Under the pieces are notes generated by a model that was not told where the DNA came from, ran no database searches, and saw only the letters and a list, made by a program, of their open reading frames with translations. DNA of 64,000 nucleotides, taken from Magnetococcales bacterium. Its GTDB lineage: Bacteria > Pseudomonadota > Magnetococcia > Magnetococcales > UBA8363. The position numbers and the translations under genes are program-made. The stretch is taken from the NCBI GenBank assembly GCA_015228925.1, contig JADGCQ010000009.1, forward strand, positions 1,515 through 65,514, given 5' to 3'. This document shows, piece by piece, positions 1-64,000 of the stretch (position 1 is the first letter of the stretch; every line of letters starts with the position of its first letter).

Positions 1-379
1 CGGCGACGACCGGAATAGTGGGATAACGTTCCAGGGTTTCCACAACCGCCTTGACAATATCGGCGGTGGCCAACATCCCCAGTTTGATACAGTCAACCCC
101 GATATCATCCAAAGCGGCACGCATTTGTTGGGCAACCAAGGTTCCCGTCACCGCCTGCACCCCAGTGACCTGGACGGTATCCTGGACCGTAATGGCGGTA
201 ACAGCGGCCTGGGGAATCCCCCCCAAATGGGTAATCATGCGGATATCCAATGGCAATCCGGCACCACAGGTGGGATCCATTCCGGCAACAGTCAACACCC
301 GTCCAGTGAAATACTCATCGCGCATGGTTGTCAAAGTGGTCGCCACTGTGTTAGTTGTCAGCCCTTGTGAGTAAATCAT
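1..379 (-). CDS. thiD: hydroxymethylpyrimidine/phosphomethylpyrimidine kinase ThiD, N-terminal part; the gene runs off the left edge
   Basis: My own minus-strand translation from ATG 379 gives ...RVLTVAGMDPTCGAGLPLDIRMITHLGG...IKLGMLATADIVKAVVETLERYP. This is colinear with the ThiD N-terminus (AGxDxxGGAG ribokinase-fold motif). It is absent from the ORF track because the frame is open at position 1. The start could be 379 or 325. Confidence 0.7.
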   Translation of the reverse strand, partial: MIYSQGLTTNTVATTLTTMRDEYFTGRVLTVAGMDPTCGAGLPLDIRMITHLGGIPQAAVTAITVQDTVQVTGVQAVTGTLVAQQMRAALDDIGVDCIKLGMLATADIVKAVVETLERYPTIPVVA

Positions 380-397
380 AGCCGCGCCGACGAGGTA

Positions 398-1990
398 ATG
401 ACCATGGCAAAAGTCCTGATTTCCGATAAAATGTCACCGGAAGCCGAGCAGGTTTTCCGATCCAGAGGGGTAGAAGTCGATTATCTTCCCGGTTTAACCC
501 CCGACGAGCTTAAAAAGAAACTCCCCGATTATGACGGTATCGCCATCCGTTCCGCAACCAAGTTGACCCAGGATCTGATCCAGGCGGCAACACGACTCAA
601 GGTAATTGGTCGTGCAGGCATCGGTGTGGATAATGTGGATATTCCCGCTGCGTCCAAGCAAGGGGTCATCGTCATGAATGCCCCCTTTGGCAATTCGGTG
701 ACCACTGCCGAACAGACCATGGCCCTGATGTTGGGTGCCGCACGGCATATCCCTGCCGCGACCGCTTCTACCCGTCTGGGCAAGTGGGAAAAAAATGGTT
801 TCATGGGGCGAGAACTTGCGGGCAAAACCCTTGGGATCATCGGTACGGGAAATATTGGTTCCCTGGTGATCGACCGCTGCAAAGGGATGAAGATGGCGAT
901 TCTGGCCTATGATCCTTTCATCAGCAAAGCCAAAGCTTTGGACCTGGGGATCGAATTGGTCGAGAACTTGGACGATTTCTGGCCCCGGGTGGATGTTCTC
1001 ACCGTACACGCCCCGTTAACGCCCAAAACCCGGCATATCATCAATGGTGACGCCTTTGCCAAAATGAAAAAAGGGGTGATCGTCATCAACTGCGCCCGCG
1101 GTGGCATCGTCGATGAGACGGCTTTGTATGAGGCGTTAAAATCGGGCAAGGTTTTTGCGGCGGGCCTGGATGTCTTCGAGAAAGAACCCGCCAAGGAAAA
1201 CCCGTTATTTGGATTGGATAACGTGGTGCTGACCCCTCATCTTGGGGCATCGACCTCCGAGGCGCAAATCAAGGTTGCCGTCCAGATTGCCGAGCAAATC
1301 TCCGATTATCTCCTCAAGGGTACGGTTCAAAACGCCCTCAACATACCCGCCGTTTCGGAAAATGAACTGCCCGCATTGCGCCCTTTTCTCAATCTTGCCG
1401 ACAAACTGGGGACCACCTTGGGGCAACTGACCGAGACAGGGGTTCAATCCATCGAGGTGACCTACGAGGGCGAGGTCGCAGCACTCAATCATAAACCCAT
1501 CACCAACACCCTGTTGAATTCCCTGCTAACCCCCATGTTGGAGATTGGGGTCAATCTGGTCAATGCCCCCCTGATTGCCAAAGAGCGGGGGATCGTCGTT
1601 TCCGAGGTGATCCGCTCGCAGTCGAAAAAAGGGTTTACTTCGCTGATTTCGGTCTCGTTGATTACGGAAAAGCGGAAACGGTGTGTTTCGGGGACTTTGT
1701 CTTATGATCAACGGCCTCGTGTGGTCTCCATGAATGAGATCCCGATTGAGGCGACACCCGAAGGGAATTTGCTGTTTGTCGCCAACCAGGATTCTCCGGG
1801 GCTGATCGGTCGTGTGGGGACCATCTTGGGAGAGGCGGGGATCAATATCGCCAATTTTCATCTGGGACGGACCCACCAGGGGGGATCGGCCATCGCCTTT
1901 ATCAACATCGATCAAGATGTCCCCAAAGGGATCATGGAGCAACTCCTTCAGGTTCCCAACGTCCTGGAAGTCAAGCTGGTACGCTACTGA
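398..1990 (+). CDS. serA: D-3-phosphoglycerate dehydrogenase (long form with C-terminal ACT domain)
   Basis: 530 aa. It has a 2-hydroxyacid dehydrogenase fold, the NAD loop GIIGTGNIGS, and a conserved HAPLTPKT...NCARGG region. The C-terminal ~130 aa are ASB/ACT-like. The start is ATG 398 or 404. Confidence 0.9.
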   Translation: MTMAKVLISDKMSPEAEQVFRSRGVEVDYLPGLTPDELKKKLPDYDGIAIRSATKLTQDLIQAATRLKVIGRAGIGVDNVDIPAASKQGVIVMNAPFGNSVTTAEQTMALMLGAARHIPAATASTRLGKWEKNGFMGRELAGKTLGIIGTGNIGSLVIDRCKGMKMAILAYDPFISKAKALDLGIELVENLDDFWPRVDVLTVHAPLTPKTRHIINGDAFAKMKKGVIVINCARGGIVDETALYEALKSGKVFAAGLDVFEKEPAKENPLFGLDNVVLTPHLGASTSEAQIKVAVQIAEQISDYLLKGTVQNALNIPAVSENELPALRPFLNLADKLGTTLGQLTETGVQSIEVTYEGEVAALNHKPITNTLLNSLLTPMLEIGVNLVNAPLIAKERGIVVSEVIRSQSKKGFTSLISVSLITEKRKRCVSGTLSYDQRPRVVSMNEIPIEATPEGNLLFVANQDSPGLIGRVGTILGEAGINIANFHLGRTHQGGSAIAFINIDQDVPKGIMEQLLQVPNVLEVKLVRY

Positions 1991-1996
1991 CCACGG

Positions 1997-3205
1997 ATGA
2001 CAACCCCATCGGTCCCCCGGCTCACTGTCGTCATCCCCAGCCGCAGTGAGCCGGACCCTGTTTTCCCTCTGGTGTCTTTGGCTGACTGCGACAAACCGGA
2101 TACTTCTGTTGAGGTTATCGTGGTCATCAACGGTTCCGAAGAAGATGAGGATCGGGATCGTCTGGCGAACGTGCGTGCGCGGGATATGGTGACGGCCTGG
2201 GTTGATGATCACCACAATCTATCCTTTGATGTGACGGTACAGTATCATCCGCGTTTGCCACAACGCCAAGCGGGGGTGGGATTGGCGCGGCGGTTGGGGA
2301 TGGATGCGGCGTGTGAAAATTTATTGCGTGCAACACCCAAAAGGCCGGGAATCATCGTTGCCCTGGATGCCGATTGTCGGGTGGCCTCCAATTATTTGAC
2401 CGCTTTGGTTGAACATTTCCAGAAACATCCGAAAACGGGTGGTGCCTCTCTCTACTTTGAACACCCTTTGGACGGTTTGCCGCCGTGGCATCGTGCCGGT
2501 ATTGTTGGATATGAATTATTTTTGCGTCTCTACCGGCAGGGTTTGATCGTCGCCGGATCTCCCCATGCTTTCCACACCGTTGGTTCCGCCATGGCGGTGC
2601 GTGCAGACGTTTATCGGCGTTTGGGAGGGATGAATCGCCGTCAGGCGGGGGAAGATTTTTATTTTTTACAAAAAGTCATGGCCCATGGTCCTTTTTCCGA
2701 TCTGACGACGACCACCGTTTTTCCATCGCCGCGCATTTCGCATCGTGTCCCCTTTGGTACCGGACGTGCCATGGGCAAGTGGTGTGAAAAGGATACGGGG
2801 ACGTTCATGAGTTATGATCCCCAGGTGTTTTCAGATTTGCGCTCTTTTTTTGGGTACGTTCAGGAATTGTCACAGAATCAAGGTACAAAATTTGCTTGTT
2901 CCTCCCCTGTTCTGGCACAATTTTTGGAACAACAACATTTTGATCAGGCCCTGGAAGAACTTCGTACCCATACGGCCACCCCCGATGCTTTCATGAAGCG
3001 TTTTTTTGTTTGGTTCAATCCATTCAGAATATTAAAATGGACCCATTTTGCCACCGAGTGTCATTATCCCAAAATACCCGTATTCCAGGCCGCTTCTACC
3101 CTGCTCGACTGGTTGGGGAGTACTGCGAAAGGGTTGCCTGGAACGGAGGAAGAACTATTGCAGCTCTTCCGCGAGAGGGACCGCAGGGGAGCGTTGGAAA
3201 GGTGA
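1997..3205 (+). CDS. family 2 glycosyltransferase (GT-A fold), specificity unknown
   Basis: 402 aa. It shows an N-terminal LTVVIPSRSE beta-strand start, an ALDADC DxD-like motif and GEDFYFLQK. It begins 7 nt after the serA stop and ends 5 nt before the next gene. Confidence 0.6.
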   Translation: MTTPSVPRLTVVIPSRSEPDPVFPLVSLADCDKPDTSVEVIVVINGSEEDEDRDRLANVRARDMVTAWVDDHHNLSFDVTVQYHPRLPQRQAGVGLARRLGMDAACENLLRATPKRPGIIVALDADCRVASNYLTALVEHFQKHPKTGGASLYFEHPLDGLPPWHRAGIVGYELFLRLYRQGLIVAGSPHAFHTVGSAMAVRADVYRRLGGMNRRQAGEDFYFLQKVMAHGPFSDLTTTTVFPSPRISHRVPFGTGRAMGKWCEKDTGTFMSYDPQVFSDLRSFFGYVQELSQNQGTKFACSSPVLAQFLEQQHFDQALEELRTHTATPDAFMKRFFVWFNPFRILKWTHFATECHYPKIPVFQAASTLLDWLGSTAKGLPGTEEELLQLFRERDRRGALER

Positions 3206-3209
3206 ACCC

Positions 3210-4265
3210 ATGAAGCATGATGATGAATTGACCGAGAAAATCCACAACACGGATGAAAATGGCAAAATACAACGCGATTCAGACTCTCAAGGGATGGTTT
3301 TCAGCAGCCCTGCCATGAAAACCTTGTTGAAGCGCGCCCATCATGTGGCCACACTCGATCTGCCCGTACTCATCCAGGGGGAATCGGGGACCGGTAAAGA
3401 TGGTCTGGCACGACTCATTCATCATGCGTCATCCCGGAGAAATCAGCCCTTTATTTGCGTCAATTGCGGTGCCATCCCTGAAAATCTTGTGGAAGCGGAA
3501 CTCTTTGGTCATGAAAAAGGGGCATTTACCGGGGCACTCCTAGCGCGGAAAGGTTATGTCGCTGAGGCAGACAAAGGGACACTCTTCCTCGATGAAATCG
3601 GTGAATTGCCTTTGGCTACCCAGGTTAAACTTCTCCGCGTACTTCAGGAACGGGAAGTGACAGCGGTGGGTTCGGTGCATCCCCGTCAGGTAGATTTTCG
3701 AATTTTGGCGGCAACCAATCGCGATTTATGGCAAGAAGTTGGCCGAGGCCGTTTTCGTAATGATCTGTTCCATCGCCTTGCGGTGGCTGTTTTCACCATT
3801 CCACCGCTACGAGAACGCTCAGAAGATTTGGAAGAATTGATCCAACTTTTTGTTGAAAAGATTAACCGGGATATGATTCGCCATCCCGGTTTTGACAAAA
3901 AACGCAAACTATCCGATACAGCCCTCACCCTTTTACGCCATCACACTTGGCCAGGCAATATTCGTGAACTGTATAATACACTGCTCCGAGCCATTCTTTG
4001 GAGCGAACACAATGTCGTTAAAGTCAAAGACGTTCAAGACGCCATGTTTGGTATTCACTTGGCACCACCGGCAACCATCCTGGGTCGCGAATTCAGCCGC
4101 GATTTTAAACTGAGCGAGCTATTGACGCAGGTGGCCGACCACTATTTTGAAAAAGCCCTGAGCGAAAGTGGTGGCAATAAATCTTTGGCAACCCGTTTGC
4201 TGGGATTGCCCAACGCCACCACATTTTCCAATTGGAGAAAAAAGTATCCTTGGAAAAAAACATAG
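3210..4265 (+). CDS. sigma-54-dependent transcriptional activator (AAA+ plus HTH only, no receiver or sensor domain)
   Basis: Motifs present are Walker A GESGTGKD, the GAFTGA loop (GHEKGAFTGA), Walker B LFLDEIGEL and a C-terminal Fis-type HTH (GNKSLATRLLGLPNATTFSNW). I trimmed the track ORF (3048) to the in-frame ATG at 3210, just after the upstream stop. Only about 30 aa precede the AAA+ core. Confidence 0.85.
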   Translation: MKHDDELTEKIHNTDENGKIQRDSDSQGMVFSSPAMKTLLKRAHHVATLDLPVLIQGESGTGKDGLARLIHHASSRRNQPFICVNCGAIPENLVEAELFGHEKGAFTGALLARKGYVAEADKGTLFLDEIGELPLATQVKLLRVLQEREVTAVGSVHPRQVDFRILAATNRDLWQEVGRGRFRNDLFHRLAVAVFTIPPLRERSEDLEELIQLFVEKINRDMIRHPGFDKKRKLSDTALTLLRHHTWPGNIRELYNTLLRAILWSEHNVVKVKDVQDAMFGIHLAPPATILGREFSRDFKLSELLTQVADHYFEKALSESGGNKSLATRLLGLPNATTFSNWRKKYPWKKT

Positions 4266-4274
4266 AATATCTCA

Positions 4275-4997
4275 TCAAAAACGCCGTCCTACCCAAACAA
4301 CCCGCCCCACAATCGACAACCGCTCCGCTTGTTCCAGGGTGATTTTAATATCCTCGTAGGCGTCATTGTCATTTTTGATGGTCACCGAACCGTCAAATCC
4401 CCGTTGTAACCGTTTGGCGACCAGATCTTCATCCCGCCGCATGACATAAATAGCATCATTGCGCATGCTGTGATCCCTCTGATCCAGTAACACCAAATCC
4501 CCTTCCTTTAAGGTTGGTTCCATGGAATCCCCAACAATGCTGACCAAGGCAATTTTTTTCGGATCCAGGCGCATGACCGAATGGATCCAATCGGACTTGA
4601 AAGCGATGTGATCCACAACCTGTCCACAATGAAAAGGATCTTCGGTTTCTCCGCTGACCTGGATGCTGAAACGCGGGACGATGACATAAGATTGTGGTGG
4701 AACGTGGTACTGCTCTCCCGGTTCTCTGGCCATGGTTATCGAATCGTCTGAAGGGACGACCGAGACATGGTTTAACCATGGATGCCCCTTTCCAGTCAAA
4801 AGCCAATTAATGGAAATATTGGTATTCATGGCGATTTTGATGAGGGTGCTTGTTTGCGGACACGCCCCCTTATTCAAGATACCCGCCAAAGTGGATTTGC
4901 CCAGTCCAATGCGGGCCGCAAACGCATAGGGACGTTCTTTGCCAATCACAAATTCCAGACGTTCTTTCAGTTGATCCATAGGAAGTTTTTCGGGCAT
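4275..4997 (-). CDS. cI/LexA-type repressor: N-terminal XRE-family HTH plus C-terminal S24 self-cleaving peptidase
   Basis: The HTH region is AFAARIGLGKSTLAGILNKGACPQTSTLIKIAMNTNISINWLLTG. The S24 region is VGDSMEPTLKEGDLVLLD...VAKRL (Ser/Lys dyad context). I chose ATG 4997 (MPEKL) because GGAG lies about 9 nt upstream; the track start at 5027 has no SD. Confidence 0.8.
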   Translation of the reverse strand: MPEKLPMDQLKERLEFVIGKERPYAFAARIGLGKSTLAGILNKGACPQTSTLIKIAMNTNISINWLLTGKGHPWLNHVSVVPSDDSITMAREPGEQYHVPPQSYVIVPRFSIQVSGETEDPFHCGQVVDHIAFKSDWIHSVMRLDPKKIALVSIVGDSMEPTLKEGDLVLLDQRDHSMRNDAIYVMRRDEDLVAKRLQRGFDGSVTIKNDNDAYEDIKITLEQAERLSIVGRVVWVGRRF

Positions 4998-5017
4998 GGC
5001 CATCTCCATAAATGTAA

Positions 5018-5050
5018 AACGAACCATAATGAATAATAACGAACCATAAT
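5018..5050. promoter_or_regulatory. two direct copies of AACGAACCATAAT, operator half-sites (ACGAAC = reverse complement of GTTCGT)
   Basis: The 13-nt repeat occurs at 5018-5030 and 5038-5050, 20 nt apart, immediately upstream of the repressor start. It shares the GTTCGT/ACGAAC half-site with the two palindromes downstream. Confidence 0.4.
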
Positions 5051-5108
5051 ATATCTCAGATGAACTATTTCAGTCCAGCACTGAAAGTTACTGTAACCCA
5101 ATTTTTTT

Positions 5109-5130
5109 AAATGAACTAAAAGTTCGTAAT
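5109..5130. promoter_or_regulatory. palindromic operator-like site AAATGAAC-N5-GTTCGTAAT (site 1)
   Basis: The perfect inverted repeat GAAC/GTTC has identical extended flanks to site 2. It lies in the AT-rich divergent region between the repressor and the 5263 ORF. Confidence 0.45.
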
Positions 5131-5180
5131 TAATTGACAAACGACCGGATATAGTGGAAACTCCCCAAAAAACACCATAT

Positions 5181-5203
5181 AAATGAACCATAGGTTCGTA
5201 AAT
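5181..5203. promoter_or_regulatory. palindromic operator-like site AAATGAAC-N5-GTTCGTAAAT (site 2)
   Basis: It has the same 8+8 nt arms as site 1, 72 nt downstream, and sits about 60 nt upstream of ATG 5263. Confidence 0.45.
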
Positions 5204-5262
5204 CATTCGATGATGCTTTGTTAAATGGCAATCCTAGATCACAATGGCGTATGGAGAATCCA

Positions 5263-5589
5263 ATGAAACAAGACCAAACCGTCAAAGATGAGATATTAAA
5301 AATAATAAAAGAATTCAATATGTTGAAATACAGCATTGCCGCCGTTGAAAGCGATATGGATGTAAGCATCCAAAGAATAAAAAAAACGGGATCCGCTTTT
5401 TCCGAACCCAGGCGTCAAAGAATGCATTTTTTGATCATGAAACTCGCCAAGATGATTGCGGAAAACCGGGAGAGATTATTCCACGACCAATCCCACGGAA
5501 TGTGCCAAGTCGTCATCCAACTGGAACCCCATGAATCCATGACGATAACCATCGAATCCAACGTACAACAGGAGCATTTTTCATCATGA
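5263..5589 (+). CDS. hypothetical protein (first gene of the rightward unit facing the repressor)
   Basis: The track ORF is 5218-5589. I prefer the in-frame ATG at 5263 (MKQDQTVKDE...) because GGAG lies 9 nt upstream. I recognise no motif. The 3' end overlaps the next start (ATGA). Confidence 0.5.
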   Translation: MKQDQTVKDEILKIIKEFNMLKYSIAAVESDMDVSIQRIKKTGSAFSEPRRQRMHFLIMKLAKMIAENRERLFHDQSHGMCQVVIQLEPHESMTITIESNVQQEHFSS

Positions 5590-5957
5590 AAAACCCATTG
5601 CTTGCAGCCACATTTCCCGAATCGTTGAAAGAAATACGTGACGTGATTGGATTGGACAGCACGTTAAAGCTTGTGACGAGTTGTGGCGGCACCCGCGTTT
5701 TTATCCCCAAACATATCAGTGCGCAACATCGGTTGGCCAATTTATTGGGCATCCGAGCAGCGCGTCGGTTGAGTCATTATTTTGGGGGGGAGAGTGTGAC
5801 GGTGGTACGCGGGGCCCCTGCGCTCCGTGCTTTGCGTAACAAGGAGATTATTGATCAATACAGCAAAGGGGTGCGCGTCGCCGACCTAGCCAGGGCCTTT
5901 GCTCTGACGGAGCGGAGGATTTACAGCATACTATCAGAGACAAACGACAAAACTTAA
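5586..5957 (+). CDS. Mor-family (phage Mu middle operon regulator-like) transcriptional activator
   Basis: 123 aa. The sequence FPESLKEIRDVIGLDSTLKLVTSCGGTRVFIPK...AARRLSHYFGGESVTVVRG...RNKEIIDQYSKGVRVADLARAFALTERRIYSILS is colinear with the Mor/C family, with the HTH at the C-terminus. Confidence 0.8.
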   Translation: MKNPLLAATFPESLKEIRDVIGLDSTLKLVTSCGGTRVFIPKHISAQHRLANLLGIRAARRLSHYFGGESVTVVRGAPALRALRNKEIIDQYSKGVRVADLARAFALTERRIYSILSETNDKT

Positions 5958-6020
5958 ACCAAGAAAATTCCCGGCACAGACCAGGGAAATGATTGACAAA
6001 GCCACGCCGGGGATCCTAGT

Positions 6021-6052
6021 CCGGCTTTTGGTATTTTTGCATCAAAAGCCGG
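6021..6052. terminator. 10-bp stem hairpin between convergent genes (possible bidirectional terminator)
   Basis: CCGGCTTTTG (6021-6030) pairs with CAAAAGCCGG (6043-6052) around a 12-nt loop. There is no clean T-run on either side, so confidence is low. Confidence 0.35.
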
Positions 6053-6057
6053 ATTAA

Positions 6058-6741
6058 CTAAAGCACTTTTTTCAAGGATTGCTCAATTCTATTGGACATG
6101 GAAGAGATTTCGCTGATCACCCGGTCGATATCTCCGGCCAGGTCTCTGGCAACACGGGCGGTGCTTTTCACTTCGCCAGCGACGACGGCGAACCCTTTGC
6201 CGAATTCGCCGGCACGCGAGGCTTGAATACCGGCGTTGATAGCCAACACTTCAAGTTCATTGGATATTTTTTCAATTCCATGGAGTGTTTTAGAAACGTC
6301 ACGGGTATTGCGGTCGATTTCCTGCCGCACGCTTGACAGGTCGGTGAAAACCTGATCATTGGCCTTGTTGCGGTTTTCTTCGATGATTGTGATGAACAAC
6401 ATGGCAGCACTCAGGCTGATGACCTGAGCGGTCCCCCGGTTGTTATGGAGAAAGTCTGACGTTTCAGAAGATTCCGAGGCATCGAGGATCAGATCGGCGG
6501 CAAAGTTTTTGACGGCCATTTCCGGCTTGGTCAAGGTTTTGATGCCCAAGCGCATGGCCAGGGTCATCGCTGGGGCATTGGCGTCGGGATCGACGACATA
6601 GATTGGCTCGGCCCCTTTGCTCTTCTGGAAAATTTCCAAAAGGTTTTTACTTTTTTCGCCACCGCCGACGATACCGACTTTTTTTTTGCCTTCACTTGTT
6701 TCCATTTTCCACTCCAACGTTTGCCCACCCAACAGTCCCAT
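6058..6741 (-). CDS. atypical short protein: Rossmann-like N-domain fused to a minimal methyl-accepting chemotaxis (MCP) signalling-tip segment
   Basis: The C-terminal ELEVLAINAGIQASRAGEFGKGFAVVAGEVKSTA matches the invariant MCP hairpin tip (LALNAAIEAARAGExGRGFAVVAxEV). The N-terminal KKVGIVGGGEKS...IYVVDPD resembles a dinucleotide-binding beta-alpha-beta unit. There are no TM, HAMP or methylation helices. Total length is 227 aa. Confidence 0.7.
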   Translation of the reverse strand: MGLLGGQTLEWKMETSEGKKKVGIVGGGEKSKNLLEIFQKSKGAEPIYVVDPDANAPAMTLAMRLGIKTLTKPEMAVKNFAADLILDASESSETSDFLHNNRGTAQVISLSAAMLFITIIEENRNKANDQVFTDLSSVRQEIDRNTRDVSKTLHGIEKISNELEVLAINAGIQASRAGEFGKGFAVVAGEVKSTARVARDLAGDIDRVISEISSMSNRIEQSLKKVL

Positions 6742-6939
6742 GGATCACGCCGTCTTTTTACCACAATTTGCGGGTGACTTGGTACCTTTCTTAACGAGTT
6801 TCAGGAATTTCGGTCGAAAATTTGCGTCTTCCATTTTTTGATTTGGAGTACAACCGCTCTGGGGTGTAGACTTAAAGACGCTATCACTCTTACCAAAGCA
6901 CACTCTCTCGGCAACAAGGTTCGGGGAAAGGATATCTGC

Positions 6940-7722
6940 ATGGAGGATTTTACTCTGTTGCGAAAGAAAGCGACCAAACGATTGTTGCGCATGCATTTTG
7001 AGAGTCAGATCGGCCATATCGGCGGCAACTTATCCGCACTGGATGCCATGCTGTATCTGCACCATTACGTGATGGGCAAAAATGATCTCTTTTTGTTATC
7101 CAAAGGGCATTCTGCGGGAGCTTTGTATGTCACTCTCTGGACATTGGGCTTATTAAGTGAATCCGACTTGGAAACTTTCCATCAAGATGGCACCCGCTTG
7201 GCGGGTCATCCGATACCGAATTGGGGGCCGGGCATTCTCATGGGGACGGGCAGTTTGGGACATGGTGTTTCCCTGGCGGCTGGCATGGCTCTTGCTAAAA
7301 GGTTCCAGAAACAACCAGGGCGGGTGTACTGCTTGACCTCGGATGGGGAGTGGCAGGAGGGATCGACATGGGAAGGGGTGATTTTTTCCCGGCATCAACG
7401 GCTCAACAATTTAACTCTACTTGTGGATGTTAATGGTCTACAGGGTTTTGGTTCCACTCACGAAGTGGCCTCTATGAATGACCTTGCCCCGCGTTTGACA
7501 GGATTTGGTCTGCATGTGGTCGAAGCGGATGGGCATGATCCAGAGAGTATTCGTTGCGCTGTGAACCAGCAGGAGGCGGCAACCCAAGGCCCCTTCGTTA
7601 TCCTGCTCAAGACGGTCAAGGGCAAGGGAATTGAGGGCATGGAAAACCGCATGGAGTCTCATTATCTCCCTTTGGATCGACCCCGTTATGATCAGGCCAT
7701 TCAGGCTTTGGAGATCCCATGA
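6940..7722 (+). CDS. transketolase, N-terminal (ThDP pyrophosphate-binding) subunit of a split enzyme
   Basis: Motifs are GHIGGNLSALD, LSKGHSAGALY, GSLGHGVSLAAGMA and SDGEWQEGSTWEG...LLVDVNGLQ (GDG-N ThDP motif). I trimmed to ATG 6940, which has GGAAAGGA upstream. Confidence 0.85.
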   Translation: MEDFTLLRKKATKRLLRMHFESQIGHIGGNLSALDAMLYLHHYVMGKNDLFLLSKGHSAGALYVTLWTLGLLSESDLETFHQDGTRLAGHPIPNWGPGILMGTGSLGHGVSLAAGMALAKRFQKQPGRVYCLTSDGEWQEGSTWEGVIFSRHQRLNNLTLLVDVNGLQGFGSTHEVASMNDLAPRLTGFGLHVVEADGHDPESIRCAVNQQEAATQGPFVILLKTVKGKGIEGMENRMESHYLPLDRPRYDQAIQALEIP

Positions 7723-8624
7723 GACATGCGGCCTGTTCCAGTTGGATCAATCTTTTTCGACGACAAAATTTTGTTTTCCTGACGGGTGATCTGGGTTTTG
7801 GGGCATTGGAGCCGTTGCGTGACGAAATGGGGCAGCATTTTATTAACGTCGGTATTGCCGAACAGAACATGGTTTCTGTGGCGGCAGGCATGGCCCGCAT
7901 GGGGATGAGTGCTTGGATTTACAGCATTGCCCCATTTTGTTACGCTCGTCCTTTTGAACAGATACGCAATGACGTCTGCTTACACGGCCTGCCTGTTAAA
8001 ATTGTTGGCAATGGTGGTGGTTATGGTTATGGCACCATGGGGTCGAGTCACCATGCGTTGGAGGATTATGGTACACTTCTGAGCTTGCCTGGCATGAGGG
8101 CGTATGTGCCTATTTTTGCTGCTGATGTTGATCCGATGGTTAAGAAAATGGCCCAAGAAAGCCATCCGGCCTACCTGCGGTTGGGGCGGTGCGAAAGGCC
8201 CAAGGAGTATGCCATTCCCCCCTATGCCCCCTGGCGACGCCTGTTAACGGGTGGTGGAACCCCTGCGTTGGTGATAGGGCCGTTGGCAGGAGGGGTGATT
8301 GAAGCCTGTTGGATTTTGCCGGAGGGGCACCGCCCAGAAATTTGGGGTCTTTGCCAGTTGCCGATGACGGCATATCCGCCACCGCAGGCTTTTATTGACC
8401 TAGTACGATTACGCCGGAAACTTGTCGTTATTGAGGAGCATGGTGTTCATGGCAGTGCTGGCCAGATGTTGGCACACACGTTTTTACAGAATAACATTTC
8501 TTTGGATAGCTTCGTACACATGCACGCCGTGGGTTACCCTTCGGCAACATATGGTTCGCAATCTTTTCATCGCAAAGAGTGTGGATTGGACAAGAACACT
8601 CTGCTGAAGATCTTAACCGGATAA
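7719..8624 (+). CDS. transketolase, C-terminal (pyrimidine-binding) subunit
   Basis: The sequence FLTGDLGFGALEP...GIAEQNMVSVAAGMA...RPFEQIRNDV is typical of TK/DXS-like central and C-terminal domains. The start overlaps the previous stop by 4 nt. Confidence 0.85.
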   Translation: MRHAACSSWINLFRRQNFVFLTGDLGFGALEPLRDEMGQHFINVGIAEQNMVSVAAGMARMGMSAWIYSIAPFCYARPFEQIRNDVCLHGLPVKIVGNGGGYGYGTMGSSHHALEDYGTLLSLPGMRAYVPIFAADVDPMVKKMAQESHPAYLRLGRCERPKEYAIPPYAPWRRLLTGGGTPALVIGPLAGGVIEACWILPEGHRPEIWGLCQLPMTAYPPPQAFIDLVRLRRKLVVIEEHGVHGSAGQMLAHTFLQNNISLDSFVHMHAVGYPSATYGSQSFHRKECGLDKNTLLKILTG

Positions 8625-8695
8625 GGGGGGTCGAAAAGTAACCATGGTTCATGTGCTATCAAGACCGTCGATACCAAAACGGGGCGTGTACTGAC

Positions 8696-9640
8696 ATGAG
8701 TATCACTGAAGCCAACCAGCGTCTGGAACTTCAGGCGACCAAGTGTATTTTTTGCGGGGATGCCCCAAATCTGGAACGTTATCCACCGAGGTTTTCTCCT
8801 GAAAAATTGTCTGCATACACCTTCAGTGCCCGTCGAAACCGGCAACGGGAGCATTATCGTATCGTCTGCTGCGCCAACTGTGGACTGGTCCGTTCGGATC
8901 CGGTCTTGAAAGAAGAGGTACAAAATCAATTTTACCGAGAAAGCGAGTTTTTGTTTTCAGAAGAAGCTCCGTTTGCTGCCAGAACCTATGCCTATCTTCT
9001 GGAGAGGCTGTTACGGCAGCATCAGGGGGATAAACCGGTCCACAGCGTCTGCGAAATTGGTTGTAGCAGTGGTTTCTTCCTGGAACAATGTATAGACTTG
9101 GGCTTTGACGACGTGATAGGCTTTGAACCAAGCATTCAATGTCGGCAACATGCCGCACCGAAGGTGCGTGACCGTATCATTACCGCTCCTTTTTCTCCAG
9201 AACATGTCGCTGGGCGACGCTTTGATCTTTTGTGTAGTTTCCATGTTTTTGATCATTTGCGAAACCCGTTACAGGTTTTGTCTGATGCGGCGACCCATCT
9301 GAATGGGGGCGGTTATGTCTTCCTGGTTTGTCACGATGTCGAAAGTCTGGGTGCCCATATGCTGGGGAGTCGTAATCCTATTTTTGACGTTGAACATATT
9401 TATCTGTTTTCAAAAAAAACCATTAGCATGATGCTGGAAAGAACGGGGTTTACCACATTGGAAGTTGGCTCGCTGACGAATACCTATCCTTTGGGGTACT
9501 GGATGAGGATGTTCCCCGGTGCGGGTGGCATTGCTCAATGGTTGCCGCGCATGTTGGCACGTTTGCCAATATCTTTGCGGGCAGGTAACCTTTATGCGTT
9601 TGGCCGTAAGGGAGGGGGGGGAGGCAATGCTGACAGATAA
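8696..9640 (+). CDS. class I SAM-dependent methyltransferase with N-terminal Cys4 zinc-ribbon-like segment
   Basis: The paired cysteines are CIFCGD...CCANCGLV, followed by SAM motif I EIGCSSGFF. The start could be 8651 or 8696. Confidence 0.7.
   Translation: MSITEANQRLELQATKCIFCGDAPNLERYPPRFSPEKLSAYTFSARRNRQREHYRIVCCANCGLVRSDPVLKEEVQNQFYRESEFLFSEEAPFAARTYAYLLERLLRQHQGDKPVHSVCEIGCSSGFFLEQCIDLGFDDVIGFEPSIQCRQHAAPKVRDRIITAPFSPEHVAGRRFDLLCSFHVFDHLRNPLQVLSDAATHLNGGGYVFLVCHDVESLGAHMLGSRNPIFDVEHIYLFSKKTISMMLERTGFTTLEVGSLTNTYPLGYWMRMFPGAGGIAQWLPRMLARLPISLRAGNLYAFGRKGGGGGNADR
9614..9621 (+). repeat. G8 homopolymer
   Basis: The sequence reads aagGGAGGGGGGGGAGGCaATG. The tract encodes the GGGGG tail of the methyltransferase and forms the SD region 6 nt before the GT2 ATG at 9627. 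Confidence 0.9.
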
Positions 9641-10682
9641 GATGATCTCAGTGGTAGTGACCTGCTACCGTGATGAAGGAAGCGTCAGGGAATTACTGCG
9701 TCGCCTTGAGACAGTAATGCAGGAGGTGACCCCCAACTGGGAGGTGATCTACGTCAACGATGCCAGTCCTGACCAAGCAGAGCAGGTGCTTTTGGAAGAG
9801 GCCCGGACCAATAAACGCCTAACGGTGATCTCCCATTCGCGCAATTTTGGAGCCCAGGTGGCGTTTACCACGGGGATGATGCAGGCCAAAGGCGACGCCG
9901 TGGTAATTATGGATGGTGATTTACAAGATCCACCGGACTTAATTCATGATTTTGTTCGTCTCTGGATAGAGAAGTATGATGTTGTCTATGGTATTCGCGC
10001 TGAACGCACGGAAGGGTGGGCGCGCAACCTTGGGTATAAAGTATTTTACAGAATATTAAAAAGGATTTCCTACCTAGATGTCCCCGTAGATGCTGGGGAA
10101 TTTTCTTTGATGGATCGTGTCGTCGTTGATGTGATCCTCCACGCTGAGGAACGGGATCGTCTGGTTCGAGGGTTGCGCGTTCATGCCGGATTCAGACAAA
10201 CGGGAGTTCCATTCAAACGTCCGGCCCGCTTTTCCGGCGAATCCACGCAAAGTCTGCTAGACTATGTCATGTGGGCGTTTAAATCTTTTACCAGCTATTC
10301 CTTGTTTCCACTGCGCCTGATTACGGTGATGTCATTTCTATTAACATTGGTGTCGTTCCTGTTTCTTCTGTACTTTCTGGCCGGTTATTTATTAGGTCTT
10401 CCAGCCCCTCCCGGTTTTATGAGTCTGATGATGATCATATTGACGTTGGGAGCCATCATCATGTTTTCCCTGGGGATGATCGGTGAATATCTGGGACGAC
10501 TTTTTTTAGAGATCAAACAACGCCCACAACCGGTGATCAGTCGATTGGTAAACGATCACCGTGACCATCCTCTGCCCTGGTTGGGGAGAGTCAACGATTT
10601 TCGTGAACAGTCACCCGACCAATCCACAGCATCTTCCCTGTTGCGGGATGGTGAGAAGCGGGATGGGCATAGTTCCGAGTAA
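9627..10682 (+). CDS. polyprenyl-phosphate glycosyltransferase (GT2; DPM1/ArnC/GtrB/CsbB-like) with C-terminal TM helices
   Basis: Motifs are ISVVVTCYRDE, YVNDASPD, and MDGDLQDPP (DxD). Two C-terminal hydrophobic helices follow (LFPLRLITVMSFLLTLVSFLFLL; MSLMMIILTLGAIIMFSLGMIGEY). I trimmed the track ORF to ATG 9627. Confidence 0.85.
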   Translation: MLTDKMISVVVTCYRDEGSVRELLRRLETVMQEVTPNWEVIYVNDASPDQAEQVLLEEARTNKRLTVISHSRNFGAQVAFTTGMMQAKGDAVVIMDGDLQDPPDLIHDFVRLWIEKYDVVYGIRAERTEGWARNLGYKVFYRILKRISYLDVPVDAGEFSLMDRVVVDVILHAEERDRLVRGLRVHAGFRQTGVPFKRPARFSGESTQSLLDYVMWAFKSFTSYSLFPLRLITVMSFLLTLVSFLFLLYFLAGYLLGLPAPPGFMSLMMIILTLGAIIMFSLGMIGEYLGRLFLEIKQRPQPVISRLVNDHRDHPLPWLGRVNDFREQSPDQSTASSLLRDGEKRDGHSSE

Positions 10683-10702
10683 GGCGAAGCGGGAGAGTTA
10701 TT

Positions 10703-11470
10703 TTGCCAGAACTGGATTTGCAAGAGCAGTTTCGTCCGCCGGACAACCTTCCACCGGGACACTTGTGGTTAGGCAGGGTGCTGTTTGCCTTGCGTCCCTG
10801 GCTGGATTTGCAGGTGGGGTCGGTTTTGCTGCCGTTGATTCCTTGGCTGCGTGGTCGCCGAGGCAAGGTGTTGGAAGTGGGTTGCGGAGCGCAACCTTAT
10901 CGGCATTTTTTATCCGATGCCAGTGTTTATCGCTGCTTGGATTGGTCCGGGGCAGAACCCTACTTCAATTATGCGACTCCCGATACGGAAAGGTATCATG
11001 GGGAGCGGTTTCCCGTTGAAGACGGTTGGGCAGAGCATGTGTTTCATACAGAAGTTTTGGAGCATGTTTGGGACATGCCTGGTTTTTTGGCAGAGTGCCG
11101 CCGGGTGATGGCGGCTGGAGGGAGTCTGTTTTTCACCATACCATTTCAGGCGCGCTACCATTACATTCCCCACGATTATTGGCGGTGTACTCCGGCGGCT
11201 TTGGAGCGCATGCTGCGTGAGGCAGGCTTTCAAGATGTCCAGATCACTTCCCGTGGGACCGATGTGACCGTGGCCATTTACAAAGTTGTCAGTGTGGTCT
11301 ATCGGCTGTTGTTGAGCAAGCAGTGGGTCAACACTGCGATTGGCATCGTTTTACTTCCGTTGTTGGTGACTGGTTTGGTGCTGGGACAGATCTCCCTTCG
11401 CAGCCGGTGGGGATCGACGGATGATACGTTGGGTTATGTGATCACTGCTTCTGTTGCCAGTAGCCAATAG
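10703..11470 (+). CDS. class I SAM-dependent methyltransferase with C-terminal membrane anchor
   Basis: SAM motif I is VLEVGCGAQPY and the acidic loop is LEHV. C-terminal hydrophobic helices are present. The start is a TTG taken from the track, so it is uncertain. Confidence 0.6.
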   Translation: MPELDLQEQFRPPDNLPPGHLWLGRVLFALRPWLDLQVGSVLLPLIPWLRGRRGKVLEVGCGAQPYRHFLSDASVYRCLDWSGAEPYFNYATPDTERYHGERFPVEDGWAEHVFHTEVLEHVWDMPGFLAECRRVMAAGGSLFFTIPFQARYHYIPHDYWRCTPAALERMLREAGFQDVQITSRGTDVTVAIYKVVSVVYRLLLSKQWVNTAIGIVLLPLLVTGLVLGQISLRSRWGSTDDTLGYVITASVASSQ

Positions 11471-11505
11471 CGTCAATTCGTTACGTTTCCCAAAGGACAT
11501 CCCCC

Positions 11506-13062
11506 ATGCCGGTACGGATCACCTTGTACGATTATGCCTACGAAACTCTGGCCATTCAGTATCTGGCATCCATACTGATGCAGGAGGGTTTTCCGGCCAG
11601 TGTCCATTACGACTTATCCATGGATATGGATTATCTGGATCAGGATTTTTTCCTGACCAAATGGCTCTCGCTAACCCCCTTGGAGGCGGCCAAAGGGATA
11701 TTGGAACACAAACCGGAGGTGGTGGGGTTTTCGCTGCTGACCCCTTTTTATGTGAAGCTACGCCGCATTATCCGTGCCGTTAAAGAATTGGCACCGGAGG
11801 TGGTTGTCGTGGCGGGTGGACCACATCCGACGCTGGTTCCGGCGGGTACATTGGAAAATCACGATATTGATTTCATTTTTGTAGGCGAAGCAGATTTTTC
11901 TCTTCCGAATTTTCTCAGACTTTTGGAAAACGAAGGACTTGAAAAAGTGAGGTCATTGCCTAAAGAGGCGATGCCAGGGGTATGGAATCGTTTTGGTGAG
12001 GAGATTAGGGATCGTGGTTACGGCCCGTTCCGGGGTAACCTAGATGAGGTACCGTTTCCAGAGAAGGACGCTTATTATTTGCGTAATCCTTCCTTGAGAC
12101 TTTTGTATACGGCAACGTGCAGTCGGGGCTGCGTATTTTCCTGTACGTATTGCAATAGCAGTACTTTGCGAAAGATTTATAAAGAGGAGTGCGGAGAACG
12201 TTATTTTCGCGTCCGTTCGGTGGGTAATGTCATTGAGGAACTGCGGCAAGCTAAAGAACGTTACCGGCCAAAGTATGTGATGTTTTTGGACAATCTGTTT
12301 GCCCCGCAAATATCATGGCTGCGGAAATTTGCCGAAGAATATCCTCGTGAAGTTGGTTTGCCATTTTTTTGCGAGACCAATCCCATGTCACACACCAGAG
12401 AAAGTTTGGAGTTAATTGCCAAAGCGGGTTGCGTGTTGTTGCAGTTTGGATTCCAGAGTGCCAATGAAGAGGTACGCCGTACCATTCTTGGTCGTCGTGA
12501 GTCCAATGATCGTATCCGGGAGCTGGTTGTGGCGGCCAGAGAATTGGGAATGTTTGTGTGTGTAGACCACATTGCCAACCTGCCTGGGGAGGTGCGGGCA
12601 CATTTGGATGAAGCTGTAGCTTTATATCAAGAAATTCGTCCTAATTGGATCAATCTTGGTTTTTTGCAATATTATCCAGAATCAGACATCATTGAAATAG
12701 CCATTTCTCGCCGTTTTATGACCCGGGAAGAGGTATTGCCTATTTTCCGCGGTGAGAGCCAAAGTTCGTTTCGTTTGTTGGCCCGTTCAGGACTTGGAGA
12801 ATTTTACCATACTTTGCCCATACGTTTGTTTGCCGCATTCAAGCTTCCGCCACGGATGGGTAATTGGGTGATTGGGTTGTTGGAACACAGACTGTTCACC
12901 CGATCCCTCTCCTGGAGTGCTTCGCTATTCATTTACGCATCCAGAATTTTTTATGCGTTCACAGACAGGAGGGATTTTCTGATACGGCACCATATTGTTC
13001 GTAACCTCTACGTCATTAAAAACTTGGCGTTAGAAAAATGGAGACTGCATGGCGGACACTGA
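11506..13062 (+). CDS. B12-binding-domain radical SAM enzyme (class B)
   Basis: The N-terminal flavodoxin-like B12 domain reads VVGFSLLTPFY...VVVVAGGPHPT. The radical SAM cluster motif is CVFSCTYC (Cx3Cx2C). 518 aa. Confidence 0.85.
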   Translation: MPVRITLYDYAYETLAIQYLASILMQEGFPASVHYDLSMDMDYLDQDFFLTKWLSLTPLEAAKGILEHKPEVVGFSLLTPFYVKLRRIIRAVKELAPEVVVVAGGPHPTLVPAGTLENHDIDFIFVGEADFSLPNFLRLLENEGLEKVRSLPKEAMPGVWNRFGEEIRDRGYGPFRGNLDEVPFPEKDAYYLRNPSLRLLYTATCSRGCVFSCTYCNSSTLRKIYKEECGERYFRVRSVGNVIEELRQAKERYRPKYVMFLDNLFAPQISWLRKFAEEYPREVGLPFFCETNPMSHTRESLELIAKAGCVLLQFGFQSANEEVRRTILGRRESNDRIRELVVAARELGMFVCVDHIANLPGEVRAHLDEAVALYQEIRPNWINLGFLQYYPESDIIEIAISRRFMTREEVLPIFRGESQSSFRLLARSGLGEFYHTLPIRLFAAFKLPPRMGNWVIGLLEHRLFTRSLSWSASLFIYASRIFYAFTDRRDFLIRHHIVRNLYVIKNLALEKWRLHGGH

Positions 13063-13723
13063 GGAGATTACACGTAATCTATTAGAGATGTATGGGCATG
13101 ATGATTGGATCATGCGCGGCAACTTTCGCATTTTTCTGGAATTGTCCGGCATAGCGAGTTTACCTCGTTCTGCGGCAATTTTGGATTTGGGTTGCGCTAT
13201 GGGGCATTTCATGCGGCTGCTACAGAACCAGGGTTTCAGTCATGTAACAGGTGTGGATGCCGCTCCCGCCATGGTGGATATTGCCCGAAAAATAACCGGT
13301 TGTACCATCCATTTGAGCGATGCCACCCTGTGTGATCAATTATTGACTCCGGGGAGTCAGGATGTCATCGTCATATCCGACCTGATTCACCACCTGGAGA
13401 AAGTGAGTGAATGGGAGAGATTGCTGATGGGGTGTCATCGACTTTTGAAACCGGGTGGTATTTTGGTGATTCGGGAACCTTGGCCTACGCTGATAGTGCG
13501 ACTGTTGCAGTTTTTTTCACAATTCCCTGTATTGTATCGAGGGGCAATGGCGGCGCGGTTACGTTCTTTTCAAGAAGAGAAAAATCTGCTTGAGCATTTT
13601 TACACCCACTGGATAACCGATTATCCGCAGCATATTGCCCGGGCCGGGTTTGCGAAAGGTCGGGATCTGGTCTGGCTGGTCCATCGGATAACGGTCTGCG
13701 TCCGTCGGGAGTCAACACCGTGA
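13049..13723 (+). CDS. class I SAM-dependent methyltransferase
   Basis: Motif I is ILDLGCAMGHF, with DVIVISDLIHHL and LKPGGILVI also present. It overlaps the upstream gene by 14 nt. Confidence 0.75.
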   Translation: MADTEEITRNLLEMYGHDDWIMRGNFRIFLELSGIASLPRSAAILDLGCAMGHFMRLLQNQGFSHVTGVDAAPAMVDIARKITGCTIHLSDATLCDQLLTPGSQDVIVISDLIHHLEKVSEWERLLMGCHRLLKPGGILVIREPWPTLIVRLLQFFSQFPVLYRGAMAARLRSFQEEKNLLEHFYTHWITDYPQHIARAGFAKGRDLVWLVHRITVCVRRESTP

Positions 13724-14184
13724 GACCGGGAATGCACCTGCTGTCGGCGGTTGGTTTGGGTGCTGTGGTATGGCACCAGACCGGGGTGGTATCGTGGGCA
13801 TTGGCCATAGCGTCAGGGGCTTTTTTGTTGGATTTGGACCATATGGTGGATTATCTGGTTCACAAAAAAGGGAGACAGATTTCTATTCAAGAATTTCTGG
13901 TGCCGGGCCAACCGTCCACTTGGCAGAGAATGGTTTTCTTTATGCACGGTTATGAGTGGATTGTGGGGTTGGGCTGGCTTGCCTGGAACTATCATCTGCC
14001 CATTCTGTCATGGATGGTTTGCGGTGCAGGTATCCATCTTCTCATGGACGAAGTGGGCAACCGATTGCCAGGCAACAGACATCGCATTTCGCCGTTCTTT
14101 TATTTTTTCTGTTTTCGTTTGAGCAAGGGATTTCAGACGAAAAAAATTTCCTATTGGGTTAACGAGGAAGGTCAAGAAGTATGA
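13720..14184 (+). CDS. small polytopic membrane protein, DUF457/YdjM-like (putative metal-dependent hydrolase fold)
   Basis: It has about 4 hydrophobic helices, with LLDLDH and IHLLMDE His/Asp motifs. Both ends overlap neighbouring genes by 4 nt. Confidence 0.45.
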   Translation: MRPGMHLLSAVGLGAVVWHQTGVVSWALAIASGAFLLDLDHMVDYLVHKKGRQISIQEFLVPGQPSTWQRMVFFMHGYEWIVGLGWLAWNYHLPILSWMVCGAGIHLLMDEVGNRLPGNRHRISPFFYFFCFRLSKGFQTKKISYWVNEEGQEV

Positions 14185-15242
14185 TTGATCTGCGAACCAT
14201 GGCTGGATTGGGCTACCAAATCGTGCGAAGCAATGTGCGCAAGGAAAGACAGCCGGTTTTTCTCAGTCTGTACATTACCAACCGGTGCAATTTAAAATGT
14301 AGCTATTGTTTCGTTGTCGATCCGCGTTTTTCCAAAGAATTTTTGCGGATGCAACTCAGTTTGGGAGAAATTAAAGAAATAGTCGATGAATTTTATGCCA
14401 TGGGCATGAGAATGATTTTCATGCTTGGTGGGGAACCTTTAGTCCATAAGGAGATTGGTCCCATTATCGAGCATATTGTCAACAAAGGGATTTATTTACA
14501 GGTTGTAACCAATGGTCAGTTGATTGAGCGGAGGTTGGAATCCTTGCGCCGGGTTCATGGTTTATGTGTCAGTTTGGACGGTTTGGATGAAGCCACGGAT
14601 GTGATTCGTGGTGCTGGTGTGTATGAGAAAGCTTTACAAGGTATTCGTGTGGCTGTGGCCAATCGTATTCCAACGCGGGTTCATGCGGTGCTAACGCGCA
14701 ATAATTTGCACCATATACGTCCTTTGGCTGAGTTGTGTCGATCTTTGAAGGTAGCGATGACCATTTCGCCACCCAATTTTCTTGGAGAGGCGGAACAGGA
14801 TTATTTAAATATCACCAGTGACGAATACCGGAAGTTTTGGAAAGGTTATCTGGACTTATACATCGAAGGTCTTCCCATAGCGAATTCACCCCTGGCCATT
14901 AAGAAATGTATGAACTGGCCTAAACATTATCACCATTATATCCGGCGGGGAGAAGAATTCCCCGGGTATAAACCCACATTTTGCATGAATGGGTATACAT
15001 ATGTTGCCGTTGGGGCCGATGCTACCATGTATAATTGTATTAATTTGGGTCCCACCCATGGTCCCAACATACGGACCGTAGGTTTGCGTAAGGCTTGGGA
15101 GCAATTGTTGGATTATCGCCCCGACTGTGTTTCCTGCTCCAGCATCAATTGTATTGAGACCTCCCTTTTACTCAAGCTGCGTTTAAGTGCTATTTGGGAA
15201 GGGATGCGTTTTCATAAGGGTATGGTGCCGAATGGCAGTTAA
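14181..15242 (+). CDS. radical SAM enzyme with C-terminal SPASM/twitch-like Cys cluster
   Basis: The cluster motif is ITNRCNLKCSYCF (Cx3Cx2C), with GGEPL also present. The C-terminal cysteines are FCMNG...YNCINLG...DCVSCSSINC. Confidence 0.85.
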   Translation: MIDLRTMAGLGYQIVRSNVRKERQPVFLSLYITNRCNLKCSYCFVVDPRFSKEFLRMQLSLGEIKEIVDEFYAMGMRMIFMLGGEPLVHKEIGPIIEHIVNKGIYLQVVTNGQLIERRLESLRRVHGLCVSLDGLDEATDVIRGAGVYEKALQGIRVAVANRIPTRVHAVLTRNNLHHIRPLAELCRSLKVAMTISPPNFLGEAEQDYLNITSDEYRKFWKGYLDLYIEGLPIANSPLAIKKCMNWPKHYHHYIRRGEEFPGYKPTFCMNGYTYVAVGADATMYNCINLGPTHGPNIRTVGLRKAWEQLLDYRPDCVSCSSINCIETSLLLKLRLSAIWEGMRFHKGMVPNGS

Positions 15243-15253
15243 TTCCAAAGTAT
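15207..15253 (+). repeat. 47-bp direct repeat, copy 1 (covers the radical-SAM stop and the GT-C start)
   Basis: The sequence cgttttcataagggtatggtgccgaatggcagttaattccaaagtat matches 16842-16888 at 44/47 positions. Confidence 0.9.
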
Positions 15254-16773
15254 ATTTACAAAAAATATCTGCGAAAATACAGGAATGGCACCTTTTCGTG
15301 GCGATATGCCTATATCATTTTATATTGGCACTTTATTATAAGGAAGTTTCGGGAGTCTCTATAGAGACTTCATGGAATCTTTGGACTATGCAACTGATCC
15401 CAAGGGATCTTCTTGAACATAAATTCCTGGAAAGCCTTTGGAATCTGCACGTGCAACCGCCCCTTTATAATGTTTTGGCAGGGATGATCCTTAAATTATC
15501 CCCTTCCAATTATTACCCAATTATGCATTATTTTAATATAGGACTTGGGACAATCGCAAGCGGAATGACATTTATTATTATTGCAACAATCACTCGAAAT
15601 CGGATATTTTCTTTTATCGTTGCTGCTCTCCTTATAAACAACCCAGCCATTTATTTATACGAAGCTTATAATTTATATGCCTTCCTTACAAGTTATTTTG
15701 TTATACAGTCTGTCTTTTTTGTAGCTTGTTTTGTCCGGGACAAAAAATCCCATAACCTTATATTATTTGTTCTTTCTCTCAATCTTTTAGCCTTGACGCG
15801 GGGCAGTTTCCATTTATTTGTCCCTTTGTCGGGTTTGTTTTTCTCATGTCTTATTGTTCCAAGGCGTGAGGTATTTCGGGTGTTTTTTTTGTCGTTATTG
15901 ATGTGCATTCCCACATTAGGCTGGTATGGGAAGAATCAGGTTAAATTTGGATTCTTTGGTACAAGCAGTTGGTTAGGTGGCAATTTTTTCAATGCTGTTC
16001 TTGGGGGATACCAATACCGGGACACACCAGAAGCGCGGAGTTATGTTGATAATCTTGTTGCCAAAGGGATCATTGATCCTATGGTAGGTCGGTATCCTAC
16101 GGCCCTGTTGAGTGTGGCAACTATTCGGGAGGAGGGGTTTAACAAACAATCGACGATTGAGGCTCTGAATAGAGAAAATTTTATGAATATCAATTATATC
16201 GATGTTTATAAAGTTTATTTACGCAGTTCCCTTAATGTAATCAGGTATGATCCGGTGCAGTGGTTAAAGATTATTTCCACATCTTATGAGAGGTATTGCC
16301 GCCCTTCAACGGTTTTCAAGCATCTTATTTATGGCCGGACGAAAAATGAACCAGGCAACGCTGCGAAAATGACGTTGCCTGTGTTCGTCTATGAAAATAT
16401 TTTCCTTGGCAAGCAATGGATGCGTCCTAGTAACCAACCGGGTGGAATCAAGATGGGATCTATTTTATTTTTTGTTTTTCCCTTGTCGTTTGTATTGTAT
16501 CTGGTGCTGCTGTTGCGGGAGGGAAATGCGTCCTGGTGTGGCATTATCGGTTACATCAGAGATAATCCTATCCTGTTTGTCATTCTAACCTTTGTACTCT
16601 ATAGCACCCTGGTCTCGTGCATGTTTGCTTACGATGAGAATGAGAGATATAAATTTGATATTGAACAAGTATTCTACGTTGGTCTTGCGGGTATCTGCTA
16701 CACGTTATGGCCTCGATCATCGTTTCGGCCACCAGGGTGCGTGATCGGATCTTCCTTCTGCTCAACAGGCTGA
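15232..16773 (+). CDS. polytopic membrane protein, GT-C fold glycosyltransferase-like (ArnT/PMT family 39/83-like)
   Basis: It has at least 10 predicted TM helices, an early periplasmic-loop motif LHVQPPLYNVL (compare the conserved xPPL of ArnT/PMT) and a large loop in the C-terminal half. ATG 15232 (MAVNSK) overlaps the upstream stop. The gene is AT-rich. Confidence 0.6.
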   Translation: MAVNSKVYLQKISAKIQEWHLFVAICLYHFILALYYKEVSGVSIETSWNLWTMQLIPRDLLEHKFLESLWNLHVQPPLYNVLAGMILKLSPSNYYPIMHYFNIGLGTIASGMTFIIIATITRNRIFSFIVAALLINNPAIYLYEAYNLYAFLTSYFVIQSVFFVACFVRDKKSHNLILFVLSLNLLALTRGSFHLFVPLSGLFFSCLIVPRREVFRVFFLSLLMCIPTLGWYGKNQVKFGFFGTSSWLGGNFFNAVLGGYQYRDTPEARSYVDNLVAKGIIDPMVGRYPTALLSVATIREEGFNKQSTIEALNRENFMNINYIDVYKVYLRSSLNVIRYDPVQWLKIISTSYERYCRPSTVFKHLIYGRTKNEPGNAAKMTLPVFVYENIFLGKQWMRPSNQPGGIKMGSILFFVFPLSFVLYLVLLLREGNASWCGIIGYIRDNPILFVILTFVLYSTLVSCMFAYDENERYKFDIEQVFYVGLAGICYTLWPRSSFRPPGCVIGSSFCSTG

Positions 16774-16841
16774 CGATGTTCATAAATTTGCGAAGGCTTC
16801 TGAATTTCTTGGTCCGGTTGGCCCAAACGATGATCAAGGCC

Positions 16842-16888
16842 CGTTTTCATAAGGGCATGGTACCGAATGGCAGTTAATTCTAAAGTAT
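16842..16888 (+). repeat. 47-bp direct repeat, copy 2 (relic of the same gene junction)
   Basis: It re-encodes ...RFHKGMVPNGS-stop and then MAVNSKVSFGGIIH-stop. The upstream frame reads LLNFLVRLAQTMIKARFHKG, against LLLKLRLSAIWEGMRFHKG in the intact gene. Confidence 0.9.
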
Positions 16889-16907
16889 CTTTTGGTGGGA
16901 TAATTCA

Positions 16908-19337
16908 CTAACTCTGGGCTGGAAGCTGATCAGTGGAATTCCCAAAGAAAAAGCGGGAAAGCCAATGGATCCATCGAAGGTAGAAAAAATCTTTATACGG
17001 GGGTTCATAGGTTAAAATAACTTCGTGAATTCCCTGCGGGACCATGCAACCCAAAAAGGTGTGATAAGCGGGAAAAGCCCCGGTCGGGACTCCATCGATG
17101 CGTACCCGCCAAGCCGGATTGTAATTGAAGACCGACACGAGAATGCCTAGTGATGAGTAATCAACCCTCAGGATAATCTTGTCTGGGGAATATAAAATAT
17201 TTTGTATCTCTGCCCATTGGTTTTCCGATGGATCTCCAAAATCCACATTCCCATCTCCCTCCTGCATAAAAACATGCGATTGCAATTGCTCCCTGGAAGA
17301 TTGGCCAAGTTCCTCAAGCAATTTTTCCTTGGTAGAAAAAATCTTCTGCGCAAATACCCCAAAATAACGGGGAAACGGGTCGGTGAGACGATAGATATGA
17401 AGGATTAGGTTTTCACGCAAGCTCGGATCACCAAAACGAGACCAAAAACCAAAGGCGGCCAAAGGTTTGCGCACTTGAATGGATTCCACATGGCTCAATT
17501 CTGCATCATTGAGGCGTACAGGAGAGAAGACATAATGAACATTGGCAAGGCGTAACAGATTAATGTTTATCGATTCTCCCATTCTGAAAGGTTCATCCAA
17601 AAGCATGGTTTCCGGGAGAAGACGGAAGTATAATTTGTAGCTCCCATGGGGAAAAGGGCCAAGCCTGTTGAGAATCGGAGCGGTCATGACGTTCCAATAC
17701 TCTAAAAACCTTTTTGGAATTAGGGCATTGTAGCCGTCAATCGTTTCAAAATTATGACTGATGAGCAAAGATGGAAAATAATTTTTTTCTCTGATCATCG
17801 CCGCTCTGAATGGCATGGTATCCAACTCCGTCAGAGAATGGTGTACCCTGCGCAATTCAGGTTGATCCAGGTATTCCTGTTGACTACCACTGCGTATCGT
17901 CATCCCTATCGACTGCGTAATCCAACCCAATGTCCCGAAGGTGGTGAGCAAAAAAAGAAGGGATAGTGAGCCATAAACCAACCATTCATACCCTTTTCGC
18001 ATCCTTGAACTCGATGGCGTCCGTATTGACAGTGTTAAATAGCGTGCAGAAAATAAAAGCATCGTCAAAGGGAAAACCTGCGCAAACCGCCAAAATCGTA
18101 TAATCTTAAAAAGACCCAGTGAAAACAAAAATTCGACAAGGAATCTGGAGCCGGCCAGGAGGAATGGTAGAAGAAGAAACAAAATATCCAGCATATTCCT
18201 AGAGTATCTTTTTTCCCGCACCCCATGAAAAAAACATCCAATGGTAGCCACAAACAAACACCATCCAAGGCTCCAAGAAAATGGCGTGAGGAAATAATTG
18301 CCGATAATGGGACGATTTGTTCCGATCACTGCTGAGAAACTAGCAAAACTCTCAATTGTATGTATAACAATATCAATACTATACCAGTATATCCTCTTGA
18401 TAAACAACACTATAATGTAAACCCAGGACAGGGAAGTCGTCTCAACCAAAGGTTGCAGCAACGTCTGACTTTCTTGGATCGCTGGGTTGAAACGATATGA
18501 AAGGGGTATGGCAAACTGAACCGCCATAAAAATGGCAAGGGTTGGAATAACCATTCCAGCATGAAGGAAGGTTATGTAAATAATTCTCGATTTTAAACAA
18601 CCGCGCCCATCATAAAATAATAGAATATAAATAATTATAAATGTTGATATATACACAATATCAGCAACTTCAGCCATAAAAAAAGCCGCGTAGAAAAATC
18701 CCATCGCAAATGCTATGCTACAGGAGATCGTTTTTTTTCTGAGGTTTCCTTCAATCTCTATCAGATACGCCAACCCTCCCGTAACCCAAGGGAGTACGGC
18801 ATAGGCCATATTGGAGAAGGGGTCGTTCCGGACAGAAGTGAGGACGTAATAGAGCGTTGCCAAAAATCCTGTCAATAACCGCGATCCGTTTTCACGTTTC
18901 AGAAGAAAATAGGCCCCGGAAATCGACAGAATCATATAGAGCGCAACATTGATACGATATGCTGTCATCGGATCAAACAGATTAAATAAAATTTGATTGA
19001 TTCCTACAAATTTTTCATCCTGAGAAAGTCCATCAAAACCGGCAACGAAATTGGGATGCCAGTAGGACAGGCCGTGTTTTTTATAATTCGACGCATTTGA
19101 AATGAGTTGTATCAGAGGACCATCGACACCATCACTGAACCGGACATAGGAATCCTCTCCCAGCATAAAATAAGGGGCGAAAAGAACGATAGCCACAACG
19201 ATGAGGACGCCCCCCCAAGCAGCTTTTTTTTCATGCTGAAATCTCTCCGGTTTTTGTTCAGTTTGAATTGAGAATCCCCCGCCCCTCAGGTCTCCATTCC
19301 CATCAAAATCATCGAAGGATAGGCACGATGAAACCAA
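16908..19337 (-). CDS. YfhO-family polytopic membrane protein (GT-C type extracytoplasmic glycosyltransferase-like); start codon problematic
   Basis: 809-codon frame with about 13 or more TM helices. The C-terminal soluble domain ending ...FNYNPAWRVRIDGVPTGAFPAYHTFLGCMVPQGIHEVILTYEPP is typical of YfhO. The frame opens at a TTG (19337) without an SD. The only SD-ATG (19234) is +1 out of frame behind an A8 tract; see findings. Confidence 0.65.
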   Translation of the reverse strand: MVSSCLSFDDFDGNGDLRGGGFSIQTEQKPERFQHEKKAAWGGVLIVVAIVLFAPYFMLGEDSYVRFSDGVDGPLIQLISNASNYKKHGLSYWHPNFVAGFDGLSQDEKFVGINQILFNLFDPMTAYRINVALYMILSISGAYFLLKRENGSRLLTGFLATLYYVLTSVRNDPFSNMAYAVLPWVTGGLAYLIEIEGNLRKKTISCSIAFAMGFFYAAFFMAEVADIVYISTFIIIYILLFYDGRGCLKSRIIYITFLHAGMVIPTLAIFMAVQFAIPLSYRFNPAIQESQTLLQPLVETTSLSWVYIIVLFIKRIYWYSIDIVIHTIESFASFSAVIGTNRPIIGNYFLTPFSWSLGWCLFVATIGCFFHGVREKRYSRNMLDILFLLLPFLLAGSRFLVEFLFSLGLFKIIRFWRFAQVFPLTMLLFSARYLTLSIRTPSSSRMRKGYEWLVYGSLSLLFLLTTFGTLGWITQSIGMTIRSGSQQEYLDQPELRRVHHSLTELDTMPFRAAMIREKNYFPSLLISHNFETIDGYNALIPKRFLEYWNVMTAPILNRLGPFPHGSYKLYFRLLPETMLLDEPFRMGESININLLRLANVHYVFSPVRLNDAELSHVESIQVRKPLAAFGFWSRFGDPSLRENLILHIYRLTDPFPRYFGVFAQKIFSTKEKLLEELGQSSREQLQSHVFMQEGDGNVDFGDPSENQWAEIQNILYSPDKIILRVDYSSLGILVSVFNYNPAWRVRIDGVPTGAFPAYHTFLGCMVPQGIHEVILTYEPPYKDFFYLRWIHWLSRFFFGNSTDQLPAQS
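19210..19231 (-). repeat. A8 (19224-19231) and G7 (19210-19216) homopolymers at the 5' end of the YfhO-like gene
   Basis: The minus strand reads ATGAAAAAAAAGCTGCTTGGGGGGGC. I confirmed the tract lengths against the track translation (HEKKAAWGG). Confidence 0.85.
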
Positions 19338-19606
19338 AACTCATTGTCTGCATCAAGCAGCGTTCACCAACGTCTGATTCTTGCGCTGGCCGAGGAAGCT
19401 TGGCATTGGTTGACCAACTGCAACAAGGTATCCAGAAAAAAGGGTTGAACATTGATTTGGAGACGGTTCACTGTCTGGGGGAATGTCATCAGGGGCCGAA
19501 TATGCGTCTTGCCCCTGGAGGCGAATTTTTTCATGGCGTGGAAACCAAAGACATCGAGACGATTATCGATAAAATGGCGGATTTCCTCACCAAGAATCCC
19601 CCGTGA
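19328..19606 (+). CDS. thioredoxin-like [2Fe-2S] ferredoxin
   Basis: The sequence is MKPKLIVCIKQR...CAGRGS...VHCLGECHQGPNMRL, with 4 Cys in the spacing of the NuoE/thioredoxin-like Fdx family. I trimmed the track ORF to ATG 19328. Confidence 0.7.
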   Translation: MKPKLIVCIKQRSPTSDSCAGRGSLALVDQLQQGIQKKGLNIDLETVHCLGECHQGPNMRLAPGGEFFHGVETKDIETIIDKMADFLTKNPP

Positions 19607-19652
19607 CGCGGCCATGACATGGTTTGACCACCGGAGACCTCCCCTCGTTGCA

Positions 19653-20489
19653 TCAGCGTCCAACGGTCAACTGATGGAGGAGCGTGGCCAGCACAAAACC
19701 ATCTCCAGGATTGAGGGGATGTTCACCCACAGTGGGGATAACCACCGATTTTCCAAACAAAGCCGGGACGTTGTTCATGTCCTGGCTGAAACCGGGAACC
19801 AAGCTGTCCCCCAAAACAAACGGCTGGCGACGCACGAGAGAAAAATAACGCATTTTCGGATGCGGCGTGTTGTTGAGGGCAAAAAGCATGGAACCGGGAA
19901 CGGGCCGTGTCAGATCAACCAAAAGAGTGCTGGAATTCCTAAGAAGGGGATAGGGAGTGCCGACAAAAAATTCCTTGATGACATCAATGGGCCAAGGATC
20001 GGAAATCTCATCCAACGCTTGTTCGGCCCGGGGCGTCCCCAAATGCGGGGTGGCGATGGTGATCAACGCTTTGACAGGGGGAATGTGCGCACGGACCAAA
20101 GCCATACGCGCCACAACACCCCCTGCCGAATGGCCAACAAGAATCAGCTTCTGACCGGGATGGGCACGGCCCAGATGATGCAACTGAGTCTCCAAAATCA
20201 TGGTCTGCAAAACAATGGGTGCCAGAGAAGGCAGTTGCACAAGATAGACGGCGTTGGCTGGCAGATCGGCTTTGGTGGATCTCTGATTGGGAAGAATCCA
20301 CGGCGGTTCGGGAATCACCATCCCTGCCAACGGCCAACCTTGGGAGTGCAACAAAGGGACAACACCACTGGTTTGCCAAGACTGTGCGCTACCCAAATAG
20401 CCATGGATCAAAATCACCAAATCGGCCTGGGCACTGCGGCTGAATAAAAAAACGACGGTGGCCAAAAGAAAAAAAATGTGTTTGCGCAT
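19653..20489 (-). CDS. secreted alpha/beta-fold hydrolase (lipase/esterase-like)
   Basis: The signal peptide is MRKHIFFLLATVVFLFSRSAQA. An HG oxyanion motif LIHGY and the nucleophile elbow GHSAGG are present. Confidence 0.75.
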   Translation of the reverse strand: MRKHIFFLLATVVFLFSRSAQADLVILIHGYLGSAQSWQTSGVVPLLHSQGWPLAGMVIPEPPWILPNQRSTKADLPANAVYLVQLPSLAPIVLQTMILETQLHHLGRAHPGQKLILVGHSAGGVVARMALVRAHIPPVKALITIATPHLGTPRAEQALDEISDPWPIDVIKEFFVGTPYPLLRNSSTLLVDLTRPVPGSMLFALNNTPHPKMRYFSLVRRQPFVLGDSLVPGFSQDMNNVPALFGKSVVIPTVGEHPLNPGDGFVLATLLHQLTVGR

Positions 20490-20753
20490 GGGTTGTCTCT
20501 TTTAAAAGGGAGAAACCGAGTGATTGAAGAGGAAGACCTGGAAGTGGTATCATCCGAGAATCGGAAGCTGTGGGCAACTCGGTACATCGACTCGGCACAA
20601 AACAAACTTTAAAAGCCCAACCGCTGACAGGATAGTGTCCTGTTTTTCCCAAAGCAAGGGTGAGCCTTTCTCTGGGGCGGCGAGGATTGGCGTGAGGGTG
20701 TCCTGTTGTGCCCGTAATTGCTCGTTCACCTTGATAACCTGGAGGGGTAGAAT

Positions 20754-21146
20754 GTGACTGAAGAATCCCGACCAACAAATATCGCCGTAACCGCAGTAAC
20801 CCAATATCTGGAATCCCACTCCAATCCAGAAAAAGGGGAGTACGCCTTTGGCTATGCCATTACCATCCGTAACGATGGTCCCAAACCGGCACAATTGTTA
20901 CGCCGACATTGGATGGTGACTTCTGATAATGGTCGCCATCAGGAGGTGCGTGGCGAGGGGGTCGTGGGGGAAAAACCACGCTTGGAACCGGGTGAGGTAT
21001 TCAACTACAACAGTTGGGCCGTGTTGGAAACCCCCACAGGCCACATGGAGGGGCGTTATATGTTTGTCACCGACGAAGGGGAACGGTTTTGGACACCAAT
21101 CGCGCCATTTTTTATGGAAGTTCCCGGTGCCAGAGTTCTCAATTAA
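20754..21146 (+). CDS. apaG: ApaG (DUF525) protein
   Basis: 130 aa, colinear with ApaG: YAFGYAITIRNDG...RHWMVTSDNGRHQEVRGEGVVGEKPRLEPGEVFNYNS...GHMEGRY. The start is GTG. Confidence 0.85.
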   Translation: MTEESRPTNIAVTAVTQYLESHSNPEKGEYAFGYAITIRNDGPKPAQLLRRHWMVTSDNGRHQEVRGEGVVGEKPRLEPGEVFNYNSWAVLETPTGHMEGRYMFVTDEGERFWTPIAPFFMEVPGARVLN

Positions 21147-21163
21147 ACGCCACACCCTAGGGC

Positions 21164-21616
21164 GTGTTGACATTCAATTAAATAAAACTATTAAAATAAA
21201 AAAGGGGTCTGGGGGATTGCCCCCAGGGTTTTGATTTTGGTTTTGATTTTCATGCGCCCCTTATCCCGAAGCATTTTTTTCGCGCTTTTTGTTTTTGCGA
21301 AAAAAATGCGCAGGGCGCACGCCTTCGCTTGATGTTTTTCGCGGTTTTTGCGAAAAACATCAAGCATAATGCAATGTTTTTACACCGTCAACATTGCATT
21401 GTGTTTGCCTTCTTTCGCAAAAACCGCGAAAGAAGGCAAACCAAGGCGCACGCCTGCGCATTTTTCCCTTTAAAAGAAAAGGCACGGGAAAAATGCTTCG
21501 GGATAAAGGGCGCGTAAAAAGCAAAATCAAAATCAAAACCCTGGGGGCAATCCCCCAGACCCCTTTTTTCTTTTAATAATTTTTTAGGGGGGCAATAAAT
21601 TATCGAATGTCAACAC
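21164..21616. repeat. MITE/PATE-like nested palindromic element, copy A (core 21191-21576)
   Basis: - **Outer inverted repeat:** GTGTTGACATTC (21164-21175) pairs with GAATGTCAACAC (21605-21616).
- **Terminal inverted repeats (TIR):** TTAAAA(T/G)AAAAAAGGGGTCTGGGGGATTGCCCCCAGGGTTTTGATTTT on the left and its reverse complement on the right.
- **Internal hairpins:** 21271-21309, 21331-21361, 21368-21400 and 21403-21441.
- **Terminator features:** each TIR contains a GC hairpin (CTGGGGG/CCCCCAG) followed by a T-run, so it looks like a terminator in both directions. Confidence 0.85.
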
Positions 21617-21619
21617 CCC

Positions 21620-22270
21620 CTAAAAGGGGGAAGAAAACATACCCGTCAAAAATGGGTTATGTTTCCGTTCCGCCCCCAGAGTGGTGTCAGGCCCGTGGCC
21701 TGGATGGCAAACTATGTTGTCTCCCAAGGGAAGCAACCGTTTTTTGATGGAATGGAGCAACTGGCTATGATTTCCACCCGGAAGGTCGGTGCGACCAATG
21801 GAACCCTGAAACAACGTATCCCCGACCGCCATACTGTCTCCCCAGCGTAGACAAACGCCACCAGGGGTATGTCCAGGGGTGTGAATGACGTGAATCTCCA
21901 TCCCCGATACCTGAAGGGTTTCGTCGTCCGCAAGTTCCCGATCAATGGTGGGCGCAGAACCAAACGGCAACCCCCAAGCCCGTGCATGTTGCTTGGCAGC
22001 CGCAACCAAAGAGGCATCCCCAGGATGAATCCAAAATTCACACCCAGTCTTTTCCTTTAAATCGGTTACACCACCCAAATGGTCAAAATGACCGTGGGTG
22101 TTGATAATGTGGGTCAACTTCGCCCCCAATCGATCCAACTGCACCAAAATCCGGTCAGCATCACCACCAGGATCCATAATCACCGCCAATCCTTCCTCAC
22201 GGTTGACCAATATCTGACAATTGACTTGGAGAACGCCCGCTTCCATGGCAAGATGATAGGGTGTAACCAT
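21620..22270 (-). CDS. MBL-fold metallo-hydrolase (glyoxalase II / GloB-like)
   Basis: The metal motif is HTHGHFDHLGG, with HTPGHTPG and a C-terminal GHG also present. 216 aa. Confidence 0.85.
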   Translation of the reverse strand: MVTPYHLAMEAGVLQVNCQILVNREEGLAVIMDPGGDADRILVQLDRLGAKLTHIINTHGHFDHLGGVTDLKEKTGCEFWIHPGDASLVAAAKQHARAWGLPFGSAPTIDRELADDETLQVSGMEIHVIHTPGHTPGGVCLRWGDSMAVGDTLFQGSIGRTDLPGGNHSQLLHSIKKRLLPLGDNIVCHPGHGPDTTLGAERKHNPFLTGMFSSPF

Positions 22271-22349
22271 CGGTTATTCCTTAAAAATGTTTGAATATGG
22301 TTTCTAGAATCGAAATGCTCAACGGTATGCCCCGCAATTTTGTGATGCG

Positions 22350-22706
22350 CTAGTGTGTCATGTTGGCTGTCAACCCCTCACGCATCACAACCTTGTACCC
22401 TTTTTCCCGGAGTTGATCTACCAGCAAATCCATATTTTCCATGGCAGGATCCAAATCGTCGAATATCTGACGACGAACCGTTCCCGACGAACCGGAACGA
22501 CCCCACTCCCGGATGATCTGCCATTCTCCCAGAAGATCGCGTTGAATCTGGATGGAATAAAACCAGACTTCTCCAGACTGAGCGTTGATTTTTTGCAGGT
22601 AGGCTTTCATGTCATGATATGCTTTGATCCGCCTGTGCGATTTTTCCGTGTACCAGCCCTTGACCCAGCTATAATAGGACAGAAACCATGTCAGTTCGCA
22701 AGTCAA
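22350..22706 (-). CDS. WGR-domain protein
   Basis: The sequence [37 protein letters not shown]...REKGYKVV has the WGR signature (EWGRxG). The true start may be the internal Met at 22610. Confidence 0.6.
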
Positions 22707-22747
22707 TGTGAAAAATTTTAATTCAATATCACAAAAAAAGGGGTATC

Positions 22748-23173
22748 ATGGTCGCATCGACACCACCACAGTCCTGGATCATCCCCCGGCCCATCGTCAA
22801 TCGCATCCTGACCCATGCCATGCAAACAGCACCCCAGGAATGTGTCGGTCTGCTTTCGGGAAATCAGCGGCAAATCAAAGGATGGCACCCGATGACCAAC
22901 CATTGGCACCATGAACGCCGCTTCCTTGCCGATCCTTCTCAGCAGATTCAAATCATGAAGGAATTACGCTCTCGTGGCGAAGAGATCGTCGCCATTTATC
23001 ACAGCCATCCACAAGCGGCTGCGCAACCGTCGTATCGAGATCTGCAAGAATCGCATTACCCCGATGCCCTGTATCTTATCGTCTCCCTGGATACCCTGGG
23101 GCGACTGGACATGAATGGGTTCCTCCTTCGGGATGGCACTGCGGAACCGCAAGAATTGACCCTCTGCGATTGA
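22748..23173 (+). CDS. JAB/MPN (Mov34) family metalloprotease
   Basis: A conserved Glu occurs in QECVGLLSG. The JAMM motif is HSHPQAAAQPSYRD (HxHx7Sx2D). Confidence 0.8.
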   Translation: MVASTPPQSWIIPRPIVNRILTHAMQTAPQECVGLLSGNQRQIKGWHPMTNHWHHERRFLADPSQQIQIMKELRSRGEEIVAIYHSHPQAAAQPSYRDLQESHYPDALYLIVSLDTLGRLDMNGFLLRDGTAEPQELTLCD

Positions 23174-23224
23174 CGGTGGTTCAAATATTTTGTTAAAAAT
23201 GATCAGTCCAAATAGGGTGGAATT

Positions 23225-23935
23225 GTGATGATGCGGTTTCTCAAATGGTTGTTTCATTCCCTGACCCCCTATCTTGTGGGCGTGTTGTTGGGAATCGGAT
23301 TTTTTATATTGCTTGCCCGTTTCATAGGCTCCCCTGGAAAATTATTGCAAAGTGCCCCCGATCTTTCCCAACATGTGGCATGGTTGTCCGGGGTCATGAA
23401 CGGCAAAGTGGCATCCGATACTTCCGAGGTCAAAGTTGAAACCGTCCGCATCGCCCCCAAACAGGACATCCCGGAAGGTGCCACGGTTGCCCAATCACAC
23501 GCCAGCTCCAAAGTATCCCCTCACCAGGAGACGACCACCCCAACAACCCCAGCAGTAAGTTTGCCGCAACCTGCCAGCCCCCTCCCCCTTTCGGGGCAGA
23601 AATACGTTCCAGTTCAAACGCACAGCTCAGGGGATCATCGAGGTGATGGCGTGGACGCGACGCATGGGCCAACAATGATCATCATCGAAGAGTGTGGGCT
23701 ACCTCCCATGAGGCCGGGTTTGGATCAGGAACGTTATATGGCATGCCAATGGCGGCGCAATTGCCAAATCCGTGTCGATAACTATCAAAAAATGATTGCC
23801 CAGGGGTTACAGGGGTGTCCAAAAAATACCACCCATGCCCAAATGTGCCGCAATTTCTACCGCTCATTGGAAATGCAAAATCCTCCCCAGGCGTGTGATG
23901 GACCGCCATGGTATGGCGTGAGCCAAAGAAACTAA
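23225..23935 (+). CDS. hypothetical membrane-anchored protein (Pro/Thr-rich linker, Cys-rich C-terminal domain)
   Basis: It has an N-terminal TM helix (YLVGVLLGIGFFILLARF), a TTPTTPAVSLPQPASPLP linker and 6 Cys in the last 90 aa. I recognise no family. Confidence 0.45.
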   Translation: MMMRFLKWLFHSLTPYLVGVLLGIGFFILLARFIGSPGKLLQSAPDLSQHVAWLSGVMNGKVASDTSEVKVETVRIAPKQDIPEGATVAQSHASSKVSPHQETTTPTTPAVSLPQPASPLPLSGQKYVPVQTHSSGDHRGDGVDATHGPTMIIIEECGLPPMRPGLDQERYMACQWRRNCQIRVDNYQKMIAQGLQGCPKNTTHAQMCRNFYRSLEMQNPPQACDGPPWYGVSQRN

Positions 23936-23945
23936 AAACCTTATT

Positions 23946-24425
23946 TTAGACACGAAACCGGGCAATCTGAGATATGTGAAGATAACTCTTCTCAAGGTCG
24001 GGAACATGCCGGATCAAATTGGCCAAAGCAGATAACATCATTTCGGGGTTGTCGGGATAGTCATGGCTTGCTTGATTGCGGAGTTCCCGTAGCACCTGCC
24101 ACCCTTCGGCAGAGGGGAGAATTCCCAATTGCTCGGCACGATTGAGTTTATCGAGAAATGGCTCCCCTTCGCGCCATTCTGCCAGTAATACCAATAAGGA
24201 AGGGAGAAGTCGCAGACCCATGGCGTCTTGCAATCGACCAAAACGGAACAAAAGTTGGTCCAAGGTGCGGATTTCTTCATTGCTGAGGTTCTCATGCGCC
24301 CCTGTTCGCAAAGCTTTAAAATGTACCGCTTCCTCATAAGCCAACCGTAAATGAAACCCATGTTGATCACATTCCTTCAATGCCTGAGTCAATTTGAGTC
24401 GGGCCACTTCCTGGGTCATGGTCAC
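23946..24425 (-). CDS. HEPN-domain protein (toxin partner of the MNT nucleotidyltransferase)
   Basis: The Rx4H motif occurs in LRELRNQASHDYP. 159 aa, helical. It overlaps the upstream MNT gene by 4 nt. Confidence 0.75.
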   Translation of the reverse strand: MTMTQEVARLKLTQALKECDQHGFHLRLAYEEAVHFKALRTGAHENLSNEEIRTLDQLLFRFGRLQDAMGLRLLPSLLVLLAEWREGEPFLDKLNRAEQLGILPSAEGWQVLRELRNQASHDYPDNPEMMLSALANLIRHVPDLEKSYLHISQIARFRV

Positions 24426-24727
24426 AACGCGATTCCCGTTTCCCGAGCTATCCGCTGAATGGGTTCTTGTGTTTTGCCCTCTGCGGGGGCAAAAACCAGG
24501 TCGATGCGACGCTCTCCAAGCCTCTGTTTGGCTCGGACTAAAAAACGAATTTTGCCCGCCAACATTTCCGCAACCGTGTTATGGACACCGGTGACATAAA
24601 GATCAATATCTCCCCCCCTTTGGGTATCATCGGTTCGGGAACCAAAAAGATAGAGGCGGGCCTGGGGACCAAACACCTCCAGACCAACCTCTTTAAGTAT
24701 GGTGATTTGATGGGGCGTCAAGCGCAT
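24422..24727 (-). CDS. minimal nucleotidyltransferase (MNT) antitoxin
   Basis: The sequence LYLFGSRTDDTQRGGDIDLYV contains the GSx(n)DxD pol-beta nucleotidyltransferase motif. 101 aa. Confidence 0.8.
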   Translation of the reverse strand: MRLTPHQITILKEVGLEVFGPQARLYLFGSRTDDTQRGGDIDLYVTGVHNTVAEMLAGKIRFLVRAKQRLGERRIDLVFAPAEGKTQEPIQRIARETGIAL

Positions 24728-24872
24728 GGATTCGATTTCTAGCGAACGTTATGTTTCCTCTACCCTTTCCAAAGGTTCGATGGTAATCGCTCTTCAGGAG
24801 CGGTTCAAGTCAAATGATCAGGCAATGGCCTGGCGTGCCATCGGCAATCGGAGACCATTGCCTGGATCAGGA

Positions 24873-27800
24873 TTACATCCGGCCTTTCCCACGACCGGCG
24901 TAACCAGAAGTTATTGTTGATGTAAAACGATTATTATTGTCATGCTGCCAATGAACATCACCTGTACCATCCTCCCGACGAATCAGACACTTCCACTGAA
25001 AATCTGGCTGTGAAGGAAGGTTTGACACAACCCCGGTCCATATCGGTTCGGTCGGGCCATAGCGTCCCCCAGAGGGGGGTGGTGTGACGATATATTCCCA
25101 ATAGATACTGGGATCCAATTTGACGGCCTGGGCGGGATTCCAACTCCCCAACTCTGACAAAGAACCGGTTACATAAACACTCCAACCCGGCTCGGTTTTT
25201 CCATTGTCGCAAACAAAATTGACCGATGTTTTCTTGGCGACCGGTGCCAAATTAAAAACAAATTCCTTATTTCCGGTCAATATATTGGTTGGGGGTACTT
25301 TGGCCACAATCCAACGCTCATCCACCGAAACCCAACCGCTGGCAGCCTGATCCAAGTCCTTACGGGAATCGCGCTTGCTTAAAGGCTGTCCTTGGAAAAG
25401 AACCTCCATACCACGGGCATTTTCTACAACAAGTTCCACAATCATGGATCGCTCGGATGGAACACCAGAAGGGAGAGAACCACCATCGGCAACCTTGCTT
25501 GGATCCACCATCACCTTGACCTGAGTATCGGACACTTGTTGTTGATGTAACAGGGTTGTCACATACCGATAACTCGGATTACCCTGATTGTCATAGCTGG
25601 AGATGGTTGTCCCATCATCTTCATACAGCGTGAACTGGGAAGCTTTCTGATCGGCATACACACGCATCATCAGGTCTGTATTTTGGCCGCCCGCACGTTG
25701 ATGATCAAAGGCATCCTTGGTTTGATCATTGACGTTCATCATCGGCAAAATGGCCCCCGCTTTGACAAAGGCCGGCAAACGCAACAATCCGTCCCGATAA
25801 ACCGGCAGATTGTCCAGATATTCACCCTGGCTGGTAAACCATTCATGGGTATTGAAGTTGCTCCAACGCCCTTTGGGTAAATACAAATTCCGTTCATATT
25901 CCCCATGCGCCGCCACCATGCCCACCATGATACTGTCACCCACCATTTTTTGATTGCCCATTTGCGCCAGCGTGGCATCCTCCGGGAAATAAAAGACAGG
26001 CGGCGGAATAATCGGTTCACCTTCCAAGAAAGCACGGTAGGCCAAGCTGTAATAATAGGGAATCAATTGATACCGTTGACGAATGTTGGCCAAATTGCTC
26101 TCTTTATGACCAACCTTGTTGGGTGCGGTGGCGTAGGGATAAGCGATGCTCACAAACTCATTGTCAACATGGGGCCGGACTGGGACATCAAACCAGGATC
26201 CATAAGCAAACCATTGGGTGTAGAGTTCATTTTCATACTTGCGATATAAGCCTTCTTTGTCATTGAATGGCAGGGCTGATTTGCGGAAACCACCAATATC
26301 GGCCCCATAATAGTCGATGCCGGAAAAAGACATGTGCATTTGTGAATTGGCGTGCGCGGCCAAAGATTCTACATGAGATCCGATATCGCCAGACCACATG
26401 GCCGTCCCAAATCGTTGTGTCCCTGCGGCCCCAGACCGGGATACAATGAATGGACGGGGACGTTTCACACCCAGGTTATCGGTATCCTCTCGATGGTTCC
26501 AATATCCATTCCAAATGGAACGATTCCACAAAAGATTGTAAAGGTTATGGATATCGGAATGATGATTTTTAAGTTCCGGTTGATTCTCTCGATTGACGGA
26601 TTGTTCCAACCCTTCGTAACAGGCCTCTTCCCTTCGGGTCTCCGGTTCACCAAGATCGGTCCAATGGGCATGGACCCCTTTCATGGACAAATTGGGATAA
26701 CGCCTGTTGTCGTGAATCCATGCACCAGCCTGGGGGTCTGACCAATCCATCATATGACCCTTGCCCCAAAAATCGTTCTTTTCGATCTCGATGGCCTTTT
26801 GCTGACGGGCATCACACACCCCTCCTGTCCGCTGATAGGCCGATAGGTTTCCAGGCATTTCACTGTAAGTATTGGTATTTTTGTTGAGATAAGACTCTTC
26901 GATGACCGTCAAGCCAACGTGATCCTGGTGCAAATCTTTGATGTGTTGATCGGGATTGGTAAAATCAAAATGATTGGCTTTCAAACTCTCCGATTGATTC
27001 TGGTCCCAATCCAACAGGCCCATGAATTGCTGGTTTTCATTCTTTGTATTAATGCCGCCAAACCAGTTCAGATCCAGGACAAAACCATCCACCGGAAAGC
27101 CATCGTTACGCAATCCTTGGCGCAGAGTGTCGATTTCCTCCCAATTGTCGTACCCAAATTCCGAAACCCAAAGTCCAAAGGATTTGCGCGGGGGGACCGG
27201 AGGGCGTCCAGTCAGATCCATATAGGTGGAACGCAAGCTTTTTAAATCGGGTCCAGTGATAAGATACCAGCGTAGCTGGTCACCATACATGGCGGCATTC
27301 CACGTTGAACCTTCAAAAGACCAATCCTGTTTATAGACATTATCCATAAACAAAGCGTAGTGGCGTCCATCGGATCCCGTGGCAAAGTAAACTGGGATTT
27401 GTACATTGCCGACCATGCCACCGCCAAATACAACAAAATCGTTCCCTAACTCCCCTTGACCAACCCGCTTTTTTTGCTGTCTACGGTCGCCGTCGGCTTG
27501 TCCTGGATTTTGCAACTGCTGTCCCAACCCATAGACATGATCCATACCGTTGGCATCGATTTGGATCCCTTTCCAGGGATTTTCCAAATTGTTTGGACAG
27601 ATTCTTGTCAACGTTTTTCCACCCTGTTGTTTATCCGCCAAAGTCAGGCACAGACTGGCGGGATCAATGTCAATCCGCATCGCTCCCGTTTCCAGAACCT
27701 TGCCATTGGCAGAGATGCTGTACTGGGTGGCACCGGGAAAATTTGTTCGAGCAACCATGGGGGACGTATAAATAGGCTGGTCAACCTGGGGAACCGGCAT

Positions 27801-27983
27801 GGCCGAGGCCTCAAAATGGACCAAGTTTTCACTCAACACTTCAACTTTCAAGTATTCATTGTTTTTATTTGTAAATATCTTTCTTTGTGGCGTAGCATCC
27901 GCAGCGTTTACGGCTGGTAAACCCAATGGTACAAAAAGCCCTGCGACCAATAGCCTGAAGGGAAAATGTTTATGGCTTGGCAC
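24873..27983 (-). CDS. secreted glycoside hydrolase family 31 alpha-glucosidase/transglucosidase with C-terminal CBM20 starch-binding module
   Basis: - **Signal peptide:** FRLLVAGLFVPLGLPAVNAADA.
- **GH31 core:** DGFVLDLNWFGG, HAHWTDLGEPE, RPFIVSRSGAAGTQRFGTAMWSGD.
- **CBM20-like tail:** the last ~100 aa read VNFVCDNGKTEPGWSVYVTGSLSELGSWNPAQAVKL...FQWKCLIR.
- **Start:** GTG. Confidence 0.85.
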   Translation of the reverse strand: MPSHKHFPFRLLVAGLFVPLGLPAVNAADATPQRKIFTNKNNEYLKVEVLSENLVHFEASAMPVPQVDQPIYTSPMVARTNFPGATQYSISANGKVLETGAMRIDIDPASLCLTLADKQQGGKTLTRICPNNLENPWKGIQIDANGMDHVYGLGQQLQNPGQADGDRRQQKKRVGQGELGNDFVVFGGGMVGNVQIPVYFATGSDGRHYALFMDNVYKQDWSFEGSTWNAAMYGDQLRWYLITGPDLKSLRSTYMDLTGRPPVPPRKSFGLWVSEFGYDNWEEIDTLRQGLRNDGFPVDGFVLDLNWFGGINTKNENQQFMGLLDWDQNQSESLKANHFDFTNPDQHIKDLHQDHVGLTVIEESYLNKNTNTYSEMPGNLSAYQRTGGVCDARQQKAIEIEKNDFWGKGHMMDWSDPQAGAWIHDNRRYPNLSMKGVHAHWTDLGEPETRREEACYEGLEQSVNRENQPELKNHHSDIHNLYNLLWNRSIWNGYWNHREDTDNLGVKRPRPFIVSRSGAAGTQRFGTAMWSGDIGSHVESLAAHANSQMHMSFSGIDYYGADIGGFRKSALPFNDKEGLYRKYENELYTQWFAYGSWFDVPVRPHVDNEFVSIAYPYATAPNKVGHKESNLANIRQRYQLIPYYYSLAYRAFLEGEPIIPPPVFYFPEDATLAQMGNQKMVGDSIMVGMVAAHGEYERNLYLPKGRWSNFNTHEWFTSQGEYLDNLPVYRDGLLRLPAFVKAGAILPMMNVNDQTKDAFDHQRAGGQNTDLMMRVYADQKASQFTLYEDDGTTISSYDNQGNPSYRYVTTLLHQQQVSDTQVKVMVDPSKVADGGSLPSGVPSERSMIVELVVENARGMEVLFQGQPLSKRDSRKDLDQAASGWVSVDERWIVAKVPPTNILTGNKEFVFNLAPVAKKTSVNFVCDNGKTEPGWSVYVTGSLSELGSWNPAQAVKLDPSIYWEYIVTPPPSGGRYGPTEPIWTGVVSNLPSQPDFQWKCLIRREDGTGDVHWQHDNNNRFTSTITSGYAGRGKGRM

Positions 27984-28028
27984 GGAACCCCCCTGTCGTT
28001 GAGTGTGATGAACGATTCATGGCACGGC

Positions 28029-28086
28029 AATGATAAAATTAAATATCATTATCATTGAGACTGAGAATCATGATAATCAAGATAAC
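28029..28086. promoter_or_regulatory. AT-rich block with inverted AATGATA/TATCATT arms and reiterated GATAAT-type hexamers (operator-like, Fur-box-like)
   Basis: AATGATA (28029-28035) pairs with TATCATT (28044-28050). The minus strand reads GATAATGATATTTAATTTT, which matches the Fur consensus GATAATGATAATCATTATC at 14/19 by my alignment. TCATGATAATCAAGATAAC lies at 28068-28086. The block sits between the divergent GH31 and EBP genes. Confidence 0.3.
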
Positions 28087-28097
28087 TGTCATGGGCA

Positions 28098-29192
28098 ATG
28101 GATTGCAATAAATATGGTCATTCAAATCATGGGAGATCAATCTTGAAGCCTTCCAACCCATTGCAAAAGTTAGAAGACAAAAATCCTTTTGCGGCCATTA
28201 AAACCCGCCATGGACGCATGTTTGAGATTTTCCGTTATTTGCACACGGTAGCGGGTTCACAACAACCGGTTTTGATCCATGGTGAAACGGGGGTCGGCAA
28301 AGAATTGGTGGTGCAGGCATTGCACAAGGCCAGCGGTCTGAGTGGACCCTTGATCGCGGTGAACGTCGCCGGACTGGATGGCACTATGTTCTCCGATACC
28401 TTATTTGGTCATATCCGTGGGGCCTATTCCGGTGCCGAAAGCATTCGTCACGGATTGGTGGCCGAAGCCCAGGGAGGGACACTGTTTCTCGATGAGATGG
28501 GTGACCTCAACCAGGAATCCCAGACCAAATTACTCAGACTGTTGCAAGAAAGGACTTATTATCCCTTGGGGGCGGACGTGACGCGGACAACCAATGCCCG
28601 GGTAGTCTGTGCAACCCATTGTGATCTTAAGAAACATATAGCACAGGGGTTGTTTCGCGCCGATCTTTATTATCGTCTTGCGGCGCACCATGTATCGATA
28701 CCGCCACTGCGGGAGCGCGTCGAAGACATTGCCCTGCTCACCGAACATTTTGTTGCCGAATCGGCCCATGCGTTGGGTAGGCCGCCTCCTCGAATACCCG
28801 ACGAATTTTTGCAATACCTCGAAGCTTATCTTTTTCCGGGTAATGTCCGAGAACTTCAGGCATTGATTCACGATGCCGTGGCTTGTCATAGCGATGGGGT
28901 GTTATCTTGGGAAACGGTTGCCATCAAACTCCAAGATACGGACCATTTCTCTGGAAAGAGCGGTTCCGTAATCTGGCATGGGGGAAACACCCTATTCCGT
29001 GCCATCCCAGGTCCATTACCCACATTCAAAGAGGTGGAGCGGCAGCTTTTGGAGGAGGCCTTGCGTCGTAGTCATGGCAATCAGGGGGTTGCTGCGACCA
29101 TGCTGGGCATCTCACGGACGGCCCTCAATCGGCGCGTTCAGATGGCGTTGCGTCGCAAAAAAAATCGGGTATTGAACCCAAGAACCCAATAA
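28098..29192 (+). CDS. sigma-54-dependent transcriptional activator (AAA+ plus HTH only) with a variant GAYSGA loop
   Basis: Walker A is GETGVGKE, the loop is GHIRGAYSGA in place of GAFTGA, and Walker B is LFLDEMGDL. The C-terminal HTH is GNQGVAATMLGISRTALNRR. About 30 aa precede the AAA+ core. Confidence 0.85.
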   Translation: MDCNKYGHSNHGRSILKPSNPLQKLEDKNPFAAIKTRHGRMFEIFRYLHTVAGSQQPVLIHGETGVGKELVVQALHKASGLSGPLIAVNVAGLDGTMFSDTLFGHIRGAYSGAESIRHGLVAEAQGGTLFLDEMGDLNQESQTKLLRLLQERTYYPLGADVTRTTNARVVCATHCDLKKHIAQGLFRADLYYRLAAHHVSIPPLRERVEDIALLTEHFVAESAHALGRPPPRIPDEFLQYLEAYLFPGNVRELQALIHDAVACHSDGVLSWETVAIKLQDTDHFSGKSGSVIWHGGNTLFRAIPGPLPTFKEVERQLLEEALRRSHGNQGVAATMLGISRTALNRRVQMALRRKKNRVLNPRTQ

Positions 29193-29256
29193 ACGGTGTC
29201 ATTGCAATCCTGGGCAATCCTGGCGCGACGGGTGCTGCCGTGACCAGTGGACGGGG

Positions 29257-29922
29257 TTAGCCCAATTTCATCAACGCAAACAATGCGCCAATGATCAAAG
29301 CGGTTTGCGCCACAAACATGCTTGCCATCCATTTAATGATCTCCACTTTGGCGGCTTCAACCTTGGCGTCCACTTTGGCCAAAATTTCAACCTTCGTGGT
29401 TTCAATCTTACCACTCAGTTCGGCTTTCGTCGCCTCAATCTTACCGTCCAGTTCTTTGATATCCCGTTTCAGTTCGGCTTTCGTCGCCTCAATCTGACCG
29501 TCTAGTTCTTTAATATCTCGTTTCAGTTCAGCTTTCGTGGCTTCAATCTTACCATCTATTTCCTTGATATCTCGTTGCAGTTCAGCTTTCGTGGCTTCAA
29601 TCTTACCATCTATTTCCTTGAGATCTCGTTGCAGTTCAGCTTTCGTGGCTGCAATCTTACCATCTATTTCCTTGATATCTCGTTGCAGTTCAGCTTTCGT
29701 GGCTTCAATCCTACCATCTATTTCCTTGAGATCCCGCTTCAGGTTGGCTCCCACGTCGGCCAAATCCCGATTGAGGAGCATCATATCCTGTTTGGTAGCG
29801 AGCCGATCTTCCACCAGGACAACCAATGCTTCTGCCTGAATTTCTGCTTGGCGTTCATCCACGCCCGCATCGCGCAGCTTTCTGACATAGGCGAGTGTGT
29901 CAAAAGCGATGGTTGTACTCAT
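29257..29922 (-). CDS. DUF1640-like coiled-coil protein with C-terminal TM anchor and expanded 18-aa repeats
   Basis: The N-terminus FDTLAYVRKLRDAGVDERQAEIQAEAL is typical of DUF1640. Six tandem RDIKEIDGKIEATKAELQ units follow. The C-terminus is IKWMASMFVAQTALIIGALFALM. Confidence 0.75.
   Translation of the reverse strand: MSTTIAFDTLAYVRKLRDAGVDERQAEIQAEALVVLVEDRLATKQDMMLLNRDLADVGANLKRDLKEIDGRIEATKAELQRDIKEIDGKIAATKAELQRDLKEIDGKIEATKAELQRDIKEIDGKIEATKAELKRDIKELDGQIEATKAELKRDIKELDGKIEATKAELSGKIETTKVEILAKVDAKVEAAKVEIIKWMASMFVAQTALIIGALFALMKLG
29413..29736 (-). repeat. six tandem 54-bp coding repeats
   Basis: The nucleotide units are near-identical (for example tcaatcttaccatctatttccttgatatctcgttgcagttcagctttcgtggct). 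They correspond to residues 63-170 of the DUF1640 protein. Confidence 0.9.
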
Positions 29923-30041
29923 GATGCTCGTCTCCTGGCCGTCAATGCCGCACTGAACTCTCCGGGCATTCTATCCCACATCATCTCACACCGTCCAACA
30001 CTATCTTAAATCCAGAAACAACGCACACATCGTTGACCGTT

Positions 30042-31004
30042 TCACAGCCGATTTCGCCCCAAAAATGCCTCTACCCTATCGAAAACTAAGGACTGATTGT
30101 CCCAGGGGATAATCATCAATTCCGGTTCCCGCTTGAACCAGGTCACTTGGCGTTTGGCATAGCGGCGGCTTTCACGTTTGGCATGATCCACTGCCATGTC
30201 CAACGTGCAATGGCCATCAAAAAAAGGGAACAACTGCCGATAACCCACCGCTTTCATGGCGGGGTGATCCCGGTCGTATCCCGCTTTCCACAAGGTTTCA
30301 ATCTCATCCAATAAACCAAGTGCCAACATCTGATCAAAACGGGCATCGATCCGTTCATAAAGTAACGCCCGTGGCCAACTGAAAGCGAGTTTCAACACCG
30401 AAAGTCGCGGCGGTGGCGGTTGTCTCTGCTGCCAAAGGGTTAAAGGGATCCCTGTCGCGGTAACAACCGCCAAACCTTGGACAATCCGGTGGGAGTCGCC
30501 TTCTGGAATACGTTGCGCCAGTTCGGGATCACACTGTTTCAAGCGATCGTGAAGTGCTGGCCATCCCCATCGAAGACCTTCCTGGCGCAACCCTTCCCGA
30601 ATGGATGGATCCATCGACGGCATGGTGGCAAGACCACATTCCACCGCCCGAAAATAAAGACCGCTACCACCCACAAACAAGGGGATCACCCGGCGGCTGT
30701 GACAATCCCGGATGACACCCCAAGCCTCCTCACGATAACGGTCGGCAGAATAGACTTCCGGTGGCGCAACCCGGTCCAAAAGATGGTGGCGCACCTGCGA
30801 CCGTTCTTCATCTCCAGGCTTCGCGGCACCGATGGAAAAACCTCGGTAAATCTGCACCGAATCGGCGTTGACGATCTCCAGGGAATAACGTTTGGCCAAC
30901 GCCATCCCCACATCGCTTTTACCCGATGCCGTCGGCCCCATGAGAAAAATAACCGGACCCTGGGGAGGGGCCTCAGCCAATGGAGAAACTGGATCGATCA
31001 ACAT
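30042..31004 (-). CDS. miaA: tRNA dimethylallyltransferase
   Basis: The P-loop is LMGPTASGKS and SVQIYRGFSIGAAKP is present. 320 aa, colinear with MiaA. Confidence 0.9.
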   Translation of the reverse strand: MLIDPVSPLAEAPPQGPVIFLMGPTASGKSDVGMALAKRYSLEIVNADSVQIYRGFSIGAAKPGDEERSQVRHHLLDRVAPPEVYSADRYREEAWGVIRDCHSRRVIPLFVGGSGLYFRAVECGLATMPSMDPSIREGLRQEGLRWGWPALHDRLKQCDPELAQRIPEGDSHRIVQGLAVVTATGIPLTLWQQRQPPPPRLSVLKLAFSWPRALLYERIDARFDQMLALGLLDEIETLWKAGYDRDHPAMKAVGYRQLFPFFDGHCTLDMAVDHAKRESRRYAKRQVTWFKREPELMIIPWDNQSLVFDRVEAFLGRNRL

Positions 31005-31119
31005 ACCCCTTTGCCAACTCCAATGCTGGGCGGTTACGATGGATTATCCCCACACCATGGGGGTTTTCAGTATGTCGGGGAGGCTGGTGGGCAGTCTACA
31101 AAAAAAAAGGATTGCAGTC

Positions 31120-31848
31120 ATGTTGTTGAAAGATAAGGTCACCCTGGTTACCGGGGCAGGAACAGGGATCGGACAAGCGGTGGCAAACCTGTTTGCCCGC
31201 GAGGGGGCCTGGGTCATCCTCCTGGGCCGGACTCAAAAAACATTGGAGGAGACTTTTGACCAGATCACGACCGTCGGCGGTCGGGCGGTCATCCTCCCCT
31301 TGGACCTGGAAAACGCCTTGAACCTTGTTCCCGACGTGGTGCGGGCCGTCCATGAACGGTTCGGTCGCCTGGATGTTTTGGTCAACAATGCGGGCATCCT
31401 GGGAACCCTGACCCCTTTGGAACATTTCGATAGCGTCTTGTGGGAGCAGGTGTTTCGGATCAACGTGACCGCCCCGTTCTTTTTAACCCGTGAGATGATC
31501 CCCCTGTTAAAACGCAGCCCCGACGCCTCGGTGATCAACGTCGTTTCGACGGTCGCCTTCAAAGGCCGACCCTTTTGGGGGGCTTATAGTGCTGCCAAGG
31601 CGGCATTGGTCAACCTGACCGAAACCTGGGCGGGGGAATTTCCCAATCAGGGGATCCGTTTCAACACCGTCAACCCCGGAGCCACCGCCACCACCATGCG
31701 TGCCCAAGCCTATCCTGGGGAAGACCCCGCAACTTTACCCACACCCCAGCAGGTGGCCCGCGTATTTCTCTATCTGGCTGCAAACCATTCCCGCGATGTC
31801 CGCGGCCAACACCTCAACGCCCGCGATTGGCTCTCATGGCAATTGTAA
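31120..31848 (+). CDS. short-chain dehydrogenase/reductase, YciK-like
   Basis: Motifs are TGAGTGIGQA and NNAG, with the YxxxK catalytic motif in GAYSAAKAA. It is colinear with E. coli YciK as I recall it. I trimmed the track ORF to ATG 31120. Confidence 0.8.
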   Translation: MLLKDKVTLVTGAGTGIGQAVANLFAREGAWVILLGRTQKTLEETFDQITTVGGRAVILPLDLENALNLVPDVVRAVHERFGRLDVLVNNAGILGTLTPLEHFDSVLWEQVFRINVTAPFFLTREMIPLLKRSPDASVINVVSTVAFKGRPFWGAYSAAKAALVNLTETWAGEFPNQGIRFNTVNPGATATTMRAQAYPGEDPATLPTPQQVARVFLYLAANHSRDVRGQHLNARDWLSWQL

Positions 31849-31866
31849 ATCAATAAACAAAAATTA

Positions 31867-32085
31867 TTAAAAGAAAAAAGGGGTCTGGGGGATTGCCCCC
31901 AGGGTTTTGATTTTGATTCTAAAAAAAAAGATTTCCATGTTTAAGCTTTTGACTTTGTTTTTGAATTGAAACAAAGTCAAAAGCAAAATCAAAAGCGGAA
32001 AATGGAAACCTTTTTGTTTAAAGTCAAAATCAAATTCAAAATCAAAACCCTGGGGGCAATCCCCCAGACCCCTTTTTTCTTTTAA
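31867..32085. repeat. MITE/PATE-like nested palindromic element, copy B
   Basis: It has the same TIR as copy A (TTAAAAGAAAAAAGGGGTCTGGGGGATTGCCCCCAGGGTTTTGA and its reverse complement). The interior hairpin is GCTTTTGACTTTGTTT/AAACAAAGTCAAAAGC. It lies between convergent genes. Confidence 0.85.
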
Positions 32086-32113
32086 TCATTTATTTTTCGT
32101 CCCCATCCAAAGA

Positions 32114-33472
32114 TCACCGGTGCGGTTTCGCCGGAACAGGCGGTTTGGCACTCAGCACCTGGGCCATCTGTGCCACACTGTCGGCCATGGAGCAACCCTC
32201 GCGCACCGATTGCCGCAAAAAGGCCCGAATCGGTTCAAATAATTGGATGGAGCGATCAATACGGGGGTTGCTACCCGCCACATAAGCACCGATGTTGATC
32301 ATATCCTCCGCCTTGGCATAAGTTGCCAAAGATTCCCGCAACGATGCCGCAACGCGAATTTGTTCGTCGCTCACCAAATCCGTCATAAGCCGGGAGATGG
32401 AGGCCAAGACATCCAACGCCGGATAATGATTGGCCGATGCCAAATCCCGAGACAAAACAAAGTGACCATCCAAGATACCTCGGACGGCATCGACGATAGG
32501 ATCCTGAAGATCATCCCCTTCCATCAACACCGTATAGAGTCCGGTAATACTACCGTTCCCCCGGTCCCGGCCCGCCCGCTCCAACAGTTTCGGCAACAAC
32601 ATAAACGTCGATGGGGGATAACCCCGGCTGGTCGGCGGTTCCCCCCGCGCCAAACCAATTTCCCGTTGCGCCATGGCAAAACGGGTCACCGAATCCATCA
32701 GCAACAACACATTCTGTTCCTTGGCGCGAAAATATTCAGCAATGGCCGTCGCCAAAAAGGCAGCGCGCAACCGTAATAAAGGTGGCTGATCCGAAGTGGC
32801 CACAACCACCACCGAACGCGCCATCCCTTCGGGGCCTAAATCTTTTTCCAAAAATTCCACCACCTCCCGTCCCCGCTCCCCAACCAGGGCGATGACGTTG
32901 ACATCCGCCTCGGTATAACGGGCCATCATCCCCAAAAGGGTACTTTTCCCCACCCCGGAACCGGAAAAAATCCCAATCCGTTGTCCCCGCCCCAAGGTCA
33001 ACAACGCATTGATGGATCGGATACCAATATCCAACGGTTGATCGATACGACGACGTTGCATGGGATTGATGGGATCGGAATGCAATGCAATCCGCTCGTG
33101 GGTATGGATGGGAGGGCCATTATCGATGGGTTCTCCCAAAGGGCCAAGTACCCGACCCAAAAGATCCGGTCCCACACCCACCATTTCCGATTGGCTTTCG
33201 GCAAGGATCAAACTGCCGGGATGGATCCCCTTGAGGGAACCCATGGGCATCAACAACAAAGAATTATTCCGAAACCCAACCACCTCCGCCTTGACCGATT
33301 CCGCATCGCCTTCGGGAATCACCTCGCACAGATCACCAATGGAGGCGGCAGGCCCCGCGCTTTCAATGAGCAATCCAACCACCTGGGTCACACGGCCAAC
33401 CCGCCGCAGTCCCAACGCCCCCCGTGCGCTATCGGCATAATCCTCCCAAGGGATGGTCATGGCACGCATCAT
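32114..33472 (-). CDS. fliI: flagellum-specific ATPase
   Basis: Walker A is GSGVGKST and Walker B is LLLMDSVTR. It is colinear with the F1-beta-like FliI/T3SS ATPases. Confidence 0.9.
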   Translation of the reverse strand: MMRAMTIPWEDYADSARGALGLRRVGRVTQVVGLLIESAGPAASIGDLCEVIPEGDAESVKAEVVGFRNNSLLLMPMGSLKGIHPGSLILAESQSEMVGVGPDLLGRVLGPLGEPIDNGPPIHTHERIALHSDPINPMQRRRIDQPLDIGIRSINALLTLGRGQRIGIFSGSGVGKSTLLGMMARYTEADVNVIALVGERGREVVEFLEKDLGPEGMARSVVVVATSDQPPLLRLRAAFLATAIAEYFRAKEQNVLLLMDSVTRFAMAQREIGLARGEPPTSRGYPPSTFMLLPKLLERAGRDRGNGSITGLYTVLMEGDDLQDPIVDAVRGILDGHFVLSRDLASANHYPALDVLASISRLMTDLVSDEQIRVAASLRESLATYAKAEDMINIGAYVAGSNPRIDRSIQLFEPIRAFLRQSVREGCSMADSVAQMAQVLSAKPPVPAKPHR

Positions 33473-34362
33473 GGCGTTTTCTCACCATCATCTTCAGAAA
33501 TCATCGCATCGCCTGGAGTCTGCGCACTTTGAGCCGCCTGCGCCATGGCGTTCAGACCGTGAACCGCCAAAACGGGACGTTCCCCTTCCAATGAACGGAT
33601 GGCCCGACCAGCGGCGGCATCGGCAATGTCACCATGGGGGCCGGCGGTCAGCCGTTCCTGCAAAAACTGGCGAATCTGAATTTCAACCTCCCGCAATTGT
33701 TCCTCGATCAAATCTTCCAGGCCACCAAAATCGCTGTCCATGGTGACCGAACCCGGCTTGACACGCGCATCGGCCTCAAGTGTGAGTCCCTGCAAATCCT
33801 CCATGTCCTTGATGATCTCATAAACTTCCGGCGCAATATGCAACACAATGTTGCGCCTGCCGGCGGCATGTTTCAAAATTCGGTGAATCCGATGAACGAT
33901 CATTTCGGGATGAATACTCAGTTCATGCGCCAACAACTCCCGTGTCAAGGTCAGGCAGGTCTCGACAAGAAACCTTTCGGAAGCGGCAAAAATCCGCTCC
34001 GGCAAACCATCCAATTCCCGGATCTGGCTCTCCAACTGCGGCAAAACCCGGTTGATCTCCTGCTGCATTCTTTGTTCGCCAATCTCCAAACCCGCCTGTT
34101 CCGCCTCGGCGTAAACCTTTTGATACAACGCCCGCTCCATCTCCTCCATGCGCCGACGCTGAATCTCTTCTGGGGGGATCTCAGGAACCTCCACCTCACG
34201 TGTCACTTCGGGCAGGCGACCATTGGGCATATACCGCATGAAGGTTTCGCCAGATTGACCCTGAACATCTTGATGCGACAAAAGATCGCTGTACAGCAGT
34301 CTGCGCAACGCTTCGCTCTGACCTTCTTCGCCCCGAATCAATTCGCCACCTGGTGAAACCAT
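33469..34362 (-). CDS. fliH: flagellar assembly protein FliH
   Basis: The call rests on its position between fliG and fliI, a central coiled-coil region and a C-terminal FliH/YscL-type domain. I prefer ATG 34362, which has GGGAGG 7 nt upstream, over the track GTG at 34380. Confidence 0.75.
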   Translation of the reverse strand: MVSPGGELIRGEEGQSEALRRLLYSDLLSHQDVQGQSGETFMRYMPNGRLPEVTREVEVPEIPPEEIQRRRMEEMERALYQKVYAEAEQAGLEIGEQRMQQEINRVLPQLESQIRELDGLPERIFAASERFLVETCLTLTRELLAHELSIHPEMIVHRIHRILKHAAGRRNIVLHIAPEVYEIIKDMEDLQGLTLEADARVKPGSVTMDSDFGGLEDLIEEQLREVEIQIRQFLQERLTAGPHGDIADAAAGRAIRSLEGERPVLAVHGLNAMAQAAQSAQTPGDAMISEDDGEKTP

Positions 34363-34386
34363 GAAACACCTCCCATCCACTTAAAC

Positions 34387-35460
34387 CTATAAAACAACGT
34401 CGTCGGACCCTTTGCCCATGATGACGATGGCCCCTTCGGATTCCAATTTTCTGGCAATCTTGAGAATCCCCTGTTGCGCCCCTTCCACATCGGAAACCTT
34501 GACCGGCCCCATCATTTCCAGATCCTCGCGCAACATCTCCGCCGCTCGTTCCGACATGTTGAGGAAGAACTTTTCCTTGAGCCGGTCGTCGGCCCCCTTG
34601 AGGGCGGCCAGCAGTTCGTCGTTGGAAATATCCCGGAGCAAAACCTGGAAGCTCTTGTCGTCCATAAGCAGCAAATCTTCAAACAAGAACATCTCTTTGC
34701 GAACCTCTTCGGCCAGCGGATTATCCTCCTCATCCAGATAAGCCAGCAATTTGTCGGAAATATCCCGACTCATCATATTGAGCAGTTCGGCAACCTTCTT
34801 GACACCACCACCACCCTCCTGTGCATAGCCACCGCGTGTCGCACCCAGGGCGTTGAGTTCCGTCAGCAAAGATTCTTCAATGTCCATCAACGCACCCGGC
34901 GGCAGATTACCCAGCTTGGCCATACGGAAGATCACCTCCTGCTGGGTATCGTGGGCCAGAAAGTCGATGACAAAGGATGCCTGTTCCAATTGTAATTGGG
35001 ATAATATCAGGGCAATACTTTGTGGATGCTCGTTGGCCAAAAACGTCGCGACCAACGTGGGTTCCATGCTGTTGAGAATTTCCCACGGGGTGTTCTTTGG
35101 ACCTTGTTGCAACTCCTTGAGCAATTGCCGCCCCTTCTCCTTGCCCAGGGCCTTCATCACCAAATCCTTCATCTTGTTCATGCCACCGCGAACATCGAAC
35201 TGTTGCAATTCAAATTTATCGAGAAATTCCTGCCGCACCGCCTGGACGACCTCCTGGGGCATCACCCCCATGCGGGCGATGGTACGCGATATCTCCCGAA
35301 TTTCATCCTCCTGCAACCCTTCCATAATCTTCTTGGAATCAGCATCTGGGAGAGACAACAAAAACACCGCCGCCTTTTCCTTACCGCTCAAACGAAAGCG
35401 TCGTATATTGGTCTTTTTGGAATCTGTCGCCGTTCCTGGCCAAACCTGTGTCTCTGCCAT
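34387..35460 (-). CDS. fliG: flagellar motor switch protein FliG
   Basis: The sequence EDEIREISRTIARMG...MGPVKVSDVEGAQQGILKIARKLESEGAI is the typical FliG C-terminus. Confidence 0.9.
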   Translation of the reverse strand: MAETQVWPGTATDSKKTNIRRFRLSGKEKAAVFLLSLPDADSKKIMEGLQEDEIREISRTIARMGVMPQEVVQAVRQEFLDKFELQQFDVRGGMNKMKDLVMKALGKEKGRQLLKELQQGPKNTPWEILNSMEPTLVATFLANEHPQSIALILSQLQLEQASFVIDFLAHDTQQEVIFRMAKLGNLPPGALMDIEESLLTELNALGATRGGYAQEGGGGVKKVAELLNMMSRDISDKLLAYLDEEDNPLAEEVRKEMFLFEDLLLMDDKSFQVLLRDISNDELLAALKGADDRLKEKFFLNMSERAAEMLREDLEMMGPVKVSDVEGAQQGILKIARKLESEGAIVIMGKGSDDVVL

Positions 35461-35500
35461 AACGTTGTCTCTTTTTTATCTTAAAGGGATGATCAATTTC

Positions 35501-37153
35501 TCAATTTTCCAAGGCCAGCCAGGAGCGGATGATTTCTCTGGCATCCTCAACATGTTCACCAATCATCTGCGAAGTCAGCTTGATGTTACGATCCGGTACC
35601 CGCATCCGAATGGGTTGTTCTGTCGGCAGCGTGCCGATCCCCTCCGCAAGCAATTGTTCTTCAAGTTCGGCAACCGCTGCGGGGACACCACTGTTATCCG
35701 CAGACAATTCGTTCTCCATGAGTTTTTGCACCATGGGCCGCAGGACAATGAAGAGAACCAGAAGAATCGTCAGGACCAAGCCAACCTGCATCCAGAAAGC
35801 GGGTTGCTTCCAGAACGGGATCCCCTCCTCTTCCGAGGCGACCATGGGGGCGAACGGCGTTTCGGAAACCTCGATGGTGTCGCCACGATCGGCACGAAAC
35901 CCAACCGCCTGCTCCACAATCTTTTTCAACCCGTTCATCTCGTCTTCAGTCCGTTTTACATATTGCGGTGCCGCATCGGGTTTATCCGATTTTTCCAGTT
36001 TGGCATCGACCAGGACCGCAACGGATATCCGTTTGATGGTCCCTACCGGTAAAACGGTTTTTTCAACTTTCTTTGAAATTTCATAATTGATGGTTTCACG
36101 CTCAACGTTGCGTGTTTGATTGGATCCCGAAGCACCCGCCCCAGAACGATCATTGGCATCGTTGGGACGAACACCCGGAGTACCACCCACCCCAAATTCA
36201 CCCTTGCTGGATTCCGTAGACGTTTGTTCGCTCCGGGCAACCTGCCCATCGGGATTGAAGGTCTCCTCCTGCCGCTCCACCTGGGAAAGATCCAGGTCGG
36301 CGGTAATCCGCACAATGCTCCGGCTGACACCACTGGCATTGATGCCGATAATCTTGTCCAACATAGCCTGTGCGCGATTTTCCAAGGATTTTTCAACCTG
36401 CTTTTGCATATCCATGGATTCATCGGCACCCATGCGGCCATCTTTGGAGGCTTGCTGCCCACCGGCGACCAAATTACCCTTTTGATCCAGCAAGGTGACC
36501 TGAGATTCATCCAACCCTTCGACCGCAGCCGCGACCAAGTGGACAATCCCTTCCGCCTGTTTGGCATTGAGCGGATGGACCAATTCCATGATCACCGATG
36601 CCGTCGCCGGACGCTCCTCGGTGACAAACAATGATTGCTTGGGCATCACCAAATGAACCCGGGCCTTACTCACCGCATCGATGCTTTCGATGGTGCGGGC
36701 CAACTCCCCCTGAAGTGCCCGTTGAAAGTTCATTCTTTGCATGAAATCGGTCATGCCCACCAGATTGCCCTGATCAAACACCTCAAAACCAACTCCCGTC
36801 CCCTTCTTGGGCAAACCCAAGGTGGCCATCTCCAGGCGCAGGTCATAAACACGATCCGCAGGGACTTCAATCGAACTGCCTCCCACCCCCAACTGGTAAG
36901 GGACGTTCATTTTGACCAACTGTTCCACAACACGCCCCGCCTCCACCTCCGGCAGACTGGAGAACAACGTCTTATAAGAGGGCCGCGTGATAAACCAGAT
37001 CACCGCTGTCAACGCGATGACAGTGGAAATGACTGCCACGATCAGACCATTACGTCCCCCCAAAGGAAGATTTTCGAGAAACCTTGAAAAGGCTTCCGCC
37101 GGAGTTTCGCTCCTTCCAGAGTTCGTGGATGCCGAGGTCGCGGATTCAGCCAT
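35501..37153 (-). CDS. fliF: flagellar MS-ring protein FliF
   Basis: 550 aa. It has an N-terminal TM helix and YscJ/FliF ring-building motifs (LFSSLPEVEAGRVVEQL..., ARVHLVMPK), followed by a second TM helix and a C-terminal FliG-binding tail. Confidence 0.9.
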   Translation of the reverse strand: MAESATSASTNSGRSETPAEAFSRFLENLPLGGRNGLIVAVISTVIALTAVIWFITRPSYKTLFSSLPEVEAGRVVEQLVKMNVPYQLGVGGSSIEVPADRVYDLRLEMATLGLPKKGTGVGFEVFDQGNLVGMTDFMQRMNFQRALQGELARTIESIDAVSKARVHLVMPKQSLFVTEERPATASVIMELVHPLNAKQAEGIVHLVAAAVEGLDESQVTLLDQKGNLVAGGQQASKDGRMGADESMDMQKQVEKSLENRAQAMLDKIIGINASGVSRSIVRITADLDLSQVERQEETFNPDGQVARSEQTSTESSKGEFGVGGTPGVRPNDANDRSGAGASGSNQTRNVERETINYEISKKVEKTVLPVGTIKRISVAVLVDAKLEKSDKPDAAPQYVKRTEDEMNGLKKIVEQAVGFRADRGDTIEVSETPFAPMVASEEEGIPFWKQPAFWMQVGLVLTILLVLFIVLRPMVQKLMENELSADNSGVPAAVAELEEQLLAEGIGTLPTEQPIRMRVPDRNIKLTSQMIGEHVEDAREIIRSWLALEN

Positions 37154-37240
37154 GGTCTGTCCTCTTGTTGTACAATGGGGATGGTCTCGACCGTTATCAA
37201 ATCAGGACCATCCTGGTTGGGTCATGCCATTCATGAAATA

Positions 37241-37549
37241 TCAGGCTGGCATACTCATGATTTCCCGATAAACATCCAGGGCCTTGTTGCGAACCTGGAG
37301 CATCAACCGCAAAGAAAGCTCCGCCTCGGATGAGGCGATTTGCGCTTCGTGAATGCTGACCCCAGAATTTCCCAAAAGGGCGCGTTCGCCCAAATCTTTG
37401 GCCCGCTTTTCCAATCGATCGGTCTCTTTGATCTGATTGCCCAGCATCACGGCAAAATCTTCCACCGGGTCACCACTTTCGCCTCCCACTTGCGCAAGGG
37501 TATTCATGTTGGGCATGACCGGACTACTGCTGATCGCTTGAATAGACAT
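37241..37549 (-). CDS. fliE: flagellar hook-basal body complex protein FliE
   Basis: 102 aa. The C-terminus SLRLMLQVRNKALDVYREIMSMP is characteristic of FliE. Confidence 0.85.
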   Translation of the reverse strand: MSIQAISSSPVMPNMNTLAQVGGESGDPVEDFAVMLGNQIKETDRLEKRAKDLGERALLGNSGVSIHEAQIASSEAELSLRLMLQVRNKALDVYREIMSMPA

Positions 37550-37565
37550 GGTTTAGGTGATCCTT

Positions 37566-37991
37566 TTATCTGCCAATCTCCAGGGCCTTCATGGCCATGG
37601 CTTTGGACGCATTGAGGACGGTGACGTTGGATTCATAGGAGCGACTGGCCGACATCATGTTGACCATTTCGGTAACCATGTCGATGTTGGGCATGGCGAC
37701 GTAACCATCGGCATTGGCATCGGGATGGTTGGGGTCGTATTGCATACGGGGTGGTCTTTCATCCACATGGACACGATCCACCGAAACCCCGGTCGCTCCC
37801 GCCATCTCTTCACGGCTCAACATCTCCTTGAAAGGTTTGGCCACAAACACGGGATCCTTGCGTTTATACGGCCCGCCTTCCGCAGTACGGGTGGTTTGGG
37901 CATTGGCCACGTTTTCGGCAATGACATTCATCCGCAAACGTTGCGCAGCCAACCCCGATGAGGTCACTCGGAATGAGGTAAGAAAATCCAT
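37566..37991 (-). CDS. flgC: flagellar basal-body rod protein FlgC
   Basis: Supporting sequences are SGLAAQRLRMNVIAENVANAQTT, the C-terminal VNMMSASRSYESNV, and YVAMPNID. Confidence 0.9.
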   Translation of the reverse strand: MDFLTSFRVTSSGLAAQRLRMNVIAENVANAQTTRTAEGGPYKRKDPVFVAKPFKEMLSREEMAGATGVSVDRVHVDERPPRMQYDPNHPDANADGYVAMPNIDMVTEMVNMMSASRSYESNVTVLNASKAMAMKALEIGR

Positions 37992-38029
37992 CGTTCACGT
38001 TCCTTTTTTTGACTGGCACAACCACCGGT

Positions 38030-38437
38030 TTAGCGACCGTCTATGACCATCCGCATGGTTGAAATCTGACCGCTGAGCGATTGGGCGGCATAGTTATAAA
38101 GCAACTGGTTAGCCGATTGCATGGCCATCTCCTGCTCCAGATCGACGCTGTTCAAATCACCCTTGGGGATGGAGATTTCCACCGCCTGCATCTCTCCCGC
38201 AACCGGGCCGTTGTAGGGCATGGGCATATGTTTGCCGCTAGTCCGGGCAACCGCCAATGAACCGGGCGGCGGCAAGGCTTTGGCCATTTCGTCTTCAAAT
38301 TCAAGACGCATGGACTTATACCCAGGGGTATCGACATTCGCAATATTGGCGGCGATCAATTCCTGACGCTCATGTCTTAAGTTCAGGAGGTTGGTCTTAA
38401 AAGCCCCTGCGGGGCCAAGCAAACCGAGTCCGGCCAT
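38030..38437 (-). CDS. flgB: flagellar basal-body rod protein FlgB
   Basis: The rod N-terminal motif IAANIANVDTPGYK is present. I prefer ATG 38437, which has GGGAG 8-9 nt upstream, over the track TTG at 38455. Confidence 0.85.
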   Translation of the reverse strand: MAGLGLLGPAGAFKTNLLNLRHERQELIAANIANVDTPGYKSMRLEFEDEMAKALPPPGSLAVARTSGKHMPMPYNGPVAGEMQAVEISIPKGDLNSVDLEQEMAMQSANQLLYNYAAQSLSGQISTMRMVIDGR

Positions 38438-38498
38438 TGTTTTTCTCCCTGTCAAAGCGTTGGCGAAAAGCTTTCTGCTCTTTGCGCGAATGACAGTG

Positions 38499-38515
38499 AA
38501 GCACGGAACATGCCA
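38499..38515 (-). promoter_or_regulatory. sigma-54-type promoter (-24/-12) for the flgB operon
   Basis: The minus strand reads TGGCATGTTCCGTGCTT, with the GG and GC separated by exactly 10 nt. The -12 GC lies about 65 nt upstream of the flgB ATG. The -12 element is GTGC rather than TTGC. Confidence 0.55.
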
Positions 38516-38569
38516 AAATTGTTATTGAACCTGAACCCATCGCAATGGCTGGGTGAGATCAAACCGTGT

Positions 38570-38585
38570 TGGCACAGAACTGGCA
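38570..38585 (+). promoter_or_regulatory. sigma-54-type promoter (-24/-12) for the divergent SPOR/ankyrin/Sel1/cysZ unit
   Basis: The plus strand reads TGGCACAGAACTGGCA, with GG-N10-GC spacing. The -24 element is perfect (TGGCAC) and the -12 element is TGGC. It lies about 77 nt upstream of ATG 38662. Confidence 0.5.
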
Positions 38586-38661
38586 TTAATTTTTGGCGTG
38601 CAAAATGGCGATAGCCTGTGTTACCACTTTAAGATCAACGCCTGACAGATCGGAACACGAC

Positions 38662-39486
38662 ATGATCAAAATCGAAATTATTGGACCGAATGGTGAAAAC
38701 CTGCTGGGCGGCACCCTGTCGGAACGGGTCAGAAGACTCGGTTTGCCTGTACTCGGTTTGCTCGGAGGGATGGTACTATCCTTTTTTTTGGCAAATAGCC
38801 TCGTCACCTCCGACAGTGAGATCCGTGCCGATGCCTCACAAGAGGTGCCAAAGACGTTCCAGTCTGGGGTCAGCTACCCCCTGCCAACCGCGCATGTTCC
38901 GAGTAGTGCGCCGAATGTTGCGATAATCACAGCCCAAGGACCATACCCGACCACCCCCAGCGACAAATCGCACACCCTCGCCCAATTCACCGGCAACAAA
39001 AAGGTGACCAATTCTTCAGCCAACGTGACCTCACCCAAAGGACACGCAGGTGCATCGGCCCCACCCAAGGGGGGGCAATACTCTGCCAGCACGCAGGCTT
39101 TTGATTCCGATCCTTTGTTGGACGAACGGATTCAAGCCGCCAAGACGTGGCTTACTGCGAATAATAACAGTGCCATTTACAGTGTCCAGCTCATGTCCGT
39201 TCATCGGTCGTCTTTGGGGGGATTGAAATCCTTCCTGAGCCGTTCCAACCTGGGTCTGTCCGCAGATAAGCTGATGGCCTTCCCCGTAGACCAGGATCGT
39301 CTCCTCCTCTTCTACGGTCAATACGCCACCCGTGAAGAGGCCACTCAGGCCATTGCTTCCCTCCCCGCAAGCATTCGCAATACCGGCCCATTTGTCTTGA
39401 CCGGAAAAAACATCGAGGGAAAACTGGCCCGATTGCACAAAGACACCGAGCCACGGGGCGGGTTGGTTGCCGCCTTGAAACAATAA
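38662..39486 (+). CDS. membrane-anchored protein with C-terminal SPOR-like (peptidoglycan-binding) domain
   Basis: The TM helix is LPVLGLLGGMVLSFFLA, followed by a Pro/Ser/Thr-rich linker. The C-terminus is IYSVQLMSVHRSS...LLLFYGQYATREEATQAIASLP (SPOR pattern). I trimmed to ATG 38662. Confidence 0.55.
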   Translation: MIKIEIIGPNGENLLGGTLSERVRRLGLPVLGLLGGMVLSFFLANSLVTSDSEIRADASQEVPKTFQSGVSYPLPTAHVPSSAPNVAIITAQGPYPTTPSDKSHTLAQFTGNKKVTNSSANVTSPKGHAGASAPPKGGQYSASTQAFDSDPLLDERIQAAKTWLTANNNSAIYSVQLMSVHRSSLGGLKSFLSRSNLGLSADKLMAFPVDQDRLLLFYGQYATREEATQAIASLPASIRNTGPFVLTGKNIEGKLARLHKDTEPRGGLVAALKQ

Positions 39487-40205
39487 TGAAAAACGCGATC
39501 ATGGTTCCGAGAATGCGCGTCGTTTGGCGGTTGTTGGGACTGCTTTTCCTCTTGGGATGGCTGGGTCAAGGGAGTGCCTTGGCGGGTTTGGTGCATCAAG
39601 CCGCCTACCAGGGGCGGCTGGAGACTGTCAAAAGGCTGCTCGCCGACAAACAGGCCGAAATTGACATCTCCGATGGCTTTGGTTCGACCCCTCTGCACCA
39701 TGCGGCCATGGGGGGAAAAGCGGATGTGGTGACTTGGCTGCTGCACAGTGGTGCCAAGGTCGATGCCCTCGATACGGGAGGGGGGACTCCGTTGATTCTG
39801 GCTATCCAATCCAACCATGTGGAAGTCGCCAAGATTTTGGTTCAGGCTGGGGCTGATGTCAACGTACACGATAATCTGGGCACAAGCGTGCTTGCGGGTG
39901 CCGCCTATCACGGGAATCGTGATCTGGTGGAACTGTTATTGGATCGCGGTGCCCAGGTCAATCATGCCAACGATATGGGACTTACCCCGTTGCACATGGC
40001 GACCCTGGCCAATGCCAAAACGATCATGCGAATATTGCTCAATCGTGGGGCCGATGCCAATGCCAAAGATGCCTCCAGTGAGACCCCTCTCAACAAGCAG
40101 AGGGATGAAGAGGCCCGTCAACTCCTGATGGGATATGGTGCGCGTGTGGTGGCAAACCAAGATGGAACCCTCGTCGAACAGTCTTCTCCCAAGGGGATAG
40201 AATAA
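39486..40205 (+). CDS. secreted ankyrin-repeat protein
   Basis: A signal-like N-terminus is followed by about 5 ANK repeats (GSTPLHHAAMGGKADVVTWLLHSGAKVD, GGTPLILAIQSNHVEVAKILVQAGADVN, and others). Confidence 0.85.
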   Translation: MKNAIMVPRMRVVWRLLGLLFLLGWLGQGSALAGLVHQAAYQGRLETVKRLLADKQAEIDISDGFGSTPLHHAAMGGKADVVTWLLHSGAKVDALDTGGGTPLILAIQSNHVEVAKILVQAGADVNVHDNLGTSVLAGAAYHGNRDLVELLLDRGAQVNHANDMGLTPLHMATLANAKTIMRILLNRGADANAKDASSETPLNKQRDEEARQLLMGYGARVVANQDGTLVEQSSPKGIE

Positions 40206-40768
40206 TGATGGCCATGGCTGAATCCGTAAAAACCCAAGCTGCCCCGATCCACGTCATGACCACGGAAAGTCCAGGGTTTCATGAACTCAATCAGGAAGAT
40301 TACGTCGCAACTTTGACCACATTTGCCGAGTGGGGAGACCCCAAAGCCCAACATGATCTGGCAGCACTCTATCTGGAAGGGCTTGACGTGGAACAGGATT
40401 TTGCCGCCGCCTTGAAATGGCATACCCTCGCCGCCCAACAAGGCAATATTCTTTCGCAACACGATCTGGCAACGATGTATCTGGAAGGGTTGGGGGTCAC
40501 ACCCGATCCAGAGACCGCCTTTCGCTGGTTTTTCAAGGCAGCAACCCATGGCGATGCCAAAGCGCAAAATAATCTGGGCATCCTTTATGCCACCGGAACC
40601 GGCGTCGCACTGGATATCATCGAGGCGGCCCAATGGTTTTTATCGGCGGAGTCTCAGGGGATGCTGGATGCCACCGAAAATCTGGAAATTGCCAAGGAAG
40701 AGATGACCCCGGAGCAACTTCAAGAGGCGACAATGCGCTTCCAACTGCGCCAACAGGCAGAGACATGA
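40205..40768 (+). CDS. Sel1-like (SLR/TPR) repeat protein
   Basis: There are four units of the form GDxKAQxxLAxxYxxGxGVxxDxxxAxxWxxxAAxQG. Confidence 0.85.
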   Translation: MMAMAESVKTQAAPIHVMTTESPGFHELNQEDYVATLTTFAEWGDPKAQHDLAALYLEGLDVEQDFAAALKWHTLAAQQGNILSQHDLATMYLEGLGVTPDPETAFRWFFKAATHGDAKAQNNLGILYATGTGVALDIIEAAQWFLSAESQGMLDATENLEIAKEEMTPEQLQEATMRFQLRQQAET

Positions 40769-41502
40769 CCTCTCCCGTTCAAGGTGCCGCCTCCCTTTGG
40801 GCGGGACTCACCATGATTTTTCGTCCCGAACTACGTCGGTTTGTCTGGATTCCATTGTTGGTGAATAGCCTCTTGTTTGGACTGGGATTGTGGTATGGTT
40901 TTGGACAGACGGCGGATCTGCTGGCATGGATTGCCGGGTTTCTCCCCAGTTGGCTACAATGGCTCAGTTGGCTTTTGGTACCATTTTTGGTCGTGGGCGC
41001 GGTGTTGGTATTGATTTCCACATTCACCGTGGTTGCCAATCTGATCGCCTCCCCGTTCTTAAGCTTGCTCGCCGCCGAAGTGGAAGGTCTCATGACCGGC
41101 AAGAAACCGGTGGCCCAATCCCCCGCTCAAGCCATAGGCAATGAATTGGAGAAATTCTTCTACTCCATCAAATGGCTCATCTGGTTTCCGATACTTTTTT
41201 TTATTCCCGTCGTCAATACCCTGATTTCCCCGCTATGGTTTGTTTTTTGTGCCTGGATGATGGCCGTAGAATACGGCGATTATCCCATGGCCAACCAAGG
41301 GATGAATGGTCGCACCGTCCGCCAACATCTCAAGTGCCATAGGGGAGGAAGTCTTGGTTTTGGTGTCGCGGTCATGGTGATGATGATGGTGCCGGTGGTC
41401 AATTTTCTCGTCATGCCCGCCGCCGTGGCGGGGGCGACCATTTTTTGGCTGAAAACACGCCAACCGCAAACTCTGGAAGGGCAATTTCAAGCGACCCCCT
41501 GA
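40765..41502 (+). CDS. cysZ: CysZ/EI24-family membrane protein (putative sulfate transporter)
   Basis: The sequence FRPELRRFVWIPLLVNSLLFGLGLWY and 4 TM helices are colinear with CysZ. I trimmed the track ORF to ATG 40765, which overlaps the upstream stop. Confidence 0.7.
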   Translation: MTSPVQGAASLWAGLTMIFRPELRRFVWIPLLVNSLLFGLGLWYGFGQTADLLAWIAGFLPSWLQWLSWLLVPFLVVGAVLVLISTFTVVANLIASPFLSLLAAEVEGLMTGKKPVAQSPAQAIGNELEKFFYSIKWLIWFPILFFIPVVNTLISPLWFVFCAWMMAVEYGDYPMANQGMNGRTVRQHLKCHRGGSLGFGVAVMVMMMVPVVNFLVMPAAVAGATIFWLKTRQPQTLEGQFQATP

Positions 41503-41512
41503 AAAGAGTTGG

Positions 41513-42127
41513 CTATTTTCTGGAAACCATCCGTTGCCGCCTCGCAGCCTCTGCCCAAAACGCTGATCGGCTTACACCAATGGATGCCGCCTCCGCATCA
41601 ATTTGTTCAATCAAGTCCTCGTCCAGGGAAATATTCGGCCAGCCCTCGTTCCCCAAAAGGTTGACCCGCACCAGAATACGAGCCACCTCTTGAATATCGG
41701 GGTCAGTGACCATGTCATCCAACGTTATCGGGGTCGGCATGGGATCGCCATCGGCGGCCATGGCTGCGACATGCCCTGCCAACGCATTTTCCGCCTGCTC
41801 CGCCGCCTCCTGAACCGTCAGTCCATGGCTAACGCATCCCGGAAAATCGGGGAAAGTCACACCAAATCCATCAACCCCTCTCTCAATGATCGCCAGAAAT
41901 CGTTGAATGGCCATGCTTTTTCTCCTGAGCGCAGCTTGAGACCAGTCTGCCGCTCTGATGCTCTTTAGGGTTCCGATGGGCATATCTTTTACTGGGTGGG
42001 CGACAGTGACCTTGCCGGGAAGACCATCGTGCTTAAAATGGTTATGGTCGCCTGTCTGGCCGACTTTGTACCACCCAGCCTCCTGTAGTCTTTTGATAAT
42101 TTCTCGGCTACTCTTCGGCATTGCCAA
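41513..42127 (-). CDS. HicA toxin and HicB antitoxin in one continuous reading frame (HicB part begins at the internal ATG 41914)
   Basis: Residues 1-62 read SSREIIKRLQEAGWYKVGQTGDHNHFKHDGLPGKVTVAHPVKDMPIGTLKSI, which is HicA/YcfA. Residues 72-204 read FLAIIERGVDGFGVTFPDFPGCVSHGLTVQEAAEQAENALAGHV, which is HicB, followed by a C-terminal RHH (ISLDEDLIEQIDAEAASIGVSRSAFW). No stop codon lies between them. AGGAG lies 8 nt before the internal ATG. Confidence 0.7.
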   Translation of the reverse strand: MAMPKSSREIIKRLQEAGWYKVGQTGDHNHFKHDGLPGKVTVAHPVKDMPIGTLKSIRAADWSQAALRRKSMAIQRFLAIIERGVDGFGVTFPDFPGCVSHGLTVQEAAEQAENALAGHVAAMAADGDPMPTPITLDDMVTDPDIQEVARILVRVNLLGNEGWPNISLDEDLIEQIDAEAASIGVSRSAFWAEAARRQRMVSRK

Positions 42128-42181
42128 TCTCCCCCGAGAATCCCCCTATCGGTCCAGCCATTCCCAAAGATCGGAACGCAG

Positions 42182-42982
42182 TCAATCATGACCTGCCCGA
42201 AAAACCTCGTCCAGAGACCGGGCGTCGAAGATGCGAAGGCTCCATTCTTCCAGGGAGGAGAGATCGGCCTTGGAAAGACTTTCGCAGACCCAGGCGGGGA
42301 GGTCGCCAAAACGACGTTGCAACTGGCGCGTCAGCATCTTTGCCTCGCCTTTCTTTTCTCTATCCCGATGAAACACCTCCAGTCGATGCTTCAATTTCGG
42401 CAAGGAAAAAAGCTCCTCCTCCGGCATTGCATCCACCATGGACTTGAACAATTTTTTCTCGAATTGCATCACATACTCTGGCGTGATCCCTTCCATCTCA
42501 GGACTATTCAAGGCATTTTTCATTTTTAACCTCCATAAACCGACGACAATCTGACCAAATGCCACGGAGATCGAGGTCTCGCAACCCATCCGCCAAACGC
42601 AGACATTGTTCTTGGGTCCACCCTCTTGCGCCAACCTCTTTGCGCTGAATCAGAATGAGATCCGCAATGGGTGGGGCGGGAACGACTGGAACTTCCGTCC
42701 GTACCTCGATGCCAACAGGCTCCAGCAACACTTTCAGCGTCTCGCCGACCAAATGGTGCCAATGGGTTTTCCCGTCTTTTTCCAACAAATCGAAACCACT
42801 CCACCCAACCGAGGATACAAACGCCCATTCCGATGCGCGTATTGCAACTGAAAACCTTCTGTTACAGCCTCAAAGCCCTGCCGACCGTCCCGACCTGAAC
42901 GATCAAGCGCAAACAAATCCAATTCAAAATTTTCCGAGGCAACCTTCCCTGAATGACCCCGTACTCTTTCCGTGATCACCAT
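42182..42982 (-). pseudogene. frameshifted DUF4351-type (PD-(D/E)xK nuclease/putative transposase-like) gene
   Basis: The C-terminal ORF (42182-42634) ends LTRQLQRRFGDLPAWVCESLSKADLSSLEEWSLRIFDARSLDEVF, a DUF4351 pattern. The preceding piece (42504-42788) is in another frame and is joined exactly if one copy of a 7-bp duplication is removed. A third frame (42734-42982) may hold the N-terminus, but that is uncertain. Confidence 0.5.
42514..42527 (-). repeat. 7-bp tandem duplication (minus strand AAAAATG AAAAATG) causing the frameshift
   Basis: The plus strand reads cattttt cattttt. Deleting one unit fuses ...RRFMEVKN to ALNSPEMEGITPEYV... in frame. Confidence 0.85.
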
Positions 42983-42990
42983 TCCTCCCA

Positions 42991-44565
42991 TCACTCCCAC
43001 TCGATGGTTCCGGGCGGTTTGGAGGTGATGTCATAGGTCACCCGATTGATCCCCTGGACCTCGTTGATGATGCGATTGGATATTTTTTTCAATAAATCCA
43101 CCGGCATGGGATACCAATCCGCCGTCATGTAATCCCGCGTCGCCACCGCCCGCAAGGCGATGACATGCTCATAGGTCCGCCCATCCCCCATGACGCCAAC
43201 GCTCTTGACCGGCAAAAAAACTGCAAACGCCTGGGCAATTTTTTCATAATGGCCCGATTGGTGGAGTTCCTCCATATAAATATGGTCCGCCTGCCGCAAC
43301 ACATCGGCAAAGGCTTTCCTAACCTCACCCAGAATACGCACACCCAACCCCGGCCCCGGAAAAGGATGACGAAAAACCATCTCCCTAGGCAACCCCAGTT
43401 CCAATCCAACTTGGCGTACCTCATCCTTGAACAATTCCCGCAACGGCTCCAACAATTTCAACCCCATCCGCTCCGGCAATCCCCCCACATTATGATGCGA
43501 CTTGATATTGGTCGCCACACCCGTCTTTCCCCCAGCCGATTCAATGACATCGGGATAAATCGTCCCCTGAGCCAACCAGCGAACGCCAGGAATCTTCCCC
43601 GCCTCCTCCTCAAACACTTCAATGAACGTATGGCCAATGATTCGGCGTTTTTGTTCAGGATCGGTCACCCCCGCCAACCGTCCCAAAAATCGATCCTGGG
43701 CCTGAATGTGCAACACCCGGACACCCATGTGTTTGGCAAAGGTGGCCATGACCTCCTCCCCCTCGTGCAAACGCAGCAAACCATTATCCACAAACACACA
43801 GGTCAACTGTTCCCCCAAAGCCCGATGGGCCAAGGCCGCCACCACCGAAGAGTCCACCCCCCCCGATAGCCCCAAGACCACATGGTCCGAGCCAATTTTT
43901 TCGCGGATGGCGGCAATCTCATAGTCGATAAAACCAGAAGCGGTCCACAAACCATGACCACCGCAAACATCCCGCACAAAACGGTTGATCAAAGCCGCCC
44001 CATTCTCCGTATGATCCACTTCGGGGTGAAACTGGACGCCATAAACCTCGCGCGTCGTCGATTCGATGGCGGCAACCAACCCCCCCGCACTCCGTGCCGT
44101 CACCACAAATTCTTGGGACACCTCAACCACATGATCACCATGGCTCATCCAGACCTGAGGACCACGATTCTCCTGAAACCAATGGCCAAAAAGCGGCTTT
44201 CGATGGGTCTCCTCGCCAGTGGCATGTAATTGCGCCGCCCCATACTCACGCTTGTCGGACGCCTGGACCACACCGCCACACGCCCGCGCCAACAGGTGCA
44301 TCCCATAACAAATCCCCAAAACCGGCACCTTGAGTTCAAGAACCGCCTGGCGCAAATCGGGTGCGCCGGTGTCATAGACCGAACGATGCCCGCCGGAAAG
44401 GATAATCCCCAAGGGGTTGAATGCGCGGATCGCCTGGTCATCCATCGACCAGGGGTGAATTTCACAATAACTCCCGCACTCCCGAACCCGTCGGGCGATG
44501 ATTTGGGTATATTGCGATCCGTAGTCCAGAATTAAAAATTTTTCGGCATGTATGGCGTCGGTCAT
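42991..44565 (-). CDS. guaA: GMP synthase (glutamine-hydrolysing)
   Basis: The N-terminus [21 protein letters not shown] is the GATase domain, SGGVDSS is the ATP-PPase P-loop, and the C-terminus is PPGTIEWE. I trimmed to ATG 44565; the track ORF extends into guaB. Confidence 0.9.
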
Positions 44566-44573
44566 GGGGGGAT

Positions 44574-46073
<1,500 letters not shown>

Positions 46074-46106
46074 TTAGGGGAGAAAAATCCCCGGACCTTA
46101 AAATTA

Positions 46107-46298
46107 TTAAAAGAAAAAAGGGGTCTGGGGGATTGCCCCCAGGGTTTTGACTTTGTTTTTGAATTGAAACAAAAAGGTTTCCATGCCCTGCTTTTGACTT
46201 TGTTTCAATTCAAAAGCAAATTCAAAAACGGAAAAGGGAGCTTTTTGTTTAAAATCAAAACCCTGGGGGCAATCCCCCAGACCCCTTTTTTCTTTTAA
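46107..46298. repeat. MITE/PATE-like nested palindromic element, copy C
   Basis: Its TIRs are identical to those of copies A and B. The interior shares modules with copy B (GACTTTGTTTTTGAATTGAAACAAA; GGAAAAnGGAnnCTTTTTGTTTAAA) in a different arrangement. It lies between the rlmE stop and the guaB start. Confidence 0.85.
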
Positions 46299-46373
46299 TA
46301 ATTGAATTCAATTTCAATAACGTCCCAGCCCCAACTCTAGCACGGAATCGGCAAACGCCCAATAGCCCAAATC

Positions 46374-47024
46374 TCACGGAGCCGCACGAAATCCCACCCC
46401 CACCAAATACTGCTCCGCACTCCGATCCCGACTGGCCTGCGGTTTGATCACCTTGACCCGCTCAAAATCCAAACGGGCACGACGCACCGTTTCATGGAAT
46501 CCCGGCCCCTGAAACACCTTAACCACCAACGATCCACCCGCCCGCAAAGTCTGTCGCGCAAAATCATGGGCCGCTTCAGCCAATAATTCACCACGAGTCT
46601 GATCCGCCGCCGCAATTCCCGTCATGTTGGGTGCCATGTCCGACAACACAACATCCACCGTCCGACGCGGATGAATCGCACGGCCAAGATCCTCCAACGC
46701 CGCCTCCCCAAGAAAATCACCCTGAATGAAAATCACCCCCTCCAGCGGCGGCATCACCAAAAGATCCATCGCCACCACCCGACCCGAATGACCCACCAGA
46801 TTGGCCGCAACCTGACACCAACCCCCAGGAGCCGATCCCAAATCCACCACCGTCATCCCCGGTGCCAACAACCGCCCGGAAGTCCCCACCATGGCATGAC
46901 CATTCAATTCCAACAGCTTATAGGCAGCCCGAGAACGGTAACCATCACGCCGCGCCTGAAGGACAAAAGGGTCGCTGTGATGCTCACGCAACCAGCGACC
47001 ACTGGAAGGACGACGTTTAACCAT
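46374..47024 (-). CDS. rlmE: 23S rRNA (uridine2552-2'-O)-methyltransferase RlmE/FtsJ
   Basis: Supporting sequences are WLREHHSDPFVLQARRDGYRSRAAYKLLEL, VVDLGSAPGGW and VVLSDMAPN. Confidence 0.9.
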   Translation of the reverse strand: MVKRRPSSGRWLREHHSDPFVLQARRDGYRSRAAYKLLELNGHAMVGTSGRLLAPGMTVVDLGSAPGGWCQVAANLVGHSGRVVAMDLLVMPPLEGVIFIQGDFLGEAALEDLGRAIHPRRTVDVVLSDMAPNMTGIAAADQTRGELLAEAAHDFARQTLRAGGSLVVKVFQGPGFHETVRRARLDFERVKVIKPQASRDRSAEQYLVGVGFRAAP

Positions 47025-47038
47025 GGTCTTGCCAATGG

Positions 47039-47515
47039 TCAGCGATAATGAATTTCAATGATCTCAAACCGACGTAGACCACCCGGAGCATGAACCTGAA
47101 CCTGATCCCCCTCCTCCTTGCCAATCATCCCACGCGCCATGGGACTGGTGATGGAAATCATCCCCTGGTCCAAATCCGCCTCGTCAACGCCGACAATCTG
47201 ATAAGTGGCCTCCTCATCCGTTTCGACATCGGCCACCGTGACCGTGGCCCCAAAAACCACCTTGCTGGATTGAATCCGAGAGGGATCGATAATCTCCGCC
47301 GAAGATAAACTGGTTTCCAACTCCTTGATCCGCCCCTCGTTGAAGGATTGCTGCTCCTTGGCAGCATGATATTCCGCATTCTCAGACAAATCCCCATGCT
47401 CACGCGCCACCGAAATGGCCTCCACAATACGGGGCCTTTCCACCGACTTGAGCCGCTTTAACTCCTCTCGAAGTTTTTCCGCGCCAAGCACGGTCATAGG
47501 AGTCCTTTGGGACAT
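47039..47515 (-). CDS. greA: transcription elongation factor GreA
   Basis: 158 aa. Supporting sequences are [20 protein letters not shown] and the C-terminal [18 protein letters not shown]. Confidence 0.9.
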
Positions 47516-47583
47516 GATAAACCCACCCTTAACAGTTGATGATCAATGCCAAAAATGATACAAACCACCTGCGGCTTGATTGA

Positions 47584-50500
47584 TCAGTGTTGAATTTCCT
47601 GATGATAATCCTGGAGAGCCTTGCAACGAAAACCCGATTCCTGAATGGCCGCCATGGCCGCCACCGCCGCCCGCATCCCGGCAATGGTGGTAAAATAGGG
47701 AATCCGCCCCAAAAGGGCACTGCGACGCAAGGATAATGAATCGGCAAGGGCCTGTTTACCCTGGGTGGTATTGAATACCAGCAGGATATCGCCATTTTTC
47801 ATCATATCCACAATATCGGGCCGCCCTTGGTTGACCTTGTGGATCTTGGTGACTAAAAGCCCCTCCATACCCAGATAATGCGCCGTACCCTCGGTGGCGC
47901 AAATCGTAAATCCCATCTCGACCAATCTTTGCGCCGGTTGCAGAACCGCGCTCTTATCCTCATCCTTGACAGAGATACAAGCCATCCCCCGCACCCCGGC
48001 CCCCGGCCTGGGGAGAATGGTCCCCGCACTCTCCTGCGCTTTGGCAAATGCCAGGGCAAAAGAATCGGCCAGTCCCATGACCTCGCCGGTCGATTTCATC
48101 TCCGGTCCCAAAACGGTATCCACCCCCGGAAATTTTTCAAAAGGAAACACCGCTTCCTTGACCGCCATATGGGTAAATCGCGGCTCCCGCCCCAAACCAA
48201 TAGCACTCAGGCGTTCCCCCGCCATGATACGCGCCCCAACTTTGGCCAGAGGCACCCCGGTCGCCTTGGAAACGAACGGCACCGTCCGTGACGCCCGCGG
48301 GTTGACCTCCAAAATATAAACCGCCCCCTGGCAAATGGCAAACTGAACGTTCATCAGGCCAACCACTTTCAAAGCTTTGGCCAAAAGAACCGTTTGTCGT
48401 TTGATCTCTTCGATCAAGTCCTGACCAATGGAATACGGCGGCAAAGAACAGGCGGAATCCCCCGAATGAATCCCCGCCTCCTCGATATGCTCCATGACAC
48501 CACCCACCAAAACATCGTCACCATCGGCGATACAATCGACATCGATTTCAATGGCATCGCTTAAAAAATGGTCCAACAACACCGGATGATCTGGGGATGC
48601 CCGCACGGCGGTACGCATGTAGCGTTCCAGATCGCTTGCGGCATAAACGATCTCCATGGCCCTGCCACCCAAAACATAGGAAGGACGGACCACAATGGGA
48701 TAACCGACCGATGCCGCAATGGCCATCGCCTCGGCCTCAGAACGGGCAATGGCATTTTTCGGCTGCCTAAGCCCCAACGTCTCCAATAACACCTGAAATC
48801 TTTCCCGATCTTCCGCTTGGTCGATGGCATCGGGACTGGTGCCAATGATGGGGGCACCCGCAGCCTCCAAGGATTTGGCCAATTTCAAAGGTGTCTGACC
48901 ACCCAACTGGACGATAATCCCCTGGGGACGTTCGATTTCAACAATGTTGAGGACATCCTCCAGGGTCAACGGTTCAAAATAGAGCCGGTCGGAGGTGTCA
49001 TAGTCGGTGGAGACCGTTTCCGGGTTGCAATTGACCATAATCGTCTCAAACCCCGCCTCCTTAAGGGCAAACGCGGCATGAACACAGCAATAATCAAACT
49101 CAATCCCCTGACCGATGCGATTGGGTCCACCACCCAAGATCATGATTTTGCGGCGGTCGCTGGGGGCCGCTTCGCATTGCACCTCGTAGGTAGAATACAA
49201 ATAGGCGGTCTGCGATGAAAATTCAGCCGCGCAGGTATCGACCCGTTTAAATACCGGCTTCACCCCATGGCTGTGACGGACTGCCCGAATCTCCGCCTCA
49301 TGCGATCCCATGATGCGCGCCAAAGTCGCATCGGAAAACCCCATCCGTTTCAATTCCAGCCAGTTTTCACGAGAAAGATCCTGAGGATGTCTCCCATACA
49401 ACAACCGCTCTTTTTCGACGATCTGCTGAATCTGGTCCAAAAACCAAGGATCAATCGCCGTCACCTGGTGTATCCAGGCCAACGAACGGCCACACCGAAA
49501 CGCATCGGCCACCAGAAGAATGCGATCAGGGCCAGCAAAATGAAGCTGCCGTTCCAAAGCGGCATCCCGTTCCCCCTGGGAATCATACGGTTGTGCCGCA
49601 AAAATGGGATCAAAACCATCCAGCCCCGTCTCCATGGAACGCAAAGCCTTGTGCATCGATTCCTTGAAGGTGCGGCCAATGGCCATGGCCTCCCCCACCG
49701 ATTTCATCTGTGTCGTCAAGGTTGCTTCCGCCTGGGGAAATTTTTCAAAGGTAAACCGGGGAATCTTGGTGACCACATAATCGATGGTGGGTTCAAAGGA
49801 TGCTGGGGTAACACCTGTGATATCATTCATGATTTCTGGAAGCGTATACCCAACCGCCAGCTTGGCGGCCACTTTGGCGATGGGAAATCCGGTCGCCTTG
49901 GAGGCCAGAGCCGAAGAACGGGAGACCCGTGGATTCATCTCGATGACGACCATACGGCCATTTTCTGGACTGATGGCAAACTGGACATTGGAACCGCCCG
50001 TATCCACACCCACCTCCCGGAGAATGGCAATGGAGGCATCCCGCAATTCTTGATATTCCTTGTCGGTCAACGTCAGTGCCGGTGCCACCGTGATGGAGTC
50101 GCCGGTATGAATCCCCATGGGATCGATATTCTCGATCGAGCAAACGATAATCGCGTTATCATCCCGATCCCGAACGACTTCCATTTCAAATTCTTTCCAG
50201 CCAATCAGGGATTCTTCGATCAGCACCTCGCCGGTGGGCGATGCGGCAAGCCCGCGGCGCACGATGGCCTCATATTCCTCCATGTTGTAAGCCACCCCCC
50301 CCCCGGTCCCTCCCAAAGTATAACTGGGCCGGATAATCAAGGGGAAAGGGATCTGTTGATGGATCCCCAAGGCGTCATCCCAATTGTGGGCAAACCCACT
50401 CTGGGCCATCTCCAGACCAATTTTGGTCATCGCATTTTTGAATAATTCCCGGTCTTCCGCTTTGGCGATGGCGTCACGGGAGGCACCGATCAATTCGCAG

Positions 50501-50844
50501 CCAAACTTTTCCAGGACACCCAGTTCTGCCAGCTTCATGGCCAGATTCAGGGCTGTTTGACCGCCCATGGTAGGCAACAGGGCATCGGGTCTTTCCTGCT
50601 CGATGATGCGGGTGACGACCTCCACCGTCAGCGGCTCGACATAGGTACGATGGGCCAGATTGGGATCGGTCATGATGGTGGCCGGATTGGAATTGACCAA
50701 CACGACCTGATAGCCCTCTTCGCGCAGGGCCTTGCAGGCTTGTGCCCCAGAATAGTCAAACTCGCAGGCCTGACCGATAACGATCGGCCCGGCACCGATA
50801 ATAAAGATTTTTTTGATATCGTCCCGTCTTGGCATAGCCGTCAC
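47584..50844 (-). CDS. carB: carbamoyl-phosphate synthase large subunit
   Basis: 1086 aa, with duplicated ATP-grasp halves and an N-terminus [35 protein letters not shown]. Confidence 0.95.
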
Positions 50845-50848
50845 CTGG

Positions 50849-52009
50849 TCATGAATGTTTGGCGTGACGCATCATCGTCACAAAATCGCCAAAAAGATAA
50901 TGGGCATCGTGGGGACCGGGGCTGGCTTCGGGGTGGTATTGCACCGAAAAGACCGGTAATCGATGGTGGGCAATCCCTTCGACACTACCATCAAACAAGG
51001 ATTCATGGGTTACCGATACCTCCTTGGGCAGTGAATCCCGCGTTACGACAAACCCATGATTTTGCGCGGTAATTTCGACAAGACCTGTTCGAATATTCTT
51101 GACCGGATGATTACCGCCACGGTGACCGAATTTCATTTTGGAGGTACTGGCCCCCAAAGCCAGTGAAAGCATCTGGTGACCGAGACAAATCCCGAATAGT
51201 GGGAGACCGGTTTGCAACAGCCGTTCGATCAGACGAATGCCATGTTTGACCGCCTCAGGATCCCCCGGTCCGTTGGAGAGAAAGAAACCGTCGAAACCGC
51301 CATCCAGGAGCTGTCCACCATCGACACGGGACGGCCAGATTTTCAGCTCACAGCCCGCCGAAACCAGATTACGCAATATATTATATTTGACGCCATAATC
51401 CACCACCGCCACCTTGCATGGGGGGAGACCATCTCCAGGCACCTCACCTTTGGGGTGCCAAACATTTTTTTTCCATGCTGTCAAACCATCCCGCCAAAGA
51501 TAGGGGGTTTCACAACTGACCTCACCAGTCAAGTCCATCCCGGCAAGCCCCGGCCACCCCCTGGCCTTGGCGACCAGAGATGCGGTATCAAAATCGACTG
51601 TAGACAGCACGCCACGCCGCGACCCCTGATCACGCAAAAGCCCCACCAGTTGGCGGGTATCGATCCCTTCGATCGCAGGAATTTTATGCCGGGCAAGGAA
51701 ACCGGCCAGATTTTCCTTAGCACGCCAGTTGGAGGGGACACGGGAGGATTCGCGGATAATGAAACCTTTAAGCCAGGGCCGACGCGACTCCATATCTTCG
51801 GGATTAATCCCAACATTGCCGATTTGGGGCGCGGTCATCGTGACAATCTGACCCGCATAGGAGGGATCGCTCATGATCTCCTGATACCCCGTCATCGAGG
51901 TGTTGAAACAGACCTCGCCGACCTCTTCCCCCGCAGCACCACAAGCCATACCATCGAAACGGGTGCCATCATCCAAAACCAAAACCGCTTTATCTACGCC
52001 ATGGATCAT
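50849..52009 (-). CDS. carA: carbamoyl-phosphate synthase small subunit
   Basis: The N-terminus is [13 protein letters not shown]...[10 protein letters not shown]. The GATase triad context is GICLGHQ...HPE. I trimmed to ATG 52009 ([12 protein letters not shown]) by colinearity with CarA. Confidence 0.9.
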
Positions 52010-52411
52010 CGCAGCCCACCCGTTGACCATCAGTTGATAGGAACCGCCACAGCCTGTTTGATCCATCCGCTCAAAGACCAAACAAACCACCCTATCAAAT
52101 CTAAACCCGTCCGGCCTGTTTGCCAACCAACAAAAAATGTTTGAAAGGCTTCATCGTTGGTTTCCACACCCCCCATGGGTTACTTAAAAAGGCCGGATGA
52201 TTCGCTGTAAGTATCGCCATCTGCTGACATGGCCAACGTAACCTCGTAAAATCGCCATACGGGGGAAATAGGCTTATGCCAAAGAGGAATCGACCTGTTC
52301 AAACAGGCTGGATCAATTTTCAGTCACACGATCGTTTCGTTGTGGATCGTTGGTCCATTTATATGATACATCCTCAGGGACAACCCGCAGGATTGAACAA
52401 GGTGGAAAATC

Positions 52412-52603
52412 ATGAGTCCAAACAATGAAGAAATCTTGAGCAAACCAGATCTGTTTGATTTGGCACTTCCAGCACTCATTCGAGCGCAAAAAAAAGCCTA
52501 TGAAAAGGCCAGACAGTGTGGAGGAACCGTTTGCATCTGGAAAGATGGTAAAATTGCAGAGGTTGATCCCACCACTCTCCTGGATGATCAACCACAACCA
52601 TAA
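52412..52603 (+). CDS. small hypothetical protein (63 aa)
   Basis: The ORF lies in an AT-rich island. Its composition looks protein-like (ALPALIRAQKKAYEKARQCGGTVCIWKDGKIAEV). I recognise no family, and a competing antisense ORF exists. Confidence 0.35.
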   Translation: MSPNNEEILSKPDLFDLALPALIRAQKKAYEKARQCGGTVCIWKDGKIAEVDPTTLLDDQPQP

Positions 52604-52660
52604 CAATCACCAAATTCATGGTATTTTAGTGTCTATCACAACCAACCAGGGGATACCAAA

Positions 52661-53890
52661 ATGTCTCTTTCAGAAAAGAGGTTACAACAACGGAGAAATA
52701 AAAAAAATGCAAAAAAACAATCGCGAAAGAAAAACACTATAGGGACATTGATAGGTTCTTACGGCAACATCCATGCCGCGATCAACGCACCTGTTCATGA
52801 ATGCCTTGTCAGTGAAACTCTGGAAGATGATGGAATTGGGAATGTATTTTTCAGCAGAAAAATGTTGAATGGTGACATTGCATTAGGTTCTTTTCTTATC
52901 GATATCTATTGTTTAGGCGTAAAGGATTCTTTTTTTAGAATCATTTCAGAGCATGAATATCAACATTTTATTGGAAATAGTCCGCAGAAGATGGAAACGA
53001 TTCACCCTGCATGTGCCAGGAAACTGATTGAAGGATCGGTTGAATTTGCGCACCAATATGGAATTGCTCCGCATAAAGAATATAAAACTGTCATGTTGAT
53101 ATTTGGCGATTTTGATTCTGATGTTTGTCCTTCAAGCTATGAATATGGAAAGGACGGTGAACCATTATTTATCCCCGGACCCTATGATAGCCAAAAGAAA
53201 ATTAAAGAAATATTTGAAAAAATTGGTTACGACGATCTCAGCGTGTTAAGGGGCGTTTCTGGTGAGCTATCGCCTGAAGATTTGGAGGGATTGGGACCTG
53301 ATTACGAGTATGTTAATTTTGAGATTACTGAAGATGCATTGCCCGATAAAAAACTCGATCAACTCACGGCAGCAGAGCGTGACGAATTAGACGCAATCCA
53401 TGACCAATTGACTTTGGGATCTCACAAAGTCATACGAAGATTGCAAGAATTCATTCAGAAGTATCCAGATATTCCAGTGCTGTATAATTATCTTTTTGTT
53501 TCATACAGTTGTTCAAACAATACAGAAAAAACTATCGAAACACTTGCAAAATGCATGGAATTATTCCCCGATTATTTATTCTCGAAAATTGCTCATTGCC
53601 ATCAAAAAATGAATGAAGGCGATATGGAAATTGTTCCAAAAGTTTTTGATGGAAGATTTGATCTCTCTTTCCACATCAAGGATAGAAGAACATACCATAT
53701 TTCTGAGTTTACAGGCTTTAATGCACTCATGGTTCGTTATTTTAAAATGATCGGAAAAGAAAGAATTGCAAAAAATTTTCTTGAACTATTGGAAAGAGTT
53801 GCTCCAGACCATCCTACCACCCAGAGTGCCAAACGCTTTCTCAATCCAGGACTTCTCCATAAATTTATTAATAAGATGCGAAATGTATGA
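52661..53890 (+). CDS. hypothetical protein (409 aa; basic N-terminus, helical-repeat C-terminal half)
   Basis: It is a long uninterrupted ORF in the AT-rich island. The N-terminus is KRLQQRRNKKNAKKQSRKKN. I can name no catalytic motif. Confidence 0.5.
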   Translation: MSLSEKRLQQRRNKKNAKKQSRKKNTIGTLIGSYGNIHAAINAPVHECLVSETLEDDGIGNVFFSRKMLNGDIALGSFLIDIYCLGVKDSFFRIISEHEYQHFIGNSPQKMETIHPACARKLIEGSVEFAHQYGIAPHKEYKTVMLIFGDFDSDVCPSSYEYGKDGEPLFIPGPYDSQKKIKEIFEKIGYDDLSVLRGVSGELSPEDLEGLGPDYEYVNFEITEDALPDKKLDQLTAAERDELDAIHDQLTLGSHKVIRRLQEFIQKYPDIPVLYNYLFVSYSCSNNTEKTIETLAKCMELFPDYLFSKIAHCHQKMNEGDMEIVPKVFDGRFDLSFHIKDRRTYHISEFTGFNALMVRYFKMIGKERIAKNFLELLERVAPDHPTTQSAKRFLNPGLLHKFINKMRNV

Positions 53891-54068
53891 AGAGGAAAGT
53901 ATCGCTTCAATGTTTTGCAAAATTGACCTTAGCAGGGGAGGCCAAACCTTCAATTGGCATCGGTCACCATCAACCATTTTGACACTCCGGGGCACAACCG
54001 TGTTGTCATGGACCTCATTTCATGCTACTAAAAATCAGGAATATCCCATTTAAAGAGGAGATGGTGTC

Positions 54069-54461
54069 ATGTCGTCTGTCGTTCGCAAGGCCATGCTTGG
54101 GGCATGGGTTCTTCTGGGGGGTACCCTCGCATGTACCGGGGTAGCCAATGCCGAAAATCGTGGTCAGTTAAGCTATGCCGATGATGTTCGTCCCATCCTG
54201 CAAATCCGTTGCATGGAATGCCATTCGGGCAACGGTGCCGGGGTCACCGCCAGCGGTTTGAACTTGGAAACCTACGAAGGCCTGATGAAAGGGACCCGCT
54301 TCGGACCCATCGTCATCCCCGGCAATGCCATGGTCAGCAATCTCAACGTCCTGGTGGAAGGACGCGCCGGTATCCGCATGCCCCACGACCGCAAACGGTT
54401 GACCTCCTGTGAAACATCGATCCTGCACGATTGGGTCAATCAAGGGGCCAGAAACAACTAA
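54069..54461 (+). CDS. secreted mono-haem c-type cytochrome domain protein
   Basis: The signal peptide ends in ...GVANA. There is a single haem-binding motif CMECH, in the context DVRPILQIRCMECHS. Confidence 0.7.
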   Translation: MSSVVRKAMLGAWVLLGGTLACTGVANAENRGQLSYADDVRPILQIRCMECHSGNGAGVTASGLNLETYEGLMKGTRFGPIVIPGNAMVSNLNVLVEGRAGIRMPHDRKRLTSCETSILHDWVNQGARNN

Positions 54462-54579
54462 ATCAGTCTTATGACACTTTAGGGCGTGGCGTTGGTGCCA
54501 GGGCTTGGTGTCCGGTGTGTAATCGCCGGAACGCCTTTGGTTTGCTGTACCTGAAACGACTCTCCAAGGATGGTGAATC

Positions 54580-55896
54580 ATGCGCATTACCATGATCGGT
54601 ACCGGATACGTCGGGTTGGTTTCCGGGGCTTGTTTTTCCGAGTTTGGGGCCGAGGTCATCTGCGTCGATTGCGATACCTCCAAGATTGATCGACTGAATC
54701 GGGGGGAAATTCCCATCTTCGAGAACGGGCTGGAAGAACTGGTCACCCGTAACCATAAAGAAGGGCGGTTGCTTTTTCAGACCGATACTGCCGCAGCGGT
54801 CGCCGCTAGCGACGTGGTGTTTATCGCCGTGGGAACCCCGGAACGCCGTGGCGATGGTGCCGCCGACCTGCGCTATGTTTTTCAGGCGGCACGCGATGTG
54901 GCACGCGGCATTCAAAAATTTACCGTCGTCGTCACCAAATCCACAGTCCCCGTCGGGACCGGCCAGCAGGTGGCGCGGATCATCCGTGAAGAAAACCCCG
55001 AGGCCGATTTTGAAATGGCCTCCAATCCCGAATTTTTACGCGAAGGGGCCGCTATCGAAGATTTCATGCGGCCCGACCGGGTTGTCATCGGTGTGGAATC
55101 GGACCGGGCCGCCCAGGTTTTAAGAAATCTTTATCGTCCTCTGTATCTCAGTGAAACCCCCATACTCATCACCAATATTGCCACCGCTGAGTTGACCAAA
55201 TATGCCGCCAACGCTTTCCTGGCGACAAAAATAACCTTTATCAATCAATTGGCCAATCTTTGTGAATCGGTTGGGGCGGATGTTCACCACGTCGCCAAAG
55301 GGATGGGATTGGACCAACGGATTGGCAGCCAGTTTTTGCAACCCGGTCCCGGTTATGGTGGCTCGTGTTTCCCCAAGGATACCCAGGCCCTGGTGAAAAC
55401 CGCCCGGGAACATGGCCAACCCATGGGGATCGTCGAGCAAGTCATCGAAGCCAACCGCCTGCAAAAAGAGCGGATGGTGGATAAAATCGTCGGTGCCCTG
55501 TCGGGAACGGTCGCTGGCAAACAACTTGCGGTCCTTGGACTCACGTTCAAGTCCAATACCGATGATCTGCGGGATGCCCCGGCACTGACAATATTGCCGG
55601 CACTGCTCCGTCAGGGGGCGATCATACGGGCTTATGATCCCGAAGGGATGCGGGGGGCGGCCCAGCTTCTTCCCGGTGTGGAAATGGTCCAAGGCCCCTA
55701 TGAGGCCTGCAAGGATGCCGATGCCCTGATTATTCTCACCGAGTGGAACCAGTTTCGCAACCTGCAACTGGACCGCTTGAAAACACTGTTAAAACCACAG
55801 CCAGGCACAGGCCAGGTCTTCTGCGATTTGCGAAACATCTACGAACCCGCTCTGATGAAAGAGCTTGGATTCCACTACATCTGCGTAGGCCGCTAA
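54580..55896 (+). CDS. ugd: UDP-glucose 6-dehydrogenase
   Basis: The N-terminal NAD motif is ITMIGTGYVGLVSGACF and the catalytic Cys context is GGSCFPKD. 438 aa. Confidence 0.9.
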   Translation: MRITMIGTGYVGLVSGACFSEFGAEVICVDCDTSKIDRLNRGEIPIFENGLEELVTRNHKEGRLLFQTDTAAAVAASDVVFIAVGTPERRGDGAADLRYVFQAARDVARGIQKFTVVVTKSTVPVGTGQQVARIIREENPEADFEMASNPEFLREGAAIEDFMRPDRVVIGVESDRAAQVLRNLYRPLYLSETPILITNIATAELTKYAANAFLATKITFINQLANLCESVGADVHHVAKGMGLDQRIGSQFLQPGPGYGGSCFPKDTQALVKTAREHGQPMGIVEQVIEANRLQKERMVDKIVGALSGTVAGKQLAVLGLTFKSNTDDLRDAPALTILPALLRQGAIIRAYDPEGMRGAAQLLPGVEMVQGPYEACKDADALIILTEWNQFRNLQLDRLKTLLKPQPGTGQVFCDLRNIYEPALMKELGFHYICVGR

Positions 55897-55899
55897 CCC

Positions 55900-57294
55900 A
55901 TGAATGCAATCAATCCGCACATTTTTCGTGAATACGATATCCGGGGCATTGCCGGAAAAGATTTGACCGAGTCTTTGGTATTCGACTTGGGCCGAATTTT
56001 TGCCAGCCGCCTTCGCAAAGAACTTTCCCTGGTTACCCCACCCAGGGTGGCGGTCGGTCGTGATGGTCGCCTCTCCTCGCCACAACTGGCGGCAAAACTC
56101 GCCGCCGGATTGGCCCAAGGGGGTGCCCTGGTGGATGATGTCGGGTTGGTTCCCAGTCCTGGGCTTTATTTCGCCATGCATCATTTCAAGGCCGATGCCG
56201 GGATCATGATCACCGGCAGTCATAATCCGCCCGATTATAATGGCATGAAAATGGTCAAGACCAGCCGCCCCGTCTATGGCGACCAGATTCAGGAACTCAA
56301 ACACGCCCTCATGGCAGAATCCTTTGAGGATCATCCCGGCGGAGCCATCCACAAGACGGATATCCTGGACGCCTACCTGCAACGGTTGATTGTGGATTTT
56401 AAACCGGGTCGCCCAGTCAAGGTGGTCCTGGATTGCGGCAATGGGGCCAGTGGTGTCATTGCGCCGCAACTTTTGGAAAAACTTCCCGGAATCGAGGGGG
56501 AGGTGCTGTTTGCCGAGGTCGATGGCCGCTTTCCCAACCATCACCCCGATCCAACCCTCCCCGAAAATCTTCATCAACTGCGCCAGCGTATGCAGGAGAT
56601 CGGTGCCGAGATCGGCATCGCCTACGATGGGGATGGGGATCGCATCGGTGCTTTGGACCATCAGGGTAAGATCGTCTGGGGGGATCGCATGATGATCCTG
56701 TTCGCCCGCCAGATTCTCATTACCCATCCGGGTGCAACCATCATTGGCGACGCCAAATGTTCCCAGGTGATGTTTGATGCCATTGCCCAGGCGGGGGGGA
56801 ACCCCTTGATGTGGAAAACCGGGCATTCGTTGATCAAAACCAAGATGAAGGAGACCGGTGCCCCTCTGGCGGGTGAAATGAGCGGCCATTTATTCTTCGC
56901 CGACCGCTACCTGGGGTTTGATGATGCCCTTTATGCCACGGTGCGCCTCCTTGAAATCATTGCCCAGGCCCCCTCCACGCTGGCGGAACGTCTCAGCGAC
57001 CTCCCCGAAGTTCATGCCACCCCCGAACTGCGCATCGACTGCCCAGATGAGAAAAAGTTTCAGGTCATGGCACGCATCCTCCAGGGGGAACGGGACAAAG
57101 GCTCCGATTTTTCCGATGTCGATGGGGTTCGCGTCCGTTGCGATGGTGGGTGGTGGTTGCTGCGGGTTTCCAATACCCAACCGGCCCTGGTCGCACGGGT
57201 GGAAGCCAACACCTTAAAACGGCTGCACGAAATCGCCCAGGAGGTCGCAGCTCTCCTGAAGCCGGAAGGGGTCTTTCTTCCCGCCTGGGAATGA
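55900..57294 (+). CDS. phosphomannomutase/phosphoglucomutase (alpha-D-phosphohexomutase)
   Basis: The active-site phosphoserine loop is TGSHNPPDYNG, the metal loop is DGDGDR and the sugar loop is GEMSGH. Confidence 0.9.
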   Translation: MNAINPHIFREYDIRGIAGKDLTESLVFDLGRIFASRLRKELSLVTPPRVAVGRDGRLSSPQLAAKLAAGLAQGGALVDDVGLVPSPGLYFAMHHFKADAGIMITGSHNPPDYNGMKMVKTSRPVYGDQIQELKHALMAESFEDHPGGAIHKTDILDAYLQRLIVDFKPGRPVKVVLDCGNGASGVIAPQLLEKLPGIEGEVLFAEVDGRFPNHHPDPTLPENLHQLRQRMQEIGAEIGIAYDGDGDRIGALDHQGKIVWGDRMMILFARQILITHPGATIIGDAKCSQVMFDAIAQAGGNPLMWKTGHSLIKTKMKETGAPLAGEMSGHLFFADRYLGFDDALYATVRLLEIIAQAPSTLAERLSDLPEVHATPELRIDCPDEKKFQVMARILQGERDKGSDFSDVDGVRVRCDGGWWLLRVSNTQPALVARVEANTLKRLHEIAQEVAALLKPEGVFLPAWE

Positions 57295-57342
57295 CCGTTT
57301 TATGGACGGTCGGAATGATGGCAGAACATTGAGAGAATCATC

Positions 57343-58671
57343 ATGAGAATTGACCGCCTGAAGGTGACCCATTTCAAGGGATTTAATTCCCGTGAATTTA
57401 TGTTTCACCCCCAATTCAATCTGATCGTGGGGATGAACGGTACTGGGAAAACCAGTGTCCTTGATGCCCTGGGGGTGACAACAGGTGTTTGGCATATAGG
57501 AATGAAGAATAATGTTATCAATCTTATTCATCCTGATGCGATAAGGCTCTGTCAATTTAAGCATAAGGATAGTACCGAGGATGAAGAGTACCATTCCAAC
57601 ATACAGTGGGAACATGTTTATCCCTGTGAAGTTTCTGCCTCTGGCTTGGTTCAAGGTCAAAACCTCTCCTGGACCATCTCTCAGACTTCTCAGTCCCGCT
57701 TCAGTGTGGTTGAAGGTTCAACCAGGATCATGCAGATGGCCGCAGAGACTGCTCAATCCATTCGCAATGGATCAAACATCCCTTTGCCGCTCATCTCCTA
57801 TTATAGCCTCGGAAGGTCGCGGCAGGAGCCACACGGCTCATCCAAAATAACTGACCCCATGGAAATTGTCAGCAAAGAGGATCAATCCCGTCTGTCTGAA
57901 TATTGGAACTCTGTCGATCCCAATTTTTCGGTCATCCATCTGACACGCTGGATTGCACGACAATCGTGGATTGCCTTTCAGCAGTCAAGTCGCGTTCCAC
58001 CTGTGTTCCTGGCGGTCAAAAAAGCTATGGTTTCCTGCATTGAGGGGGCAAGTGATCTTTATTTCGATCCCAACCTTGGGGAAGTTGTCGTGGCATTATC
58101 CACAGGAACACTCCCTTTTTCCTATTTAAGTGATGGGCAACGCTCCATGTTGGCCATGGTGGGTGATATCGCGCTTAAAGCAGCCAAATTAAATCCACAG
58201 TTTGGCAGTACCGTCTTGGAGGAAACATCGGGGGTGGTGCTGGTCGATGAACTCGATTTGCACCTTCATCCACGCTGGCAACGGGGTGTGATCGAAGATT
58301 TGCGGCGCGTATTCCCCAAGATTCAATTTATTTGTACCACCCACTCCCCGTTCCTGATTCAATCGTTGCGCAGTGGTGAAGAGTTGATCGTCCTTGATGG
58401 CCAACCCACGGCTGAAGTAGCAAACAAATCGATTGAGGAAGTCGCGCTGGGTATTCAAGGGGTTAATGGTATTCACGTCAGTCAACGATATAAAGAAATG
58501 GAAAATACGGCCCAACGCTATCTTGAAATGCTGGAACAAGGTTCCGCCGTTCCGAGAGATCAACTGGAAGCGTTCAAAAACAGGTTGGCTGGAGAGTTGA
58601 TGCCCTATGCGGACAACCCAGCATTCCAGGCTTTCCTGGAAATGAAGCGTGCGGCCAAGCTGGGGAGTTGA
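57343..58671 (+). CDS. ptuA: Septu-type PtuA-like ABC/SMC-fold ATPase
   Basis: The N-terminus is MRIDRLKVTHFKGF, Walker A is GMNGTGKTS, and Walker B plus the D/H-loop region is VVLVDELDLHLHP...TTHSP. 442 aa. An HNH gene follows directly. Confidence 0.7.
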   Translation: MRIDRLKVTHFKGFNSREFMFHPQFNLIVGMNGTGKTSVLDALGVTTGVWHIGMKNNVINLIHPDAIRLCQFKHKDSTEDEEYHSNIQWEHVYPCEVSASGLVQGQNLSWTISQTSQSRFSVVEGSTRIMQMAAETAQSIRNGSNIPLPLISYYSLGRSRQEPHGSSKITDPMEIVSKEDQSRLSEYWNSVDPNFSVIHLTRWIARQSWIAFQQSSRVPPVFLAVKKAMVSCIEGASDLYFDPNLGEVVVALSTGTLPFSYLSDGQRSMLAMVGDIALKAAKLNPQFGSTVLEETSGVVLVDELDLHLHPRWQRGVIEDLRRVFPKIQFICTTHSPFLIQSLRSGEELIVLDGQPTAEVANKSIEEVALGIQGVNGIHVSQRYKEMENTAQRYLEMLEQGSAVPRDQLEAFKNRLAGELMPYADNPAFQAFLEMKRAAKLGS

Positions 58672-58674
58672 ACC

Positions 58675-59412
58675 ATGAGGCCGGTATGTCGTGGCTCATC
58701 GCCCCAAACTGACGATTTTTCAAATTATAGCGATGCCAAGCCAGAGTTGGTATCACGGCTCGGCCCATATTGCAGTTATTGTGAGCGACCGATTCATACA
58801 AACTTAGCCGTGGAGCATATCCAACCCAAGGGGCTGGCGGAATATGCACATCTGGTGGGGTGCTGGAGCAACTTCCTTTTGGCTTGCGTCAACTGTAATT
58901 CGTCCAAATTGGACAAAAATGTCAATCTAGCACAGACGATCCTGCCAGATCGTGATAACTCTTTTTTTGCACTCCGTTATCTCCCAGATGGTCGGATTGA
59001 GCCATCTGCCGCAGCCATATCTGGAGACTTCAAGACGATGGTTGCGGAAACGTTAGCATTGACCGGGTTAGACAAGGCCATGGTCATAACGCTTGATAGC
59101 CATGGCAGACAGGTTGCGTTGGATCGAGTGAGCCAACGTATGCAGATATGGCTCAAAGCTGAAGATGCCAAAACGGATATTGAGAATAATCCAGCAAATT
59201 CCGTTCTTCGAGAATTCGCCGCAAAATTAGCCGTTGCGGAAGGTTTTTTTAGTATTTGGATGACAGTTTTTGACGGCGATCCCGATATGCGCAACCGTTT
59301 GATCGATGCCTTTCCAGGGGTAAGGGGGAGTGGTTGTTTTGACCCGATCAGCACAGCCCCCGTTTCACCCGCTCCCAATCCTGATGGTCTGGCCCATGGT
59401 GGCAAGATATGA
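58675..59412 (+). CDS. ptuB: Septu-type PtuB-like HNH endonuclease
   Basis: The HNH core is CSYCERPIHTNLAVEHIQPK...NFLLACVNCNSSK. 245 aa. It starts 3 nt after the ATPase stop. Confidence 0.7.
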   Translation: MRPVCRGSSPQTDDFSNYSDAKPELVSRLGPYCSYCERPIHTNLAVEHIQPKGLAEYAHLVGCWSNFLLACVNCNSSKLDKNVNLAQTILPDRDNSFFALRYLPDGRIEPSAAAISGDFKTMVAETLALTGLDKAMVITLDSHGRQVALDRVSQRMQIWLKAEDAKTDIENNPANSVLREFAAKLAVAEGFFSIWMTVFDGDPDMRNRLIDAFPGVRGSGCFDPISTAPVSPAPNPDGLAHGGKI

Positions 59413-60341
59413 AACCGTTGGATACCGCAATCCTGTTGGCTGGAGTCCCTTTGGCCTCCCCGGTCACGTTGTTATCGGGGTGTGTCGGTTTTTGTGAAGA
59501 CTTGGCCCGTATGGAAGGGTTTGATTTTTCTGCCGTAGGGGCTATTTTCCTCAAGGGGACCACACTTCAGGCGCGCCAGGGCAATCGACCACCACGGGTT
59601 GTGGAAACGCAAGGGGGGATGCTCAATGCCATCGGGTTGCAAAACCCCGGGGCACGCCATGTCGTCGATCATATCCTCCCCACCATTCAACACCTGCCGA
59701 CCCGTTTTTTCGCCAATATTGCCGGTTCCACCGTGGCGGAATATGGTGAAGTCGCCCGCATTTTCGATGACAGCCCCGTGGATGGGATCGAAATCAATAT
59801 TTCCTGCCCCAACGTCAAGGAGGGAGGGGCCGCTTTTGGTTCCGATCCCAAGGTTGCGGCACACGTCGTTGAAACCGTGAAACGGGTAACCTCCAAGCCG
59901 GTCATCACCAAACTTTCCCCCAATGTCACCGATATCACCCGTGTAGCCCAAGCGGTTATCGATGCCGGCACCGATGCCATATCCGCCATCAACACCCTGA
60001 TGGGAATGGCCATCGACCTGGAAAAACGCCGTCCTGTCCTGGGTAACGGCCAAGGGGGACTCTCTGGACCCGCCATCAAACCTGTGGCATTACTACAAGT
60101 CTGGCGTATTCACCAAATTGCCGGACCCAGGGGTATTCCCATCGTCGGCCAAGGGGGAATCACGACCGCACGCGATGCCATGGAATTTATGGTCGCTGGT
60201 GCCACGGCCATTGGATTGGGTACCGCCCTATTTCGTAATCCCCTGGGGGCCAGGGAAGTCCTGGATGGTATGGTGGCCTGGGGCCAACGCCTGGGTGTTG
60301 CAAACTTCCATGAGATCAGGGGGACACTCAACCAACCATGA
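59409..60341 (+). CDS. pyrD: dihydroorotate dehydrogenase, class 1 catalytic subunit
   Basis: Supporting sequences are GMLNAIGLQNPG, EINISCPNVK (active-site Cys) and GGLSGPAIKP...VGQGGI. The ATG overlaps the ptuB stop (ATGA). Confidence 0.85.
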   Translation: MKPLDTAILLAGVPLASPVTLLSGCVGFCEDLARMEGFDFSAVGAIFLKGTTLQARQGNRPPRVVETQGGMLNAIGLQNPGARHVVDHILPTIQHLPTRFFANIAGSTVAEYGEVARIFDDSPVDGIEINISCPNVKEGGAAFGSDPKVAAHVVETVKRVTSKPVITKLSPNVTDITRVAQAVIDAGTDAISAINTLMGMAIDLEKRRPVLGNGQGGLSGPAIKPVALLQVWRIHQIAGPRGIPIVGQGGITTARDAMEFMVAGATAIGLGTALFRNPLGAREVLDGMVAWGQRLGVANFHEIRGTLNQP

Positions 60342-60401
60342 TGACCACCCCCATGATGCCATTTCCCCTTCCGGCATCGCGGATAAACAGGAGTCACTTT
60401 C

Positions 60402-61370
60402 GTGCATGTCGTATTGGCGCAACCCCGGGGATTCTGCGCCGGGGTAGAACGGGCAATAGCCATCGTGGAAAAAGCCCTCGAAGTCTATGGGCCACCTTTG
60501 TATGTTCGCCATGAAATCGTCCACAACCGGAGGGTGGTGGAATCTCTGCGGCGCAAGGGGGCGGTATTCGTCGATGAGCTTGACTTGGTTCCCGATGGTG
60601 CCACGGTGATTTTTTCCGCCCACGGTGTATCCAAGTCTGTCGCCCAAGAGGGCCATCGCCGTCCATTGCGCGTATTGGATGCCACCTGCCCCCTGGTGGA
60701 AAGGGTCCACCGCCAAGCCGTCCGCTTCCATGATGAAGGGTATCGCGTCATCCTCATCGGCCATCCCGGTCATCCCGAAGTCGAAGGGACCGTCGGACAA
60801 CTGCCACCGGGAAACATGGAGGTCATCAAAGATGAACAGGCCGTCGGCACCCTTCCCCACAGCCATGATCACAAAGTCGCCTATATCACCCAAACCACCC
60901 TCTCATTGGACGAAACCGCCGAGGTGGTCCAACAATTACAGGCCCGTTTTCCCAACATTCGGGCACCTGGACGAGAAGATATCTGCTACGCGACCCAAAA
61001 TCGACAAAACGCCGTCAAGGCTCTCACCCAACGTTGCGATCTGATTTTGGTATTGGGCGCGCCCAACAGCAGTAATTCCAACCGCCTGCGGGAAGTGGCC
61101 GAACGAGGAGGGACACCCGCCTATCTCATCGAGTCAGCGACCGATGTTCACATGGCGTGGTTTGAGGGCGTTCAAACTCTGGGGATCACCGCAGGGGCCT
61201 CCGCCCCGGAAATATTGATCGATGAACTACTGGCCCATCTGCATGTGGATCATCACAATGTCGAAGTGTTGTCGGTCAACGAAGAAAATCTTGTCTTCCC
61301 CCTCCCCAGGGAGTTGATCAAAGACATGGATATGATCTCTCCATCGTCATCACAGCCCCCCCCACAGTGA
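60402..61370 (+). CDS. ispH: 4-hydroxy-3-methylbut-2-enyl diphosphate reductase
   Basis: Supporting sequences are PRGFCAGVERAI, HEIVHN, DATCPLV and NSSNSNRL. Confidence 0.9.
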   Translation: MHVVLAQPRGFCAGVERAIAIVEKALEVYGPPLYVRHEIVHNRRVVESLRRKGAVFVDELDLVPDGATVIFSAHGVSKSVAQEGHRRPLRVLDATCPLVERVHRQAVRFHDEGYRVILIGHPGHPEVEGTVGQLPPGNMEVIKDEQAVGTLPHSHDHKVAYITQTTLSLDETAEVVQQLQARFPNIRAPGREDICYATQNRQNAVKALTQRCDLILVLGAPNSSNSNRLREVAERGGTPAYLIESATDVHMAWFEGVQTLGITAGASAPEILIDELLAHLHVDHHNVEVLSVNEENLVFPLPRELIKDMDMISPSSSQPPPQ

Positions 61371-61383
61371 TCCATCGGCCACC

Positions 61384-62208
61384 ATGCGTCCAACCAAACC
61401 AACCTTGGAACATTCCAGAATCGGAATTATCTTCTGGATTTTTTCCATCCTCTGGCTCATGGGATATGGCCATGGCTGGAGTATGGACAACCAGGATGCC
61501 TGGGGAGGCGTTCCGGGGGAAACATTGGAATTTGATCTTCAATGGTTGGGGATACCGGCGGGTCGCGCTTCCATCATGATGACGACCGAATCGGTTCAAC
61601 GGGTCAATTTTGAGGCGGAAGCACGCACCATTGGGGTATTAAAAATTTTTGGTCCATTCCATGATCGCATCCGTGCCATCGCTCGGAAAGGCCCTGTAGA
61701 TTTTACCAGTTTGGAAGTCTTCAAAGATCAACGCAAAGGTCAGGATATTCGCCTGACCCATGATTTTTTTGATTGGAAGAACAGGCTTCTCACCCGAAAC
61801 CGCCAGGGAGAAGACCTCAAAGGATTACCCCTTGAAAAACCTGGTACCAACGACCCGGTGACAGGATTTTTTTCCATCCGCAGCCTCCCCGATTTTGGCC
61901 CGGGGAAAACCATACAAAAACCCATGCAGGTGGGATGGGCCATCGAAGAGGTTACATTTCGGGCGGATGGTGTGGAACGACGCTTAAGTCCAGTGGGTTG
62001 GTTTGATGTATTCCGGGTCCGCTTGGAGATCCCCCATTCGGATCTGTTTCACCAGCCGGATGATCTGGTCCTATGGTTGACGGCAGACCGGAGACGATTA
62101 CCCATCCGGGTCGAATCGGTATTACGCCTCGGTCGCGCCTCAGCCGACCTGATTGCCTATGATGATGGTCGTGGTGGAAAAAAATCCGCTGATAAGGAAA
62201 AAAAATAA
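61384..62208 (+). CDS. DUF3108-like periplasmic/outer-membrane protein
   Basis: It has an N-terminal hydrophobic signal and a beta-rich sequence with LEFDLQWLGIPAGRASIMM, typical of DUF3108. Confidence 0.6.
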   Translation: MRPTKPTLEHSRIGIIFWIFSILWLMGYGHGWSMDNQDAWGGVPGETLEFDLQWLGIPAGRASIMMTTESVQRVNFEAEARTIGVLKIFGPFHDRIRAIARKGPVDFTSLEVFKDQRKGQDIRLTHDFFDWKNRLLTRNRQGEDLKGLPLEKPGTNDPVTGFFSIRSLPDFGPGKTIQKPMQVGWAIEEVTFRADGVERRLSPVGWFDVFRVRLEIPHSDLFHQPDDLVLWLTADRRRLPIRVESVLRLGRASADLIAYDDGRGGKKSADKEKK

Positions 62209-62951
62209 TGGCTCCCCGTGTTATCGCAATCATCCCCTCCCGTTTTTCCTCCCAACGCCTGCCGGGCAAACCGCTGTTACCCATGGCGGGCAAACCCATG
62301 ATTCAGCATGTCTACGAACGGGCCATCCGGGCTAGGTTGGACGATGTGATCGTTGCTACCGACGATGAACGCATTCAAGCGGCAGTCCAGGGTTTTGGCG
62401 GTCGCGTGGTCATGACCCGCACAGACCATCTTTCCGGTACCGACCGCGTGGCCGAAGCGGCTCTGGGGTTGGATGCCGATTTTATCGTCAATATTCAGGG
62501 TGACGAACCCCTCTTGGATCCAGAGGCCATCAATCAGGCGGTCACCCCCTTTTTGACCGATGACCGTCTGGTCATGTCCACTCTGGCGCATCGCATCACC
62601 CAGCCTGCGGAAATCATGGATCCCAATGTGGTCAAGGTGGTCTGCAACGCCCAGGGGTTTGCCCTTTATTTTTCCCGCGCCCCCATACCGTGGGCGCGAT
62701 ACGAAGACCATGGACCTCCTGGTGCTTGGCGTCACATTGGCCTGTATGTATTTGGCAAAGATTTTCTGGCCCTGTTTGCCGCCCTCCCCCCGACCCCTTT
62801 GGAAAAACGCGAAGGATTGGAACAACTGAGGGCTTTGGAACACGGATACCCGATACGTGTCGTGCCGTCCAATGCGGGGGCATTGGGGGTGGATACCAGG
62901 GCCGACTATGAAAAAGTCCGTTGCATTCTGGAACAGGGAGAACAATCATGA
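62208..62951 (+). CDS. kdsB: 3-deoxy-manno-octulosonate cytidylyltransferase (CMP-KDO synthetase)
   Basis: Supporting sequences are IIPSRFSSQRLPGKPL, VATDDERI and NIQGDEPL. Confidence 0.9.
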   Translation: MAPRVIAIIPSRFSSQRLPGKPLLPMAGKPMIQHVYERAIRARLDDVIVATDDERIQAAVQGFGGRVVMTRTDHLSGTDRVAEAALGLDADFIVNIQGDEPLLDPEAINQAVTPFLTDDRLVMSTLAHRITQPAEIMDPNVVKVVCNAQGFALYFSRAPIPWARYEDHGPPGAWRHIGLYVFGKDFLALFAALPPTPLEKREGLEQLRALEHGYPIRVVPSNAGALGVDTRADYEKVRCILEQGEQS

Positions 62952-63301
62952 ATGAACCTTCCGGGACCATCGAATTCAATCCCAAACGGGTTTCCCAACG
63001 CCTGACGGAACAAACGCCCGCCATCCTCCGCATTGACAAAGAAAAAATTCCCGTCGAAATTCTTGATATCGGGGTTTCCGGTTTCGGCCTTCATGCCATG
63101 GTTGGGTTGGATTTGGGAAACCTTGTCGAATTGGAGGTTACCAGCGACGGCAGCTTGGATGCTTATATTTGCAAGGTTGTTTTTTCCAGTCAGGAGGGAA
63201 GACATTTCCGTATCGGTCTTGAAATCCTTGAACAGGAACCAGAAATCGTCATCATGTCACCCGATGACGAGGAGGCGCAATATCTTAATATGGGAGAATG
63301 A
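62948..63301 (+). CDS. PilZ-like domain protein
   Basis: RVSQR fits the RxxxR motif, and LDIGVSGFGL is an imperfect DxSxxG. About 117 aa. The ATG overlaps the kdsB stop. Confidence 0.5.
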   Translation: MNEPSGTIEFNPKRVSQRLTEQTPAILRIDKEKIPVEILDIGVSGFGLHAMVGLDLGNLVELEVTSDGSLDAYICKVVFSSQEGRHFRIGLEILEQEPEIVIMSPDDEEAQYLNMGE

Positions 63302-63912
63302 CGTTGATGGGAAAACTACGGCGATGGATTTGGTTGATTTTTCTCATTCTGAACGGTTGCGCCACCGTTCCGGCAAACGTCGATCAGGCCTGTGTTCTCC
63401 TGGAAGGGCGTGATGATTGGTATAGAAGTCTTCGCGCTTCCGAAAAAAAGTGGGGCGTTCCCATGCACGTCCAACTGGCGATCATTCACCAGGAGTCGAA
63501 ATTTCGCTCAGACGCCAAACCGCCCCGAAAAAAATGGTTTGGTTTCATTCCCGGCCCCAGACCTTCCAGTGCCTATGGTTACGCCCAGGCCCTGGACGAC
63601 ACCTGGGCATGGTACAAGAAAAAAACGGGTAATTCCTGGGCCGACCGCGATGATTTTGATGATGCGGTCGATTTTATCGGTTGGTATGTCGATATCAGCC
63701 ATAAAACCATCGGATTATCCAAATGGGACGCCAAATCACACTATCTGGCTTACCACGAGGGGCATGGTGGCTATAAAAAGAAGACGTTTCTGAACAAACC
63801 CTGGTTAGTCCATGTCGCCGATAAAGTCGCTACCAGGGCTTCCGAATACAAAGAACAACTCAAAGAATGCAGTTCTACCTTGGATAGTAGAAAAAGTTTT
63901 TTCAGTTTCTAA
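63298..63912 (+). CDS. lipoprotein with lytic-transglycosylase-like (SLT/goose-lysozyme fold) region
   Basis: The lipobox is LILNGC, and the catalytic-Glu context is LAIIHQESKFR, with AYGYAQALDDTW also present. Confidence 0.6.
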   Translation: MTLMGKLRRWIWLIFLILNGCATVPANVDQACVLLEGRDDWYRSLRASEKKWGVPMHVQLAIIHQESKFRSDAKPPRKKWFGFIPGPRPSSAYGYAQALDDTWAWYKKKTGNSWADRDDFDDAVDFIGWYVDISHKTIGLSKWDAKSHYLAYHEGHGGYKKKTFLNKPWLVHVADKVATRASEYKEQLKECSSTLDSRKSFFSF

Positions 63913-64000
63913 TGGAAAAAGATCCAAAAAGGGAATCGGTTTTGCCTCATCAGAAGAAAAATTTATGAAGCGTGTAGAGGACACAATCGGGTAGAGTCGA

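What the first reader, a model, noticed from the sequence alone, without database searches (positions are those of the whole stretch)
57343..59412. Septu-type (PtuA ATPase + PtuB HNH) defence pair inserted into a housekeeping run and translationally overlapped with pyrD
**The pair.** A 442-aa ABC/SMC-fold ATPase has Walker A GMNGTGKTS and VVLVDELDLHLHP. Three nt later comes a 245-aa HNH nuclease (CSYCERP...EHIQPK...CVNCNSSK). This is the two-gene architecture described for the Septu anti-phage system.

**Placement.** It sits with the same orientation between the phosphomannomutase gene and pyrD. The ptuB stop overlaps the pyrD start (ATGA at 59409-59412), and there is no mobile-element scar, integrase or flanking repeat.

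**Composition.** The pair is visibly more AT-rich than its neighbours. My spot counts of single lines gave about 40-45% GC, against about 62% in the phosphomannomutase gene.

**Why it matters.** A defence cassette welded into a pyrimidine/isoprenoid/KDO gene run implies that pyrD expression may now depend on read-through from the defence genes.

**Retron check.** No reverse transcriptase or structured ncRNA precedes it, so it is not a retron-PtuAB.
Basis: partly seen in the sequence, partly recalled or inferred. Interest (0 to 1): 0.6.

Follow-up and report, generated by a model that had tools for sequence, protein, structure and literature searches.

The report
Septu defence pair inserted before pyrD
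A two-gene anti-phage system of the known Septu type (PtuA ATPase and PtuB nuclease) was inserted, without any mobile-element trace, into a housekeeping operon of a magnetotactic bacterium, and its last gene now shares four bases with the start of pyrD; it is a real but ordinary member of a known family in an unusual position.

Summary
ptuA (57343-58671, 442 aa) and ptuB (58675-59412, 245 aa) lie 3 nt apart, and the ptuB TGA overlaps the pyrD ATG (ATGA, 59409-59412).

- **Family:** PADLOC gives full-length type I Septu matches (PtuA 8e-124, PtuB 7e-74). The PtuA model best matches the stand-alone E. coli Septu PtuA. There is no retron RT, ncRNA, tRNA, integrase or flanking repeat.
- **Insertion:** The host is a Magnetococcales bacterium. 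Seventeen more distant relatives have manB directly next to pyrD. Three close genomes from independent assemblies carry the identical insertion.
- **Selection:** The genes are under purifying selection, except PtuA residues 45-135 (dN/dS 1.1-1.5).
- **Right-hand join:** The ATGA end is not unique to this site. In 10 of 81 informative loci of this subfamily the pair sits between hsdS and hsdR, with the same ptuB-stop/hsdR-start overlap. The window junction AAGATATGAAAC is identical to one of them.
- **Overstated claims:** The GC contrast is 48.5-49.5% against 57%, not 40-45% against 62%. pyrD probably already depended on upstream transcription before the insertion.

Verdict: a new member of a known kind, of modest interest.

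The parts
55900..57294 (+). manB/phosphomannomutase, the left flank. In relatives it is the gene directly upstream of pyrD.
   Evidence: All four Pfam PGM_PMM domains match. ugd-manB-pyrD synteny holds in 15 Magnetococcales loci, and two short contigs (L007, L039) also show manB next to pyrD.
57295..57342 (+). 48-nt spacer between manB and ptuA. It holds a small hairpin (GACCGT...ACGGTC), a weak GAGAG ribosome-binding site and the cassette-type 'tcatcATG' start context. The left insertion boundary lies somewhere inside it.
   Evidence: Sequence. The spacer has the same length in L016 and L086. Folding is not better than shuffles (z = -1.0) and no U-tract follows the hairpin. The 'tcatcATGagaattgacc' context is shared with L088.
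57343..58671 (+). ptuA: Septu ABC/SMC-type ATPase, 442 aa
   Evidence: PADLOC PDLC00278 PtuA1, E 8e-124, residues 1-440 of the protein on profile positions 1-433 of 436. Pfam AAA_21, AAA_15 and SMC_N. Sequence match to PDB 8ee4 PtuA, E 3e-32. AlphaFold model pLDDT 79; the top 11 Foldseek hits are E. coli Septu PtuA.
57430..57456 (+). Walker A motif GMNGTGKTS (residues 30-38)
   Evidence: Translation. G30, N32, G35, K36 and T37 are invariant in 60 family members.
57475..57747 (+). Fast-evolving patch of PtuA (residues 45-135): the end of the P-loop helix plus a beta-meander, taken here to be the lobe-I 'helix-grip' sheet
   Evidence: dN/dS is 1.53, 1.11 and 1.13 in the three pairwise comparisons, against 0.06-0.26 for residues 1-44 and 251-442. 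Fisher test of patch against rest, p = 1.4e-6. It is the most variable stretch family-wide (entropy 1.63 against a mean of 1.09). Secondary structure.
58126..58143 (+). ABC signature motif LSDGQR (residues 262-267), with the canonical Gln
   Evidence: L262, S263, D264, G265 and R267 invariant. E. coli Septu PtuA has Leu at the Gln position (alignment; PMC12819146).
58234..58272 (+). Walker B and D-loop, VVLVDELDLHLHP (residues 298-310)
   Evidence: D302, E303, D305, H307 and H309 are invariant.
58675..59412 (+). ptuB: Septu HNH nuclease, 245 aa
   Evidence: PADLOC PDLC00315 PtuB1, E 7e-74, residues 1-226 on profile positions 1-216 of 227. Pfam HNH 25.5 bits, above the 21.4 cut-off. 1,826 homologues, the best all 243-247 aa, with a conserved C-terminus ...SPAPNPDxLxxGGKI.
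58771..58908 (+). HNH/zinc-finger core (residues 33-78): CxxC...EH...N...CxNCN
   Evidence: C33, C36, H48, N66, C71, N73, C74 and N75 are invariant in 43 homologues. E47-H48 aligns with the retron PtuB 'EH', given as catalytic E56/H57 in PMC13376987.
59409..59412 (+). ATGA: the ptuB stop (TGA) overlapping the pyrD start (ATG). This is the right insertion junction.
   Evidence: The junction is identical in L016 and L081. The same ATGA joins ptuB to hsdR in 10 other loci, and AAGATATGAAAC is identical in L090.
59409..60341 (+). pyrD (class 1 dihydroorotate dehydrogenase), the right flank
   Evidence: NCBIfam NF005574, 364 bits against a 269 cut-off; Pfam DHO_dh.

Best explanation
This is a stand-alone (type I) Septu anti-phage system.

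**Acquisition.** An ancestor of this Magnetococcales lineage acquired a compact ~2.07-kb ptuA-ptuB cassette by horizontal transfer. It was inserted between manB and pyrD, inside a long run of same-strand housekeeping genes (cytochrome c, ugd, manB | pyrD, ispH, DUF3108, kdsB and onwards).

**Expression (inferred).** No promoter-like or terminator-like site was found for the cassette itself. It is most likely transcribed by read-through from the host operon. pyrD is translated from an ATG that overlaps the ptuB stop.

**Origin of the right join (inferred).** In this Septu subfamily the ptuB stop commonly overlaps the start codon of the next gene. In every other such case found, that gene is hsdR of a type I restriction-modification operon. 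The right junction is best explained by recombination at the short shared sequence ATGAAA(C). This would have put the start of pyrD where the start of hsdR used to be.

**Mechanism (by homology, not shown here).** PtuA binds ATP and forms an oligomeric scaffold that holds the PtuB HNH nuclease inactive. Phage infection, sensed through a phage protein and/or a fall in ATP, releases nuclease activity against DNA or tRNA-Tyr. Phage replication then stops at the cost of host growth.

**Sensor surface (inferred).** The fast-evolving patch of PtuA (residues 45-135) is the best candidate for the surface that meets the phage trigger or a phage inhibitor.
For: **Shown: family**
- Full-length PADLOC PtuA1 and PtuB1 hits.
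- All ATPase and HNH catalytic motifs are intact and invariant in the family.
- The PtuA fold is closest to stand-alone E. coli Septu (8EEA, 8EE4, 8SUX), ahead of retron PtuA.
- The ptuA-ptuB spacing of 3 nt is the commonest spacing in 87 loci.

**Shown: insertion**
- manB and pyrD are adjacent in 17 Magnetococcales loci that lack ptuAB.
- Identical junctions occur in three independent assemblies: the window, PEAO01000023, and the SRR22388047 contigs L086 and L081.
- The manB-to-pyrD block is collinear with L016 over 4,442 nt without an indel.
- The cassette GC lies below its flanks here and in three other hosts.
- The family is spread across Gamma- and Betaproteobacteria, Desulfobacterota, Chlorobi and Planctomycetes.

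**Shown: the genes are functional**
- dN/dS is 0.15-0.31 for ptuB and for the catalytic parts of ptuA, with dS like that of the flanking genes.

**Shown: origin of the ATGA**
- The PtuB C-terminus is native to the family.
- In 10 of 81 informative loci, ptuB's TGA overlaps the ATG of hsdR. The window's 12-nt junction is identical to that of L090.
- pyrD of the nearest relative without Septu starts ATGAAAAAACCG (L001).

**From the literature: mechanism**
- A 6:2 PtuA:PtuB complex with ATP-inhibited DNA nicking (Li et al. 2024, as cited in PMC12640716 and PMC12819146).
- Cleavage of the tRNA-Tyr variable loop, with Walker A/B and HNH residues required (PMC13096335).
- Sensitisation by the phage tail fibre (PMC12819146).
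Against: - No experiment exists for this subfamily. The nearest solved Septu PtuA shares only 22-26% identity in the fold alignments.
- The PtuB model is poor in the HNH region (pLDDT below 50), and its match to Septu PtuB 8eea_G is weak (E 0.046, TM 0.31).
- Absence of a promoter is argued only from a sigma-70 consensus scan that may not suit this organism.
- PtuA here has the canonical signature Gln, whereas E. coli Septu has Leu there and was reported to lack ATPase activity (PMC12819146). Regulation may therefore differ.
- The microhomology account rests on 6-7 nt and on one relative's pyrD start.
- dN/dS in the patch is not significantly above 1 (binomial p = 0.19), so relaxed constraint is not excluded.
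- No type I R-M genes are in the window. If this subfamily needs an R-M partner, the copy here may behave differently.
Confidence: 0.8

Rival explanations
1. The pair is a decaying or domesticated remnant. It was acquired once and is no longer an active defence system. It is kept only because deleting it would damage pyrD expression, since the cassette now carries pyrD's start codon and ribosome-binding context.
For: The pair lacks the type I R-M partner that accompanies part of this subfamily. The pyrD start and its GGTGG Shine-Dalgarno-like sequence lie inside ptuB, so clean loss is constrained. The ptuA ribosome-binding site is weaker (GAGAG) than the GGAGG found in other hosts.
Against: Both ORFs are intact in three diverged genomes. 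dN/dS is 0.15-0.31 over the catalytic regions, and every catalytic residue is retained. A pure spacer role would not conserve protein sequence.
Confidence: 0.08
2. The pair is a retron-type (type I-A retron, 'type II Septu') effector whose reverse transcriptase and ncRNA lie elsewhere.
For: NCBIfam's only PtuA and PtuB models are the retron Ec78 ones, and they give partial hits. PDB hits include many retron PtuA and PtuB chains.
Against: The retron models score far below their cut-offs (183 against 500 bits; 33 against 150) and cover only part of PtuA. PtuA is 442 aa against ~550 aa for retron PtuA, so it is too short to carry the N-terminal extension and helical flap that PMC12819146 describes as retron-specific. 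Only 48 nt lie upstream. There is no Rfam hit. The neighbours are manB and pyrD. The best fold matches are stand-alone Septu.
Confidence: 0.02
3. The junction is an assembly or binning artefact: a chimeric contig that joins a defence island to housekeeping genes.
For: The related sequences compared here come from metagenome-assembled genomes and metagenome contigs. The SRR22388047 assembly breaks between ptuA and ptuB (L086 and L081).
Against: Three independent assemblies from different samples give the same left junction (48-nt spacer) and the same right junction (ATGA), with sequence divergence of 2-25% between them. Synonymous divergence of ptuAB matches that of the flanks.
Confidence: 0.02
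4. The elevated dN/dS in PtuA residues 45-135 reflects relaxed constraint on a structurally tolerant surface sheet, not an arms race with phage.
For: dN/dS is not significantly above 1 (p = 0.19). The same stretch is the most variable across the whole family. Its pLDDT is lower, 68-81 for residues 51-90.
Against: The patch keeps its length (no indel against L016, one against SRR22388047), keeps predicted strands, and retains invariant residues W50, G53, P94, G101 and W110. The rate is about five to ten times that of the rest of the same protein in all three comparisons.
Confidence: 0.35

Closest known systems
Stand-alone (type I) Septu, PtuA + PtuB (Doron et al. 2018; E. coli Septu structures 8EE4, 8EE7, 8EEA and 8SUX, Li et al. 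2024)
   Same: Two adjacent same-strand genes. PtuA is an ABC/SMC-type ATPase with Walker A, signature, Walker B and H-loop motifs. PtuB is an HNH nuclease with a helical C-terminal domain. PADLOC PtuA1 and PtuB1 match over their full length. The best fold match is E. coli Septu PtuA.
   Different: Only 22-26% identity to the solved E. coli PtuA in the fold alignments. The signature motif has the canonical Gln, not Leu. The pair is embedded in a housekeeping operon, its stop codon is shared with pyrD, and it has no promoter or terminator of its own that I could detect.
Retron type I-A (Ec78/Eco7, Ec83/Eco4) PtuAB effectors
   Same: Homologous ATPase and HNH pair. The catalytic EH of PtuB aligns. 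The PtuA C-terminal helices and the PtuB C-terminal domain are expected to form the same interface.
   Different: No RT, ncRNA or msDNA. PtuA is ~110 residues shorter, too short to carry the N-terminal extension and helical flap that bind RT and msDNA (PMC12819146). The NCBIfam retron models are far below their cut-offs.
PrrC / RloC anticodon nucleases linked to type I R-M (prr locus: hsdM-hsdS-prrC-hsdR)
   Same: An ABC-ATPase-type regulatory module plus a nuclease that can target tRNA. Many copies of this subfamily are encoded exactly between hsdS and hsdR. [quoted passage not shown]
   Different: Not homologous in the nuclease (HNH protein against the PrrC ACNase domain). Two proteins, not one. 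The window copy has no R-M genes nearby. The parallel is one of position and logic only and was not tested.
OLD-family, Gabija GajA and PARIS AriA ABC-ATPase defence proteins
   Same: ABC ATPase of the AAA_15/AAA_21 type coupled to a nuclease.
   Different: Their nuclease is a Toprim domain, fused or partnered, not a separate HNH protein. The best-scoring PADLOC models for PtuA are PtuA models.

Membership tests
Septu type I (PtuA1 + PtuB1) | PtuA: ABC/SMC-type ATPase that matches Septu PtuA profiles over its full length | tested here: met
   PADLOC PDLC00278, E 8e-124, residues 1-440 on profile positions 1-433 of 436. The listed top hits are PtuA models, apart from one retron-type ATPase_I-A model. 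Pfam AAA_21, AAA_15 and SMC_N are above their cut-offs.
Septu type I (PtuA1 + PtuB1) | Intact nucleotide-binding motifs in PtuA (Walker A Lys, signature, Walker B Asp-Glu, H-loop His) | tested here: met
   K36, LSDGQR 262-267, D302-E303 and H334 are present, and (Q266 apart, nearly invariant) invariant in 60 homologues.
Septu type I (PtuA1 + PtuB1) | PtuB: HNH nuclease that matches Septu PtuB profiles, with catalytic His/Asn and zinc-binding Cys residues | tested here: met
   PADLOC PDLC00315, E 7e-74. Pfam HNH 25.5 bits against a 21.4 cut-off. C33, C36, H48, N66, C71, C74 and N75 are invariant.
Septu type I (PtuA1 + PtuB1) | ptuA directly followed by ptuB on the same strand | tested here: met
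   3-nt gap. The same arrangement holds in 86 of 87 related loci, with spacings mostly -4 to +4 nt.
Septu type I (PtuA1 + PtuB1) | PtuA fold like the solved Septu PtuA | tested here: met
   Model pLDDT 79, pTM 0.75. The top 11 Foldseek PDB hits are 8EEA, 8EE4 and 8SUX (E 1e-26 to 1e-23, TM 0.60-0.77).
Septu type I (PtuA1 + PtuB1) | PtuB fold like the solved Septu PtuB | tested here: inconclusive
   Model pLDDT 67, with the HNH region below 50. The only hit with probability >=0.9 is 8eea_G (Septu PtuB), but E is 0.046 and TM 0.31.
Septu type I (PtuA1 + PtuB1) | Protection against phage that depends on the ATPase and HNH motifs | not testable with these tools
   Needs heterologous expression and phage challenge. 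Shown for E. coli Septu in PMC13096335.
Septu type I (PtuA1 + PtuB1) | PtuA6:PtuB2 oligomer with ATP-inhibited nuclease activity | not testable with these tools
   Known for E. coli Septu (Li et al. 2024, as cited in PMC12640716). No complex prediction was run here.
Retron type I-A (retron-Septu) | Adjacent reverse transcriptase and msr/msd ncRNA | tested here: not met
   The neighbours are manB and pyrD. The upstream spacer is 48 nt. There are no Rfam hits at the gathering threshold or at E<=1.
Retron type I-A (retron-Septu) | PtuA of ~550 aa with an N-terminal extension and a helical flap | tested here: not met
   PtuA is 442 aa. NF041760 matches residues 224-344 only, 183 bits against a 500 cut-off. 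Retron PtuA chains of 542-552 aa align only with the C-terminal ATPase half.
Type I R-M-embedded Septu (hsdS-ptuA-ptuB-hsdR arrangement seen here) | hsdS upstream and hsdR downstream of the pair | tested here: not met
   No hsdM, hsdS or hsdR similarity anywhere in the window. The window shares only the ptuB-stop/start-codon overlap with that arrangement.

The most novel reading that the evidence does not exclude
This Septu subfamily may natively be a promoter-less module that lives inside other operons. Its ancestral home would be between hsdS and hsdR of type I R-M systems, where it could act as a PrrC-like back-up that fires when phage disables restriction.

On this reading the window copy is an escaped orphan. 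It would have been transplanted by recombination at the start-codon microhomology ATGAAA(C) in front of pyrD. A potentially toxic abortive-infection nuclease would then be expressed with, and translationally coupled to, a pyrimidine-synthesis gene, without its R-M partner. The fast-evolving helix-grip sheet of PtuA (residues 45-135) would be its phage-sensing surface.
Probability: 0.2. Interest if true: 0.55.

Novelty: new member of a known kind. Interest (0 to 1): 0.3.

Why it matters
- **Defence genes outside defence islands.** This is a clean, datable example of a defence system that sits inside a core metabolic operon, not in a defence island or on a mobile element. It has no recombinase, repeat or tRNA. 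Island-based searches can miss such systems.
- **Loss becomes costly.** The host now depends on the cassette for the start codon and ribosome-binding context of pyrD. That makes clean loss of the defence genes costly.
- **A testable link to restriction.** The survey also shows that this Septu subfamily is often embedded between hsdS and hsdR with the same stop/start overlap. This is a testable hint of functional coupling between Septu and type I restriction.
- **A candidate sensor surface.** The localised fast-evolving patch in PtuA gives a concrete target for finding how stand-alone Septu senses phage.
- **Limits.** None of this changes the classification. It is a Septu system.

Tried and rejected
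- **Exact-sequence look-up of the window PtuA:** not on record. The organism was identified through pyrD relatives instead.
- **Read-through tail hypothesis:** I suspected that the last ~20 residues of PtuB arose by read-through into the old manB-pyrD spacer. Rejected: the best homologues (243-247 aa) share the same length and a conserved ...SPAPNPDxLxxGGKI end.
- **Flanking repeats or target-site duplication:** only chance-level matches.
- **Terminator after manB:** the hairpin in the 48-nt spacer has no U-tract, folds no better than shuffles (z = -1.0), and one stem pair is broken in L086.
- **Promoter scan:** no plus-strand sigma-70-like site in 54000-63000. This is uninformative for the organism and is not used as proof.
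- **Retron:** rejected.
- **Search for an empty site in near-identical strains:** the pyrD 5' pattern gave 0 hits in JGI metagenomes. The exact left boundary therefore remains undefined.
- **Left boundary from hsdS remnants:** comparing the 48-nt spacer with hsdS 3' ends of R-M-embedded copies showed no convincing similarity beyond ~10 nt before the ATG.
- **Plasmid or phage carriers:** only distant hits, at most 37% identity, with Bacillus plasmids best.
- **PtuB structure:** the model was too poor in the HNH region to be decisive.
- **Other window ORFs against PADLOC:** nothing convincing. There was a generic sigma-54 activator and a radical-SAM protein with a weak pVip hit.
- **Li et al. 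2024:** the paper could not be read. Its results are cited through later papers.
Full report
**1. The observation**

The ORF list shows ptuA at 57343-58671 (442 aa), ptuB at 58675-59412 (245 aa) and pyrD at 59409-60341, all on the + strand.
- The quoted motifs are all present.
- Three bases (ACC) separate ptuA from ptuB.
- The ptuB TGA and the pyrD ATG form ATGA at 59409-59412.
- manB ends at 57294, leaving a 48-nt spacer.
- The NCBIfam pyrD profile aligns from residue 7 to profile position 6, so the ATG at 59409 is the sensible start.
- No tRNA, no Rfam family at the gathering threshold or at E<=1, and no meaningful flanking repeats are present.

The composition claim is right in direction but too strong. 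ptuA is 48.5% GC and ptuB 49.5%, against 57.1% for manB and 56.8% for pyrD. The window as a whole is 51.1% GC, and a quarter of equally long windows are as AT-rich or more so.

**2. What the genes are**

- **PtuA.** PADLOC assigns it to PtuA1 (PDLC00278, E 8e-124, full length). Pfam finds AAA_21, AAA_15 and SMC_N.
- **PtuB.** PADLOC assigns it to PtuB1 (PDLC00315, E 7e-74). Pfam finds HNH above its cut-off.
- **Repair ATPases excluded.** RecF, Rad50 and SMC models match only the P-loop end, far below their cut-offs.
- **Solved structures.** The closest by sequence is the stand-alone E. coli Septu PtuA (8ee4, E 3e-32).
- **PtuA model.** An AlphaFold model built from 60 homologues (pLDDT 79, pTM 0.75) has as its 11 best PDB matches the E. 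coli Septu PtuA chains 8EEA, 8EE4 and 8SUX, ahead of all retron PtuAs.
- **PtuB model.** It is poor in the metal-binding HNH region. It gives only a weak best hit, which is nonetheless Septu PtuB 8eea_G.
- **Motifs.** The catalytic residues are invariant across the family (Q266 nearly so): K36, LSDGQR, D302-E303 and H334 in PtuA; C33, C36, H48, N66, C71, C74 and N75 in PtuB.

The retron alternative fails on anatomy (48 nt upstream, manB and pyrD as neighbours) and on protein architecture (442 aa against ~550 aa; retron models far below cut-off).

**3. It is an insertion**

A scan of one genome per species with pyrD shows the host is a Magnetococcales bacterium.
- Gene mapping of the 80 loci and junction reading show ugd-manB-pyrD synteny in 15 Magnetococcales loci: L003-L006, L008, L009, L013, L017, L018, L021, L031, L035, L057, L065 and L068.
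- Two short contigs (L007, L039) also show manB next to pyrD.
- In all 17, manB lies directly next to pyrD, with spacers of 4-150 nt.
- In five loci the spacer is longer and filled with REP/MITE-like palindromes (L013, 125 nt; L018, L031, L057 and L065, 340-730 nt).
- None of the 17 has ptuAB.

The pair is present at this site only in three genomes:
- the window;
- L016 (MAG DCbin2, PEAO01000023; flanking proteins 96-98% identical);
- a third genome assembled from run SRR22388047 as two contigs. L086 carries ugd-manB, the 48-nt spacer and ptuA. L081 carries ptuB, the ATGA, then pyrD-ispH-DUF3108-kdsB.

The manB-to-pyrD block is collinear with L016 over 4,442 nt without an indel. Three independent assemblies with diverged sequence rule out a chimeric contig. 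The two next-closest relatives (L001 and L002; pyrD 85% and 82%) have contigs that end in repeat-rich non-coding DNA just upstream of pyrD. They are therefore uninformative.

**4. The genes are maintained, and one patch evolves fast**

For the window against L016:
- The flanking genes have dN/dS of 0.06-0.22.
- ptuB has 0.19 and ptuA 0.51.
- Synonymous divergence is in the same range as in the flanks (dS 0.11-0.16 against 0.07-0.19), so the pair has been inherited together with its flanks.

The excess in ptuA is local.
- Residues 45-135 have dN/dS of 1.53 (54 non-synonymous to 10 synonymous changes). The rest has 0.15-0.28.
- The two comparisons with the third genome give 1.11 and 1.13 for the patch and 0.06-0.26 for the ends.
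- Patch against rest is highly significant (Fisher p = 1.4e-6).
- The patch is not significantly above neutrality (p = 0.19).
- The same stretch is the most variable across 116 family members.
- In the model it is the end of the P-loop helix plus a four-to-five-strand beta-meander.

I take this meander to be the lobe-I 'helix-grip' sheet. Its loops contact msDNA in retron PtuA, and its 'm loop' is longer in stand-alone PtuA (PMC12819146). That the patch is a phage-facing sensor or inhibitor-contact surface is my inference.

**5. Where the ATGA comes from**

I first suspected that the PtuB tail was created by read-through. It was not. Of 1,826 homologues, the best are all 243-247 aa and end in the conserved ...SPAPNPDxLxxGGKI.

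I then sampled genomic contexts of this subfamily: seven loci found by exact protein look-up and 80 from metagenomes. Of 81 loci with enough downstream sequence:

| Loci | Arrangement after ptuB |
|---|---|
| 10 | TGA overlaps the ATG of a long ORF, and that ORF is hsdR |
| 1 | TGA overlaps the ATG of a long ORF that is not hsdR (the window, pyrD) |
| 11 | ATGA kept, with no long gene reading from it |
| 2 | hsdR-like sequence downstream, without an intact ATGA-coupled ORF |
| 57 | No ATGA |

- Where the upstream region is visible in the hsdR cases, the order is hsdM ... hsdS-ptuA-ptuB-hsdR (L089, L090, L097, L123).
- The window junction AAGATATGAAAC is identical to that of L090 (ptuB/hsdR).
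- The pyrD of the nearest relative without Septu begins ATGAAAAAACCG (L001).
- The simplest account is recombination at the shared ATGAAA(C), so that the cassette's overlapped start codon became pyrD's start codon. This step is inferred.
- R-M-embedded copies are scattered over a rough NJ tree of PtuB, and the window clade lies next to one such group. The tree has no support values, so this is weak evidence.
- The left boundary could not be fixed. Only about 10 nt before the ATG resemble other copies, and no empty site in a near-identical strain was found.

Other contexts:
- Two other Magnetococcales carry the subfamily at different sites: purL|ptuAB|...maf-ffh-rpsP in Magnetococcus WYHC-3 (L087), and another locus in L088.
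- One Pseudomonas copy lies in an integrase-bearing island (L091).
- The cassette's GC is below its flanks in each host checked.
- No close copies are on plasmids or phages.

**6. How it most likely works**

Shown:
- family membership;
- intact motifs;
- insertion into a same-strand gene run with tiny spacers (3, 48, 3, -4, 60, 13, -1 nt);
- purifying selection.

Inferred:
- The cassette is transcribed with the host operon.
- pyrD is made by translational coupling from the overlapped ATG. The GGTGG formed by the conserved Gly-Gly codons of PtuB would serve as the ribosome-binding sequence.
- In relatives manB and pyrD are only 4-150 nt apart. pyrD therefore very likely depended on upstream transcription before the insertion, and the cassette lengthened that dependence.

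By homology, from the literature:
- PtuA binds ATP and assembles a scaffold (6:2 with PtuB in E. coli) that keeps the HNH nuclease quiet.
- Infection releases activity against DNA (nicking) or tRNA-Tyr (variable loop), which causes growth arrest.
- Walker A/B and HNH residues are required.
- Sources: PMC12640716, PMC12819146, PMC13096335 and PMC13376987.

A difference worth noting: this PtuA has the canonical signature Gln. The E. coli Septu PtuA has Leu there and was reported to lack ATPase activity (PMC12819146; alignment).

**7. Comparison with known systems, and verdict**

It meets every testable defining feature of type I Septu. It fails those of retron-Septu. It is not itself R-M-embedded.

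It is a new member of a known kind. The unusual points are:
- scarless residence inside a housekeeping operon;
- a stop codon shared with pyrD;
- an overlap that appears inherited from an hsdR-linked ancestry;
- a sharply localised fast-evolving patch in PtuA.

These are useful details and not a new system, so interest is modest (0.3). The positional parallel with PrrC (PMC2610378) and the sensor-patch idea are leads, not findings.

Noticed in passing
window 52661-53890 (+): A 409-aa ORF in a strongly AT-rich stretch (GC 0.37, GC3 0.31) between carA and a small cytochrome c gene. It has no Pfam or PADLOC hit. Among the fetched relatives it is found only in L016, at 87% aa identity while the neighbours are 96-98%. 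It is probably another horizontally acquired, fast-evolving gene.
   Followed up: partly
L089 8001-13165; L090 7001-11409; also L093, L097, L111, L119, L123, L126, L127, L170: In 10 of 81 informative loci this Septu subfamily is followed by hsdR of a type I R-M operon, with the ptuB TGA overlapping the hsdR ATG. hsdS is seen upstream in L089, L090, L097 and L123, and overlaps ptuA by 11 nt in L089 and L090. This is the position of prrC in the E. coli prr locus (my own knowledge) and suggests functional coupling of Septu with type I restriction (PMC2610378).
   Followed up: partly
window 21211/21543, 31887/32052, 46127/46265; L013, L018, L031, L057, L065 manB-pyrD spacers; L001 1-410; L002 1-188; L016 10950-11160: REP/MITE-like palindromes (GGGGGATTGCCCCC ... 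GGGGGCAATCCCCC and relatives) occur as pairs in the window. They fill the enlarged manB-pyrD spacers of several relatives. A ~200-nt copy sits between pyrD and ispH in L016 but not in the window. The operon's intergenic spacers are therefore recurrent targets for small non-coding mobile elements.
   Followed up: partly
window 55900-62951 compared with L086 and L081: Synonymous divergence is mosaic between the window and the SRR22388047 genome. ispH, DUF3108 and kdsB have dS 0.02-0.03, while manB has 0.17, ptuA 0.26, ptuB 0.21 and pyrD 0.14. This points to homologous recombination between strains, with a breakpoint near the pyrD/ispH boundary and older alleles kept at the Septu locus.
   Followed up: no
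L087 8001-10049 (Magnetococcus sp. WYHC-3); L088 8001-10070: Other Magnetococcales carry the same Septu subfamily at different sites, again between ordinary genes with no recombinase nearby (L087: purL | ptuAB | ... maf-ffh-rpsP-rimM-trmD). The called ptuA start in L087 is probably 21 nt too far downstream, because ATGAGAATTGACC lies upstream.
   Followed up: partly
window 13700-18000; ORF 14181-15239 (+): A 41-44% GC stretch holds a 353-aa ORF with partial, weak PADLOC pVip (viperin-like radical-SAM) hits (E 7.5e-19, profile positions 3-151 of 257). The hit may be to a generic radical-SAM domain. The neighbouring large ORFs have no PADLOC hit.
   Followed up: no
window 58126-58143 (PtuA residues 262-267): The ABC signature motif is LSDGQR with the canonical Gln, as in retron PtuA. 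The solved E. coli stand-alone Septu PtuA has Leu there and was reported to lack ATPase activity. This subfamily may hydrolyse ATP (PMC12819146).
   Followed up: no
L082 1951-3598: The closest homologue outside the syntenic group (PtuB 70%, PtuA 67%) is preceded by a 1.6-kb stretch without called genes. That stretch holds a tandem repeat (read in one frame as CRPS units), a run of N, and an open frame of 347 codons. Its nature was not determined.
   Followed up: no
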